Origin: Acidimicrobiia bacterium UBA6912
GTDB lineage: Bacteria; Actinomycetota; Acidimicrobiia; Spongiisociales; UBA5794
Length of the DNA: 43,436 bases
Reading direction: 5' to 3'
Assembly: GCA_002450985.1 (NCBI GenBank)
Contig: DKBA01000001.1
Coordinates: forward strand, 1-43,436
In this document: positions 1 through 43,436 of the stretch, piece after piece
How the letters are laid out: the number at the start of each line of letters is the position of its first letter
How positions within the stretch are numbered: position 1 is the stretch's first letter
Notes under the pieces: model-generated
The model's database searches: none
Seen by the model: only the letters and a program-made list of their open reading frames with translations
What the model was told of the DNA's origin: nothing
Made by a program: the position numbers and the translations under genes

Positions 1-103
1 ACCTGCTGCTGATCGGTCGTCGCCGCCGCCTCGTGACCCCGGGACCTCGATGCGTCGCGATGCTGTCCGGCGGGGGTCGTGATGGCACCTCCGAGGGGTG
101 GCG

Positions 104-835
104 CTAGCGCGACTGGGGAGGGACGCGCACCACGACCGGCTCCGGAGACGCGCCGCCGAAGACCCATTGCGCGATGTGCTCGGCGACCCAGGCGGGGGTG
201 TTCATCGCCTGTTCCTCGTGGTATTTGCGGAACATGTCGACCTCATGGACCACCGACTCGTCCTGGGCGCGAATGCTCTTCTGCATGTCGGTCTCGACGA
301 CGCCGGGGGAGACCGCGAGGGCGAGACGCAGGCGATCGCGCTCCTCCAGCGCGAACGTCTCCGTCAGCCGATCGACACCCGCCTTGCCGGCGGCGTAGGG
401 CCCGGTGCCGGCGAGGCCTCGCCGGGCGAGGCCGGAGGAGATGTTGACCAGCGCACCGAGACGATCGGCCTGGTCGAGATGGTCCAGGTACACCTTGGTC
501 CCGTTGAGGACGCCTCCGAGGTTGATGCGGAGGTGCGCCTCGAGATCGGCCCAGGAGACCTCGCGCAGCGGGGCGACCGGGTCGAGCACCCCGGCGTTGT
601 TGATCCACAGGTCGATGGGCCCGAGCCGGGAGGCGACCTGCCCGGCGAACTCGGCGAGGCGCGTCGCGTCCGTGACATCGACGGCTGCGGTGACGACATG
701 CGCGCCCCCGAGGCCCGGTTCGTGCCGGGCGCAGGCGCCCACCACCGCTCCGTGGTCGAGGAACCACTCGGCCATGCCGGCGCCCAAGCCCCGGCTCGCA
801 CCCGTGATGACGACAGTCTGTCCGGAGAGGTCCAT
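104..835 (-). CDS. SDR-family NAD(P)-dependent oxidoreductase (243 aa)
   Basis: N-terminus MDLSGQTVVITGASRGLG (TGxxxGxG Rossmann motif), NNAG, catalytic YAAGK (YxxxK). ATG at 833-835. Lies 30 nt downstream of the hyi-like gene on the same strand. Confidence 0.85.
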   Translation of the reverse strand: MDLSGQTVVITGASRGLGAGMAEWFLDHGAVVGACARHEPGLGGAHVVTAAVDVTDATRLAEFAGQVASRLGPIDLWINNAGVLDPVAPLREVSWADLEAHLRINLGGVLNGTKVYLDHLDQADRLGALVNISSGLARRGLAGTGPYAAGKAGVDRLTETFALEERDRLRLALAVSPGVVETDMQKSIRAQDESVVHEVDMFRKYHEEQAMNTPAWVAEHIAQWVFGGASPEPVVVRVPPQSR

Positions 836-865
836 GCCGGCGCATGGTACCGGCGCCGCTCCGGG

Positions 866-1675
866 TCAGGCGGTGCCGCCTGCCCGGGACCTGCGCTCGT
901 CGGGCGTGAAGGCGGTGCGGAAACGATCGAGGGCTGTCTCCGGGTCGGCCGACGCCCACGCCTCGAGGCCTACGACGCCCGTGTAGCCGAGGTCGGCGAG
1001 CGCCCGGGCCACGGCGGGGTAGTTGATCTCGCCGGTCCCGGGCTCCATCCGCCCAGGAACGTCGGCGACCTGGATCTCACCCACGTAGGGCAGGCACCGC
1101 TCGACGAGTTGGATGAGGTTCCCCTCGCCGATCTGGGCGTGGTAGAGGTCGAGGTTCATCCGCAGGTGCGGGTTGTCGACGGCGGCGACGAGGGTGAAGG
1201 TATCGGCGGCCGCAGCGAACGGTGTGCCGGGGTGATCGACGGCGGTGTTGAGGTTCTCGAGCGTGAAGACGCGGCCGCCCCGCTCGCCCAGCGCGGCGAT
1301 GCGCTCGAGGGTGCGGAGCGCGGCGAGCCACATGGCAGGCGTCGTCACCTCGCTCGGCGCCACAGGGAGCCCATCGGGGTCGAGGCCGGTGCCGTGCAGG
1401 TTGAGACGCGGGCAGTCGAGCCGCTCGGCGACGGCCAGCGACTCCGCGGCGGTGGCGAGGAGCTCATCGGCGCCGCCGGGATCGACGAGGCTGCCCCGCA
1501 GGTAGCCGGTCATCGACGAGAACGTCGCCCCGGTGGCTGCCAGGGCGTCGATGTCCTTGGTTGACCAGTCCCAGATCTCGATGAGGAAGCCGAGGTCGTG
1601 GAGGCGGTGCACCCGGTCGAGGAACGGCAGCTCGGTGAACAGCATCTCGGCGCTCGCTGCCAGCTGGAATCCCAC
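866..1675 (-). CDS. Xylose-isomerase-like TIM-barrel protein, hydroxypyruvate-isomerase-like (269 aa)
   Basis: C-terminal part of track ORF 866..2341 (VGFQLAASAEMLFTELPFLDRV..., NLDLYHAQIGEGN, GYTGVVGLEAWA). Start set at GTG 1675 because GAAGGAG (complement of 1681-1687) lies 5 nt upstream; ATG 1699 is the alternative. The long upstream extension runs into the LLM gene and is rejected. Confidence 0.8.
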   Translation of the reverse strand: MGFQLAASAEMLFTELPFLDRVHRLHDLGFLIEIWDWSTKDIDALAATGATFSSMTGYLRGSLVDPGGADELLATAAESLAVAERLDCPRLNLHGTGLDPDGLPVAPSEVTTPAMWLAALRTLERIAALGERGGRVFTLENLNTAVDHPGTPFAAAADTFTLVAAVDNPHLRMNLDLYHAQIGEGNLIQLVERCLPYVGEIQVADVPGRMEPGTGEINYPAVARALADLGYTGVVGLEAWASADPETALDRFRTAFTPDERRSRAGGTA

Positions 1676-2027
1676 GATTGCTCCTTCGTCTCGCACCATG
1701 CCGTGATTCGCCCGGCGGACCGGCCCGCCCGACGGGTTCGCCGATGTGCATGTTGGCACCGAACGCAGCGCACCGATCTCGCCCCAGGGCCACTTGAGGC
1801 CGAAAGACCCGGGCGCCGTGGCGGGCGCCGGGTGCTGGTCCCCATCAGCCAGAACCGGGCGTACGTCGAGGAGAAGACCGGGGTGAGCTCGGACTCCGGG
1901 TGGGGCCTCTACTTCCGGCTGAACCCCGCTGCCGGTGATGCCGTCGATCCCCGAGGAATCGGAGATCTGGGAGATCCTCGCGGGTCGTCTGGCTGGAGCG
2001 ACGGGAGGCCCGGTGACGGCCAGACGG

Positions 2028-3011
2028 TCAGCCGCGGGCGATGAGCGGGGCCAGCGTGGCGCCGAGCAGCGCCACGCGCTCCGGGATGTGGCCGTTGGCG
2101 GGCATGTTGACGGTGAAACCGTCCACGCCGCGGCCGAGGTCGGCGGCGAATCCCTCCGCAACGGTGTCGGGATCCCCGTAGTGGAAACGCCCGAGGAGGC
2201 CGGCGCGCGTCGCGTCATCGAGTGCGGTGATGTCGACGCCCCGGCGCAGGAGGAAGGCAGCCAGCTCGGCTTCGGCCTCCTCCATCGTCGGAGCGATACA
2301 CACCGAGCGCTGCCAGCTGACGGTGATCTCGGAGCGATCACGTCCCAGCCTGGCGCAATGCTCGTCGAGCGCTTGCAGCTTGCGGGGGATGTCCTCGGGC
2401 TGGGCGATCAGGTTGGACTCGTCGGCATACTGCGCCACCATACGAAGCGTCTTCTTCTCGCCGGAGCCGCCGATCATCACCGGGATGCGCCCCACCGGGC
2501 CGGGCTCGTTGATGGCGTTATCGACGCGATAGTGATCGCCGTCGAGCGAAGGTCGCTCACCGCGCAGCATCGGCAAGATGATCTGCAACGCCTCTTCGAG
2601 CTTCTCGAAGCGGTCGGTAAAGGTGCCGAACTCGATGCCGAACGCGTCGTGCTCCAGCTCGTACCATCCGGCGCCGATGCCGAGGTGTGCCCGGCCGCCT
2701 GACACGATGTCGAGGGCGGTCACCGTCTTGGCGAGCACGGCCGGGTTGCGATAGGTGTTGCCGGTGACCAGGGCGCCAAGCCTGACGTTCTGGGTCTCCC
2801 GCGCCAGCGCACCGAGCAGCGTGTAGCACTCGAGCATGTAGTCGTCGGGGTCGCCGAGCATCGGCAGCTGGTAGAAGTGGTCCATCACCAACACGGTGTC
2901 GAATCCTGACGCATCGGCCTCCCTCGCCTGGCGGGCGATGGCGGGGAACAGCTCCGCGGGTCCGGCGTCCGGATAGGTGAAGTTGGGTATTTGATAGCCC
3001 AGGTGCGTCAT
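2028..3011 (-). CDS. Luciferase-like monooxygenase (LLM) class, probably F420-dependent oxidoreductase (327 aa)
   Basis: MTHLGYQIPNFTYPD..., FDTVLVMDHFYQ, GRAHLGIGAGWYELEH. Resembles the Rv1855c-type F420 LLM subfamily from memory, so the cofactor call is inference. TAGGGT lies 6 nt upstream of the ATG, suggesting a leaderless transcript. Confidence 0.85.
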   Translation of the reverse strand: MTHLGYQIPNFTYPDAGPAELFPAIARQAREADASGFDTVLVMDHFYQLPMLGDPDDYMLECYTLLGALARETQNVRLGALVTGNTYRNPAVLAKTVTALDIVSGGRAHLGIGAGWYELEHDAFGIEFGTFTDRFEKLEEALQIILPMLRGERPSLDGDHYRVDNAINEPGPVGRIPVMIGGSGEKKTLRMVAQYADESNLIAQPEDIPRKLQALDEHCARLGRDRSEITVSWQRSVCIAPTMEEAEAELAAFLLRRGVDITALDDATRAGLLGRFHYGDPDTVAEGFAADLGRGVDGFTVNMPANGHIPERVALLGATLAPLIARG

Positions 3012-3017
3012 GACGCC

Positions 3018-3023
3018 ACCCTA
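3018..3023 (-). promoter_or_regulatory. Candidate -10 box (TAGGGT) positioned for a leaderless LLM transcript
   Basis: TAGGGT-GGCGTC-ATG(3011) read on the minus strand. No SD. Confidence 0.3.
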
Positions 3024-3176
3024 TCCGGGTTCGGCGGCCAACCCGTCGACCACGACGGCGATGTGCATGCCTCGTCGACCGCTCCGGGAGGCCGGACGGT
3101 AGCCAGCGCGCGCCGGCGCGCCGCTACGCGCCGGCTTCACCGGACGAGCGAGGGTTGGCGCCACGTGGATGAGCGG

Positions 3177-3473
3177 ATGTGGGAGTTCACGAGCACGCTG
3201 TGGCTGTATCCCGGCGACGGCGGTTGGCACTTCGTGACGCTCCCACCGGACGTCGCCGACGACATCGACCAGGTCGTTGGCGAGCGAAGGGATTTTGGGT
3301 CCGTTCCGGTCCACGCCACCGTTTGGGCCACGACCTGGCGGACCTCGCTCTTCCGGGACGCTGGCGCAGGCTCGTTCGTGCTGCGGGTGAAGAAGGCGGT
3401 GCGTCGCGCCGAGGGGCTCGAAGCCGATGACTCGGTGGCGGTACGTCTGCGCTACGACGCCGATCGGGGGTGA
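3177..3473 (+). CDS. DUF1905-like small protein (98 aa)
   Basis: MWEFTSTLWLYPGDGGWHFVTLPPDVADDI...SFVLRVKKAVRRAEGL resembles the YdeI N-terminal/DUF1905 fold family. The upstream part of track ORF 2991..3473 is R/A-rich and overlaps the LLM start. GTG 3165 is an alternative start. Confidence 0.6.
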   Translation: MWEFTSTLWLYPGDGGWHFVTLPPDVADDIDQVVGERRDFGSVPVHATVWATTWRTSLFRDAGAGSFVLRVKKAVRRAEGLEADDSVAVRLRYDADRG

Positions 3474-3503
3474 CGGGCCGCTCGTCGCCGCGGCACGCCG
3501 GCT

Positions 3504-6128
3504 TCACAGGGACGACGCCAGGGCGAGCGCTTCGTCGACGCCCATACGTCTGCCGCGAGCGATTGCGGACTGGATGTCGTCCCTCGGGTCGCGCATGAGC
3601 ATCCGCACCGGCTCGTACTGGTTCTGCTCGACGTCGGCGATCGTTGCCCCGGTGCGCAGCTTCAGGGTCTCGAGCGCACCGAGGAGGGGTGCCGCCTCCC
3701 GGTCGCTGCCCTCGGCGACCAGCACGGCGGTCTTGAGGTACAACACGAGCACGATCGCAGAGAGGTCGCGGGCCGCAACGAAGAGCAGCAGTGCTGCGTC
3801 CAGATAGCGGCGGGCCTCGCCCAGCCGACCGAGGAGGAAGTGCCCTTGGGCCAGCATGAACTTCGTCCACCCGAGATCGAACGGCGCGTCGAGCGCCTCG
3901 AACTCGGTGGAGGCGAGGGTGGCATAGCGGATCGTCTGGTCGTAGCGCTGGTCATAGGCGGCGAGGTTGCACAGTCCCCAGTAGGCCCGGCCCACGCCGA
4001 GCCGGTCGTCCGTCGCCTCGGCGAGCTCGAGCGACTCGGCGAGATAGCGTTCCGCCCGATCCCTGTCCCGCGGGTGACTGATGGGGAACGAGGCGTTGTA
4101 GAGGGCATTGGCCACGTCGCGGGCGTCGCCGTGCTGCCGCATCAACGCCAGGGATTGTTCGTACGGGCCGACGGCGTCCTTCGTCGCACCCCTCCAGTAG
4201 GCGACGCCGCCTCTGGCCTCGAGGGCGCGGGCCCGAAGCCGCGGGTCGCCCCCTTCCATCGCCAGAACGAGGTCGATGCGTTCCTCCGCCTCGTGGAGAT
4301 GTCCCCGGATCTGCCAGTACCGCCAGAGATCGGCCACCATCCCGAGCGCGAGGTCGACCTCACCTGCAGCAACGGACCATTCGAGTGCGGCGCGCAGGTT
4401 GTCGTGATCGGTCGTCAGCCGGTCCAGCCATCGGGCTTGCTCACTCGTGAGAAGAAAGGGGGCGGCACGTGCTGCGAGGTCGGCGAAGACCGTGGCGTGG
4501 CGGCGGGCGATGATGGCTTCGTGGCCGCGGACCACGAGGGCGGCTCTGGCGTACTCCCGCACGACGACGAGCATCTGGTAGCGGGGCTCGCCCTCGCTGA
4601 CCGTGAGGCGGAGAAGGCTCTGCTCAACGAGGCCCTCCAGACCATCGAGCACCTCGACGCCCAGTTCCTCGGGAGGTCCGCACACCGCCTCGATGTCGGT
4701 GAGGGTGGCGCCGCCGATGAAGACCGAGCAGCGTTCGAACAGCCGTCGCACCGGCTGGGTGAGCAGGTCGTAGCTCCAGCCGATCGTGGTGGTGATGGTG
4801 CGCTGCCGAGGAGGCATGTCCGAGCCCCCGGCGGCGAGGAGACGATTGTCGAGCCGCTCCAGGATGGCGTCGAGGGTGAGGAGCCTCACCCGGGAGGCCG
4901 CGAGCTCGATGGCGAGCGGCAGGCCGTCGAGCCGCCGAGTGATCTCTGCCACCTTTGCGACGCTCGCGTCGGTCACGGCGAAGTCGGGCCGCACGGCGCC
5001 GGCCCGGTCGGTGAAGAGGGCGACTGCGTCGTTGGTGGCAACCGACGCCGCATCCTTGGCTTCGGCGCGCGGAACGGCGAGCGGAGGGACGGGGTAGTCG
5101 TGCTCGGCAGCGATCCGCAGCGGCGCCCGCGAGGTGACGAGCAGCGCCACGCCGGGCGACGACTCCACCAGACGGGCGATGAAGGCGGCGCACGGGAGGA
5201 TCTGCTCCACGTTGTCGAGCACGAGCATCGTGCGCTTGCCGCGGAGATAGCCGAGCAGGTGGTCGGCGGGGGAGACGTTGGCTGCGGTCGTGTGGAGCTC
5301 GAGCGTCTCGAGAATGGCGGTGGGCAGCAGGTCGGGATCGGTGACCGTCTCGAGCGGGACGAAGCTGACCCCGTCCGGGAACGACGGGGCCACCCTTGCG
5401 GCGACCGCAATGGCGAGCCGGGTCTTGCCGGTCCCGCCAGGCCCGGTGAGGGTGACGAGACGGGCCCGCTCCAGCAATGCCGCGACCTCGCGCACCTCCA
5501 CGTCCCTACCGATGAAGCTGGTCGCCTGTGCCGGGAGGCTGATGGAGGTGACATCCGCCGTGCGGAGCGGAGGGAACTCGTGCGCCAGCCCGGCCACGTC
5601 GATCTCGAACAGCCGCTCCGGGCGGGTCAGGTCCCGCAGCAGGTGGGTGCCGAGCTCGCGAATGGTGACGCCATCCGGGAGCCTGGGGCCGATGAGCTCG
5701 GCGGTCGTGGCGGAGACGACGATCTGCCCTCCATTGGCGGCGCCGGCGATTCGCGCCGATCGGTGCACGTCGAGCCCGATGTAGTCGTCGCCGCCGAGGA
5801 TCCCCGCACCGGTGTGTAGGCCCATACGGACCTTGACGAGCGCACCTCGAGGCCACATCGTCTCGGCGATACGCCGCTGGATCGAGGAGGCTGCGGCGAC
5901 TGCGGCGATGGGGTCGGCGAACGCAGCGAAGAACCCATCGCCGATGGTCTTGACCACGACGCCGCGCCCGTCGACCTCGGTGCGCAGGATGGCGTCGTGG
6001 CCGGCGAGCAGCGCGGCGAACGACTCATGCCCGAGCGCCTGGAGCAGTCTTGTCGACCCCTCGATGTCGGTGAAGAGGAACGTCACCGTGCCGGTGGGCA
6101 GCACGCGCCGTTGGGGGGTCGCAGTCAC
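3504..6128 (-). CDS. Class III nucleotidyl cyclase domain fused to a P-loop (NB-ARC/STAND-like) NTPase and TPR-like repeats (874 aa)
   Basis: Cyclase motifs VTFLFTDIEGST, KTIGDGFFAAF, LDVHRSARIAG. Walker A LTGPGGTGKTRLA, Walker B MLVLDNVEQ. About 350 aa of C-terminal helical repeats and no HTH. Track ORF extends to 6287; I trimmed it to GTG 6128 because TATGAT sits 6 nt upstream and the longer form would overlap the divergent ClC start. Confidence 0.85.
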   Translation of the reverse strand: MTATPQRRVLPTGTVTFLFTDIEGSTRLLQALGHESFAALLAGHDAILRTEVDGRGVVVKTIGDGFFAAFADPIAAVAAASSIQRRIAETMWPRGALVKVRMGLHTGAGILGGDDYIGLDVHRSARIAGAANGGQIVVSATTAELIGPRLPDGVTIRELGTHLLRDLTRPERLFEIDVAGLAHEFPPLRTADVTSISLPAQATSFIGRDVEVREVAALLERARLVTLTGPGGTGKTRLAIAVAARVAPSFPDGVSFVPLETVTDPDLLPTAILETLELHTTAANVSPADHLLGYLRGKRTMLVLDNVEQILPCAAFIARLVESSPGVALLVTSRAPLRIAAEHDYPVPPLAVPRAEAKDAASVATNDAVALFTDRAGAVRPDFAVTDASVAKVAEITRRLDGLPLAIELAASRVRLLTLDAILERLDNRLLAAGGSDMPPRQRTITTTIGWSYDLLTQPVRRLFERCSVFIGGATLTDIEAVCGPPEELGVEVLDGLEGLVEQSLLRLTVSEGEPRYQMLVVVREYARAALVVRGHEAIIARRHATVFADLAARAAPFLLTSEQARWLDRLTTDHDNLRAALEWSVAAGEVDLALGMVADLWRYWQIRGHLHEAEERIDLVLAMEGGDPRLRARALEARGGVAYWRGATKDAVGPYEQSLALMRQHGDARDVANALYNASFPISHPRDRDRAERYLAESLELAEATDDRLGVGRAYWGLCNLAAYDQRYDQTIRYATLASTEFEALDAPFDLGWTKFMLAQGHFLLGRLGEARRYLDAALLLFVAARDLSAIVLVLYLKTAVLVAEGSDREAAPLLGALETLKLRTGATIADVEQNQYEPVRMLMRDPRDDIQSAIARGRRMGVDEALALASSL

Positions 6129-6134
6129 CAGTCG

Positions 6135-6140
6135 ATCATA
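6135..6140 (-). promoter_or_regulatory. Candidate -10 box (TATGAT) positioned for a leaderless cyclase-STAND transcript
   Basis: TATGAT-CGACTG-GTG(6128) read on the minus strand. Confidence 0.35.
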
Positions 6141-6252
6141 CGGCCGGACCGGTTTCGCAGTCGGAGGTTCTTCTCTCCAGCTCGACGGCACCGCGGCGTC
6201 CAGGTGGGCCGAACGTCGATGGGGAAGGAAGCCGGGCCCGCCGTCCGGGGCG

Positions 6253-6258
6253 TACCCT
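6253..6258 (+). promoter_or_regulatory. Candidate -10 box (TACCCT) upstream of the ClC GTG start
   Basis: TACCCT-GGTCGCC-GTG(6266). Confidence 0.25.
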
Positions 6259-6265
6259 GGTCGCC

Positions 6266-8257
6266 GTGTCTCGTCTCGGCCGCTCACTTCGCCTGATCCG
6301 CATCGGTGAGACGCCGCGACTCATGACGCTGGCCGGACTCGTGGGCGTGGGAGCGGGTCTCGGGGCCGTGGTGCTGATCACTGCCATCGAGCTGGTGACG
6401 TCGACGGCCGGCTGGATCGGCGACACCCTCTCGCTTGGCCGGTTCTGGCCGCTGGTGATCTTGCCGGTTGGGATCTGGCTGTCGTGGCAGCTCACGTCTC
6501 GGTTCGCGCCCGAAGCAGCGGGCCATGGCGTCCCGCATATCATCGCCGCCATCGCCCTGCGCGCCGGCACGATCCGGTCGCGGCTCATCACCGTGAAGAC
6601 GACCGCTACGGCGGTGACCATCGGGAGCGGTGGCTCAGTGGGGCGCGAAGGCTCGATCGCCCAGATCGGCGCATCGATCGGCTCGTGGATCGCACGGAAG
6701 GCCCGACGCCGCGAGAACGACGTACGGGTGCTCGTCGCTGCGGGAGCGGGCGCCGGGATCAGTGCGACGTTCAACGCGCCGATCGCCGGGATGCTGTTCG
6801 CCATGGAGGTCATCCTCCAGGAGTTCGCCCTTCGGCACGTGCACACCATCGTGATCGCCTCCGTTGCCGGGGCGGTCGTCAGCCGTTCGATCATCGGCGA
6901 GGAGCTGACGTTCCAGGTGTCGCCCTACTCCCTCGACGATCCCAGCCAGTTGCTGCTCTACGCGCTCCTCGGGCTGGCGTGCGTGGCGGGTGCGTGGTTC
7001 TTCCTGGTCGGCCTCGATTGGTTCGAGATCGTGCCGCGGCGGATGCCGGCATGGCTGCGCCCTCTCGTGCTCGGGTCGGTGGTCGCCTTGCTGGGACTGC
7101 TTCATCCCGAGGTGCTCGGCACGGGTCAGGACTTCGTCGGCGGGCTGCTGCGGGGCGAGGGCGACCTCGCATGGTGGACGCTCGGGATCCTCGCCGTGTC
7201 GAAGGCCATCGCCACCTCCGCCACGCTGGGCGGTCGGGGGGCAGGGGGCATCTTCATGCCGAGCCTGTTCATCGGGGCCGCCACCGGTTCGGGTGCAGCG
7301 CTCCTGTTCGCCAGGGTGTGGTCGTGGAGCGAGGTCCAGCCCGGCGCTTTTGCGCTCGTAGGAATGGCGGCCACGTTCTCCGCCGTCGCCCGGGCGCCGC
7401 TGACCTCGATCCTCATCGTGTTCGAGATCACCGGCGACTACGGGCTGGTGTTGCCGCTCATGATCGCTACCGCGATCAGCACGATCCTCGCCGGCGTCGT
7501 GCGTCCCGAGAGCGCCTACACGGCGCCGCTCGCCCGCATGGGGATCCATCCCGTGCACGCAGGTGTCACCGACCTCCTCGACACGATCAGGGTCGGCGAT
7601 GTGGTCGGTCGGGGCACGGTCACGGTTGCGCTGGACGCGACGCTCGGCGAGGTGCAGGGAGTGCTCCATCGCGCCCATCTTCGCGGGGTGCCCGTCGTCT
7701 CCGACGGCCGGCTCGCGGGCATCGTGGCAGAGAGCGACATCGCCCGTGCGGGCGGTCCCTCCGATCAGATCACCGCCGCGGACGTGATGACCCCGAGCCC
7801 GGCGACGGTCAACATGGACACGCGCGTGTCCGAAGCCCTCGAGCGTATGGCGGCGCTCGGGGTGGGAAGGCTGCCGGTCGTGGCGTCGCACGACCCGGAC
7901 CGCCTGCTCGCGGTCTTCCGGCGCGAGGACGTGATCGCCGGATACCACCAAGCGCTGAGCGTCACCGCACGAGCGCATGCCGTGCCCGAGAGGGTGCGCG
8001 CCCGCACCCAGGCCGGGGCCGAGTTCTTCGAGCTCACCGTGCCGCCCGGTTCCGTTGCCGACGGCCGCAAGGTGAGCGAGGTTCCGTGGCCGGAGGGCTG
8101 CCTGCTCGTCTCGATCCATCGTGGTACCGAACAGATCGTGCCGTCGGGCGCCACCGCGCTGATCGCCGGCGACGCCATCACCATGTTTGGCGGACTCGAA
8201 GCGCACGCCCGGCTCGTCGAACGCCTCGCGGCGAGCGCGGAGCCGCCCGCCGGTTGA
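6266..8257 (+). CDS. ClC-family voltage-gated chloride channel/antiporter with C-terminal CBS pair and TrkA-C (RCK_C)-like domain (663 aa)
   Basis: GREGSIAQIG (GxEGP-type), GISATFNAPIAGMLFAMEV, GGIFMPSLFIGA (GxFxP-type), many hydrophobic helices. Two CBS-like units (VVGRGTVTVALDATLGEV...VPVVSDGRLAGIVAESDI; VMTPSPATVNMDTRVSEA...LPVVASHD). Tail FFELTVPPGSVADGRKVSEV...LLVSIHRGTEQIVPSGATALIAGDAITMFG is typical of TrkA-C. Start GTG 6266 (TACCCT 7 nt upstream) or ATG 6323. Confidence 0.9.
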   Translation: MSRLGRSLRLIRIGETPRLMTLAGLVGVGAGLGAVVLITAIELVTSTAGWIGDTLSLGRFWPLVILPVGIWLSWQLTSRFAPEAAGHGVPHIIAAIALRAGTIRSRLITVKTTATAVTIGSGGSVGREGSIAQIGASIGSWIARKARRRENDVRVLVAAGAGAGISATFNAPIAGMLFAMEVILQEFALRHVHTIVIASVAGAVVSRSIIGEELTFQVSPYSLDDPSQLLLYALLGLACVAGAWFFLVGLDWFEIVPRRMPAWLRPLVLGSVVALLGLLHPEVLGTGQDFVGGLLRGEGDLAWWTLGILAVSKAIATSATLGGRGAGGIFMPSLFIGAATGSGAALLFARVWSWSEVQPGAFALVGMAATFSAVARAPLTSILIVFEITGDYGLVLPLMIATAISTILAGVVRPESAYTAPLARMGIHPVHAGVTDLLDTIRVGDVVGRGTVTVALDATLGEVQGVLHRAHLRGVPVVSDGRLAGIVAESDIARAGGPSDQITAADVMTPSPATVNMDTRVSEALERMAALGVGRLPVVASHDPDRLLAVFRREDVIAGYHQALSVTARAHAVPERVRARTQAGAEFFELTVPPGSVADGRKVSEVPWPEGCLLVSIHRGTEQIVPSGATALIAGDAITMFGGLEAHARLVERLAASAEPPAG

Positions 8258-8564
8258 GGGGCGCGGCGCTGCGATGTCACAGCCGGCCGAGCAGCGAGGC
8301 GGTCATGCCATCGTCGACTGTGCCGGAGACGATGGCGAGCTGATCGGTCCATCCCTCACTGAACACGCCATCGGTCGTGAGTGAGAGACGGGTGAGGTTC
8401 TGGGCGAGAGCTGCGAGACCTCGACTGCGCACCTTGGGGACGTTCGAGCCGTCAGCGGGAACGGCCCGGCGGTCTCGTCCGGGGATCTTCGCACCGGGCT
8501 CGCGACGTCCGCGTGAGACCGAGGCTGCGTGACGGGCGGCGAGAGTGGGCCGGCGCGGGCGGGC

Positions 8565-9470
8565 TCAGCCGTGCGTCCCGGCTCCGGCGGTCGTGGCGAG
8601 GACGGCGGCGACGTGGTCACTCATCGCCCACGTGTAGTGACCGTGATCCGGCCAGACCTCGAGCTGTGCCGCAGGGAGCTGGGCGGCGAGCCACTCACCG
8701 ACCGACGCCGGTACGTTGCGATCCGCCGCGGCGTACCAGAGGCGGGCCTGCGTCGTGATCCGACCGAGATCGAATCCCCACGAGGTGCGATAGAGGCCGG
8801 CCTCGTAGGCGGCGCCGCGCCCGGAACCGACCAATGCCTCGCGAGCGACGCCGAGGAACCAGTCCCTGACGTCGGGCCGAGACATCATCGCTTGGTCGGG
8901 TGCGCTCATCACACGCTGCGCCGCTGCGAAGAAGCGTTCGCTCCGGCCAGTGCGGAGAGCGAGTGCGGCCATCGCGTACTCCAGCCTGCGGAGCAGCGGG
9001 TTCGCCGGGATCCCGGCAATGCCAGGCGATTCGCGCATTCCGGGCGCCTCGATCGGTCCTGATCCGACGACGATCCCGACTCGGGTCACCCGGGCGCCGA
9101 GCAGCAGGGCGCACGCCAGTGCATAGGGGGCGCCGCCGGACGCACCGAGGACCGAGAACCTCCCGATGCCGAGCCTGTCTGCGGCTTCGGCGACATCGCC
9201 CGGCCAATCGAGGATCCGCCGGCCCGGCTGGAACGTGGAGAAGCCGTACCCCGGGCGCTCCAGCACCACCACCCGGGCGGGCACCTGGTGGCGAACGACG
9301 ATGGGCTCTGCCAGCCTCATCTCCAGCCGGCACCCGGGGAAGCCGTGGCAGTAGACGACGGTGGCGGCATCGGGCGATCCCCACTCGGCGTATCCGATGT
9401 GGCGCCCGTCCCCAAGCGCCAACGACCCTTCGATCACGTCCCCACCGTCGTCCGCCGCAGGGTGCTTCAC
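8565..9470 (-). CDS. Alpha/beta-fold hydrolase (301 aa)
   Basis: VVYCHGFPGCRLE (HG oxyanion region), nucleophile elbow SVLGASGGAPYA (GxSxG), C-terminal WPDHGHY (His region). GTG start at 9470. Confidence 0.8.
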   Translation of the reverse strand: MKHPAADDGGDVIEGSLALGDGRHIGYAEWGSPDAATVVYCHGFPGCRLEMRLAEPIVVRHQVPARVVVLERPGYGFSTFQPGRRILDWPGDVAEAADRLGIGRFSVLGASGGAPYALACALLLGARVTRVGIVVGSGPIEAPGMRESPGIAGIPANPLLRRLEYAMAALALRTGRSERFFAAAQRVMSAPDQAMMSRPDVRDWFLGVAREALVGSGRGAAYEAGLYRTSWGFDLGRITTQARLWYAAADRNVPASVGEWLAAQLPAAQLEVWPDHGHYTWAMSDHVAAVLATTAGAGTHG

Positions 9471-9511
9471 CAGAGGCGAACGACCTCACCGACCCCGCGG
9501 CCGAGGCTCGA

Positions 9512-9527
9512 GAGCCCGACCGGGCTC
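9512..9527 (-). terminator. Possible hairpin downstream of the LPXTG gene stop
   Basis: GAGCCCGACCGGGCTC gives a 6-bp GC stem with a 4-nt loop, 25 nt after the stop at 9552. No U-tract follows, so this is weak. Confidence 0.25.
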
Positions 9528-9551
9528 ATCTGCAGCCCAATAGCGACGTGC

Positions 9552-10340
9552 TCAGATGTCGCGGGGCCGCGTCCGCACCTCGATCGCCCATCCGACGAGG
9601 AGCAGGATGCCGCCGATGCCTCCGATGACGCCGAGCGACAGACCGGTCACCGGGAGGATCTCCTCGGTCGCGGTGTCGTCCCCCGGCGGCTCGGAGCCCG
9701 CCGGCGACACCAGCGTGGCGACGGTCGTCGTGGTCGTGTCCGCCAGCGGGCCGGTGGTAGACGAGACCGCGGTCACGACGGTCGTGTCGGTGGCGGGCTG
9801 CTCCTCGGCAACGGTTGTCGTGGTCGCCGGTGGAGCCGCCGGCGGTGGCGTCTCCGGGGCGGTCGTCGTGGTCGTGGTCGTGGTCGTCGTGGTCTCGGGC
9901 GGGGTGACGCCACCGGGCGTCGGTGGTGGGGTCGGCGGCGTGTCACACCGGGTCGGCGTGACCGGCGAGACCCAGACGGTCGCACCGTTGAGGAGTACCG
10001 ACCATGTGATGTCACCGTCGATGCCGAGGGCGGCGCCCTCGATCATGCAGTGAATCTGGACCATGTGCGGCACGCCGTCGCGAGCGGTCACTTCACATCC
10101 GCTCGAGGTGACGTCGACGACGGCTCCTGTGGTCACGTCGGTGACCACCACCTGGATCGTTTCCACCGACCAGCCGTCGGCCGTCGAGAAATCGCCGGCC
10201 ATCCCGGCACAGCCGGTCGTCCCGTGGTCGCAATCGAGGCGTGCCTCCGGACTTCGTGCTGCTTCCGCATCGGCGACCTGCAGGACGCCGAGAACGATGA
10301 CGACTATCAGACCGATCGCGGTCGTGATCTTCCTGGCCAT
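9552..10340 (-). CDS. Secreted, LPXTG cell-wall-anchored protein with Thr/Pro-rich stalk (262 aa)
   Basis: Signal-peptide-like MARKITTAIGLIVVIVLGVLQVADA, a roughly 100-aa Cys-containing domain, then a T/P-rich linker including T11. Sorting signal is LPVTG, a hydrophobic segment (LSLGVIGGIGGILLLVGWAI) and a basic tail (RTRPRDI). Start ATG 10340 is preceded by GGGAGAGG; track start 10370 is 10 codons further upstream. Confidence 0.8.
   Translation of the reverse strand: MARKITTAIGLIVVIVLGVLQVADAEAARSPEARLDCDHGTTGCAGMAGDFSTADGWSVETIQVVVTDVTTGAVVDVTSSGCEVTARDGVPHMVQIHCMIEGAALGIDGDITWSVLLNGATVWVSPVTPTRCDTPPTPPPTPGGVTPPETTTTTTTTTTTAPETPPPAAPPATTTTVAEEQPATDTTVVTAVSSTTGPLADTTTTTVATLVSPAGSEPPGDDTATEEILPVTGLSLGVIGGIGGILLLVGWAIEVRTRPRDI
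9861..9893 (-). repeat. Eleven consecutive Thr codons (ACC/ACG) forming a (GGT/CGT)11 trinucleotide tract inside the LPXTG gene
   Basis: Read directly: ggtcgtcgtggtcgtggtcgtggtcgtcgtggt on the plus strand, encoding T11 on the minus strand. Confidence 0.9.
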
Positions 10341-10647
10341 GAGCCTCTCCCGTGCTCGTGACAGGCCCACCTGTGACTCCGTCTCGCCCGCCTGCCAACG
10401 GCGAGCCGGAGGTTCTCGGAACCCGGATCCGAAGGGCGGCTGAGAAGTCGGGTTCGTCCCCCGGCCTCGGCCCGCCTCGGCGGTCAGGCTCTCTGTACAC
10501 CGAACCTTGTCATAGGTCTACGCCTTCTTCGCGGCAATTCCGTCGGTCGATCGACCCATTTCTCTCCAGGCCGTTTTCGACGCCAATTCGAGCGCGGGAA
10601 CGACCGTGAGATACGAGAAGTTGCGTCGCGGTCGTCTGGCGTCGCGC

Positions 10648-11466
10648 TCAGGCGTCGATGTCGCACCACAGCGGCTGGTGGTCCGACCCGGCCGCCTCGC
10701 CGTCTACCCAGGCTGCGCGGAGGCGCGGGACGAGATCGGAGGTGACCCACGCCTGGTCGATGCGTGCCCCATCCTTGGTCGCACCCGAACCCGTTCCCGC
10801 GTGGGGCCACACGTCGACGAACGGGCTGGTGCCTCTGCCGATGCTGGTCTGGTACTCGCGATCGCCTGGCGCGAAGTTGAAGTCGCCGAGCACGACCACC
10901 GACCGGGGCATCGCGGGCTCGCTCCCGAGCTGCCAGCCGCCCCCATGGGGGTGCTCGCCGGTCCAGCCGCCGCCGTCGCGACAGGCTTCTGCATGCCGTC
11001 GCTCCAGCTCGGCCACCTGGGCGATTCGAGTCGGAGCGGACACGTAGCAGAGATGCGTCGAGACGACCCGGACCGCCTGCGACTCGCCGGTGATCACGGC
11101 TTCGAGGGCGCCGCGGCGCATCGACTGCGGCGACGCCGGGAGCCGGGGAAGGGGATGGTTCTCCGAGGCGAGGATCGGACGCCTGGCGAGGATCATGTTG
11201 CCGAACTGGCGCCGACGTCCGGCGCTCTCGCCGGGGAAGGTGGCGGGGGAGTGGAGGTCGATGTTCGGTCCGTACACCCACCAGTACTCGGGGAGGCGCT
11301 TGCCCAGCTCGACCGGCTGATCCACCATCCCCGACCGTGGCCAGAAGCGCTCTACCTCTTGGAGGGCGATGACATCGGCGCCGTCCACGGCGCCGGCGAT
11401 ACGGTCGAGGTCGTGGTAGCCGTCGCGGCCGACGCCGAAGTGGATGTTGTAGGTGACGAACCGCAT
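10648..11466 (-). CDS. Endonuclease/exonuclease/phosphatase (EEP) family protein, cytoplasmic (272 aa)
   Basis: MRFVTYNIHFG, VIALQEV, VVLGDFNF, GSDHQPLW. No signal peptide. The track ORF start at 11586 adds 40 implausible residues; ATG 11466 is chosen. Confidence 0.8.
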   Translation of the reverse strand: MRFVTYNIHFGVGRDGYHDLDRIAGAVDGADVIALQEVERFWPRSGMVDQPVELGKRLPEYWWVYGPNIDLHSPATFPGESAGRRRQFGNMILARRPILASENHPLPRLPASPQSMRRGALEAVITGESQAVRVVSTHLCYVSAPTRIAQVAELERRHAEACRDGGGWTGEHPHGGGWQLGSEPAMPRSVVVLGDFNFAPGDREYQTSIGRGTSPFVDVWPHAGTGSGATKDGARIDQAWVTSDLVPRLRAAWVDGEAAGSDHQPLWCDIDA

Positions 11467-11641
11467 GATGTCCTGGCTCGAATGGTCGTGTGGTCGCGCG
11501 TTCTCCACCTGAAGTGGCGGAGGACACCGTGTGAACTGTCGGCAGCTCGCCACGGAACGGAAACGGTAGGTGTGTCGTCGCCGCAACCAGGGTCATTCGG
11601 CACGTGACGGGGGGACACCGCTCCGGTAGGTTGCCGCCACG

Positions 11642-12835
11642 ATGCGCATCACGATCCTGTCGCTGAACCGGGGCCGGGGGAGTGGAGAGGTGATGCGCGC
11701 CCACGCCGTCGAGCTGATGCGGCACGGCCACGACGTGCAGCTCCTCTACCCGCTGATGGACGACGGGGTGGCAGGCGCCGACAACCGTGACGTGCCGCTC
11801 CACTCTCCCGTACTGCCGGTCCACGAGTATCTCCCCGACGCACGAGTGGAGCAGCGTCAGGTCGCCGCGATGGACACCGCGGAGGCGCTCGCGTATGCGG
11901 CCGACTACACCGCAGCGCTCGCGAACGCCACCTCGGACGCAGAGCTCATCGTCGGTCATCATGCCAACATCTCGGCGGTCGCCGTCTCTCGGGTGGCGCT
12001 GCGGCGCGGGATCCCGTACGTCATCTTCGTGCACGGCACCGGCATCGAGCCGATGCACCGCGGCGGCTACAGCCGGCCGGTGTGGGCGCAGATCGACGCC
12101 GCGCTGCGCCACGCCGCCGGGATCATCGTCACCACCACCTACGTGCGAGACCGGCTGGTGCGTCCGGTTGTCGACGTGCCGCCTGATCGTTTCCTGGTGC
12201 TGCCGTGCGGTGTCGATCTCGCCGAGCTCCACCCAGACCGTGGCGGGGAGGTACGCAGCAAGTACGGGCTGCCCGAGCGGTTCGTCATCTCCCCGGGCGC
12301 CGTCACCTGGCTCAAGGGGGCGCACAACGTCGTGAGGGCGTCGGAGCGCTACGGCGAGCTGGCGCCTACGGTGTTCATCGGCGACGGCGGGCTCCGCACC
12401 GAGCTCGAGCCCAGACTCGGACGGCGCGGGCGTTTCCTCGGCTACGTGTCGAACGAGGACAAGGCGGCGCTGATCAACAGCGCATCCTTGCTCGTGGCCG
12501 CACCCGAGAAGAAGGAGCACTTCGGGATCATCTACGTGGAGGGGCTCGCCGCAGGAACGGTCCCCGTCGCCTACCAGGGCGGGGGCGTCGACAGCGTCGT
12601 CACGCCCGAGGTCGGGGTGCTCACGCCGCGGGATCCCGACGTGCTCGGCGATGCTGTGGCCGGGCTCCTCAGCGACCCGGTGAGAATGGCGGGACTCGCC
12701 GCGGCGGGCCGCATCCGGGCGGAGTCGCAGTACGACGCCACACGGCTCGGCAACCGGCTCGTCGAGTGGCTCGGCGACGTTGTGAAGGGTTGGACCGGCG
12801 ACGCGGCGGCCCCGATGCCTACGGTGGTGGGATGA
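11642..12835 (+). CDS. GT4-type (group 1) glycosyltransferase (397 aa)
   Basis: MRITILSLNRGRGSGEV...GHDVQLLYP N-terminal Rossmann half. C-terminal EHFGIIYVEGLAAGTVPVA (E-x7-E region). Confidence 0.85.
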   Translation: MRITILSLNRGRGSGEVMRAHAVELMRHGHDVQLLYPLMDDGVAGADNRDVPLHSPVLPVHEYLPDARVEQRQVAAMDTAEALAYAADYTAALANATSDAELIVGHHANISAVAVSRVALRRGIPYVIFVHGTGIEPMHRGGYSRPVWAQIDAALRHAAGIIVTTTYVRDRLVRPVVDVPPDRFLVLPCGVDLAELHPDRGGEVRSKYGLPERFVISPGAVTWLKGAHNVVRASERYGELAPTVFIGDGGLRTELEPRLGRRGRFLGYVSNEDKAALINSASLLVAAPEKKEHFGIIYVEGLAAGTVPVAYQGGGVDSVVTPEVGVLTPRDPDVLGDAVAGLLSDPVRMAGLAAAGRIRAESQYDATRLGNRLVEWLGDVVKGWTGDAAAPMPTVVG

Positions 12836-13569
12836 GCGACACGGCGCCCACCCCGTTTGCCGATGCCCGAGACGAGGCGGCGGTGTTGGCCGAGCTGGAA
12901 CGACTGGTCGCCGCCGACCGCCTCGTCGGACATGGCGAGGCGTTCCTGGTTCGGGCCAACGGCATCGTCGATGCCTTCCTGACGACGGGCATGCTCTCGA
13001 TCGCCGACGACCCGTTCGGCGGGAAGGATGCCGAGCTCCTGGCCGACACCCACGCCTACTACTTGATGTTGTGGCGGCTCTTCGACCGGACGCCGGCCTC
13101 GATGATGGCGGACTTCGCCATCAGGGTACGGCGCATCCTGGCTCGCCGTGTGCTCGCCGCGGTCGGTGACGACGTCATCTTCCACCACGACGTGTACATC
13201 CTCTCGGGCCGCAACACGTCGCTCGGGAACGGCGTGTTCGTCAACCGGGGCTCGACGCTCGACGACCGCGGTCCGATCACCGTCGGCGACCATACGATGA
13301 TCGCCGCAGGGGCGATCCTCACCACGCACGGTCACATTCTCGACGACTTCTCGAAGCCGCTGCCGTTCGGGGGGCGGACGATGGCGCCGATCACGATCGG
13401 CTCCAACTCGGTGGTGGGCTACAACTCGATCGTGATGCCGGGCGTCACCATCGGCGATCGGGTGATCGTTGCCGCCAACAGCGTCGTGACCAAGGACATC
13501 CCGGACCGCTGGGTCGTCGGCGGCATCCCCGCGACGAAGATCAAGGAGCTCGTGCCCCGCGAGCAGTGA
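12832..13569 (+). CDS. Left-handed beta-helix (hexapeptide-repeat) acyl/acetyltransferase (245 aa)
   Basis: ITIGSNSVVGYNSIVMPGVTIGDRVIVAANSVVTKDIP hexapeptide repeats. ATG 12832 overlaps the GT4 stop (ATGA at 12832-12835). The upstream part of track ORF 12205..13569 is off-frame GT4 sequence. Confidence 0.8.
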   Translation: MSDTAPTPFADARDEAAVLAELERLVAADRLVGHGEAFLVRANGIVDAFLTTGMLSIADDPFGGKDAELLADTHAYYLMLWRLFDRTPASMMADFAIRVRRILARRVLAAVGDDVIFHHDVYILSGRNTSLGNGVFVNRGSTLDDRGPITVGDHTMIAAGAILTTHGHILDDFSKPLPFGGRTMAPITIGSNSVVGYNSIVMPGVTIGDRVIVAANSVVTKDIPDRWVVGGIPATKIKELVPREQ

Positions 13570-13591
13570 GCGAAGGCCAGCCCACGGTCGC

Positions 13592-14329
13592 TCAGGCGAA
13601 CAGCGCCCCGTACGAGTTGGTGTAGTGCGGGGTGAGTCCGGCGGACTCGATGCGGCCGAGATGCGCGAACCGGAAGCGGACGTCGTCGATGGCGACCCGC
13701 CACGCCGAGGCGTCGACGTGCATCCTCCGGTCGTGGTCGAAGTACACCATCCGACCCACGTGCCGGTATCCCTGGACGAGTAGCGGCACCCGGGTGACGA
13801 GGTCGATGTGATTGACGACACGGAAGGTGACGTCGCGCAGCCGGGCGTCGTACGCCGCGCGGAAGTCGGCCTTCCCGATCCGGGGCTGCCCGTAGGTGTA
13901 CACCCCGGTGACGGTACCTCCCGCCTCGATCACCCGCGCTGCGGCGAGGACCGTCAGCGCTGCGCCGAGGCTGTGTCCGGCCAGCCACAGCGCACGGTCG
14001 CCGATGGCGGCCAGGGCGTCGCCGACGTTCGGCCAGACGAGGTCGAGTGCCTCGTGGAACCCGGAGTGCACCATGCCGCCCAGCTCGCCCTGCCGCGGTC
14101 CGAAGCGTGCGTCGGCGATCCAGTCCCTCGGGTCGGCCTCAGTACCGCGAAACGCCACGAACAGACGCGCGTCGTCGCCGCACGCGATCGCCTGGGTGCC
14201 GCCCGCACTGAAGAACACGGGGTCCCGCAATGCGAGCGCCGAGATACCGCTGCGCGCCGCGACCTCGGGCTCGTAGGCGATACGGGACAGCTCGAGCAGG
14301 TTCTTGGCGACCGTGCTGTCGAAGTTCAT
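13592..14329 (-). CDS. Class-3 (fungal-type) lipase family protein (245 aa)
   Basis: LFVAFRGTE, LWLAGHSLGAALT (GHSLG nucleophile), YTYGQPRIG, NHIDLVTRVP. Start ATG 14329 with GGGGAGA SD. No signal peptide. Confidence 0.8.
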   Translation of the reverse strand: MNFDSTVAKNLLELSRIAYEPEVAARSGISALALRDPVFFSAGGTQAIACGDDARLFVAFRGTEADPRDWIADARFGPRQGELGGMVHSGFHEALDLVWPNVGDALAAIGDRALWLAGHSLGAALTVLAAARVIEAGGTVTGVYTYGQPRIGKADFRAAYDARLRDVTFRVVNHIDLVTRVPLLVQGYRHVGRMVYFDHDRRMHVDASAWRVAIDDVRFRFAHLGRIESAGLTPHYTNSYGALFA

Positions 14330-14444
14330 GCGTCTCCCCTCGCTACGGCCCCCTCGCTCGAACGAGGCCGCATGCCAAGGATCGCACACGCTTCGTCGAT
14401 CCGGCGTGCGAGCTCCAGGGAGGGGGCCGGTCGGGCGTTAGCCT

Positions 14445-16082
14445 GTGGTGCCGATGTCCAGCCAACCCTGGTGGCGCACCGCCGCCATCTATCAGGTCTA
14501 CATACGATCGTTTGCCGATGGGAACGGCGACGGGACCGGCGATATCGCCGGGTTGCGCTCCCGACTGCCGTATCTCGCCGCCCTCGGGGTCGATGCGATC
14601 TGGATCAATCCGTGGTACCGGTCGCCACTCAACGACGGGGGCTACGACGTCGCCGACTACCGCGACATCGACCCTCGCTTCGGCACGCTCGACGAGGCGA
14701 CGAGCCTCATCGCCGATGCCGAGCGTCACGGGCTGCGAGTGATCCTCGACCTCGTCCCCAACCACACATCGCACCGGCACCGGTGGTTCGAGGAGGCGCT
14801 CGCCGCGCCCCCGGGAAGCCCGGCGCGCGCCAGGTACCACTTCCGACGGGGAAAGGGCAGGCAGGGGACCGCGCCGCCGACGGATTGGCGCAGTGTGTTC
14901 GGGGGACCGGCGTGGACCCCTCTCGGCGATGGTGACTGGTACCTCCACCTCTTCGATCCCACCCAGCCCGACCTCAACTGGGCAAACCCCGAGGTCCGGG
15001 CGGAGATCGAGGACGTCATCCGCTTCTGGCTCGCCCGCGGCGCCACCGGGTTCCGGGTCGACGTCGCCCACAGCCTCGTCAAGGACCCTGCGTATCCCGA
15101 CGTCGGCGATGAGGAGGAGGCGCTGCTCGTCGCCCACGACGAGAGCAATCACCCCTTCTGGGACCGGCCGGAGATCCACGAGATCGCGAGGGAATGGCGG
15201 GCGATCCTCGACGGGCACGGCGACCACACGATGATGGTCGCCGAGGCGTGGGTGGCATCGCTCGCTCGCCTCGTCGCGTACCTGCGGCAGGGCGAGTATC
15301 ACCAGGCATTCGACTTCGCCTTCCTCGAGACGGAGTGGGACGCCGCGGCGATGCGCGAGGTCATCGCCGCGTCGCTCGCGGCGACGGCGACGGTCGGCTC
15401 CGTGCCCACCTGGGTGCTCTCGAACCACGATGTCGTGCGCCACGCCACCCGATACGGGCTGCCCGGCGACGTCTCTGCCAAGGCCTGGCTGCTCGACGGC
15501 GACGGGACGGACTACGACCCCGCCCTCGGGTTGCGCAGGGCCCGGGCGGCGACGCTGCTCATGCTCGCGCTCCCCGGCTCTGCCTATCTCTACCAGGGGG
15601 AGGAGCTCGGCCTCGCGGAGGTGTACGACCTCCCCGCCGCCGTGCTCGACGATCCGGTGTGGATTCGGTCGGGTCACACGGAGAAGGGCAGGGATGGGTG
15701 CCGGGTCCCGCTCCCGTGGACCGTGGCCGGGCCCTCCTTCGGGTTCGGTGACGGCGGTGCGTGGCTGCCGCAGCCGAGCGGTTGGGGAGCGCGGTCGGTG
15801 GAGGCGCAGCGCGGCCGTCCCGGGTCCACGCTGGAGATGTACCGGCAGGCCCTGGCGTTGCGGACGGCGTGGCTGCGCGACGACGTCGACCTCACATGGG
15901 AAGACCGCGATGCGGAGGTTGTCGCCTTCCGGCGCGCCTCGGGTCTGCGGTGCCTCGTCAACTTCGGCGAGGCCGGTCACCCGATACCGCCGGGGAAGGT
16001 CGTGGTGGCGAGCGGTCCGCTCGATGGCGACAGGCTGCCTCCCGACACGGCGGTGTGGGTGACCGAGGGTCAAAGGCGATAG
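14445..16082 (+). CDS. GH13 alpha-glucosidase / oligo-1,6-glucosidase-type enzyme (about 545 aa)
   Basis: WWRTAAIYQVYIRSFADGNGDGTGDIAG. GH13 conserved regions DLVPNHTS, GFRVDVAHSL, MMVAEAW, LSNHDV. Start GTG 14445 or ATG 14454. Confidence 0.9.
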   Translation: MVPMSSQPWWRTAAIYQVYIRSFADGNGDGTGDIAGLRSRLPYLAALGVDAIWINPWYRSPLNDGGYDVADYRDIDPRFGTLDEATSLIADAERHGLRVILDLVPNHTSHRHRWFEEALAAPPGSPARARYHFRRGKGRQGTAPPTDWRSVFGGPAWTPLGDGDWYLHLFDPTQPDLNWANPEVRAEIEDVIRFWLARGATGFRVDVAHSLVKDPAYPDVGDEEEALLVAHDESNHPFWDRPEIHEIAREWRAILDGHGDHTMMVAEAWVASLARLVAYLRQGEYHQAFDFAFLETEWDAAAMREVIAASLAATATVGSVPTWVLSNHDVVRHATRYGLPGDVSAKAWLLDGDGTDYDPALGLRRARAATLLMLALPGSAYLYQGEELGLAEVYDLPAAVLDDPVWIRSGHTEKGRDGCRVPLPWTVAGPSFGFGDGGAWLPQPSGWGARSVEAQRGRPGSTLEMYRQALALRTAWLRDDVDLTWEDRDAEVVAFRRASGLRCLVNFGEAGHPIPPGKVVVASGPLDGDRLPPDTAVWVTEGQRR

Positions 16083-16130
16083 CCTGACCTGGCCGGTCCG
16101 CATGCACGCCGAGGACAGGAGACGTTGCCC

Positions 16131-16844
16131 ATGATCGAGGTGCCGAGCCTTCGGGCCGAGACCCGCTACGGCATGCCGAATGCCGATCTCCTTCTCTTCA
16201 ATCGCCACTACATCATCGGCTACTCCTTCCTGATGCGGCAGCCGCGGTGGGCGATGGAGGTGATCGACCCGGACACGGCGCTCATCGGCTCGGTTCGCGC
16301 CGACAGCTTCAGGCCGGACTTCCGGGTGCCGGAGCAGTGGCGCGTCGATCTGGAGGACTACGTGAAGTCCGGGTACGACCGCGGCCACCTGATCTCGAGT
16401 GCCGATCGCCGGGCGACCGACATCGCCAACAGCGAGACGTTCCTCATGTCGAACATGGCGCCGCAGAAACCGGGCTTCAATCGCGGGATCTGGAAGGAGC
16501 TCGAGACGGCGGTCCGATCGCTCGCCTCTCGTGACGAGGTCCTCGAGGTCTACACGATCTGCGGCCCGCTGTTCCACTTCAAACGTGAGGTCGAGAAGCT
16601 CGGCGTCGACGTGGCCGTGCCTCACGGCTTCTTCAAGTCTGTGCTGGCGGAGGATCGCCGGGGAGGTCTCAAGCTGTGGACCTTCGCCATCGCAAACACC
16701 GAGACGCCGAGCAAGCCGCTTCGGGAGATGCTCAAGCCGACGGTCGACGTGGAGGCATGGACCGGGCTCCCCCTGTGGGATCGGCTGCGCGGAGCGAACG
16801 TGGACCGAATGAAGCGCAACAGAGGGAGGATGTGGGCGCAGTGA
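16131..16844 (+). CDS. DNA/RNA non-specific endonuclease (NucA/EndoG beta-beta-alpha-Me family), no signal peptide (237 aa)
   Basis: GYDRGHLISSADR (DRGH motif), FLMSNMAPQKPGFNRGIWKELE. ATG 16131 with GGAGA upstream; track start TTG 16125. The conserved core starts within about 20 residues of the N-terminus. Confidence 0.85.
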   Translation: MIEVPSLRAETRYGMPNADLLLFNRHYIIGYSFLMRQPRWAMEVIDPDTALIGSVRADSFRPDFRVPEQWRVDLEDYVKSGYDRGHLISSADRRATDIANSETFLMSNMAPQKPGFNRGIWKELETAVRSLASRDEVLEVYTICGPLFHFKREVEKLGVDVAVPHGFFKSVLAEDRRGGLKLWTFAIANTETPSKPLREMLKPTVDVEAWTGLPLWDRLRGANVDRMKRNRGRMWAQ

Positions 16845-16880
16845 CGCTGCGCGCACCGGTGCCAGGACGGTCCCTCCCGC

Positions 16881-18509
16881 TCAGGTCGTCTGCGACCCCT
16901 TGGCGCTCTTCTTGAAGCCGGTGGCCCTGCTGAGCACCTCGTACCAGAAGGACGCCCCCATCGCCAGGGCGGCGGCCGCCAAGACCCAGCCGAGCAGCTT
17001 CACCCCGGCGGCCCGCAGGCCACCACCCCCGGTGCCGAGCGCGTAGGACGCCTTCTCGAGGATCCCGTCGCAGGTGCCGTCGCACTCGGTGCCGACATCC
17101 CACCCGATCGGCAGCCCGATGTCGACGAGCTCGTCGATCGTGCCTTCGACACAGGTCAGCTTGTCCGGAGCGTCGCGGCACGCCTCCAGGTCGACGGTGG
17201 AGGTGTCGGCGACGGCGACGACGAGGCCGCGAACGTTCTCGTTCTGCCACAACTCCTGGGGGATGCCGATGGCGTCGACGTTGAAGGCGATGACGACCAG
17301 CAGACCGAGCCCGAAGGCGACGAACCGGCTCCGCTTGCGGTACCACGCCGAGAGCGCCCCCATCCGCGAGTCGTACCAGCCGCCCATCGAGTCGCGAAAC
17401 GCTTCGAGATTCGCCCAGGCGTCGTCGCCCATCCGCCGCGCCTCGGCGACGAGGCGTTCCGCGACGCGCTTCACGGGGGCGGAGTCCTCCAGGGCGTCGG
17501 CGCCGATGCGGACCAGGCTGAGCGGGTCCTGGTGGAAACCAAAGACGAGATCTCGTGCATCGGCGATACGATCCCGGACGGCGTCGAGATCCGATGGCGT
17601 GAGGTGCAGCGCGGCCGCCTTGCGCGCAACCGCGGATTCGACGCGAGCGACGACGGCCTCGTAGTCGGCACCCGTCGACGTGCCCGCCACCAGCATCTCC
17701 TCGATGTCGTCGAAGCCGGCGCCGATCGGATCCCATATGGTCTCCTTGGCGTCGTCGCCGAGCGGCAGCGCATCGATCGCCCGCCCCACCTCGGCGAGTC
17801 CGGCCTTGACGGCGGGCTCGACCCCGGCCGCATGCAACAGGTCGACGAGCGCACCCGAGAAGTCGCCCGTCGAGATGCCGCGCAACGAGCTCTGGAAGCC
17901 GGGCCAGGTCCTGTCGACTTGTCGGACGAGGGGGTGCTCGTTGACCGCGTCGGTGAGGGTCTTCGTGCCCCGGCGCACCGCAGCGGCGAGATCGCCGACC
18001 CGGGCGGCCGTCGGGAGCTCGGGCACGACGGGCCGCTCGCCGCCCCGGCGCCCGGCACGGACCAGCCCGAAGAGCGCCCGGCGACCGGTGCGGTTCTCGA
18101 GCCACAGCCGCCGGGTGGTGGTGGCGATCAGGGGCTCGACCTCGTCGGAGACGCCGTGCGAGACGGCGACTTCGCTCACCGAGGCGAGGGCGCCTCGGAC
18201 GGCACCGCGCCATTGATCCGCAGTCGCGCCCGTCGCCATGGCCTGCCGCAGCGCGGTCTCAGCGGTCGCGACGGCTGCCAGCAGGGCGTCGCCGGTCGCC
18301 GGGTCCTGCTCGGCGGCGAGGCCGCGCAGCTCTCGCATATCGCTCGCGATGGGGTCTTCGAGCAGGCCGCGCAACGACCGCCACAGCTCCTTCGACCGTG
18401 TCTCCATGACCTTGGCGACCAGCTCGCGCAACCCGGACGTGACGAGGCTGAACACGAGGAAGATCAGGGTGAGCGCGATGACGACATCGATGACCACGGA
18501 ATCCAGCAC
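16881..18509 (-). CDS. Hypothetical three-TM membrane protein with long helical cytoplasmic/extracytoplasmic region and Cys-rich loop (542 aa)
   Basis: TM candidates VLDSVVIDVVIALTLIFLVFSLV, FVAFGLGLLVVIAFNV, LLGWVLAAAALAMGASFWYEVL. Loop with C-x8-C and C-x3-C. Start moved to GTG 18509 because a perfect AGGAGG lies 6 nt upstream, inside the track ORF's first codons. No family recognised. Confidence 0.7.
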   Translation of the reverse strand: MLDSVVIDVVIALTLIFLVFSLVTSGLRELVAKVMETRSKELWRSLRGLLEDPIASDMRELRGLAAEQDPATGDALLAAVATAETALRQAMATGATADQWRGAVRGALASVSEVAVSHGVSDEVEPLIATTTRRLWLENRTGRRALFGLVRAGRRGGERPVVPELPTAARVGDLAAAVRRGTKTLTDAVNEHPLVRQVDRTWPGFQSSLRGISTGDFSGALVDLLHAAGVEPAVKAGLAEVGRAIDALPLGDDAKETIWDPIGAGFDDIEEMLVAGTSTGADYEAVVARVESAVARKAAALHLTPSDLDAVRDRIADARDLVFGFHQDPLSLVRIGADALEDSAPVKRVAERLVAEARRMGDDAWANLEAFRDSMGGWYDSRMGALSAWYRKRSRFVAFGLGLLVVIAFNVDAIGIPQELWQNENVRGLVVAVADTSTVDLEACRDAPDKLTCVEGTIDELVDIGLPIGWDVGTECDGTCDGILEKASYALGTGGGGLRAAGVKLLGWVLAAAALAMGASFWYEVLSRATGFKKSAKGSQTT

Positions 18510-18671
18510 GCCGTTCCTCCTCACCCTGTGGCAACGGGGAACCTACCCGAAGGGCGCCCCCGCGTGTCGACCACCCGGTCGATTCGGGGGAGTGACCATC
18601 GGCCCTTTCATCGAGCGGTACGGGGGGTTACGACGGAGATGACATCACTCCCATCCAGAAGGAGGAGCGCG

Positions 18672-19115
18672 ATGGCCATCATGCGATGGACGCCCTTCGG
18701 CGCCCTCGGCTCGCTCGAGCGGGAGATGCAGGACTTCTTCGATCGTTTCACCCCGTGGCGCGGGGAGGGCGCCCTCGTACCGGCAACCGACGTGTATCGG
18801 GACAACGGCACGCTCGTGGTGCGCACGGAGCTGCCCGGGGTCGATCCGGCGGGGATCGAGGTCGAGGTCCAGGGATCGATCCTGCACATCCGCGGTGAGA
18901 AACGTCACGAGAGGGAGATCGACGAGGCCGACCGCTACCTGTACGAGTGCCGGTACGGACGGTTCGAGCGCGACATTCCCTTGCCGGAAGGCGTGGACGC
19001 CGACGCCGTCGAGGCTTCGTTCGCGCATGGCGTCCTCACGGTTCGCGTCGCGGTGCCTCAGACCGAGGAGGCCGCGCCGAGGACGATCAAGGTGGAGGTG
19101 ACGGGGGCCTCGTGA
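18672..19115 (+). CDS. Hsp20/alpha-crystallin small heat-shock protein (147 aa)
   Basis: PATDVYRDNGTLVVRTELPGVDPAGIEVEVQGSILHIRGEK...GRFERDIPLPEGVDADAVEASFAHGVLTVRV. AAGGAGGAG SD upstream of ATG 18672. The rest of track ORF 17532..19115 is antisense to the membrane gene. Confidence 0.9.
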   Translation: MAIMRWTPFGALGSLEREMQDFFDRFTPWRGEGALVPATDVYRDNGTLVVRTELPGVDPAGIEVEVQGSILHIRGEKRHEREIDEADRYLYECRYGRFERDIPLPEGVDADAVEASFAHGVLTVRVAVPQTEEAAPRTIKVEVTGAS

Positions 19116-20032
19116 GCAGGCTGGTGCTCATTGGAGCGGGCCCCATCGGTATCGATGCGGCACGGGAATGCGTTGCGCTGGGGGTTGCGGACGCAGTGGC
19201 GGCCGTGGCCGACACGGACTCTGCAGCCCGGGCGGCCGCCTCCGAGGCGTTCGGGTGCCCGGTGGTCGCCGACGCCGCCGATCTCCCGAGGCTCGACACG
19301 ACGGGCGTCGCCCTGCTCGCCTTCTCCTCATCGGCCGAGGCGACGGCCGCCGTCGCCTCAGCGATGCTGGAGCGAGAGTGGCACGTCGTCACGACCTGCG
19401 AGGAGCTGAGCGACCCGTCACGACCCGAGTGTGATCGGCTCGATCGCGCGGCGCGCCTCGTGCGACGGGCCGTGGTCGCCACGGGCGCCAACCCCGGGTT
19501 CGCCATGGACGGGTTTCCGCTTGCGATTGCCCGGGGCTCGGTCGACATCTCCGCCGTGAGGGTGACTCGCCGTGTGGACACGTCGACACGGCGGGAGCAG
19601 CTCGTCGCCAAGACGGGCCGGGGCTGCACCGAGACGGCGTTTCGGTCGCAGGCGGCCCGTGGCGAGCTCGGCCACGTCGGGCTGGGGGCGAGTGCCCGGC
19701 TGCTCGCAGCCGGGCTCGGCTGGCGACTGGGCGAGCTCGACGAGCTGATCGAACCGGTGCTCGCCGGCGATGACTCGGTGGCCGGCCTCCACCAACGGGT
19801 GAAGGGTTCCGATGCCTCTGGCCGGATGGTCAGCCTCGATCTCGTCATGGCCTGGGAACTGGGCGGCACGGTGGACCGGGTCGAGATCGAAGGGTTCCCT
19901 TCCCTCGTTGCCGAGATCGTCGGCGGCTACCCCGGGGACGTGGGCACGACCGCCCGGGTCGTCAGGGCGGTCGGCGCGTGTCACACCCTGGAACCCGGTC
20001 TCCATCTCGCGGGTGGTGGTCTCATCCCTTGA
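19112..20032 (+). CDS. DapB-N-like NAD(P)-binding dehydrogenase (dihydrodipicolinate-reductase / amine-dehydrogenase-like family) (306 aa)
   Basis: VSRLVLIGAGPIGIDAAREC Rossmann start and TGANPGFAMD motif. GTG 19112 overlaps the hsp20 stop (GTGA). The family call is from memory of DapB-like proteins and the function is unknown. Confidence 0.6.
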   Translation: MSRLVLIGAGPIGIDAARECVALGVADAVAAVADTDSAARAAASEAFGCPVVADAADLPRLDTTGVALLAFSSSAEATAAVASAMLEREWHVVTTCEELSDPSRPECDRLDRAARLVRRAVVATGANPGFAMDGFPLAIARGSVDISAVRVTRRVDTSTRREQLVAKTGRGCTETAFRSQAARGELGHVGLGASARLLAAGLGWRLGELDELIEPVLAGDDSVAGLHQRVKGSDASGRMVSLDLVMAWELGGTVDRVEIEGFPSLVAEIVGGYPGDVGTTARVVRAVGACHTLEPGLHLAGGGLIP

Positions 20033-20618
20033 CCTCGTGGGGAACGCTCGCGCCGCGGTGGCGAGAGCGTCGCTGCGTCGTTGCCAGCGAGGTCACCGCC
20101 AGCGTGAGGGCAGCGGCGCTCGACACGTGCCACGCGGCGTGGGCCTGGAGCGGCGAGTCCGGGTCACACCAGGGGCCGTCGGTCGAGCCGAGCGTGGCGG
20201 CGGCGCCCGTCGCCACCGCCACGAGGACGATGGCGGCGAGGCGAACGCGGGCTTCGGGAAGCCGGCCGAGGCGCACGACGAAGGCGGCGGCGGCGGTGGC
20301 GCCCGCGAGGGCGAGCACGGGGCCGCTCGTGGCGGGAGCGATCCCCAGCGCGGCGATGCCGGCGCCGGCGCCCACGAGCCACCACCATCGGGAGAACAGC
20401 CCCGGTGCGCTCCACCATGCCAGGAACCCGAGCAGCGCACCGATCGTGGCGTCGTGAGCGAACTGGGCACCGGGTGGGGCCGGACCGTGATAGAGCGAGC
20501 TGCCGACGCCCACGGCGACGAGAAGGCCGCCGGCGACGGCGACCCGGCCACTGTCGGGGAGCCGGCGGCGCAGCACCACGAGGACGAGTCCTGCCACCAC
20601 GTAGGCGAGGCTCGACAC
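20022..20618 (-). CDS. Hypothetical polytopic membrane protein (198 aa)
   Basis: About six hydrophobic segments. Conserved-looking His/Asp (SSLYHG, FAHDAT, AHAAWH) is faintly reminiscent of ceramidase/PAQR-type proteins. GTG start without a clear SD. 11-nt convergent overlap with the preceding gene. Confidence 0.5.
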   Translation of the reverse strand: MSSLAYVVAGLVLVVLRRRLPDSGRVAVAGGLLVAVGVGSSLYHGPAPPGAQFAHDATIGALLGFLAWWSAPGLFSRWWWLVGAGAGIAALGIAPATSGPVLALAGATAAAAFVVRLGRLPEARVRLAAIVLVAVATGAAATLGSTDGPWCDPDSPLQAHAAWHVSSAAALTLAVTSLATTQRRSRHRGASVPHEVKG

Positions 20619-20712
20619 GGCGTTGCCCGGCTGGGCGAGAATCCCGGAGCGAATCGTCTCGCAGTCCCCGGCGCCCAGTCCCGATGAGGCGAGCCAGCCC
20701 AGGACCGGCGTG

Positions 20713-21084
20713 TCAGGCGGGATTCTCGGCCTCGTAGATGCAGAACTCGTTGCCCTCCGGGTCGCGCATCACCGTCCACGACGGGTAGTCGCCCTCTTGG
20801 TGCTCGCCGACGACGGCGCCGCCGAGGTCGACCACGCGGGCGGTGAACGCCGACCGGTCGGGTACCCGGATGTCGAGGTGGAGCCGGTTCTTGCCGGTCT
20901 TCGCCTCTGGCACGAGTTGGAAGGCGAGATGGGGGCCGCCATCGCTCATCGGGCTCAGGTAGACGTACCGCTCGTCGCGATGGAGCACGTCGAGCCCGAG
21001 AAGCTCCGTCCAGAACGCCACGGCGCCGTCGAGATCGCTCGTGTCGTGCATGACGGCGGTGACCGCCCCGAACGGGCCGCTCAT
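20713..21084 (-). CDS. VOC/glyoxalase-bleomycin-resistance-fold protein (123 aa)
   Basis: AVAFWTELLGLDVLHRDERYVYL...HLAFQLV...NRLHLDIRV...MRDPEGNEFCI. ATG 21084 overlaps the stop of the upstream gene (ATGA at 21081-21084). Confidence 0.8.
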   Translation of the reverse strand: MSGPFGAVTAVMHDTSDLDGAVAFWTELLGLDVLHRDERYVYLSPMSDGGPHLAFQLVPEAKTGKNRLHLDIRVPDRSAFTARVVDLGGAVVGEHQEGDYPSWTVMRDPEGNEFCIYEAENPA

Positions 21085-21656
21085 TGCATGTCGTGGGAGG
21101 CGGCGCGGGCGGCTTCGCGCAGGTGCCTCAGCGCCTCGCGGCTCCGCTCTCGCAACGACCCGAAGCCCTCGTCGGCGGAGTCCTTCGCCTGCTCGAGGTG
21201 AGGTCGGGCCGCGTCGAATGCGTGTTCCAAGTCCGTCAGGGCGTCTCGAGCCTCCATCTCGCCGAGCTTCGCCTGAAGACGCATCTGGTCCACGTAGCCT
21301 CGCCACGAATCGAGCTGGCGCTGCGTCGCCGCCTTGTAGGTGTCGACGTCGTTGGCGACCTCGGCTTCGAGATCGGCCCAGGCCGCTTGGAGCTCGGTCT
21401 CGAAACGCTCGAAGGCGCGGATCGCGCGCTCGGCGACATTCCGCCACTCCTCGCCGGCGGTTTCGGACAGGCGATGCGCCGATGCGATGACGGCGTCTCG
21501 GTCGTCCTTGAGCTCGGCGATGACGGCGGCGAAGTGTCCCTTTGATTCACCGTCCCAGAGATCGACCTGCGCCTCGAACTCGGCGATGTGATCGTTGAGC
21601 TTGCCGATGCGCTCCTCGAGCTCCTCGGGGGACGGGGCAGCGGTTGCGTCGGTCAT
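21081..21656 (-). CDS. Acidic all-helical hypothetical protein (191 aa)
   Basis: No TM segments and no Cys. Heptad-like helical sequence with Trp at 34, 71, 93 and 118. GGAGG SD upstream of ATG 21656. No family recognised. Confidence 0.7.
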   Translation of the reverse strand: MTDATAAPSPEELEERIGKLNDHIAEFEAQVDLWDGESKGHFAAVIAELKDDRDAVIASAHRLSETAGEEWRNVAERAIRAFERFETELQAAWADLEAEVANDVDTYKAATQRQLDSWRGYVDQMRLQAKLGEMEARDALTDLEHAFDAARPHLEQAKDSADEGFGSLRERSREALRHLREAARAASHDMQ

Positions 21657-21749
21657 GGTTCCTCCATCGGGGCGGCGCCCCGGCCGGGTGATCGCTCCGA
21701 AAACTATCGCATCGGGGACGGCGGCGGCGATAGGGGCGAAGGGCTCGCC

Positions 21750-22394
21750 TCAGAATGCGGCTAGGGAAGCCACGAGGAGGCCCTGGCCGAGATGGTACGT
21801 GACGATGACCGCGAGTCGTCCGCGCCGCGTCGGTGCGACGAAACGGTTCCAGGCGAGGAGGGCATCGCTCGCGTAGAACAGCACCGCCCCGGCGATGGCG
21901 ATGGCGACGCCGGTGCCGGCGGCGGTCGCCACCATGGCGGAGATCACCACCATGTAGACCACCACCGGGGCGAAGAGCGCTCCGTCGGTGCGGCGAACGG
22001 TGGAAGTGATGCGGCGTCCCAGCGTTGCTGCGCCTCCGGCCACGACCGCGACACCGGCCGCCAGCGGAACGGCCGACACCAGAGAGGTCGCGGCGAGACC
22101 GGCGACATACCCCACGTGGGCGACCAGGAACGATGCCAGCCCGGCGACGAAACGCTCCCGCTCGAGCATCAGGAACACGTCGCCGGCGAGGCTGAAGATG
22201 AGGGCGAGCACGAACAGGGCGCTGGTCCACGAGTTCCCGCCGGGGTCGATCGCCAGGGCGGCACCGATGAGCCAGACCATGACTCCCGGTTTGGCGACGT
22301 ACTCGACGCGGCGTCGTCTGGCGGCGACCGCCCACCAATCGACGACGGCCGTCGCCGCAGCGAGCCCGAAGAAGACCCAGGCAGCGGTGGTCAC
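21750..22394 (-). CDS. YhhN-family (lysoplasmalogenase-like) membrane protein (214 aa)
   Basis: Multi-TM protein with FSLAGDVFLM and LFYASDALLAW, typical of YhhN. GTG 22394 overlaps the M20 stop (GTGA). The remainder of track ORF 21750..22844 is off-frame. Confidence 0.75.
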   Translation of the reverse strand: MTTAAWVFFGLAAATAVVDWWAVAARRRRVEYVAKPGVMVWLIGAALAIDPGGNSWTSALFVLALIFSLAGDVFLMLERERFVAGLASFLVAHVGYVAGLAATSLVSAVPLAAGVAVVAGGAATLGRRITSTVRRTDGALFAPVVVYMVVISAMVATAAGTGVAIAIAGAVLFYASDALLAWNRFVAPTRRGRLAVIVTYHLGQGLLVASLAAF

Positions 22395-23674
22395 GAGCCC
22401 ACCGCCGGCAGCGCCGAGAAACGAAGGATGAGGAGGGCCAGGGTGCGGGCGACGTCGAGCAGGTCGGAGACCGGAACGAACTCGTCCGCACGATGGGCGA
22501 TGCGGGCGTCGCCGGGGCCGTAGAGCACGCTCGGGATGGCGCCGCGGTTCACGAGCAGGCGTAGGTCGGAGCCGTACGGAACGCCGGTGACGGCTGGGAC
22601 TGCTCCGGTGACGGCCTCGTGAGCGGCGGCTACGGCGCCGATGATGGGGGCGCCGCCCTCCGTTGCGGCGGGGTGGAACTGGCCACCCCACCACTCCACG
22701 CGCACCGGGTTGGCGGCCAGCCACGCATCGTCGATGGCGGCGACCGCTTCCTCGAATGCCCGGCGGGCCTCCGCCACGCTCTCGGCGGGACCAACCCCGT
22801 AGCGTCCCTCGGCGACCAGCGTGTCCGGCACCGTCGATGACCATTCGCCGGCGCGCAGGGTGCCGATGGACAGGGCGAGCGGGATCGTGTAGGCCGCGAA
22901 GAGGGGATCGGCGAAGGCGGCATTGCGGCGCGACTCCAGAGCGCGCAACCCAGCGTGGACCATCTCGAACTTCTCGATGGCGCTCACCCCTTCATTGCGG
23001 ACGGCCCCGTGAGCGGGTGCGCCGCTCACGGTCAGCCGGAAGCCGAGGGCTCCGGCCTGACTCGGTGACACCTCGCCGTTCGTCGGCTCCACGACGACGG
23101 CGGCATCGGCCGTGTGGCCGCGGCGCAGCATGGCGAGCGTACCGGCGCCACCGTCCTCCTCGCCGACGACCGACGCCACGAGGGTGTGGGTGCGAGGGCT
23201 CACGCCGGCATTCCGCACGGCGCGGACGGCGGCCAGCGCACACACGAGACCGCCCTTCATGTCGGCGGTCCCCCTCCCGTACACGCGACCGTTGCGCAGC
23301 GTCGCCGCCCACGGCGGCGTCGACCACAATCCGGCATCGCCGACCGGCACCACGTCGCTGTGCCCGTTGAGCATGAGTGTGGGACCGTCGCCTCCCCAGC
23401 TGCCGACCACGCCGAGCGCCTCGTCACGCTCCACCTCGGCCGAGTAATCCGTGTCCGTGCCCAGCGCAGCCATGTCGATGTCCCAGACGTCGACGTCGAG
23501 TCCCATCGCCGCCATCTCGGCGGCGAGTCGCTCCTGGGCGGGCGTCTCGGCGTCACCGACGCTGGGGATGGCGACGAGGTCGGCGAGCAGCCCGAGCATC
23601 CAGTCGCGGTCGACGGCGTCGAGCACGCTCCGCTCGACCGGCGTCAGCCCCGCAGCACCGGCCGGGTGAGACAC
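22391..23674 (-). CDS. M20-family metallohydrolase (ArgE/DapE/acetylornithine-deacetylase-like) (427 aa)
   Basis: LMLNGHSDVVPVG, GRGTADMKGG, VVGEEDGGAG, SGAPAHGAV. Start GTG 23674 is supported by GGGAGG 6 nt upstream and gives a 31-nt overlap with the DDAH-like gene. ATG 23599 is the alternative. Confidence 0.85.
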   Translation of the reverse strand: MSHPAGAAGLTPVERSVLDAVDRDWMLGLLADLVAIPSVGDAETPAQERLAAEMAAMGLDVDVWDIDMAALGTDTDYSAEVERDEALGVVGSWGGDGPTLMLNGHSDVVPVGDAGLWSTPPWAATLRNGRVYGRGTADMKGGLVCALAAVRAVRNAGVSPRTHTLVASVVGEEDGGAGTLAMLRRGHTADAAVVVEPTNGEVSPSQAGALGFRLTVSGAPAHGAVRNEGVSAIEKFEMVHAGLRALESRRNAAFADPLFAAYTIPLALSIGTLRAGEWSSTVPDTLVAEGRYGVGPAESVAEARRAFEEAVAAIDDAWLAANPVRVEWWGGQFHPAATEGGAPIIGAVAAAHEAVTGAVPAVTGVPYGSDLRLLVNRGAIPSVLYGPGDARIAHRADEFVPVSDLLDVARTLALLILRFSALPAVGS

Positions 23675-24501
23675 GTCGCACCTCCCTCGCAGGTGAGCGT
23701 GATCTCGTTGCCTCGGTAGGTGCGCACGGTGCACCCTGCGGCTTCGAGTGCGGCTTGGGTGCGGGGGTTCCCTTCCAGCATGATGCAGCGGCCGGGCGCC
23801 GTTGCCAGGACGTTGGTGCCGTGGGTCGCCATCTCCTCTGGGGGAACCTCGATCAGCCGGTAGCCGCGCTCGGTGAGCAGCTCGTAGAAGGGCACCGGGA
23901 GCAGCGGCAGGTGCACGACGGCGAGATCGTGGTCGACAACGCTGATGAGCGACATGAGGTGCAGGCAGGCGGCGGCGCCTTGCCCGTAGGGGAGAGGCAC
24001 CGGGATGAGCTCGACATCGGGAAGCAGCGACCTGAGCTGGTCGAGGGCCACGCCGTTGGTGCGAAAGCCCAGCCCGACCGCCAGCGTGTCCGGTCCGAGC
24101 CACAACAGATCGCCGCCCTCGGCGATGGCCGGCTCGGTCAGCCGGCCGGCGATCGGCACACCGTGAGCCTCGAGCGTGGCGGCCAGCGCTTCCTCCTCGC
24201 CGCGACGTAGCTCTTTACCCATCCGCAGCACGATGGTGCCGGCGTCGGTGACCAGCACCGGGTCGTGGGTGAAGATGGCATCGGCCAGCCCGTCGAGTGG
24301 AGCATCGTGAGAGATGATCTCGGCGCCGTCCTCCTCGAGCAGCCGAACCAGCGCGGCGTGCTCGGCCTGCGCAGCGGCGAGGTCGGGGGTGCCTGCGTAG
24401 TGCCACTCAACCGGGTCGGCCGCACTCAGGCTTGCGTCGGGGCGCCGTATGGCCACGCGGCGCAACGGCTCGATCATGCTCTGTGCGCCGTAGACGCGCA
24501 T
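23644..24501 (-). CDS. Amidinotransferase-fold enzyme, dimethylarginine dimethylaminohydrolase (DDAH)/arginine-deiminase-like (285 aa)
   Basis: FTHDPVLV, GGDLLWLG, CLHLMSLIS, C-terminal EGGATCLTRPV (candidate catalytic Cys). GGGAGG SD upstream of ATG 24501. Confidence 0.8.
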   Translation of the reverse strand: MRVYGAQSMIEPLRRVAIRRPDASLSAADPVEWHYAGTPDLAAAQAEHAALVRLLEEDGAEIISHDAPLDGLADAIFTHDPVLVTDAGTIVLRMGKELRRGEEEALAATLEAHGVPIAGRLTEPAIAEGGDLLWLGPDTLAVGLGFRTNGVALDQLRSLLPDVELIPVPLPYGQGAAACLHLMSLISVVDHDLAVVHLPLLPVPFYELLTERGYRLIEVPPEEMATHGTNVLATAPGRCIMLEGNPRTQAALEAAGCTVRTYRGNEITLTCEGGATCLTRPVLRG

Positions 24502-24555
24502 CGGGGGCCTCCCTGGAGAAGACCCCCGATGCTATCGACTGACGTCAGGTGGGGC

Positions 24556-25803
24556 TCACTTCGCCGTCGGCACCGTCACATCGACCCACACGAGCCGGTG
24601 GTCGCTGCTCGGGAACGGGAAGGTGCCAACCAGGTCGAAGAGCGGATCGGTGTTCAGCGGCCAGAACACGCCGGCGTCCTCGATCTGGAGCGTCTTGCGC
24701 GGCAGCACGTAGTCCGCCCGCAGGTTGCCGGGTGCGGTGTCGCTGAAATCGGCCGTGTCGAACGCCGGATCGCTCAGGTGAGTCTCGTTGGCGCCACCCT
24801 GCAGTTCGGACTGCTGGACGGCACCGAGGCTCGAGGGGGTCACCTTCGTGTTCACCAACGGGTGCTCGATCAGCTGCTGGATGGCGCCGGGGATGCTGTC
24901 GCCGTCGAGCGGATCGGAGTTCTGGTCCCCGGCGATCACGAACAGGTCGCCGGGCTTCAACCCGCCGACGCCACCCTCGTCGTCGTAGATGTAGCCGCTC
25001 TTGCCCGGGCTGACGTAGTCGGCCCAGAAGCGGATCTCGTCGAAGTTGCGGGTGCCGTTGCGGTCCTCGGGGCCGTCGAACACCGGGGGCGTGGGGTGGC
25101 TGACGAGGAAGTGCACGGTCTTCTCGCCGATCTCGATCGGGACGTCCCAATGGCTCTTCGATGACAGCCGTACCACCTCCAACTCCTCCGGCGAGTACCA
25201 GTCGCCCGGCTCCGGAGTGTTCGGATCGTCGGGCAGCAGCGCCCCCGGCATGTCCTTCCACAAGAAGAGCTGGAAGGTGCGGATAGCGTCGAAGTCGATG
25301 GGGTACTTCGAGTAGACGGCCATGCCGAATTGGCCCGGGAACCAGCCGAACCCGTAGGCATCGTTCGCGTAGATGAAGTTGAAGGGTGCCGGGACGGGAT
25401 CGATGTTGCCGTCGTTGTCCAGGTCGAAACCAGAGTGGATTCCGGTGTTGGAGGGTGCGGCGTAGCGATACGGGTACTCGATGCCGGAAACATCCGGGGC
25501 CTGCGCCACTGCCAGGTAGTTGTCGGCGAAACCATCGAGCGCAACACCGCCGGCGTCGTAATCGAACTCGTTGACGAGGAGCACGTCGGGTCGGGTTCGT
25601 TGAACGATCTCGGCGATCACTTCTGCTTGCTGGTTCCCTGGCGCACTCAGGTCTGCCTGCAGCTGACCGTCGAAGTTGCGGTTGAGCGAGGCGTTGAACG
25701 TTGCGAACCGGACCGTGTCTTGCGAGCTCCCGGCGGTCGCCGGCGTCAGTGTGGCCGCCATGAGCGCCATCACGGCGAGCAGAACCCATGCGAATCGTCG
25801 CAT
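24556..25803 (-). CDS. Secreted endonuclease/exonuclease/phosphatase (EEP) family protein (415 aa)
   Basis: Signal peptide MRRFAWVLLAVMALMAATLTPATA. VRFATFNASL, VLLVNEFD, VIAGDQNSDP, SSDHRLVWVD. GGGAGGA SD. Confidence 0.8.
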   Translation of the reverse strand: MRRFAWVLLAVMALMAATLTPATAGSSQDTVRFATFNASLNRNFDGQLQADLSAPGNQQAEVIAEIVQRTRPDVLLVNEFDYDAGGVALDGFADNYLAVAQAPDVSGIEYPYRYAAPSNTGIHSGFDLDNDGNIDPVPAPFNFIYANDAYGFGWFPGQFGMAVYSKYPIDFDAIRTFQLFLWKDMPGALLPDDPNTPEPGDWYSPEELEVVRLSSKSHWDVPIEIGEKTVHFLVSHPTPPVFDGPEDRNGTRNFDEIRFWADYVSPGKSGYIYDDEGGVGGLKPGDLFVIAGDQNSDPLDGDSIPGAIQQLIEHPLVNTKVTPSSLGAVQQSELQGGANETHLSDPAFDTADFSDTAPGNLRADYVLPRKTLQIEDAGVFWPLNTDPLFDLVGTFPFPSSDHRLVWVDVTVPTAK

Positions 25804-25882
25804 ACCATCCTCCCTTTGGGTTGCTGGAGGTCAACCTACTCCGCCGGCGCACCACATGCCGCACCCGGGCCGCGGCGCAAGG

Positions 25883-26290
25883 TCACGCGTCGGGGACGAC
25901 GGCGGTCGTGACGATCTCGATGACGGCTCGCGGCTCCACGAGCTCGGTGACGCCGAGCATCGCCATGGCGGGGAAGTGCCCGCCCATGTGTGTGCGCCAC
26001 ACGGCGCCGACCTCCCGGAGGTTTCCCCGGTACTCGTCCATCGCCGTGGTGTAGAGGTTCATCGCCACGACGTGCTCGGGAGCGGCGCCGGCGGCGGCGA
26101 GGGCGGTCACGACGTTGCCGAGCGCGGTATCGAACTGTTCGACGAGGCCCGGGCCGGTGAGTCGGCCCTCGGCATCGACGCCGATCTGGCCGGCGACGTA
26201 GACCGTCCTGCCCGGGGCGGGCACGACGGCGTGGGAGAACCCACGGGCCGCCACCATGCCCTCGGGCGACAGCAACTCGTGGGGGGTCAC
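25883..26290 (-). CDS. RidA/YjgF/L-PSP family protein (135 aa)
   Basis: GFSHAVVPAPGRTVYVAGQIGVD...NLYTT...PAMAMLGVTELV. GTG 26290 overlaps the hydratase stop (GTGA) and has GGAGGGG upstream. Confidence 0.8.
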   Translation of the reverse strand: MTPHELLSPEGMVAARGFSHAVVPAPGRTVYVAGQIGVDAEGRLTGPGLVEQFDTALGNVVTALAAAGAAPEHVVAMNLYTTAMDEYRGNLREVGAVWRTHMGGHFPAMAMLGVTELVEPRAVIEIVTTAVVPDA

Positions 26291-27114
26291 CTGCCCCTCC
26301 ACTGCGGGGTGCGGCCCTCCATGAACGCCGCATGGAACTCGGCGTGGTCGGACGTCGTCATCAGCAGCGCCTGCGTCATCGCCTCGAGCTCGAGCGCCGG
26401 GGCCAGTCCCATGTCGCTCTCCCGGGTGAGCAGGAGCTTCGTGGCGCGGTAGGCGAAGGTGGGGCCACCGGCGATGCGAGCCGCCAGCTCGCCTGCGGCG
26501 GAGGCCACCTCGGCATCGGGCACGACCCGAGTCGCGAGCCCGATCTCGAGGGCGCGGGCGGCGTCGACGGGGTCGCCGAACATAAGGATCTCGGTCGCCC
26601 GCCCCAGCCCCACGAGGCGGGGGAGGAGGTAGGCCGAGCCCATGTCGCCGCCGGAGAGACCGACCTTGGTGAAGAGGAAGTGGAAACGGGCGGACTCGGC
26701 GACCATGCGGAAGTCGGCGGCGAGGGCGATGACCGCACCCGCCCCTGCGGCGGTGCCGTTGACCGCGGCCACGATGGGGACGGGGCACTCCCGCATGTTC
26801 TGGACGACGGCGCCGGTCATCTTCGTGAACTCGAGCAGGTCGCGGGCGTCCATCGCGAGCAGCTCACCGATGATGGCGTCGACGTCGCCCCCCGAGCAGA
26901 AGCCCTTGCCGCGGCCGGTGATCACGAGCGCCTCGACGTCGTCGCGCAGGGGGAGGGCGCGCAGCAGATCACGCAGATCGGCGTACACCTCGAAGGTCAA
27001 GGCATTGAGCTTCCCTGGGCGGTTGAAGGTGAGCGTCGCCACCTGGCCGGCCACGTCGAAATCGAAGTGTTCCCACGATCGGCTGAACGGGTCGGAGGTG
27101 CGGAAGGGGCTCAT
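26287..27114 (-). CDS. Enoyl-CoA hydratase/isomerase (crotonase) family protein (275 aa)
   Basis: TLTFNRPGKLNAL, GKGFCSGGDV, AAVNGTAAGAGAVIALAADFR. ATG 27114 overlaps the SDR stop (ATGA). Confidence 0.85.
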   Translation of the reverse strand: MSPFRTSDPFSRSWEHFDFDVAGQVATLTFNRPGKLNALTFEVYADLRDLLRALPLRDDVEALVITGRGKGFCSGGDVDAIIGELLAMDARDLLEFTKMTGAVVQNMRECPVPIVAAVNGTAAGAGAVIALAADFRMVAESARFHFLFTKVGLSGGDMGSAYLLPRLVGLGRATEILMFGDPVDAARALEIGLATRVVPDAEVASAAGELAARIAGGPTFAYRATKLLLTRESDMGLAPALELEAMTQALLMTTSDHAEFHAAFMEGRTPQWRGR

Positions 27115-27866
27115 TGCTGGAGATCGCCCCCATCGATGAGGATCGACTGGCCGTTGATCGCCCCCGCCGCGTCCGAGGCGAGGAAGGCCACGGCGGCGGC
27201 CACCTCCTCGGGTTCGATGAGCCGCCCGAGACGGGTGCCGGCGAGGAGGGCTGCGAGCGCCTCCTCCTCGGAGCGTGAGGTCTTCTCCATGATGTTGGCG
27301 ATCGTGCGCTCCGTCATCGGGGTGCGCACATATCCCGGGCACACCGAGTTGGCGGTGATCCCGCTGCCGGGAAGCTCGGCCGACAGCGACCGCATCAGGC
27401 CGAGAACGGCATGTTTGGACGCCACATAGGCGGCGATGTAGGGGGCTCCCTGGTGCGAGGCGACGGAGGCGATGGTGACGATCCGTCCCCAGCCTCGCTC
27501 CCGCATGCCGGGCAGAACTTGCTGGATGCAGAGCAGCGGTCCGGTGGCGTTCACGCGGAGCATCCGATCCCAGGAGGCGAGGTCGATGCGCTGCACCGGG
27601 GCGGAGTCGGCGATGCCTGCGTTGTTGACCAGCACATCGACGGGTCCCGCCGCCGCAAACGCCTCCGTCACGGACGCCGGATCGGTCACGTCGCATGCCA
27701 CCGTGGTGACCGGCCCGGGTGCCGCCGCAGCCGTTGCGGCGAGGGCCTCCTGGTCCCGCCCCATCGCCACGACGTGGAACCCCTCGGCCGAGAGCCGCTC
27801 GACCACGGCGCGGCCGATGCCCTTGTTGCCGCCCGTCACCACGGCGCGTCGCACACGCTCGCTCAT
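27111..27866 (-). CDS. SDR-family oxidoreductase, 3-hydroxyacyl-CoA-dehydrogenase/FabG-like (251 aa)
   Basis: RRAVVTGGNKGIGRAV, NNAG, YVASKHAV. ATG 27866 is preceded by TATCGT plus 6 nt, suggesting a leaderless transcript. The upstream 31 codons of the track ORF are rejected. Confidence 0.85.
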   Translation of the reverse strand: MSERVRRAVVTGGNKGIGRAVVERLSAEGFHVVAMGRDQEALAATAAAAPGPVTTVACDVTDPASVTEAFAAAGPVDVLVNNAGIADSAPVQRIDLASWDRMLRVNATGPLLCIQQVLPGMRERGWGRIVTIASVASHQGAPYIAAYVASKHAVLGLMRSLSAELPGSGITANSVCPGYVRTPMTERTIANIMEKTSRSEEEALAALLAGTRLGRLIEPEEVAAAVAFLASDAAGAINGQSILIDGGDLQQ

Positions 27867-27872
27867 GGGGTC

Positions 27873-27878
27873 ACGATA
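27873..27878 (-). promoter_or_regulatory. Candidate -10 box (TATCGT) positioned for a leaderless SDR/hydratase/RidA operon transcript
   Basis: TATCGT-GACCCC-ATG(27866) read on the minus strand. No SD. Confidence 0.3.
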
Positions 27879-27923
27879 GAGCCCGCGCCGGCCGGCGTGC
27901 CGGAACGCAGCGCCCGCCGCAAC

Positions 27924-27929
27924 TAGGCT
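27924..27929 (+). promoter_or_regulatory. Candidate -10 box (TAGGCT) for the fused hydroxylase/reductase operon
   Basis: TAGGCT lies about 34 nt upstream of ATG 27963, followed by GAGGAGGA SD (27947-27954). It sits in the 96-bp divergent intergenic region. Confidence 0.25.
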
Positions 27930-27962
27930 CGGTGCGGCCGATCGGCGAGGAGGACGCACCAG

Positions 27963-30266
27963 ATGAGAGTGGCCTGCATCGGCGGCGGGCCCGGCGGGCT
28001 CTTCCTGTCGATCCTGCTACGCACGAGCGACCCCTCGATCGAGGTCGACGTGTTCGAGCGCAACGCCCGCGACGCCACGTTCGGGTTCGGCGTGGTGTTC
28101 TCCAACGAGACCCTCGACAATCTCGCTGCTGCGGATGGGCCGAGCCTGGAGCGGATCCAGCGCGAGTTCCGCTCGTGGGGCGAGATCGACACCTATCACC
28201 GCGGACGCTGGGTCCGCTCGACCGGTCACGGCTTCTCGGCGATCTCGCGGCTTCGCCTGCTGCAGATCCTCGCCGAACGGGCCGAGGAGGTGGGGGCGAA
28301 GGTCGTCTTCGAGAGCGACCTCGGGGTCGGCGATCTCGCCGGGTACGACCTCGTCGTGGCGGCGGACGGCGTCAACAGCGCAACCCGCAACGCCCGGCCG
28401 GCCGCCTTTGCACCCACCGTCGAGATGGGATCGGCGCGCTTCGTGTGGTTGGGTACGCACAAGCTCTTCGACGGCTTCACGTTCCTGTTCGAGGAGACGC
28501 CCTACGGCGTCGTGCAGGCCCATTGCTACCCGTTCGACGCCACGACCAGCACGATCATCGTCGAGATGGACCAGTCGACGTGGCGTAGGGCGGGCCTCGA
28601 CGCCGCAGAGCACCGTGGGTTGGAGCCGGGGGAGAGCGACCCGCAGGCCCTCGAGTTCGCCGAGGAGGTGTTCGGGCGTCATCTCGATGGCCAGGGTGTC
28701 ATCGGCAACAACTCGGTGTGGCGGACGTTCCCCACGGTGCGCTGCGACCGCTGGTACGACGGCAACGTGGTGCTGCTCGGCGACGCCGTGCACACCGCGC
28801 ATTTCTCGATCGGGTCGGGCACCAAGCTCGCGATGGAGGACGCCGTTGCGCTCGCCGAGGCCCTCGATGGTGAGCGGGACATCGCAACGGCGCTCGCCGT
28901 CTACCAGGAGGCACGCAAACCCGTCGCCGACAGCCTGCAGCGGGCCGCGGACACCAGCCGGGCGTGGTTCGAGTCGGTGGATCGCTACGCCTCGCTCCCC
29001 ACCCCTCAGTTCGTGTTCCAGCTGCTGACCCGTTCCCAGCGCATCACCCACGACAACCTCAAGCTGCGCGACCCGGACCTCGTTGCGCAGGCCCTCGAGT
29101 GGTTCCGCTCGACCGTCCCTGCGCACCTGCGCCCGCCCGACCCGGCCACCCCCCCGATGTTCTACCCGTTCGAGCTGCGCGGGCTCCGGCTCGCCAACCG
29201 GGTGGTGGTGTCCCCGATGGCGCAGTACTCGGCCGTCGACGGCTGCGTGACCGATTGGCACCTCGTCCACCTCGGCAGTCGCGCCGTTGGCGGCGCCGGT
29301 CTGGTGATGACGGAGATGACGTGCGTGTCCCCGCAGGGGCGGATCACCCCCGGCTGCGCCGGCCTGTGGAACGACACCCAGCAGGAGCGGTGGGCGCCGA
29401 TCGTCGACTTCGTGCATCGGGAGACCGGGGCTGCGATCGGGCTCCAACTGGGTCACGCAGGACGCAAGGGCTCGGTGAAGGTGCCGTGGGAAGGTGGGGG
29501 AGACCACACGCCGCTCGACGAGGGCAACTGGCCGTTGCTCGCCCCCTCGGCGCTTCCCTGGCACGCCGGGTCGCAGACGCCGGCCGAGATGACCAGGGCC
29601 GACCTGGACGCCGTCGTCGCGCAGTTCGCAGCCGCCACCCGGCGCGGCGCCGAGCTCGGCTTCGACCTGCTCGAGCTCCACTACGCCCACGGGTACTTGC
29701 TGTCCTCGTTCCTGTCGCCGCTCACCAACCGACGGGAGGACGAGTACGGCGGGTCGTTCGAGAACCGGCTCCGCTTCCCCCTCGAGGTGCTCGCCGCGGT
29801 GCGGCGGGCGTGGCCAGACGACAAGCCGCTCTCGGTCCGGATCTCCGCCACCGATTGGGTGGAGGGCGGGGTCACGGCCGAGGACGGGGCCGCCATCGCC
29901 GCAGCACTGGCCGCTCACGGCTGCGACATCGTCGACGTCTCGTCCGGCCAGGTCCACCCGGACCAGGCCCCGTTGTACGGCCGTCTCTACCAGACGCCCT
30001 TCAGCGACCGGATCCGCCACGAGGTCGGCGTGCCCACGATCACGGTTGGGGCGGTGTCGAGCGTCGACGACGTCAACACGATCATCCTGGCGGGAAGAGC
30101 CGACCTGTGCGCCCTCGCCCGGCCTCATCTCGTCGATCCGTACTGGACGCTCAACGCCGCCGTCGACCAAGAGTTCGCCGGTCATCCGTGGCCTTCGCAG
30201 TATCTGTCCGGTCGCACCGCACGCCGCAGAGAGCAGGACCCGCTACGTCGCGTCCCGACGGAGTGA
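27963..30266 (+). CDS. Bifunctional FAD aromatic hydroxylase / Old-Yellow-Enzyme-type reductase fusion (2-aminobenzoyl-CoA monooxygenase/reductase- or salicylyl-CoA 5-hydroxylase-like) (767 aa)
   Basis: N-half: MRVACIGGGPGGLFL, AADGVNSATR, GDAVHTAHFSIGSGTKLAMEDA. C-half: RVVVSPMAQYS, QLGHAGRKGS, LLELHYAHGYLLSSFLSP. GAGGAGGA SD upstream. Confidence 0.85.
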   Translation: MRVACIGGGPGGLFLSILLRTSDPSIEVDVFERNARDATFGFGVVFSNETLDNLAAADGPSLERIQREFRSWGEIDTYHRGRWVRSTGHGFSAISRLRLLQILAERAEEVGAKVVFESDLGVGDLAGYDLVVAADGVNSATRNARPAAFAPTVEMGSARFVWLGTHKLFDGFTFLFEETPYGVVQAHCYPFDATTSTIIVEMDQSTWRRAGLDAAEHRGLEPGESDPQALEFAEEVFGRHLDGQGVIGNNSVWRTFPTVRCDRWYDGNVVLLGDAVHTAHFSIGSGTKLAMEDAVALAEALDGERDIATALAVYQEARKPVADSLQRAADTSRAWFESVDRYASLPTPQFVFQLLTRSQRITHDNLKLRDPDLVAQALEWFRSTVPAHLRPPDPATPPMFYPFELRGLRLANRVVVSPMAQYSAVDGCVTDWHLVHLGSRAVGGAGLVMTEMTCVSPQGRITPGCAGLWNDTQQERWAPIVDFVHRETGAAIGLQLGHAGRKGSVKVPWEGGGDHTPLDEGNWPLLAPSALPWHAGSQTPAEMTRADLDAVVAQFAAATRRGAELGFDLLELHYAHGYLLSSFLSPLTNRREDEYGGSFENRLRFPLEVLAAVRRAWPDDKPLSVRISATDWVEGGVTAEDGAAIAAALAAHGCDIVDVSSGQVHPDQAPLYGRLYQTPFSDRIRHEVGVPTITVGAVSSVDDVNTIILAGRADLCALARPHLVDPYWTLNAAVDQEFAGHPWPSQYLSGRTARRREQDPLRRVPTE

Positions 30267-30276
30267 GGGCGGTGGC

Positions 30277-31440
30277 ATGAGCGAGTGGCGCCGCGAACTC
30301 CCCCGGCCCGCCGGCCTGATCGATGCCGAGGCGGAGCTGTTCGACCGGGCGCGCCACATCGCCCGCACCGATCTCGCCCCGCTCGCCGAGGCCGGGGAGC
30401 CCGGCCGGTTGCATCGGGCTCTCGTCGCCGCCATGGCCGACGCCGGGCTCGTTCCCCAGCTCTTCCCCGACTCTCACGGAGGGACCCAGCCGGGCGAGGT
30501 GTCTGCCCTGGTCCTGTGCCTGCTGCGCGAGGCCGTGGCCATCGAGTCGCCCGAGGCGGAGACTGCGCTGGCCATGCAGGGCCTCGGATCGTATCCCATC
30601 CTGCAATCTGCCCGCCCCGAGGTGGCGCAGCGATGGATCCCTCAGGTCGCAGACGGACGGGTGATCCCGGCGTTCGCCCTCACCGAGCCCGACGCCGGAT
30701 CGGATGCCGCCGCCCTGTCGGCGCGCGCCGAGCGGGACGGCGACGGGTGGCGGCTCAGCGGGGTGAAGACGTGGATCTCCAATGCACCGGATGCCGATGT
30801 CTACACCATGTTCGCCCGCACCACACCGGATGCCGGCGCGCGGGGCGTGTCCGCCTTCCTCGTGCCCGGCGACAGTGCGGGGCTCGGCGGCGAGCCGCTC
30901 GATCTGCTGTCGCCCCACCCGATCGGGACCGTCACCATGGATGGGGTGTACGTGCCTGCCGAGCACCTCCTCGGCGAGGTCGACCGCGGCTTCCCTGTTG
31001 CGATGCGCACCCTCGACCGCTTCCGCCCGTCGGTGGGTGCGTTTGCGGTCGGCATGGCGCAGGCGGCGCTCGAGGCCGCCATCGACCACGCTGCGACGCG
31101 GACGGCCTTTGGCGGCCCCCTGCGCGATCTGCAGGCCGTGGCCCATGCCCTGGCGGAGATGGAGGTGGCGACGCACACCGCCCGCCTGGTGGTGCACGAC
31201 GCAGCGCGGGCCTTCGATGCCGGCACCGAGCCGCTCACGATTCGCTCGTCGATGGCGAAGCTGTATGCGACCGAGGCGGCGCAGCGTGTCGTCGATGCCG
31301 CGATCCAGATCCACGGGGCACGGGGGCTCGAGCGCGGCCACCTGCTCGAGCGGCTCTACCGGGACGTGCGGGCCCCCCGCATCTACGAGGGCGCCTCGGA
31401 GGTGCAGCGTTCGATCATCGCCCGTCGTCTCTATGGATGA
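30277..31440 (+). CDS. Acyl-CoA dehydrogenase (387 aa)
   Basis: FALTEPDAGSDAAAL, WISNAPDADV, IYEGASEVQRSIIAR (catalytic Glu region). ATG lies 10 nt after the preceding stop. Confidence 0.9.
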   Translation: MSEWRRELPRPAGLIDAEAELFDRARHIARTDLAPLAEAGEPGRLHRALVAAMADAGLVPQLFPDSHGGTQPGEVSALVLCLLREAVAIESPEAETALAMQGLGSYPILQSARPEVAQRWIPQVADGRVIPAFALTEPDAGSDAAALSARAERDGDGWRLSGVKTWISNAPDADVYTMFARTTPDAGARGVSAFLVPGDSAGLGGEPLDLLSPHPIGTVTMDGVYVPAEHLLGEVDRGFPVAMRTLDRFRPSVGAFAVGMAQAALEAAIDHAATRTAFGGPLRDLQAVAHALAEMEVATHTARLVVHDAARAFDAGTEPLTIRSSMAKLYATEAAQRVVDAAIQIHGARGLERGHLLERLYRDVRAPRIYEGASEVQRSIIARRLYG

Positions 31441-31560
31441 CGTGGAGCGCATCGACCCGCACGCAGTGTCCTAACGTGGCTGCGCGCCGGCCGCCGGGAG
31501 CCGACCGAGCGGTGGCGGCTGCAGAGGGCAGGGCAGACGAGAGAGGCGAGGGCTTGCCCC

Positions 31561-33477
31561 ATGGCTGAGGAGTCCGGTTCGGCCTCACACGGTGCTCCTC
31601 ATGGTGGCGACGCCTCCAAGTACCTGCTCCTCATGTCGCTCGGGGCGCTCGGGGTGGTGTACGGCGACATCGGGACCAGCCCGCTCTATGCGCTGCGCGA
31701 GTCGTTCGTCGCCGCGGAGGGTCTCCCCGTGACCAAGGAGAACGTGCTCGGCGTCCTCTCCCTGATGATCTGGTCGCTCATCGTCGTGGTGACGGTCAAG
31801 TACCTGGCCTTCGTCATGCGCGCCGACAACCACGGGGAGGGCGGGATCCTCGCCCTCACGTCACTCATCACCCCGGCCAACCGGGGACGGCGGGCCGGGG
31901 TGCGGTGGGGACTCGTGCTGCTCGGACTGTTCGGCACCGCGCTCCTGTACGGCGACGGTGTGATCACGCCTGCCATCTCCGTCCTCTCTGCGGTGGAGGG
32001 CGTCGCCGTTGCGTCACCGGGGCTGGAGTCGTACGTCGTTCCCGCCGCCGCCGTGATCCTCGTCATCCTGTTCAGCATCCAGCGCAAGGGCACCGCGACC
32101 ATCGGCGCCGTGTTCGGGCCGGTGATGATCGTGTGGTTCGGCGTGCTCGCCGCGCTCGGTCTGTACCGGCTGCTCGGGGAGATCGACGTCATCGCTGCCG
32201 CAGTGCCCACCCACGCCATCACCTTCTTCACGACCCACCCCAAGCTGGGGTTCCTCGCGCTCGGGGCGGTCTTCCTCGTCGTCACCGGCTCCGAGGCGCT
32301 CTATGCGGACATGGGTCATTTCGGATCACGGCCGATCCGGCTCGGCTGGTTCTCCATCGTGTTCCCCGCCCTGCTCCTCAACTACCTCGGCCAGGGCGCG
32401 CTCCTGATCGACGACCCCGGCGCCATCACCAATCCCTTCTACGCGATGCCGCCCGGCTGGGCCGTGGTGCCACTCGTCGTGCTCGCCACGCTGGCGACGG
32501 TCATCGCTTCGCAGGCGCTGATCTCCGGAGCGTTCTCGCTGACGATGCAGGCGATCCAGCTCGGCTACCTGCCCAGGGTCCGCATCGATCACACCTCGCC
32601 TCGCCAGTTCGGACAGATCTACATCCCTTCCGTCAACTGGGCGCTGATGCTGGGGTGCGTCGGGCTCGTCTTCTCCTTCGGCTCGTCGACGAACCTGGCG
32701 GCTGCCTACGGGGTTGCGGTCACGTCCACGATGGTGATCACGACGATCCTCCTCTACTACGTCATGCGAGAGCGGTGGGGGTGGCCGCAGGCGCCCGCGC
32801 TCGCCCTCAGCGGCGTGTTCGGCGTAGTGGACGTCGCGTTCTTCGCGGCGAACATCGTCAAGGTGCCTGCCGGCGGCTGGTTCCCGCTGCTCGTCGGGGC
32901 CCTGGTGTTCACGACGATGACGACATGGGAACACGGCCGGGCGCTGCTGGCGGCGCGGCTGCATCGCGGCGAGCTGCCGGTCGAGCGCTTCATCGGGTCG
33001 ATCGCGGTGCATCCGCAGCCGCGGGTCTCGGGGACCGCGTTCTACATGTTCCCGGAGACCGGGGCGACCCCTCCGGCGCTGCTCGCCAACCTCCGCCACA
33101 ACGGGATGATCCACGAGACGGTTGCGCTCGTCGCGGTCCGCACCGCTTCGGTGCCCCGCGTCCCCCAGGCGCGGCGGGAGACCGTCCACGACCTCGGCGA
33201 AGGGTTCGTCCAGATCGAGCTGGCGTTCGGGTTCATGGAGGAACCCAACGTGCCGGCTGCGCTGTCCAACATCGTGTCCCCCGAGTTCGGGTTCACGATG
33301 AGCGACGCCGTCTTCTTCCTCGGCCGGGAGTCGGTGATCCCGAGTGAGGTGCCCGGGATGGCCAGGTGGCGTGAGCACCTCTTCGCGTTCATGCACCGAA
33401 ACGCATCGAGCGCCGCCGGCTTCTTCGGACTGCCCAGCGACCGAGTCGTCGAGATCGGGCTCCGGGTCGAGATCTGA
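31561..33477 (+). CDS. kup: KUP/HAK/KT potassium uptake transporter (638 aa)
   Basis: LGALGVVYGDIGTSPLYAL hallmark, 12 hydrophobic segments, soluble C-terminal domain. Confidence 0.95.
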   Translation: MAEESGSASHGAPHGGDASKYLLLMSLGALGVVYGDIGTSPLYALRESFVAAEGLPVTKENVLGVLSLMIWSLIVVVTVKYLAFVMRADNHGEGGILALTSLITPANRGRRAGVRWGLVLLGLFGTALLYGDGVITPAISVLSAVEGVAVASPGLESYVVPAAAVILVILFSIQRKGTATIGAVFGPVMIVWFGVLAALGLYRLLGEIDVIAAAVPTHAITFFTTHPKLGFLALGAVFLVVTGSEALYADMGHFGSRPIRLGWFSIVFPALLLNYLGQGALLIDDPGAITNPFYAMPPGWAVVPLVVLATLATVIASQALISGAFSLTMQAIQLGYLPRVRIDHTSPRQFGQIYIPSVNWALMLGCVGLVFSFGSSTNLAAAYGVAVTSTMVITTILLYYVMRERWGWPQAPALALSGVFGVVDVAFFAANIVKVPAGGWFPLLVGALVFTTMTTWEHGRALLAARLHRGELPVERFIGSIAVHPQPRVSGTAFYMFPETGATPPALLANLRHNGMIHETVALVAVRTASVPRVPQARRETVHDLGEGFVQIELAFGFMEEPNVPAALSNIVSPEFGFTMSDAVFFLGRESVIPSEVPGMARWREHLFAFMHRNASSAAGFFGLPSDRVVEIGLRVEI

Positions 33478-33504
33478 GGTCAGCCGGCCGAGATTCGCGT
33501 CCGG

Positions 33505-35043
33505 TCAGGACTCGGTCATCTCGATCCTGGCCGCCAGCGCCCTGCGGTCGACCTTGCCCAGGTGGGTCTTGGGGAAGTCGTCGACGAGCACGACGCGACG
33601 AGGGTGTTTGTAGGGCTCGAGCCGCGCCAGCACGTGCTCGATCAGCTCCTGCTCGAGTCCTGGGTGGCGCACCCGGGCGACCACGAACGCCACGGGCTTG
33701 ACCAGCCCGGCATCGTCGGCGACACCGACCACGACGCATTCGACGACGGCGTCGTGCTCGAGGAGGCACCCCTCCACCTCCTGCGGGGCGAGCCACTTGC
33801 CGGAGACCTTCATCGAATCGTCCGCCCTGCCGTGATGCTCGATGTAGCCGTCGGCGTCACGGCGCACGAGGTCACCCCCGACGAACCACTCGCCCCGGAA
33901 GGCGGCGGCAGTGCGGGGCAGGTCCTGCCAGTAGCCCCATGCCCGTGATGCGCCCCGCACCCAGAGCCGTCCGATCTCGCCGTCGGCGACGTCCTCTCCG
34001 GCCTCGTCGCAGATGCGCACGTCGAACCCGGGGACCGGCGTGCCCAGGGTGCCCGGCTTCACGTCGCCCGGGCGGTTGGTCAGGAAGATGTGCCACATCT
34101 CGGCGGTGCCGAGACCGTCGAGCAGCTCGACGCCATAGGCCGCCGTCCACTGGTGGTAGAGCTCGGCCGGCAAGGCCTCGCCTGCGGATGTCGCCAGCCG
34201 CAGCGAGGAGAGATCCGCCTGTGCCGCCTGCGGGTCGGCCAGCATCTTGGCGATCATCGTGGGTACCGTGACGAGGATGGTGGGCCGGTGCCTTGCGATC
34301 TGCTCGACGATGAGTGCCGGGGTGGGATGGTCGGGGAAGAGCACGGCCGAGGCGCCGACGGAGAACGGGAAGAACAGATTGGAGCCGGTGGCGTACCCGA
34401 AGATGAGCTTCGGGATCGAGATCGTGATGTCGTCCTCTCGGTAGCCGATGATCTCGTGGGCGTAGCGCAACGTGGTGTTCAGGAACGACCCGTGGGTCTG
34501 GATCACGGCCTTCGGGGTCCCGGTGGTGCCTCCGGAGAAGAGCCAGAGGGCCGGATCGTCGCGATGGGTGACGGCGGCGGGAAACGAGATCTCGTGGGTG
34601 ATGGCGTCGGCGAACGTGTCGAGCAGGGGATGGCCGACGCCGGCGAGCGACATGGCCTCCGCGGCGAGGACCGAGAGGTCGTGGCCGGCGACGACGGCGC
34701 CCGGCCGGGCGAGCCGGAGGATGTCGGCGATGCGGTCTCTGGGGAGATCCGGATTCACCATCACCCCGACTGCCCCGAGCTTCAAGGCACCGAACAGGGC
34801 GCCGACGAAATCCGCTCCGTCGCGCGCGATCAAGACCACCCGCTCCTCACGCCGCACCCCGGCATCGGCGAGGGCTGCGGCGTAGCCGGAAGCCAGCGCC
34901 TCGACCTCGGCATACGTCATGGTCCGGTCGGACAGGCGAAGGGCGGTGCGGTCTCCGCGACCCTCGGCGAGTCGCCGGGTCAGGAACACCTCCGCCAGGT
35001 TCACCTCTCGAGGCACGGCGGGTCCGGGAGCTGATTGCGGCAT
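33505..35043 (-). CDS. Aryl-CoA ligase of the benzoate/2-aminobenzoate/4-hydroxybenzoate-CoA ligase type (AMP-binding superfamily) (512 aa)
   Basis: LFSGGTTGTPKAVIQTHGSF (AMP motif), GYATGSNLFFPFSVGASAVLF, GDLVRRDADGYIEHHGRADDSMKVSGKWLAPQEVE. Confidence 0.85.
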   Translation of the reverse strand: MPQSAPGPAVPREVNLAEVFLTRRLAEGRGDRTALRLSDRTMTYAEVEALASGYAAALADAGVRREERVVLIARDGADFVGALFGALKLGAVGVMVNPDLPRDRIADILRLARPGAVVAGHDLSVLAAEAMSLAGVGHPLLDTFADAITHEISFPAAVTHRDDPALWLFSGGTTGTPKAVIQTHGSFLNTTLRYAHEIIGYREDDITISIPKLIFGYATGSNLFFPFSVGASAVLFPDHPTPALIVEQIARHRPTILVTVPTMIAKMLADPQAAQADLSSLRLATSAGEALPAELYHQWTAAYGVELLDGLGTAEMWHIFLTNRPGDVKPGTLGTPVPGFDVRICDEAGEDVADGEIGRLWVRGASRAWGYWQDLPRTAAAFRGEWFVGGDLVRRDADGYIEHHGRADDSMKVSGKWLAPQEVEGCLLEHDAVVECVVVGVADDAGLVKPVAFVVARVRHPGLEQELIEHVLARLEPYKHPRRVVLVDDFPKTHLGKVDRRALAARIEMTES

Positions 35044-35153
35044 GGCGCTTGCTCTGCGATCGCGGGCTCGGCATCATATCCGACGGTGGCGGCGACCCGC
35101 CAGGACGCTGCGTCGCGGGCGCCGCCGGCCACCGCCAGCGGGAGAGCATCGGC

Positions 35154-36260
35154 ATGACGGACTCGGGTGGGCGACCCCCGGTGTACTACCACGACTACCT
35201 CCGGCTCGACCGGCTGCTCAGCAGCCAGGCGCCCGAGTCGGCCAAGTACGGCGACGAAGCTCACGACGAGCTGCTGTTCATCATCGTTCACCAGGCCTAC
35301 GAGCTGTGGTTCAAGCAGATCCTCCACGAGCTGGACGACGTGCACGAGGTCTTCAGCCGCCCCTTCGTGCCCGAGCGCGAGATGGGCAGGGTGGCGTCCC
35401 GGCTCGAGAGGGTCGTCGCCATCCAACGGATCCTGATCGACCACGTGGACGCCCTGGAGACGATGACACCGCTCGACTTCCTCGACTTCCGCGATCTGCT
35501 CGTGCCGGCCAGCGGGTTCCAGAGCCTCCAGTTCCGTCTGATCGAGAACCTGCTGGGCCTGCCCCACGAGCAGCGTGTCCTCATCAACGAAGCGGACTAT
35601 ACGACTCGCTTCTCGTCCGAGCACCGGGACATCCTCGAGCGGTCTCATGGCCGCGCTTCCCTCTTCGAGCTCGTCGACGCCTGGCTCCAGCGCACCCCGT
35701 TCCTCCACTTCGGCGACTTCGACTTCTGGGACTCGTACCGGGACGCCGTCGCCCGCATGCTCGACCGGGATCGCTCCCTGATCGTGTCCAACCCCAACCT
35801 CACCGAAGAGGGTCGCGGCGAGCAGCTCGCCAGGTTCGATGCGACCGCCGACACCTTCGCCGCGCTGTTCGACGCCGAGCGGTACGAGGCGCTCCTGGCC
35901 GGCGGCATACGGCGGCTGAGCCGGGAGGCGTTCCTCGCTGCGCTCCTCATCAACCTCTATCGAGACGAACCGATCCTGCAACTCCCGTTCCGGGTGCTGC
36001 GGGCGCTCATGGACGTCGACGAGGGCTTCACGACATGGCGTTACCGCCACGCGATCATGGTGCAGCGCATGATCGGCTCGAAGATCGGCACCGGGGGCAC
36101 GAGCGGGCACGACTACCTCCGGGAGACCGCCCGCCGCCACCGGGTGTGGAACGATCTCTTCGACCTCTCGACGTTCTTCATCCCTCGCTCCGAGCTTCCG
36201 GAGCTCCCCGAATCGGTGGCGGAGGCGATGCGGTTTCACCCCACTTCTGAGCCTCGGTGA
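35154..36260 (+). CDS. kynA: Tryptophan 2,3-dioxygenase (368 aa)
   Basis: YYHDYLRLDRLLSSQ, DELLFIIVHQAYELWFKQILHEL, RHAIMVQRMIGSKIGTGGTSGHDYL. GGGAGAG SD upstream of ATG 35154. The first 35 codons of the track ORF are rejected. Confidence 0.9.
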   Translation: MTDSGGRPPVYYHDYLRLDRLLSSQAPESAKYGDEAHDELLFIIVHQAYELWFKQILHELDDVHEVFSRPFVPEREMGRVASRLERVVAIQRILIDHVDALETMTPLDFLDFRDLLVPASGFQSLQFRLIENLLGLPHEQRVLINEADYTTRFSSEHRDILERSHGRASLFELVDAWLQRTPFLHFGDFDFWDSYRDAVARMLDRDRSLIVSNPNLTEEGRGEQLARFDATADTFAALFDAERYEALLAGGIRRLSREAFLAALLINLYRDEPILQLPFRVLRALMDVDEGFTTWRYRHAIMVQRMIGSKIGTGGTSGHDYLRETARRHRVWNDLFDLSTFFIPRSELPELPESVAEAMRFHPTSEPR

Positions 36261-37390
36261 GCTATCGACGCTGGTTCCGCAGCTTCCTCGGCGCCGAGCG
36301 GCTGCACTTCGCCGCCCATTCCCATCACCTGTGGCCGGACGTCACCCATGATGCCCACGACCGGGCATGGCGGGATGCCGCGGAGCACGCCGATCACAAG
36401 TGGGACCTCGTGCTCGGCGAGGTGGTGCCCGAGACGCAGGGCCATGTCGCCGCCCGCATCGGGTTGCCCGACCCGACCACCATCGCGATCGCCCCCAACA
36501 CCCATGAGCTCGTCAACCGACTCGTCTCCTCGCTCCCGCAGCCGCTCCGTATCCTGAGCACCGACGGAGAGTTCCACAGCTTCCGGCGCCAGGCCGACCG
36601 ATGGGAGGAGGCGAAGTTGGCGTTCGTGGATCGGGTGCCGGTGGAGCCGTTCGCCACATTTCCCGATCGCTTCGTCGATGCCGCCCACGACGGCCACGAT
36701 CTCGTCTACGTCAGCCACGTCTTCTACGACTCGGCGTACGCGATCCCCGATCTCGCCGGGTTGGTGGACGCGCTCCCGCTCGACCCGGTCGTCGTCATCG
36801 ACGGCTACCACGGGTTCATGGCGATCCCAACCGATATCGGCCCGATCGGCCACCGGGTGTTCTACACGGCCGGCGGGTACAAGTACGCGATGGCGGGCGA
36901 GGGCGTGTGCTTCATGCACTGTCCGCCGGGCGTCGTGTCTCGCCCCGTCGATACCGGGTGGTTCGCCGGCTTCGGCGCCCTCGAAGGCGAGCAGATCGGC
37001 GTGCCCTACCCACGGGACGCAGCGCGTTTCTGGGGTGCGACGTTCGACCCCACGCCTCTGTATCGCTTCAACGCCGTGCAGCGGCTCCTCGACACTGAGG
37101 GGATCGATGTCGCTGCGATCCACGACCACGTGATGGGCCTCATCTCACGGTTCGTCGCAGGTCTCGCCGGGAGCCAGGCGCTCGGCGAGCTGATCCCGTC
37201 GTGGGGATCGGTGGAGGAGCGGGGCCACTTCCTCACGTTTCGCGGCCCGGACACCGCGAGGTTGCACGATCGCCTCGATGCGGCGGGCGTCGTCACCGAC
37301 CGCAGGGGCGACCGATTGCGCATCGGGTTCGGTATCTATCACGATGAGGGTGACGTCGATAGCCTGCTTGGCATCGTGCGGAGCCTGTGA
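36257..37390 (+). CDS. Class-V aminotransferase-fold PLP enzyme, kynureninase-like (377 aa)
   Basis: GTG 36257 overlaps the kynA stop (GTGA). TAGGYKYAMAGEGVCFM resembles the kynureninase PLP-lysine region. Shorter than canonical KynU and with a different N-terminus, so the function is inferred mainly from context. Confidence 0.65.
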   Translation: MSYRRWFRSFLGAERLHFAAHSHHLWPDVTHDAHDRAWRDAAEHADHKWDLVLGEVVPETQGHVAARIGLPDPTTIAIAPNTHELVNRLVSSLPQPLRILSTDGEFHSFRRQADRWEEAKLAFVDRVPVEPFATFPDRFVDAAHDGHDLVYVSHVFYDSAYAIPDLAGLVDALPLDPVVVIDGYHGFMAIPTDIGPIGHRVFYTAGGYKYAMAGEGVCFMHCPPGVVSRPVDTGWFAGFGALEGEQIGVPYPRDAARFWGATFDPTPLYRFNAVQRLLDTEGIDVAAIHDHVMGLISRFVAGLAGSQALGELIPSWGSVEERGHFLTFRGPDTARLHDRLDAAGVVTDRRGDRLRIGFGIYHDEGDVDSLLGIVRSL

Positions 37391-37414
37391 CCGTCTCAAC
37401 GTCAGGAGAGAGCG

Positions 37415-38779
37415 ATGACGGAGTACACCAAGATCACGCTCGACGAGAGCGAGATGCCCACCCAGTGGTACAACATCATCCCCGATCTGCCCGCCCCGCC
37501 GCCGCCACCCCTGCACCCCGGCACCCACCAGCCGATCGGCCCGGACGATCTCGCTCCGCTGTTCCCGATGGCGCTGATCGGCCAGGAGGTGTCGACCGAC
37601 CGTCACGTCGACATCCCCGGTGAGGTCCTCGACATCTACCGCCTGTGGCGCCCATCCCCGCTGTACCGAGCCCATCGCCTCGAGAAGCTGCTCGATACTC
37701 CTGCGAGGATCTACTACAAGTACGAGGGCGTGAGCCCCGCCGGCTCCCACAAGCCCAACACGGCGGTGCCGCAGGCGTTCTACAACGCCGCCGAGGGGGT
37801 GAGGAAGCTCACGACGGAGACGGGCGCCGGCCAGTGGGGGAGTGCGCTCTCTCTCGCGTGTGCCATGTTCGACATGGAGTGCGAGGTGTGGCAGGTGCGA
37901 GCCTCGTACGACGCCAAGCCGCACCGGAAGACGATGATGGCCGTGTGGGGCGCCACCGTGCACCCGAGCCCGTCGGACGTGACGAACGCCGGAAGGACCA
38001 TCCTCGCCCAGGACCCCGACAGCCCCGGCTCACTGGGTATCGCCATCTCGGAAGCCGTCGAGGCGGCCGCCGCCGATCCGACGGTGAAGTACGCGCTCGG
38101 CAGCGTGCTCAACCACGTCCTCATGCACCAGACGATCATCGGTGAGGAGGCGCTGCTCCAGTTCGCAAAGATCGGCGAGACGCCCGACGTCCTCGTCGGC
38201 TGCACCGGCGGCGGCTCGAACTTCGGTGGTCTCTCCTTCCCCTTCCTGCGCGAGAAGCTCGCAGGACGGATGAGCCCGACCATCCGGTGCGTCGAGCCCG
38301 CGGCGTGTCCGTCGTTGACCAAGGGCGTCTACCGGTACGACTTCGGCGATACGATCGGCATGACGCCGCTCGTGAAGATGCACACGCTCGGCCACGACTT
38401 CGTGCCGGATCCGATCCACGCCGGGGGACTGCGGTACCACGGGATGGCACCGCTCGTGTCGCACCTGTACGAGATGGGTCTCGTCGAGGCCGAGGCGATC
38501 GGCCAGCTCGAGTGTTTCGACGGCGCCCTCAAGTTCGCCAAGACCGAAGGCATCATCCCCGCCCCGGAGCCGACCCACGCCATTGCGGCGGCCATCAGGG
38601 AGGCCAACCGGGCCAAGGAGAGCGGCGAGGAGCGCGTCATCCTCACGGCATTGTGCGGGCACGGGCACTTCGACCTCAAGGCCTACGAGGACTTCCTCGG
38701 CGGCCACATGGTGGACTACGAATACCCTGCGGAGAAGGTGGCGGCGGCGATGGAGAGGGTGCCCGTCATCGAAGACTGA
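37415..38779 (+). CDS. trpB2: TrpB2-type tryptophan-synthase-beta-like PLP enzyme (454 aa)
   Basis: [22 protein letters not shown] long N-terminal arm, [18 protein letters not shown] (PLP Lys), [34 protein letters not shown], 24 nt after the preceding stop. Confidence 0.85.
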
Positions 38780-38800
38780 CAGACCCGAACGGCGGCCTCG

Positions 38801-39010
38801 CTACGGCCCGGGTGGCCCTCCGCGCGCGCCGCCGTACTGGGTGTTGAAGTCCTTGATGTTGCCGTTGACCTCGGTGCCGAGAAACTGCAGCGCGGCAAGC
38901 GCGGCGATGGCGATCAACATGGCCAGGAAGGCGTATTCGACGAGGCTTGCTCCGCGATCGTTCGCGGGCAGCGAGTGCCACCAGGCGAGCGTTCTGAGAC
39001 CCAACCGCAT
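38801..39010 (-). CDS. flp: Flp/Fap-family type IVb (Tad) pilin prepeptide (69 aa)
   Basis: Leader ending ...ANDRG followed by ASLVEYAFLAMLIAIAALAAL (G/xxxxEY Flp processing motif plus hydrophobic helix). Weak SD, so the start is uncertain. Confidence 0.75.
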   Translation of the reverse strand: MRLGLRTLAWWHSLPANDRGASLVEYAFLAMLIAIAALAALQFLGTEVNGNIKDFNTQYGGARGGPPGP

Positions 39011-39090
39011 GCTCCGACGTCCATTCCCCCACGTGACGCCCCACCGCGGGACGCACCGACGCCACTCGTCGATATACGTACCCTAACTCT

Positions 39091-39115
39091 CGACCCGTCT
39101 GAGTGCCACGGGTCG
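39091..39115 (-). terminator. Perfect 8-bp stem / 9-nt loop hairpin between the patatin gene stop and flp
   Basis: CGACCCGT-ctgagtgcc-ACGGGTCG, read directly. Lies 75 nt downstream of the patatin stop (39190) on the minus strand. No U-tract follows. Confidence 0.3.
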
Positions 39116-39189
39116 GCCGCATCAAAGAGGGCAGCCGTGTGGTCCTGCGGCGCGTACCGAGCGGGCCTGCGAGGCGGCGCCGCTATCGA

Positions 39190-40146
39190 TCAGACGTTCG
39201 TTCTGACCAGGTGCCGGTGCAGCACCTGCCAGGTGTCCGGCCTGGCCAGCTCGTCCTTCAGGGAGCGCAGCGTTCGCAAGAACGCAGGCACCGCGGCCTT
39301 GGTGGAGAGGGGATTGGGACGGGTGACGGCGAGCACCCGCTCGTCGGGTCTGAAGACCACGATGTCGGTGCCCGGCCACTCGGCTCGCACCCGCTCCAGC
39401 TCCTGGGCCAGCGCCGCCCGCCCTGCTCGATCGAAGGCGTCCTCGTAGAAGCGCGCCCCCTCTCGGGACTCCGAGGCCGCCATCGGGGCGACCACGATCA
39501 CCAGGTCGAGCTGCGTCGATGAGCCGAGCACGAGATCGGCGCTCGTACCCGAGGCGATGCCCCCGTCCGCATACCACCGGCCGCCGATCTCCACCGGCTC
39601 GAACACCATCGGCACCGCCACGGAGGCGGCGACGGCGTGCTTCAAGCTCGCCGAAGGGGCCGCATCGGTCCCGAACGGCGCCCGGCGGCGTTGCGCCAGG
39701 TCGAAGGCACAGATGACGGTTGGCTCCTCGGGCCACCCGTCGGCGAGAGGTCCGAGCCGCTCCTCCACCCAATCGACGATGCCGTCCGTCGTGTAGAGCG
39801 CAGGTGACCCCGCCACCAGGCGGAGATCGGGCCGGGTGAGCCCGGGCAGGATGCCACGCCGCACCCAGCGCACCACGCCCTTTGGCCGGACGCTGCGCCG
39901 GTAGACGCGCGACCGGAGGCGACGTGCCACCTCGTCGCGAGAGTGCGCTTCGTCGAGGAAGGCGTCGATCGACAGCTGGCCGCCGCGCAGCATCGCAGCC
40001 GTGAATGCCCCGCAGGACGTGCCGACGATGACGTCTGCCTGGCTGGGGTGCCATCCGGTAGCCATCTCGAGGGCGAGCAGGGTGCCGAGATGGTACGAGG
40101 CACCGGTGATGCCGCCGCCGCCGAGTACCAACCCTACCGTTGCCAT
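39190..40146 (-). CDS. Patatin-like phospholipase (318 aa)
   Basis: VLGGGGITGASYHLG (oxyanion GGGxxG), GTSCGA (GxSxG), YADGGI (DG[GA] catalytic Asp). Confidence 0.85.
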   Translation of the reverse strand: MATVGLVLGGGGITGASYHLGTLLALEMATGWHPSQADVIVGTSCGAFTAAMLRGGQLSIDAFLDEAHSRDEVARRLRSRVYRRSVRPKGVVRWVRRGILPGLTRPDLRLVAGSPALYTTDGIVDWVEERLGPLADGWPEEPTVICAFDLAQRRRAPFGTDAAPSASLKHAVAASVAVPMVFEPVEIGGRWYADGGIASGTSADLVLGSSTQLDLVIVVAPMAASESREGARFYEDAFDRAGRAALAQELERVRAEWPGTDIVVFRPDERVLAVTRPNPLSTKAAVPAFLRTLRSLKDELARPDTWQVLHRHLVRTNV

Positions 40147-40226
40147 TCCGAGGGAGATTAGGGCCTTCGACGGTTCCGGGCATCACGACCGACGACCCAT
40201 CCCCACGAGGCAGCCGCCATTGGCAC

Positions 40227-40232
40227 TACGCT
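40227..40232 (+). promoter_or_regulatory. Candidate -10 box (TACGCT) positioned for a leaderless mshD transcript
   Basis: TACGCT-GGCCGGC-GTG(40240). Confidence 0.25.
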
Positions 40233-40239
40233 GGCCGGC

Positions 40240-41163
40240 GTGCCAGTGCGCCCGCTCGAGCCGGAAGACCATGCGGACGTCGCCTCCATACTCGCGGCTC
40301 GGGCGGCGATCGATGGACGACCGGCCCTCTCGGAGCACAAGGCTTCCAGACTGTTCCGCGGATCCGAGGTGGAGCTGGTGTCCGGGACCCGAACCGTCAC
40401 CGGCTACGCCCACGTGGCGCACCACAACGCCGCACGTCCCGAGCTCGCCCACTGGGCGCTCGAGGTCGCGGTCGACCCGTCCGTACGCGACCCGGTTGCC
40501 GAGGCCATCGCGCTGATCGAGGCGGCTCGCCAGCACATCGCCGACGGGGAGCGGCTGACCGTGTGGGCGTGGCGGCCGGACGACGCGGCGGCGGCGCGAG
40601 CCCTCGGCCTGCCCGACGTGCGGACGCTCTACGAGATGCACCGTCCGTTGCCGGTGGAGGACGGCGTCGTCACTCCACCCGGCATCGAGATCCGTCCGTT
40701 TCGGGTCGGGGTCGACGAGCCCGCGTGGCTCGCCGCCAACAACGCCGCGTTCGCCGACCATCCGGAGAACGGCGCGCTCGATCTCGACAACCTGCAGATC
40801 CGGTTCCGTCAGCCGTGGTTCGACCCCGAGGGTTTCCTGCTCGCCTGGAGTCAGGGGTCACTCGTCGGATCGTGCTGGACGAAGCTCCACCCGGGACAGG
40901 TCGGCGAGGTCTACATCATCGGCGTGATACCCGGCCACCAGGGCTCCGGCCTGGGCACGGTGCTGGTCCATGCGGGGTTGCGAGATCTGGCCGAGCGTCA
41001 AGGGGCCCGCGAGGCGATGTTGTATGTGGATGCCGCCGACACGAGGGCGACCGCCTTCTACCAGGCGCTGGGGTTCCGCGTCGCCTTCTCCACCCACGAG
41101 TTCATGCTGCAGGACGCGCGAGGCGGCGACGGCTCAGGGCGCCGGGATCATCCGAACGGTTGA
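40240..41163 (+). CDS. mshD: Mycothiol synthase (tandem GNAT) (307 aa)
   Basis: Two GNAT halves. IRPFRVGVDEPAWLAANNAAFADHPENGALDLDNLQIRFRQPWFDPEGFLLAW and VIPGHQGSGLGTVL match my memory of MshD. GTG start with TACGCT 7 nt upstream. Confidence 0.8.
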   Translation: MPVRPLEPEDHADVASILAARAAIDGRPALSEHKASRLFRGSEVELVSGTRTVTGYAHVAHHNAARPELAHWALEVAVDPSVRDPVAEAIALIEAARQHIADGERLTVWAWRPDDAAAARALGLPDVRTLYEMHRPLPVEDGVVTPPGIEIRPFRVGVDEPAWLAANNAAFADHPENGALDLDNLQIRFRQPWFDPEGFLLAWSQGSLVGSCWTKLHPGQVGEVYIIGVIPGHQGSGLGTVLVHAGLRDLAERQGAREAMLYVDAADTRATAFYQALGFRVAFSTHEFMLQDARGGDGSGRRDHPNG

Positions 41164-41369
41164 TGGCACGAAGGGCACCGCCGATCGTCCTCTCGGGTGG
41201 GGGCATGGCACCAAGGGCAAGGGAGATCGGTGTCCGCCATCACGACGTGGAAGCCGGTCGACCCGTTGGCGAACCGGGGTGGGCGGTGGTGATGGTCGGG
41301 AGTGAACCTTCGCGTTGCCACGGTGACGCCCGCCGCCACCAGTGCACTCGCCACCAGGATGTCCACCAT
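41148..41369 (-). CDS. Small membrane-anchored zinc-ribbon protein (73 aa)
   Basis: AAGGAGG lies 6 nt upstream of ATG 41369. MVDILVASALVAAGVTVA is a hydrophobic helix, followed by CPWCH-x10-CPSCH. GC3-rich codons. The remainder of track ORF 41148..41693 is antisense to thrS. Confidence 0.55.
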   Translation of the reverse strand: MVDILVASALVAAGVTVATRRFTPDHHHRPPRFANGSTGFHVVMADTDLPCPWCHAPTREDDRRCPSCHQPFG

Positions 41370-41508
41370 GTGCCGCGCCTCCTTCGCCGACGCGTCGGAT
41401 CGTAGAGACGACAAGCCAAGTTTTCGCGGATTTCCGGCCGGAGCCGCATGGACCCGGCCCGGATCGGGCGGCGGTACCCTGTCGGCCCGCACTCTCGAGG
41501 AGGAGCAC

Positions 41509-43436
41509 GTGGCCATCCATCTCACCTTTCCCGACGGGACCGTCCGCGAGTACGCCGACGGCACCACGGGCGCGGAGGTGGCCGCCTCGATCGGTCCCCG
41601 GCTCGCCAAGGCGGCGGTTGCCGTGAAGCACGACGGTGTCGCCATCGACCTGTCGCGCCCCATCGAGGGCGACGGCGCCTTCGAGGTGATCACCGAGAAC
41701 AGCGAGGAGGGCCGCCACGTGATGCGCCACTCCGCGGCTCACGTCATGGCGCAGGCCGTGCTCGACCTGTTCCCGGGTGCGTCCTTCGCCATCGGCCCGC
41801 CCATCGAGGACGGCTTCTACTACGACTTCGAGATCGGCCGTCCGTTCACCCCCGAGGATCTCGAGAAGATCGAGGCTCGGATGCACGAGATCGTCGAGGA
41901 GGATCAGCCGTTCCAGCGCGAACAGCTCTCCAAGTCGGCGGCCCTCGAGGTGTTCGCCGCGCAGCCGTTCAAGCTCCAGATCATCGAGGGCGTCGACGAG
42001 AGCGAGGGGGCGGCCGGCACCGAGGTCAGCGTCTATCGCAATCTCGAGTTCGTCGATCTGTGCCGCGGGCCACACCTCCCGTCGACGGGGCGGCTCGCCG
42101 CCTTCTCGCTGCTGCGCAGCGCGGGCGCCTATTGGCGCGGCGACGAGCGCAACCCACAGCTCCAACGCATCTACGGGACCGCATGGGAGTCGAAGCAGGA
42201 GCTGGAGGCCTATCTCAACCGACTCGAAGAGGCGCGCAAGCGCGATCACCGCAAGCTCGGGCTCGAGCTGGAGCTGTTCTCGTTCCCCGCCGAGCTGGGC
42301 AGCGGGCTCGCGGTGTGGCACCCCAACGGGGGCATCGTGCGCAGGGCGATCGAGGACTACAGCAGGCGGACCCATGCGACGCACGGCTACGAGCTCGTCT
42401 TCTCTCCCCACGTGGCCAAGGCCGACCTGTGGCACACCTCGGGCCACCTGAGCTTCTACGCAGATGGGATGTACCCGGGGCTCGAGATCGACGAGGGTAC
42501 GGAGTACCGGCTGAAGCCCATGAACTGCCCGTTCCACATCCTCATCTACCGCAGCAAGGGTCGCAGCTACCGCGAGCTGCCGCTGCGGCTCTACGAGCTC
42601 GGCACCGTGTACCGCTACGAGCGGTCCGGGGTCGTCCACGGCCTGCTGCGGGCACGGGGCTTCACCCAGGACGACAGCCACATCTTCGTGATGGAGTCCC
42701 AGATCGGGGAGGAGTTGCAGAACCTGCTCGACTTCACCCTGATGGTCGTCCGCGACTTCGGCTTCGAGGACTTCGAGGCGGATCTCTCCACCCGCGACCC
42801 GGAGAAGTGGATGGGGGAGCTCCCGCTGTGGGAGAGGGCCACCGATGCGCTACGGGCGGCGCTCGAGAAGGCAGCGATTCCCTACGAGGTCGCCGAGGGG
42901 GAGGCGGCGTTCTACGGACCGAAGATCGACGTGCACGTGCGCGATGCGATCGGTAGGCGGTGGCAGCTCTCGACGCTCCAGGTCGATTTTGCGCAGCCGG
43001 AGAACTTCGACCTCCACTACACGACGAGCGAGAACGAGCGGGAACGCCCTGTCATGATCCACCGCGCCCTCATGGGGTCGATCGAGCGGTTCGTCGGCAT
43101 CCTGGTCGAGCACTACGCCGGGGCGCTGCCCGCGTGGCTCTCGCCGGTGCAGGCGACCATCGTGCCCGTCGCCGATCGCCACATCGAGTACGCCGAGAAG
43201 GTGGCGCACGAGCTGGCCGGCGCCGACGTGCGGGTCGAGGTCGATACGGCCGACGACACCGTTGGCGAGAAGATCCGGCGGGCGATCACCCACAAACGCC
43301 CGGCGGTCATCGTCGTCGGCGACAAGGACGTCGCAGGTGGAACCGTGGGGGTGCGGATGCGCGGCGAGGAGCACGAGCGCCGCGGGGTTCCGCTCGGGGA
43401 CGTGCGTGGCGAACTGGTCTCGCTGACACGGCCACC
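41509..43436 (+). CDS. thrS: Threonyl-tRNA synthetase, 3'-truncated by the window edge (642 codons visible)
   Basis: Not in the ORF track because there is no stop in the window. I translated the frame by hand from GTG 41509 (GAGGAGGAG SD) to the end without a stop. Motifs seen: TGS start VAIHLTFPDGTVREY, HSAAHVMAQAV, GPPIEDGFYYDF, KPMNCPFHILIY, YRYERSG, FTQDDSHIF, FYGPKID, MIHRALMGSIERF. Confidence 0.95.
   Translation, partial: MAIHLTFPDGTVREYADGTTGAEVAASIGPRLAKAAVAVKHDGVAIDLSRPIEGDGAFEVITENSEEGRHVMRHSAAHVMAQAVLDLFPGASFAIGPPIEDGFYYDFEIGRPFTPEDLEKIEARMHEIVEEDQPFQREQLSKSAALEVFAAQPFKLQIIEGVDESEGAAGTEVSVYRNLEFVDLCRGPHLPSTGRLAAFSLLRSAGAYWRGDERNPQLQRIYGTAWESKQELEAYLNRLEEARKRDHRKLGLELELFSFPAELGSGLAVWHPNGGIVRRAIEDYSRRTHATHGYELVFSPHVAKADLWHTSGHLSFYADGMYPGLEIDEGTEYRLKPMNCPFHILIYRSKGRSYRELPLRLYELGTVYRYERSGVVHGLLRARGFTQDDSHIFVMESQIGEELQNLLDFTLMVVRDFGFEDFEADLSTRDPEKWMGELPLWERATDALRAALEKAAIPYEVAEGEAAFYGPKIDVHVRDAIGRRWQLSTLQVDFAQPENFDLHYTTSENERERPVMIHRALMGSIERFVGILVEHYAGALPAWLSPVQATIVPVADRHIEYAEKVAHELAGADVRVEVDTADDTVGEKIRRAITHKRPAVIVVGDKDVAGGTVGVRMRGEEHERRGVPLGDVRGELVSLTRP

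Follow-up and report, generated by a model that had tools for sequence, protein, structure and literature searches.

A predicted tryptophan-degrading locus joins kynurenine-pathway genes to an abm-like CoA-ester gene set in Acidimicrobiia bacterium UBA6912

The window analysed here (the whole stretch of 43,436 nucleotides from contig DKBA01000001.1 of Acidimicrobiia bacterium UBA6912) contains a locus that probably codes for the degradation of tryptophan to non-aromatic CoA esters. Two already known pathways are joined in this locus: the conversion of tryptophan to anthranilate and the breakdown of the aromatic ring as CoA esters. In the proposed route, tryptophan would be oxidised to N-formylkynurenine by KynA, N-formylkynurenine would be converted to kynurenine by a formamidase encoded outside the locus, and kynurenine would be cleaved to anthranilate and alanine by a kynU-like PLP enzyme. 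The divergently transcribed TIGR02262 ligase would convert anthranilate to anthraniloyl-CoA, on which a fused flavoprotein would act as monooxygenase/reductase. The nitrogen could be removed as ammonia by RidA, via enamine/imine hydrolysis, and the ring would be opened and shortened in a beta-oxidation-like manner by a crotonase-family enzyme (ECH), a short-chain dehydrogenase/reductase (SDR) and an acyl-CoA dehydrogenase (ACAD), with ECH catalysing the hydration or hydrolytic opening of an alicyclic CoA ester. All the substrates, and all the steps after the flavoprotein, are what we infer from these genes and their context.

Gene identities and operon structure were read directly from the window, and identical gene calls were present on a public contig that contains the window (ENA ERZ925368 k127_329780, 53.7 kb). 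The open reading frames and family assignments of the preliminary description, with eleven genes and their coordinates, were all recovered, as were its overlaps, motifs and intergenic gap; the sole correction concerned kynA, whose frame stops at 36260 and not at 36250. The minus strand carries three chained genes: an SDR (27111-27866, 251 aa, PF00106/PF13561) that resembles 3-hydroxybutyrate and 3-oxoacyl reductases, an ECH of the NF006107/PRK08258 family (26287-27114, 275 aa; NF006107 377.7 bits, cut-off 330) and a RidA/YjgF-family protein (25883-26290, 135 aa; PF01042, 74 bits). SDR and ECH overlap by ATGA at 27111-27114, and ECH and RidA by GTGA at 26287-26290. A divergent intergenic region of 96 bp (27867-27962), with no Rfam match, separates this operon from the plus-strand genes for the fused FAD aromatic hydroxylase/Old-Yellow-Enzyme reductase (27963-30266, 767 aa; PF01494, FAD_binding_3, and PF00724, Oxidored_FMN) and, after a 10-nt gap, the ACAD (30277-31440, 387 aa, four ACAD Pfam domains). 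Further along are a Kup potassium transporter gene (31561-33477, plus strand, 638 aa; TIGR00794 564 bits, cut-off 540) and the minus-strand aryl-CoA ligase gene (33505-35043, 512 aa), which is divergent from kynA across 110 bp (35044-35153). This last region contains a GGCTCGGCATCATATCC element, which was kept in the window and in the related loci L006 and L087. Since its reverse complement contains TATGAT, the element may serve the ligase promoter as its -10 box. No regulator gene was found in the locus.

The tryptophan 2,3-dioxygenase (TDO) encoded by kynA (35154-36260, plus strand, 368 aa) matched the full PF03301 profile (358 bits) and carries the motifs HQxxELWF and WRYRH...GTGGTSG; with TIGR03036 it scored only 160 bits, which excludes the short bacterial type, and it was classed as long type. 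Since kynA shares a GTGA overlap with the kynU-like gene (36257-37390, plus strand, 377 aa), the two genes are probably translationally coupled. The label 'kynU-like' proved fair: searched as a single sequence, the class-V-fold PLP enzyme matched nothing in the PDB at E<=1, and its KYNU_C match stayed below threshold. Its family was nearest to kynureninase both by profile and by fold. The family profile matched the Pseudomonas fluorescens kynureninase 1qz9 at E=3.7e-12 (next match 8.5e-6), and the alignment to 1qz9 placed its YKY lysine, D-x-x-H motif, GWF and C-terminal carboxylate Arg in register; 1qz9 was also the top Foldseek match (TM 0.78), with cysteine desulfurases scoring nearly equal. 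The protein is a distant kynureninase relative with retained catalytic residues, and a predicted kynureninase. One locus had been suggested to encode a complete route from tryptophan to a CoA ester, but the route is incomplete here: a kynurenine formamidase is missing from the 43-kb window, which has neither a KynB cyclase nor a homologue of the hydrolase encoded in the related locus L168.

The next plus-strand gene encodes a TrpB2-type tryptophan synthase beta-like PLP enzyme (37415-38779, 454 aa; NF009057 728 bits, cut-off 366). TrpB2 enzymes carry out high-affinity indole salvage, and some depend on O-phosphoserine. An enzyme that makes tryptophan is odd in a tryptophan-degrading operon, and the preliminary description gave TrpB2 no role, although it recurs in these loci. 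TrpB2 genes (products 77-90% identical) adjoin kynA-kynU in at least five diverged lineages (the window with L087, L167 and L006; L007; L168; L091; L105 with L111), and TrpB2 can be regarded as a conserved accessory gene that perhaps supplies tryptophan from indole. In a fuller form of this idea, indole would feed the pathway too: TrpB2 would join environmental indole with serine or O-phosphoserine, the tryptophan formed would be degraded, and the cluster would serve indole assimilation or detoxification. This would extend the tryptophan-to-CoA-ester explanation and does not exclude it, and we hold it as a tentative possibility. It is favoured by the position of TrpB2 inside the L168/L007 operon, with the hydrolase gene on one side and the ligase gene on the other, by its position directly after the flavoprotein gene in a Dormibacterota metagenome-assembled genome (L022), and by the lineage-2 loci, where the same place is taken by a gene weakly like the O-phosphoserine synthase SbnI and the serine kinase SerK. 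However, the match to SbnI is a weak one (69 bits, cut-off 350) and the SbnI fold also occurs in DNA-binding regulators; TrpB2 itself is absent from lineage 2 and is split off by an inserted gene in L006. The adjacency could also reflect tryptophan homeostasis instead of catabolic flux, and a literature search found no work linking TrpB2 to kynurenine genes.

For the tryptophan-to-CoA-ester route, the linkage of kyn to abm-like genes is central, and a lack of synteny in related genomes had been named beforehand as a possible refutation. Flavoprotein relatives of 64-86% identity were looked up (L087, L006, L167, L168, L169 and L007), and every one of them had kynA beside abm-like genes, in four different arrangements. 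In L168 and L007, a single minus-strand operon reads kynA-kynU-ECH-RidA-hydrolase-TrpB2-ligase; in L169, a single plus-strand operon reads ligase-SDR-ECH-RidA-flavoprotein-ACAD-TDO, with a TDO type and a ligase type that both differ from those of the window. Overall, the link to kynA and the kynU-like gene recurred across six or more diverged lineages whose gene orders differ. The kynU identities across linked loci reach down to about 50%, so the loci are not one recent clone. Seventeen metagenome loci had a kynA/kynU-like pair on 8 kb or more of sequence; among these, the window-type ligase, ECH and RidA were each present in 8 and ACAD in 7. The most conserved unit was the window-type ligase divergent from kynA-kynU: ligase orthologues (54-82% identity) occupied this position in 13 metagenome loci, which belong to several lineages. 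The lineage-2 loci kept ligase, kynA-kynU, RidA, ECH and ACAD, and had no flavoprotein gene within 10 kb.

It could be argued that the adjacency is loose or fortuitous: kynA-kynU-TrpB2 would turn over tryptophan or recycle anthranilate, and exogenous aromatic acids would be broken down independently by the abm-like genes. Among the 80 best GTDB species loci for the flavoprotein, 79 lacked kyn genes and had their own ligase and a PaaX regulator; with kyn genes in only one, the link is restricted to certain clades. In addition, kup splits the two halves in the window, and the nearest relatives (L006 and L167) share flanking housekeeping genes, which leaves their synteny alone with little weight. 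Against this, the linkage was retained through rearrangement (L168/L007, L169, L091, L095 and lineage 2), and operons interleave kyn and abm genes while recruiting different TDO and ligase types. Between ACAD and ligase, L006 has no gene and L167 an unrelated one (1041 aa), and kup occurs there only in the window and L087; kup is thus a passenger gene in a variable slot, outside the pathway. Because relatives retain the linkage despite rearrangement, the adjacency is not due to chance, and the notion of two unrelated gene sets is very unlikely. The conserved gene context therefore supports the earlier proposal that the two sets are functionally joined and that the substrate is probably tryptophan-derived anthranilate.

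The fused flavoprotein has all the motifs first noticed in it (at residues 6, 135, 273, 417 and 498) and passes NF006101 (1104 bits, cut-off 1078), a model whose name ('bifunctional salicylyl-CoA 5-hydroxylase/oxidoreductase') derives from SdgC; JGI/KEGG label the same proteins anthraniloyl-CoA monooxygenase. In the flavoprotein tree, the window protein fell in an Acidimicrobiia clade in which all contexts were of the ECH/SDR/ACAD/RidA type. AbmA and SdgC types were not separated, so the substrate argument rests on gene context and not on phylogeny, in agreement with the earlier remark that fusion architecture alone leaves the substrate unsettled. The abm-like inventory noted around the flavoprotein was confirmed, and in 45 of the 80 best GTDB species loci the same flavoprotein has the ECH/ACAD(/SDR)/RidA set around it; among them are Burkholderiales loci with the order flavoprotein-SDR-ECH-ACAD-ligase-RidA. 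In 58/80 of these best loci, the flavoprotein gene has a RidA gene no more than 10 kb away, and RidA orthologues adjoin kynU in lineage 2. ECH orthologues (56-79% identity) stand next to the flavoprotein in 42/80 loci, and in 11 metagenome loci they adjoin kynA-kynU; SDR orthologues were present in L006, L167, L169, L091 and Ilumatobacteraceae loci. The ACAD gene, whose closest NCBIfam models are cyclohexane-1-carbonyl-CoA dehydrogenases (scores well under the cut-offs), follows the flavoprotein gene in L006, L167, L168, L169 and L007. A second context (type B: thioesterase, cupin, FAH-family hydrolase) occurred in 10/80 loci. The window has no thioesterase, cupin dioxygenase or FAH homologue; because thioesterase and cupin dioxygenase are missing, its abm-like set is of the beta-oxidation type and not an Sdg/pAL1-type hydroxylate-and-release route. 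We propose that the flavoprotein is a predicted anthraniloyl-CoA monooxygenase/reductase.

The ligase belongs to the benzoate-CoA ligase family TIGR02262 (471 bits, cut-off 375) and to a different subfamily from the flavoprotein's usual ligase partner. It is about 33% identical to experimentally confirmed actinobacterial anthranilate-CoA ligases (pAL1 type), and its scores were near-equal against a benzoate-CoA ligase, its best PDB match (2v7b, 358 bits), and an anthranilate-CoA ligase (4wv3, 353 bits). Both comparisons count against the proposed route, in which the enzyme is a predicted anthranilate-CoA ligase. The family and best match of the ligase, together with the NF006101 match, would also suit an Sdg-like salicylyl-CoA 5-hydroxylase system, in which salicylate or benzoate, and not anthranilate, is the substrate of flavoprotein and ligase. 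This is highly improbable: the locus has no thioesterase, gentisate-type dioxygenase or second activating enzyme, in many lineages it is linked to a RidA deaminase and to tryptophan-to-anthranilate genes, the JGI/KEGG name points to anthraniloyl-CoA, and NF006101 also captures the pAL1 protein, of a family tied in its host, Arthrobacter sp. Rue61a, to growth on anthranilate and not salicylate (PMC3534580). A biosynthetic role of the ligase, in which its anthraniloyl-CoA would be a starter unit of the quinolone or aurachin type as with PqsA and AuaEII, is exceedingly improbable: the similarity of the enzyme to AuaEII (4wv3) is close to equal and to PqsA (5oe3) clear, and L088/L171 have the ligase and kynA-kynU without abm-like genes, but neither the window nor related loci contain a PKS, a KAS-III-type condensing enzyme or another biosynthetic gene, and flavoprotein, ACAD, ECH and RidA genes flank the ligase.

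Among known systems, the abm clusters of Azoarcus (Aromatoleum) evansii reportedly (in an account attributed to Schuhle et al. 2001 and relayed in PMC3534580) serve aerobic 2-aminobenzoate degradation via 2-aminobenzoyl-CoA monooxygenase/reductase. The window resembles them in inventory (fused flavoprotein, aryl-CoA ligase, ECH/SDR/ACAD and YjgF/RidA); it differs in that its genes lie in separate, divergent units linked with kynA, the kynU-like gene and TrpB2, in its ligase subfamily and in having neither a PaaX regulator nor a binding-protein gene. The sdgABCD genes of Streptomyces sp. WA46 are said to convert salicylate to gentisate, with SdgC as salicylyl-CoA 5-hydroxylase; the fusion architecture is the same, whereas the window has no gentisyl-CoA thioesterase or gentisate dioxygenase, only one activating enzyme, and additionally RidA and kyn genes. 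The plasmid pAL1 and chromosome of Arthrobacter sp. Rue61a, for which an anthranilate CoA-thioester route was demonstrated, with confirmed anthranilate-CoA ligases and, consistent with a deaminated dione, a C7H8O4-CoA species (PMC3534580), and pRLCBG43 of Rhodococcus erythropolis BG43 are actinobacterial like the window and encode the same flavoprotein family (50-54% identity) with an adjacent RidA gene. Their clusters have a thioesterase, a 160-aa cupin and an FAH-family hydrolase where the window has ECH/SDR/ACAD, and quinaldine or alkylquinolone degradation supplies their anthranilate, whereas that of the window would come from its kyn genes. As in the bacterial kynA-kynB-kynU pathway, tryptophan would reach anthranilate via a TDO and a kynureninase-family enzyme, but the window has no KynB, its TDO is of the long type, and its kynureninase belongs to the divergent actinobacterial family described above. 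In a reconstruction of Cupriavidus metallidurans CH34, a path from tryptophan (kyn) through anthranilate (abmG) to 2-aminobenzoyl-CoA (abm) was inferred (PMC8879955); the surveyed Cupriavidus loci (L029 and L031, both short on the downstream side) contained no kyn genes. Because the CoA route was demonstrated in Rue61a and the tryptophan-to-abm route had already been drawn for CH34, the tryptophan-to-anthranilate-to-CoA-ester idea is already published as a reconstruction and is less new than first thought. The difference from CH34 is that the two gene sets are physically joined in the window.

The locus under study (25883-38779) lies in a window of ~70% G+C, the sequence of which is contained identically in the 53.7 kb metagenome contig k127_329780 (ENA ERZ925368), where the independent gene calls agree. 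The gene count given for the locus is eleven, of which ten are itemised here. The minus strand encodes RidA (25883-26290), a crotonase-family protein that passes NF006107 (ECH, 26287-27114) and an SDR (27111-27866); the plus strand encodes a 767-aa FAD_binding_3 + Oxidored_FMN fusion (27963-30266), an acyl-CoA dehydrogenase (ACAD, 30277-31440) and Kup (31561-33477). An aryl-CoA ligase gene (TIGR02262, 33505-35043, minus strand) is followed on the plus strand by the gene for a long-type tryptophan 2,3-dioxygenase (TDO; kynA, 35154-36260), a gene for a kynU-like protein of 377 aa (36257-37390) and the TrpB2 gene (37415-38779). The ATGA and GTGA overlaps, the 10-nt spacer and every peptide motif quoted in the preliminary description were present in the sequence; the end of kynA was corrected to 36260, with a GTGA overlap with the next gene. 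KynA matched PF03301 over its full length (358 bits), and its distal and proximal His motifs were found.

The genes on the left flank (EEP-family protein, DDAH-like protein, M20 peptidase, YhhN) and on the right flank (Flp-like protein, patatin, GNAT, ThrRS) had no evident tie to aromatic-acid catabolism, and the cluster boundaries first proposed therefore hold. Elsewhere in the window, a 927-aa protein with an adenylate/guanylate cyclase domain and a STAND/NB-ARC NTPase domain is encoded (3504-6287, minus strand), unrelated to the locus. An Rfam scan of the whole window returned zero family matches, and comparison of the two divergent intergenic regions for a common operator yielded only GC-rich 8-9-mers of no evident significance. 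In the ligase-kynA spacer, the element GGCTCGGCATCATATCC (35061-35077) was conserved in two related loci, L087 and L006. Read as its reverse complement it includes TATGAT, some 20-25 nt before the start codon of the ligase gene; it may be a -10 box, in which case the leader would be very short. What lies between the ACAD and ligase genes differs among loci: kup in the window and in L087, nothing in L006 (13464-13486) and a gene for an unrelated 1041-aa CLIPPER_2-like protein in L167 (13579-16704). This slot is thus variable, with kup as a passenger gene. L006 carries extra insertions, namely an FG-GAP protein gene between the SDR and flavoprotein genes and an 871-aa gene between kynU and TrpB2.

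The linkage of kynurenine (kyn) genes to the abm-like set (flavoprotein, ECH, SDR, ACAD, RidA) was surveyed from both sides. From the flavoprotein side, the 80 best species-level loci in GTDB genomes were taken with 10-kb flanks and scored by tblastn. Kyn genes were present in one of the 80 (L007), so the link is no general property of the flavoprotein family; within the window's own flavoprotein clade it was consistent. Window-like arrangements were found in L006 (flavoprotein 75% identical), in L167 (74%) and, from the ACAD gene to TrpB2, in L087, a contig that begins within the ACAD gene and so does not reach the flavoprotein (ACAD 89%, kynU-like 74%). L168 (67%) has flavoprotein-ACAD-PaaX and then a minus-strand operon kynA-kynU-ECH-RidA-hydrolase-TrpB2-ligase; L007 (64%) shares this arrangement, PaaX being seen in L168. 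L169 (67%) has a plus-strand operon in which a ligase of the type found on pAL1, the plasmid of Arthrobacter sp. Rue61a, is followed by SDR-ECH-RidA-flavoprotein-ACAD and a short-type TDO. L007 (CAXMOL010000177.1), the only locus with the full kyn and abm arrangement among the best 80 GTDB loci, carries the label of an uncultured Kiloniellaceae (Alphaproteobacteria) MAG. Its genes share 55-82% identity with those of the window and its flavoprotein groups with those of Acidimicrobiia MAGs; the contig may have been binned wrongly or acquired by horizontal transfer.

From the kyn side, 80 metagenome loci were collected with the kynU-like protein. The window-type ligase was found in 13 of them (54-82% identity), nearly always divergent from kynA, ECH (63-67%) together with RidA in 11, and ACAD in nine. 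Among the loci of at least 8 kb with a kynA/kynU-like pair, ligase, ECH and RidA were each present in 8/17 and ACAD in 7/17. The kynU proteins of the different lineages are 50-64% identical to one another. The preliminary description would have taken a complete lack of synteny between the two gene sets in related genomes as a sign of chance adjacency; rearranged relatives, including two more arrangements with the flavoprotein (L091 and L095), and metagenome loci carry both sets, so this is not the case. Linkage of kyn and abm genes is conserved despite rearrangement, and some loci have it within one operon.

The fusion protein consists of PF01494 (residues 2-327) and PF00724 (residues 399-732), scores 1104 bits against NF006101 (cut-off 1078), and its conserved residues are shared across 12 family members. 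Among the 80 GTDB loci, two types of flavoprotein context were seen, which were never mixed. Type A (45/80) is marked by ECH, ACAD or both, frequently accompanied by SDR, RidA, a pAL1-type ligase and PaaX, and occurs in Streptomyces, Solirubrobacterales, Acidimicrobiia and Burkholderiales; in Pandoraea (L051) the order is flavoprotein-SDR-ECH-ACAD-ligase-RidA. We take this inventory to be that of the Azoarcus evansii abm cluster. Type B (10/80) comprises RidA, an acyl-CoA thioesterase, a 160-aa monocupin, an FAH-family hydrolase, ligase and PaaX; it includes pAL1 (NC_009453; L001:22136-29049) and pRLCBG43 of R. erythropolis BG43 (L002:6972-14376), is also found in L014, L015, L034, L045, L057, L060, L066, L074, L075 and L078, and arises several times independently in the flavoprotein tree. 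Judging by its content, anthranilate may be hydroxylated, freed from CoA, and then cleaved and deaminated by way of 5-hydroxyanthranilate.

The window belongs to type A and has zero type-B genes: its ECH, SDR, ACAD and RidA are 45-79% identical to orthologues around the flavoprotein in 45 of the 80 species loci. No thioesterase homologue was detected by tblastn with the pAL1 query in L003 (the public contig with the locus and 10 kb on each side), no gene of the locus encodes a thioesterase domain, and neither a gentisate 1,2-dioxygenase-type cupin nor an FAH homologue was found in the locus or its flanks. A neighbour-joining tree of 85 flavoprotein homologues, with gene-context labels in place of AbmA and SdgC reference sequences, tracked taxonomy, with the context types interleaved and no split by pathway. 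The substrate is therefore not assignable by sequence similarity, and not much can be read into the name 'salicylyl-CoA 5-hydroxylase' in NCBIfam; automatic names conflict within this one family ('anthraniloyl-CoA monooxygenase' at JGI versus 'salicylyl-CoA 5-hydroxylase' at NCBI).

The window ligase passes TIGR02262, which the proven pAL1 anthranilate-CoA ligase fails (338 bits, cut-off 375). It is ~33% identical to the pAL1 type, which is present in 38/80 flavoprotein loci, and is equally similar in the PDB to benzoate-CoA ligase (2v7b) and to the anthranilate-CoA ligase AuaEII (4wv3), so its specificity can be judged from context only: its conserved pairing with kynA-kynU marks it as a candidate anthranilate-CoA ligase. 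This pairing is the most conserved feature across all these loci, and stands alone in L088/L171.

As a single sequence, the kynU-like protein gave a sub-threshold KYNU_C match only, passed no Pfam or NCBIfam model and had no PDB match at E<=1. Its family, well represented in Actinomycetota, matched at least 8000 database proteins, which pipelines name 'aminotransferase class V-fold', 'selenocysteine lyase' or 'kynureninase'. A 13-member profile matched P. fluorescens kynureninase (1qz9) at E=3.7e-12 (runner-up protein, 8.5e-6). In this alignment, the PLP-lysine motif YKY is met by GGYKYAMAGEG of the window protein and the Asp/His motif by VIDGYHG, while TGWF pairs with SGWF and RLRIGFG covers the Arg that binds the substrate carboxylate. 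The top Foldseek match of the AlphaFold model (pLDDT 82) was again 1qz9 (TM 0.78), with cysteine desulfurases scoring nearly equally. Because of the profile and fold similarity and the likely translational coupling to TDO, the protein is probably a divergent kynureninase. In many long loci a kynU-like gene (~50% identity to that of the window) has no kynA within 10 kb (L110, L116, L119, L125, L127-L129, L133, L139, L143, L144, L148, L150, L155, L164 and L166); since the members in L110, L125, L133 and L150 are 73-91% identical to each other, these genes are probably paralogues, a subfamily of different function.

No kynurenine formamidase was found among the scanned genes of the 43-kb window. 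The alpha/beta hydrolase at 8565-9470 was rejected, as it lies 25 kb away and is unrelated to the following candidate. The operons of L168 (13045-13827, minus strand) and L007 (16478-17230, minus strand) include a gene for an HSL-type alpha/beta hydrolase with HGGFW and GHSAG motifs, absent from the window. It shares 32% identity with a pAL1 hydrolase encoded just after the dioxygenase gene and taken here to be the N-acetylanthranilate amidase Amq; this similarity makes it a good candidate for a non-orthologous kynurenine formamidase (arylformamidase).

TrpB2, a TrpB-like PLP enzyme (PRK12391), was assigned by NF009057 (728 bits, cut-off 366), TIGR01415 (630 bits, cut-off 519) and the PLP-lysine motif GSHKPN. 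This Trp-forming enzyme is encoded in or beside Trp-degrading operons in at least five lineages. In a Dormibacterota MAG (L022:354-4092), TrpB2 (60% identical to that of the window) is directly 3' of the flavoprotein gene on the same strand, and no kynA was detectable on this 10-kb contig. A second lineage of loci (L099, L103, L115, L126, L136, L137, L157 and L170), which includes contigs PVMK01171712.1 and ERZ25039494 contig_26938, contains ligase, a second SDR, kynA-kynU, RidA, ECH, a membrane protein, ACAD and a CoA-binding protein, with no fused flavoprotein within 10 kb. Instead of TrpB2, these lineage-2 loci have a 265-aa gene; it is conserved directly after kynU (L099:5464-6258, plus strand; L115:11179-11949; L134, L136, L157 and L117), matches no Pfam family and shows weak similarity to SbnI, an O-phospho-L-serine synthase/regulator (69 bits), as well as to SerK, a serine kinase of archaea. 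The resemblance to SbnI is of interest, as O-phosphoserine is reportedly a substrate of some TrpB2 enzymes. Separately, a conserved ~400-aa gene lies between ECH and ACAD (L099:7562-8758, minus strand; L102, L103, L137; L170:12370-13566, minus strand), and occurs in the loci without the fused flavoprotein; weak similarity to COX1 (haem-copper oxidase subunit I) suggests that it encodes a membrane protein.

The recurrent TrpB2 is the unexpected element of these loci and could provide an indole-to-Trp entry into the pathway. We regard as rather unlikely the full scheme in which TrpB2 captures indole with serine or O-phosphoserine as Trp, which KynA, the kynU-like enzyme, the ligase and the flavoprotein degrade. 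If it held, uncultured Acidimicrobiia and their relatives would assimilate indole by an undescribed route without an indole oxygenase, and the divergent kynU-like family and the HSL-type arylformamidase would be non-orthologous replacements for KynU and KynB.

Gene families, operon structure and conserved linkage were established directly; a pathway from Trp through anthranilate is proposed from them. KynA would convert Trp to N-formylkynurenine, a formamidase encoded elsewhere would release kynurenine, the kynU-like enzyme would yield anthranilate and Ala, and the ligase would form anthraniloyl-CoA. The next step would be the known AbmA chemistry, as cited in PMC3534580. RidA would then hydrolyse the enamine/imine to dioxocyclohexane-carboxyl-CoA, a product compatible with the C7H8O4-CoA of Arthrobacter, and ECH, SDR and ACAD would carry out ring opening and beta-oxidation-like steps. 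The nearest curated relatives of the ACAD are cyclohexanecarboxyl-CoA dehydrogenases, with scores so far below cut-offs that they give a mere hint of an alicyclic substrate.

Every enzyme family in the locus is already known, and anthranilate degradation by way of CoA esters has been established in A. evansii. It is also established in an actinobacterium, Arthrobacter sp. Rue61a, which grows on anthranilate and not on salicylate: the products of both its ligase genes have demonstrated anthranilate-CoA ligase activity, anthraniloyl-CoA, C7H7NO3-CoA and C7H8O4-CoA were detected, and its chromosomal flavoprotein homologue is 50% identical to AbmA (PMC3534580). Full-text literature searches for kyn with aminobenzoyl-CoA genes returned one relevant item, a Cupriavidus genome reconstruction of Trp (kyn) to anthranilate (abmG) to 2-aminobenzoyl-CoA (abm) (PMC8879955), and for kyn genes with TrpB2 no relevant description; none was found of a physical or operonic kyn-abm fusion, of a ligase-kynA-kynU module, of the use of a divergent kynureninase family or of the TrpB2 association. 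If correct, the proposed pathway would be the first described case of kynurenine and CoA-dependent anthranilate dearomatisation genes as one genetic unit. A TIGR02262-type ligase divergent from kynA-kynU would then be a genomic marker for Trp catabolism via anthraniloyl-CoA in uncultured Actinomycetota, and kynureninase would be the likely function of a large actinobacterial 'class V aminotransferase' family.

Compared with the bacterial kynurenine pathway, the window has kynA and a candidate kynureninase gene, with no kynB-type formamidase among the genes scanned. It differs from the Sdg-type pathway (the Streptomyces salicylyl-CoA 5-hydroxylase system) in that the thioesterase and ring-cleaving cupin of the latter are absent from the locus. 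The fused flavoprotein, the beta-oxidation-type genes and the YjgF/RidA gene of abm-type clusters are all matched by the window; its TIGR02262 ligase, ~33% identical to the pAL1 type, is a candidate for their 2-aminobenzoate-CoA ligase.

What the first reader, a model, noticed from the sequence alone, without database searches (positions are those of the whole stretch)
37415..38779. A TrpB2 tryptophan-synthase-beta paralogue at the tail of a tryptophan-degrading operon
Seen: a 454-aa TrpB2-type ORF with a long N-terminal arm ([22 protein letters not shown]), [11 protein letters not shown] and [13 protein letters not shown]. It starts 24 nt after the kynU-like stop with its own GGAGAG SD, on the same strand as kynA. 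No trpA or any other trp biosynthesis gene is in the window. Established: TrpB-type enzymes condense indole with L-serine to give tryptophan. TrpB2 paralogues act independently of TrpA and have been proposed as indole-salvage enzymes. Inference: a Trp-forming enzyme co-transcribed with Trp-destroying enzymes is counter-intuitive. It would make sense if the locus assimilates free indole or substituted indoles via indole -> Trp -> kynurenine -> anthranilate -> CoA pathway. It would also make sense if this TrpB2 performs a different beta-replacement or beta-elimination reaction on a pathway intermediate.
Basis: partly seen in the sequence, partly recalled or inferred. Interest (0 to 1): 0.6.

Follow-up and report, generated by a model that had tools for sequence, protein, structure and literature searches.

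The report
TrpB2 indole-capturing enzyme inside tryptophan-breakdown cluster
An extra, stand-alone tryptophan-synthase beta gene (TrpB2) is the last gene of a tryptophan-degrading operon in an uncultured actinobacterium, and the same pairing recurs in other bacteria and, independently, in archaea, which suggests an undescribed way of feeding free indole into tryptophan breakdown.

Summary
Window 37415-38779(+) encodes an intact 454-aa TrpB2 (NF009057, 728 bits against a cut-off of 366). It starts 24 nt after a kynureninase-like gene that is itself stop/start-overlapped with a long-form tryptophan 2,3-dioxygenase (TDO).

It is not the housekeeping copy. The same Acidimicrobiia MAG carries trpC-trpF-trpB1-trpA on another contig.

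The linkage is not a one-off. TrpB2 sits inside the Trp -> anthranilate -> aryl-CoA cluster in three different gene orders, in several Acidimicrobiia families and in one Egibacteraceae MAG.

I also tested a lead from earlier notes of this scan on other DNA. Nitrososphaerales archaea carry a tight trpB2-TDO(-MBL hydrolase) operon built from a different TrpB2 lineage and a short-form TDO.

The linkage is facultative:
- 77 of 80 TDO/kynureninase-like loci lack TrpB2 within 10 kb.
- Five of seven closest homologues looked up lie elsewhere.
- Relatives that lack the kyn genes keep TrpB2.
- No residue distinguishes linked from unlinked copies.

Best reading (about 0.5): an ordinary out-of-operon TrpB2 converts indole plus serine or O-phosphoserine to Trp, which TDO and the kynureninase-like enzyme then degrade. 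The scan had noted similar arrangements before (e1-3056818, e1-2422959, e1-2587341).

The parts
37415..38779 (+). TrpB2 (out-of-operon, TrpB2_o-like stand-alone tryptophan synthase beta paralogue), 454 aa
   Evidence: NF009057 728 bits and TIGR01415 630 bits. PDB 6hul_B 441 bits, with the PLP lysine (SHK), TETGAGQWG and GGGSN motifs aligned.
37391..37414 (+). 24-nt spacer with GGAGAG Shine-Dalgarno (37405-37410)
   Evidence: Read from the sequence. No promoter-like or terminator-like site in 34800-39300. Spacers of about 28-65 nt in relatives G001, G016 and G031.
36257..37390 (+). Divergent kynureninase-like PLP enzyme, 377 aa (GGYKYAMAGEG lysine motif); its GTG start overlaps the TDO stop
   Evidence: Only a weak Pfam KYNU_C match (23.6 bits, below the cut-off) and no single-sequence PDB hit. 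The family profile A1 hits P. fluorescens kynureninase 1qz9 best (E 1e-14), then human kynureninase, then cysteine desulfurases. A TDO lies immediately upstream in most of 80 loci across several phyla.
35154..36260 (+). Long-form (eukaryote-like, full-length PF03301) tryptophan 2,3-dioxygenase; the ORF is open from 35049 but the likely start is ATG 35154
   Evidence: PF03301 358 bits over 15-345 of 346 profile positions. Start choice. Orthologues are called at 368 aa.
33505..35043 (-). Aryl-CoA ligase (benzoate-CoA ligase family), divergent from the TDO operon; presumed anthranilate-CoA ligase
   Evidence: TIGR02262 471 bits, cut-off 375.
27963..30266 (+). Fused FAD monooxygenase/OYE reductase (2-aminobenzoyl-CoA or salicylyl-CoA monooxygenase/reductase type)
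   Evidence: NF006101 1104 bits, cut-off 1078. PF01494 plus PF00724.
30277..31440 (+). Acyl-CoA dehydrogenase
   Evidence: PF00441, PF02770 and PF02771. Start choice.
25883..27959 (-). SDR - enoyl-CoA hydratase - RidA operon of the aryl-CoA module
   Evidence: PF13561; PF00378 and PF01042. In gene order C of other genomes TrpB2 follows RidA on the same strand.
38801..39082 (-). Small Flp-like ORF convergent with TrpB2; marks the end of the plus-strand unit
   Evidence: PF04964 24.6 bits, below the cut-off. Conserved at this position in G001, G022 and G003.

Best explanation
The gene encodes an ordinary, catalytically intact, out-of-operon TrpB2. This is a stand-alone PLP enzyme that condenses free indole with L-serine or O-phospho-L-serine to give L-tryptophan.

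In this genome it is the third gene of a TDO / kynureninase-like / TrpB2 transcription unit. That unit belongs to a larger cluster for Trp -> N-formylkynurenine -> kynurenine -> anthranilate (+ alanine) -> anthraniloyl-CoA -> ring reduction and beta-oxidation.

Proposed role: TrpB2 is the entry point for free indole. TDO cannot open bare indole. TrpB2 attaches a serine-derived alanyl side chain, TDO then cleaves the pyrrole ring, and the kynureninase-like enzyme releases the side chain again as alanine. Indole, whether environmental or made by the cell's own tryptophanase-like enzyme, is thereby detoxified and assimilated through the same cluster that degrades tryptophan.

Shown: gene identity, anatomy, a separate trpB1A operon, and recurrent linkage. 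Inferred: co-transcription, indole as substrate, and flux into catabolism.
For: Identity:
- NF009057 728 bits. Catalytic Lys, Glu and GGGSN are conserved and align to TrpB2 structures.

Not housekeeping:
- trpC-trpF-trpB1-trpA lie on C215.

Operon anatomy:
- GTGA overlap between TDO and the kynureninase-like gene, then a 24-nt spacer with a Shine-Dalgarno sequence, and no terminator-like site.

Recurrent linkage in three gene orders:
- A: CoA-ligase(-) | TDO-KynU-TrpB2(+). Seen in G000, G001, L055, G016, L154 and L175, and in G022 with a 2.8-kb insert.
- B: SDR-ECH-RidA-TDO-KynU-TrpB2-CoA-ligase, all on one strand, in G031.
- C: TDO-KynU convergent with ACMR/SDR-ECH-RidA-TrpB2. Seen in G309, G211, G284, G030 and an Egibacteraceae MAG.
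- Sources.

Within the 13-member TrpB2 subclade:
- All 8 members whose loci carry the kyn genes have TrpB2 in the cluster.
- The 5 unlinked members have no kynureninase-like orthologue.

Independent origin in archaea:
- 11 of 13 informative metagenome contigs with a short-form TDO motif have a TrpB2 (46-49% identical to this one; the one scanned, L157, scores NF009057 616 bits) directly upstream on the same strand.
- Three Nitrososphaerales contexts show TrpB2-TDO(-MBL).

Literature:
- TrpB2 has high indole affinity and has been proposed, and genetically supported, as an indole-salvage enzyme (Hettwer & Sterner 2002 and Hiyama 2014, as cited in PMC11917138 and PMC11085991).
Against: - The linkage is facultative. 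Only 3 of 80 kynureninase-like loci have TrpB2 within 10 kb.
- In the class sample, 4 of 26 genomes with both a long TDO and TrpB2 have them adjacent.
- Five of seven close homologues (85-90% identical) sit in an unrelated uridine-kinase/Usp/PFOR context.
- G003 and G005 keep TrpB2-(Flp)-patatin-MshD-ThrS without any kyn genes. In G003 the whole 12.9-kb cluster block is an indel next to TrpB2. TrpB2 may therefore be a resident gene beside a mobile island.
- No linked-specific residues exist.
- No kynurenine formamidase of the cyclase type was found in the 84%-complete genome.
- No indole transporter or regulator was recognised.
- No expression or enzyme data exist.
Confidence: 0.5

Rival explanations
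1. Generic indole-salvage or Trp-homeostasis TrpB2 with no dedicated catabolic role. Its place behind the kynureninase-like gene reflects inherited synteny: a resident gene next to which a catabolic island was inserted, or from which the island was deleted in relatives.
For: - G003 has the DDAH-like gene and TrpB2 as direct divergent neighbours. In the window the same two genes are separated by the 12.9-kb block that carries the cluster.
- G003, G005, G023, G034 and G059 keep TrpB2 without a kynureninase-like orthologue.
- 77 of 80 clusters lack TrpB2.
- TrpB2 is far more conserved than the cluster genes: 85% against about 60% identity in G031.
- Unlinked contexts are heterogeneous.
Against: - There are three different gene orders, including TrpB2 sandwiched between the kynureninase-like gene and the CoA ligase (G031), and TrpB2 behind RidA in the aryl-CoA operon (family f3, Egibacteraceae).
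- An independent archaeal trpB2-TDO operon exists.
- Chance adjacency within 5 kb is about 0.3% per 3-Mb genome.
Confidence: 0.32
2. Neofunctionalised TrpB2 that performs another beta-replacement or beta-elimination on a pathway intermediate or on a substituted indole, not the canonical indole + serine reaction.
For: TrpB-type enzymes accept many nucleophiles (general knowledge). The physiological substrate of TrpB2 is debated, with O-phosphoserine proposed by Busch 2014 (cited).
Against: - No alignment column distinguishes 9 linked from 28 unlinked copies.
- Catalytic motifs are intact.
- Homologues 85-87% identical occur in unrelated contexts.
Confidence: 0.08
3. Serine or O-phosphoserine deaminase working with RidA. 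TrpB2 releases aminoacrylate, RidA hydrolyses it, and the pair yields pyruvate.
For: In gene order C, TrpB2 follows RidA on the same strand, with gaps of 117-149 nt in G284 and G211.
Against: - In the window RidA lies 11 kb away, in an SDR-ECH-RidA operon.
- The archaeal operons pair TrpB2 with TDO, not with RidA.
Confidence: 0.05
4. It is simply the housekeeping trpB of this organism.
For: None beyond homology to TrpB.
Against: A trpB1 scoring over the TIGR00263 cut-off (424 bits), next to trpA, trpF and trpC, lies on C215. It is interrupted only by an NN assembly gap.
Confidence: 0.01

Closest known systems
TrpB2_o stand-alone tryptophan synthase beta paralogues (Thermotoga maritima TrpB2, Thermococcus kodakarensis TrpB2; classification of Merkl 2007, PMC1854888)
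   Same: Same family (NF009057/TIGR01415). The gene lies outside the trp operon in a genome that also has an operon-based trpB1. It carries the short insertion of non-operon TrpB2 and keeps intact catalytic motifs.
   Different: Here, and in relatives, the gene is embedded in a tryptophan/anthranilate catabolic cluster. That context was not described in the papers I could search.
Sulfolobus solfataricus TrpB2i / TrpB2a (PDB 6HUL, 4QYS, 6HTE)
   Same: Closest solved structures: 441 and 403 bits, with full-length alignment.
   Different: The archaeal TrpB2i sits in the trp operon, binds TrpA and lacks the 4-5 residue insertion present here. Those genomes have no TrpB1.
Bacterial anthranilate branch of the kynurenine pathway (kynA-kynB-kynU, e.g. 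Pseudomonas aeruginosa, PMC4938989)
   Same: A TDO followed by a kynureninase-type PLP enzyme that gives anthranilate.
   Different: The TDO is the long form. The kynureninase-like enzyme belongs to a divergent 377-aa family below the Pfam and NCBIfam thresholds. No KynB was found. A Trp-forming TrpB2 is co-located.
Aerobic 2-aminobenzoyl-CoA ('hybrid') anthranilate pathway (abm genes of Azoarcus evansii; from general knowledge)
   Same: Aryl-CoA ligase plus a fused flavin monooxygenase/reductase, with enoyl-CoA hydratase, SDR and acyl-CoA dehydrogenase.
   Different: The module is physically joined to TDO/kynureninase-like genes and to TrpB2. The substrate of the fused enzyme (anthraniloyl-CoA or salicylyl-CoA) is not established.
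Oxygenase-type indole degradation (iif/ind clusters; review PMC6221969)
   Same: The end product would also be anthranilate, derived from indole.
   Different: Those routes oxidise indole directly (indoxyl/isatin) with flavin oxygenases. The route proposed here goes through tryptophan and kynurenine. The review contains no indole-via-tryptophan degradation route.
Bifidobacterium indole -> Trp -> indole-3-lactate salvage (PMC11085991)
   Same: Exogenous indole is first converted to Trp by a TrpB and then metabolised further.
   Different: That route uses a TrpC-TrpB fusion and ends in indole-lactate. There is no TDO and no ring cleavage.

Membership tests
TrpB2 (TrpB-like PLP-dependent enzyme, NF009057 / TIGR01415) | Score above the curated cut-off of the family models | tested here: met
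   NF009057 728.4 bits against 366; TIGR01415 630.1 bits against 518.85.
TrpB2 (TrpB-like PLP-dependent enzyme, NF009057 / TIGR01415) | PLP-binding lysine, catalytic Glu in xETGAGQxG, GGGSN phosphate loop and the long N-terminal arm | tested here: met
   [12 protein letters not shown] and [10 protein letters not shown] align to 6hul_B, and the N-terminus aligns from residue 11. 121 of 457 columns are invariant over 40 relatives.
TrpB2_o sensu Merkl 2007 | Gene outside the trp operon in a genome with an operon-based trpB1 | tested here: met
   trpC-trpF-trpB1-trpA lie on C215. TrpB2 lies on C300 with no trp genes nearby.
TrpB2_o sensu Merkl 2007 | Insertion of 2-6 residues that operon-based TrpB1 and TrpB2_i lack (PMC1854888) | tested here: met
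   A 4-residue insertion relative to SsTrpB2i and a 5-residue insertion relative to the in-operon Acidimicrobiia TrpB2 of G142, G153 and G201. I did not verify that this is the same position as the paper's 243/244.
TrpB2_o sensu Merkl 2007 | Groups with reference TrpB2_o sequences (T. maritima, M. acetivorans) in a tree | not tested
The tree holds Acidimicrobiia sequences only.
TrpB2_o sensu Merkl 2007 | No complex with TrpA; high indole affinity; O-phosphoserine preference | not testable with these tools
   These are biochemical properties (Hettwer & Sterner 2002 and Busch 2014, cited).
Housekeeping TrpB1 (TIGR00263) | Score above 392.45 bits, with an adjacent trpA | tested here: not met
   136.8 bits. 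No trpA in the window.
Kynurenine-to-anthranilate operon (kynA, kynB, kynU) | Tryptophan 2,3-dioxygenase | tested here: met
   PF03301 358 bits, cut-off 34.9.
Kynurenine-to-anthranilate operon (kynA, kynB, kynU) | Kynureninase | tested here: inconclusive
   KYNU_C scores 23.6 bits against a cut-off of 27, and no NCBIfam model matches. The family profile hits kynureninase 1qz9 best, at E 1e-14 over the C-terminal 60%. A TDO is its conserved upstream partner in most of 80 loci.
Kynurenine-to-anthranilate operon (kynA, kynB, kynU) | Kynurenine formamidase (KynB, cyclase fold) | tested here: not met
   No PF04199 match in the genome, which is 84% complete. Other hydrolase folds were not excluded.
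Aerobic 2-aminobenzoyl-CoA pathway | Aryl-CoA ligase plus fused monooxygenase/reductase | tested here: met
   TIGR02262 471 bits against 375; NF006101 1104 bits against 1078. Substrate identity cannot be tested here.

The most novel reading that the evidence does not exclude
TrpB2 plus TDO, with a formamidase and a kynureninase where present, forms an evolutionarily recurrent 'borrow-a-side-chain' module for catabolising free indole. Serine is attached to indole, the pyrrole ring is opened by TDO, and the side chain is returned as alanine.

The module would have been assembled independently in Acidimicrobiia/Egibacteraceae, where it funnels into 2-aminobenzoyl-CoA, and in Nitrososphaerales archaea. 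If so, the long-sought physiological role of out-of-operon TrpB2 would, at least in these lineages, be catabolic entry of indole and not amino-acid salvage.
Probability: 0.4. Interest if true: 0.75.

Novelty: new variant of a known kind. Interest (0 to 1): 0.58.

Why it matters
The physiological role of out-of-operon TrpB2 has been open since the enzyme was described. Indole salvage, O-phosphoserine use and other roles have all been proposed.

A recurrent physical coupling of TrpB2 to tryptophan 2,3-dioxygenase, in two domains of life and in different gene orders, gives a concrete and testable hypothesis. Under it, TrpB2 feeds free indole into oxidative tryptophan catabolism.

Indole is a widespread signal, toxin and pollutant. 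The aerobic degradation routes covered by the indole review I read (PMC6221969) use direct oxygenation. A route through tryptophan and kynurenine would be a new entry in indole biodegradation and would explain why a Trp-forming gene sits among Trp-destroying genes.

The three genes are small and could be tested directly in E. coli.

Tried and rejected
- Housekeeping trpB: rejected, because trpB1-trpA lie on C215.
- Linked-specific active-site changes: none found.
- Single clade of all cluster-linked TrpB2: disfavoured (AU p = 0.014, groups named after seeing the tree). Separate origin (horizontal transfer) of the family-f3 linked copies: suggested by the tree but not established, because the AU test does not reject one f3 clade (p = 0.087).
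- Consistent alternative partner in unlinked contexts: none. Neighbours were DDAH-like, DUF302, thiolase, TetR, Usp, uridine kinase, DUF389, acetyl-CoA synthetase and DUF456. A uridine-kinase / TrpB2 / Usp / PFOR synteny does recur.
- Short-form TDO next to TrpB2 within Acidimicrobiia: none on the same contig.
- Promoter and terminator scan of 34800-39300: nothing found, which is uninformative in 70% GC DNA.
- Literature: no paper in the searchable library links TrpB2 to TDO or kynurenine genes.
- TDO in 200 other genomes of the archaeal class: found only in the genome used as centre, so no statistic was possible.
- Tryptophanase-family genes as a correlate of linkage: present in G000 and, as pairs, in G001, G022, G031 and G211; not found in G016, G309, G284 and G030. 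No clean pattern.

Full report
**What is there**

The window is a whole 43.4-kb contig (C300) of a 70% GC, 84%-complete MAG. Close homologues of the TrpB2 are named Acidimicrobiia bacterium.

Its family scores are:

| Model | Score (bits) | Cut-off (bits) |
|---|---|---|
| NF009057 (TrpB-like PLP enzyme) | 728 | 366 |
| TIGR01415 | 630 | 519 |
| TIGR00263 (true trpB) | 137 | 392 |

The closest solved structures are S. solfataricus TrpB2 proteins (6hul_B 441 bits, 4qys_B 404 bits). TrpB1 structures score 117 bits or less. The PLP lysine, the catalytic Glu of TETGAGQWG and the GGGSN loop all align.

**Neighbours**

- Upstream lies a long-form TDO (PF03301, 358 bits). Its likely start is ATG 35154.
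- The TDO stop overlaps the start of a 377-aa PLP enzyme at 36257-37390. That gene ends 24 nt before the TrpB2 start. GGAGAG lies at 37405-37410.
- The PLP enzyme is a divergent kynureninase relative:
  - Alone it matches nothing in PDB and only weakly matches KYNU_C.
  - A 23-sequence family profile hits P. fluorescens kynureninase best (E 1e-14), then human kynureninase, then cysteine desulfurases.
  - A TDO is its immediate upstream partner in most of 80 loci from Actinomycetota, Alphaproteobacteria, Flavobacteriaceae, Myxococcota, Acidobacteriota and others.
- Divergent from the TDO is a benzoate-CoA-ligase-family enzyme.
- Further upstream lie kup, an acyl-CoA dehydrogenase and a fused flavin monooxygenase/OYE reductase (NF006101, 1104 bits). 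A minus-strand SDR-enoyl-CoA hydratase-RidA operon follows.

The locus therefore reads as Trp -> kynurenine -> anthranilate -> aryl-CoA catabolism.

**It is not the housekeeping copy**

Contig C215 carries trpC, trpF, trpB1 (424 bits, over the cut-off, broken only by an NN assembly gap) and trpA, plus a trpE fragment. In Merkl's scheme (PMC1854888) this is an 'i1_o2' genome and the gene is TrpB2_o by context.

The protein also has a 4-5 residue insertion (around [11 protein letters not shown]). This insertion is missing from SsTrpB2i and from a shorter TrpB2 form that sits inside trpC-trpB2-trpF-trpB1-trpA operons of other Acidimicrobiia families. That matches the insertion the paper describes for non-operon TrpB2.

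**Is the linkage more than chance?**

TrpB2 occurs in 153 of 301 sampled genomes of the class. Long-form TDO occurs in 27. Among the 26 genomes with both, 4 have the two genes within 2 kb. The other 22 have them on different contigs or hundreds of kb apart.

Adding the nearer relatives and public contigs, I found TrpB2 inside the cluster in three gene orders:

| Order | Arrangement | Where seen |
|---|---|---|
| A | CoA-ligase(-) / TDO-KynU-TrpB2(+) / Flp-patatin-MshD-ThrS | G000, G001, L055, G016, L154, L175; G022 with a DUF7507 gene inserted |
| B | SDR-ECH-RidA-TDO-KynU-TrpB2-CoA-ligase, all on one strand | G031 (another family) |
| C | TDO-KynU convergent with ACMR/SDR-ECH-RidA-TrpB2 | G309, G211, G284 (family f3), G030 (partial), one Egibacteraceae MAG |

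In a 40-sequence tree, the linked copies other than the Egibacteraceae one fall in a weakly supported 13-member subclade (SH-aLRT 80). Its five unlinked members (G003, G005, G023, G034, G059) have no kynureninase-like orthologue at all. A separate, well-supported family-f3 TrpB2 clade is never linked to the TDO of those genomes.

AU tests disfavour one exclusive clade of all linked copies (p = 0.014). They do not reject a single origin of all f3 copies (p = 0.087). Horizontal transfer of TrpB2 with the cluster is therefore suggested but not established.

**Evidence for caution**

- Only 3 of 80 kynureninase-like loci have TrpB2 within 10 kb.
- Of seven close homologues (85-90% identical) whose contigs I read, two are order A. 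Five lie in a different recurring context of uridine kinase, Usp and PFOR.
- Other unlinked contexts are heterogeneous.
- In G003 a DDAH-like gene, 62% identical to window 23644-24531, is the direct divergent neighbour of TrpB2. The 12.9-kb block holding the whole cluster is therefore an indel beside a resident TrpB2.
- No alignment column separates linked from unlinked copies. This argues against a changed reaction. It also shows that the enzyme is not specialised for the cluster.

**Independent support from archaea**

Earlier first-reader notes of this scan, on other genomes, described trpB2-TDO-MBL operons. I tested that lead as follows:

- I back-translated the quoted TDO motif and scanned metagenome contigs.
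- Of 15 contigs, 13 were informative. Eleven of those carry a TrpB2 (46-49% identical to this one) directly upstream of, and co-directional with, a short-form TDO.
- In L157 the gaps are 9 and 7 nt, and a metallo-beta-lactamase-fold protein follows.
- The L157 TrpB2 scores NF009057 616 bits.
- Homologues are named Thaumarchaeota/Nitrososphaerales.
- Three further contexts all show TrpB2-TDO, one of them with the MBL gene.
- Two of these MAGs gave no trpA hit, and one has only this TrpB. Both are small and of unknown completeness.

This is a different TrpB2 lineage, a different TDO form and a different gene order. The coupling of TrpB2 to TDO therefore arose at least twice.

**Mechanism**

The most economical reading is that TrpB2 does its canonical chemistry: indole plus serine or O-phosphoserine gives Trp. 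This supplies TDO. The kynureninase-like enzyme then releases anthranilate and returns the C3 unit as alanine. The CoA ligase and the flavin monooxygenase/reductase take anthranilate on.

The genome also encodes a tryptophanase/tyrosine-phenol-lyase-family protein (NF009709, 685 bits), so indole may be endogenous as well as environmental. No cyclase-type formamidase was found.

Co-transcription, substrate and flux are all inferred.

**Novelty**

Papers in the searchable library describe TrpB2 as a putative indole-salvage or O-phosphoserine-dependent enzyme. The indole-biodegradation review contains no route through tryptophan. No paper linked TrpB2 to TDO or kynurenine genes.

The gene itself is an ordinary member of a known family. 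The recurrent catabolic context is what is new. The scan had noted similar arrangements on other DNA (e1-3056818, e1-2422959, e1-2587341).

Noticed in passing
L151 (G142), L152 (G153), L153 (G201); also L144 (G205): A shorter TrpB2 form, about 60% identical to the window's and lacking the 5-residue insertion, sits inside trpC-trpB2-trpF-trpB1-trpA operons of other Acidimicrobiia families. Those operons therefore hold both a TrpB2 and a TrpB1.
   Followed up: partly
L157:88-3172; L172:4101-8258; L173:5052-8222; L174:4093-9094: Nitrososphaerales archaea carry a tight TrpB2-TDO(-MBL-fold hydrolase) operon, usually preceded by one or two co-directional proteins of about 310 aa with no Pfam family. 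One of these weakly resembles SsuA-type binding proteins. The two MAGs checked gave no trpA hit.
   Followed up: partly
window 36257-37390 and loci L054-L133: The 377-aa kynureninase-like protein represents a widespread family (47-81% identical to the window's across Actinomycetota, Alphaproteobacteria, Flavobacteriaceae, Myxococcota, Planctomycetota and Acidobacteriota). Pfam and NCBIfam models do not reach their cut-offs for it. It usually follows a long-form TDO directly.
   Followed up: partly
G000:C311:24198-25328 (-), outside the window: The genome encodes a 461-aa tryptophanase/tyrosine-phenol-lyase-family protein (NF009709, 685 bits, below both equivalog cut-offs). Relatives G001, G022, G031 and G211 each have two paralogues.
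   Followed up: partly
window 24532-37414 compared with L038 (G003) 10916-11045: In G003 the DDAH-like gene and TrpB2 are direct divergent neighbours, 129 bp apart. In the window the same two genes are separated by a 12.9-kb block (EEP nuclease-fold gene plus the whole aryl-CoA/kyn cluster). This is a clean presence/absence polymorphism.
   Followed up: partly
L036 (G022) 6375-9164: A 929-aa DUF7507-domain protein is inserted between the kynureninase-like gene and TrpB2 in G022, splitting the otherwise conserved order A.
   Followed up: no
L155, L156, L176, L177, L178, L140: A second recurring context exists for close TrpB2 homologues: uridine kinase, then PatA_N or Polyketide_cyc2, then TrpB2, with Usp and pyruvate:ferredoxin oxidoreductase further downstream, sometimes after a sigma-70-type gene.
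   Followed up: no
window 35049-35153 and 30046-30276: The longest ORFs overstate two genes. The TDO probably starts at ATG 35154, which leaves a 110-bp divergent region to the CoA ligase. The acyl-CoA dehydrogenase probably starts at ATG 30277. An overlapping 427-aa ORF at 30285-31568 has no Pfam or NCBIfam match and is probably the wrong frame.
   Followed up: yes
G000:C215:3750-3755, outside the window: The housekeeping trpB1 appears split into two frames only because of an 'NN' in the assembly. It is not a demonstrated frameshift.
   Followed up: yes
L059 (Egibacteraceae) 11092-16138: In the Egibacteraceae cluster a WS/DGAT acyltransferase gene lies in the gap between the kynureninase-like gene and TrpB2, and a DsrE-like gene lies between RidA and TrpB2.
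   Followed up: no
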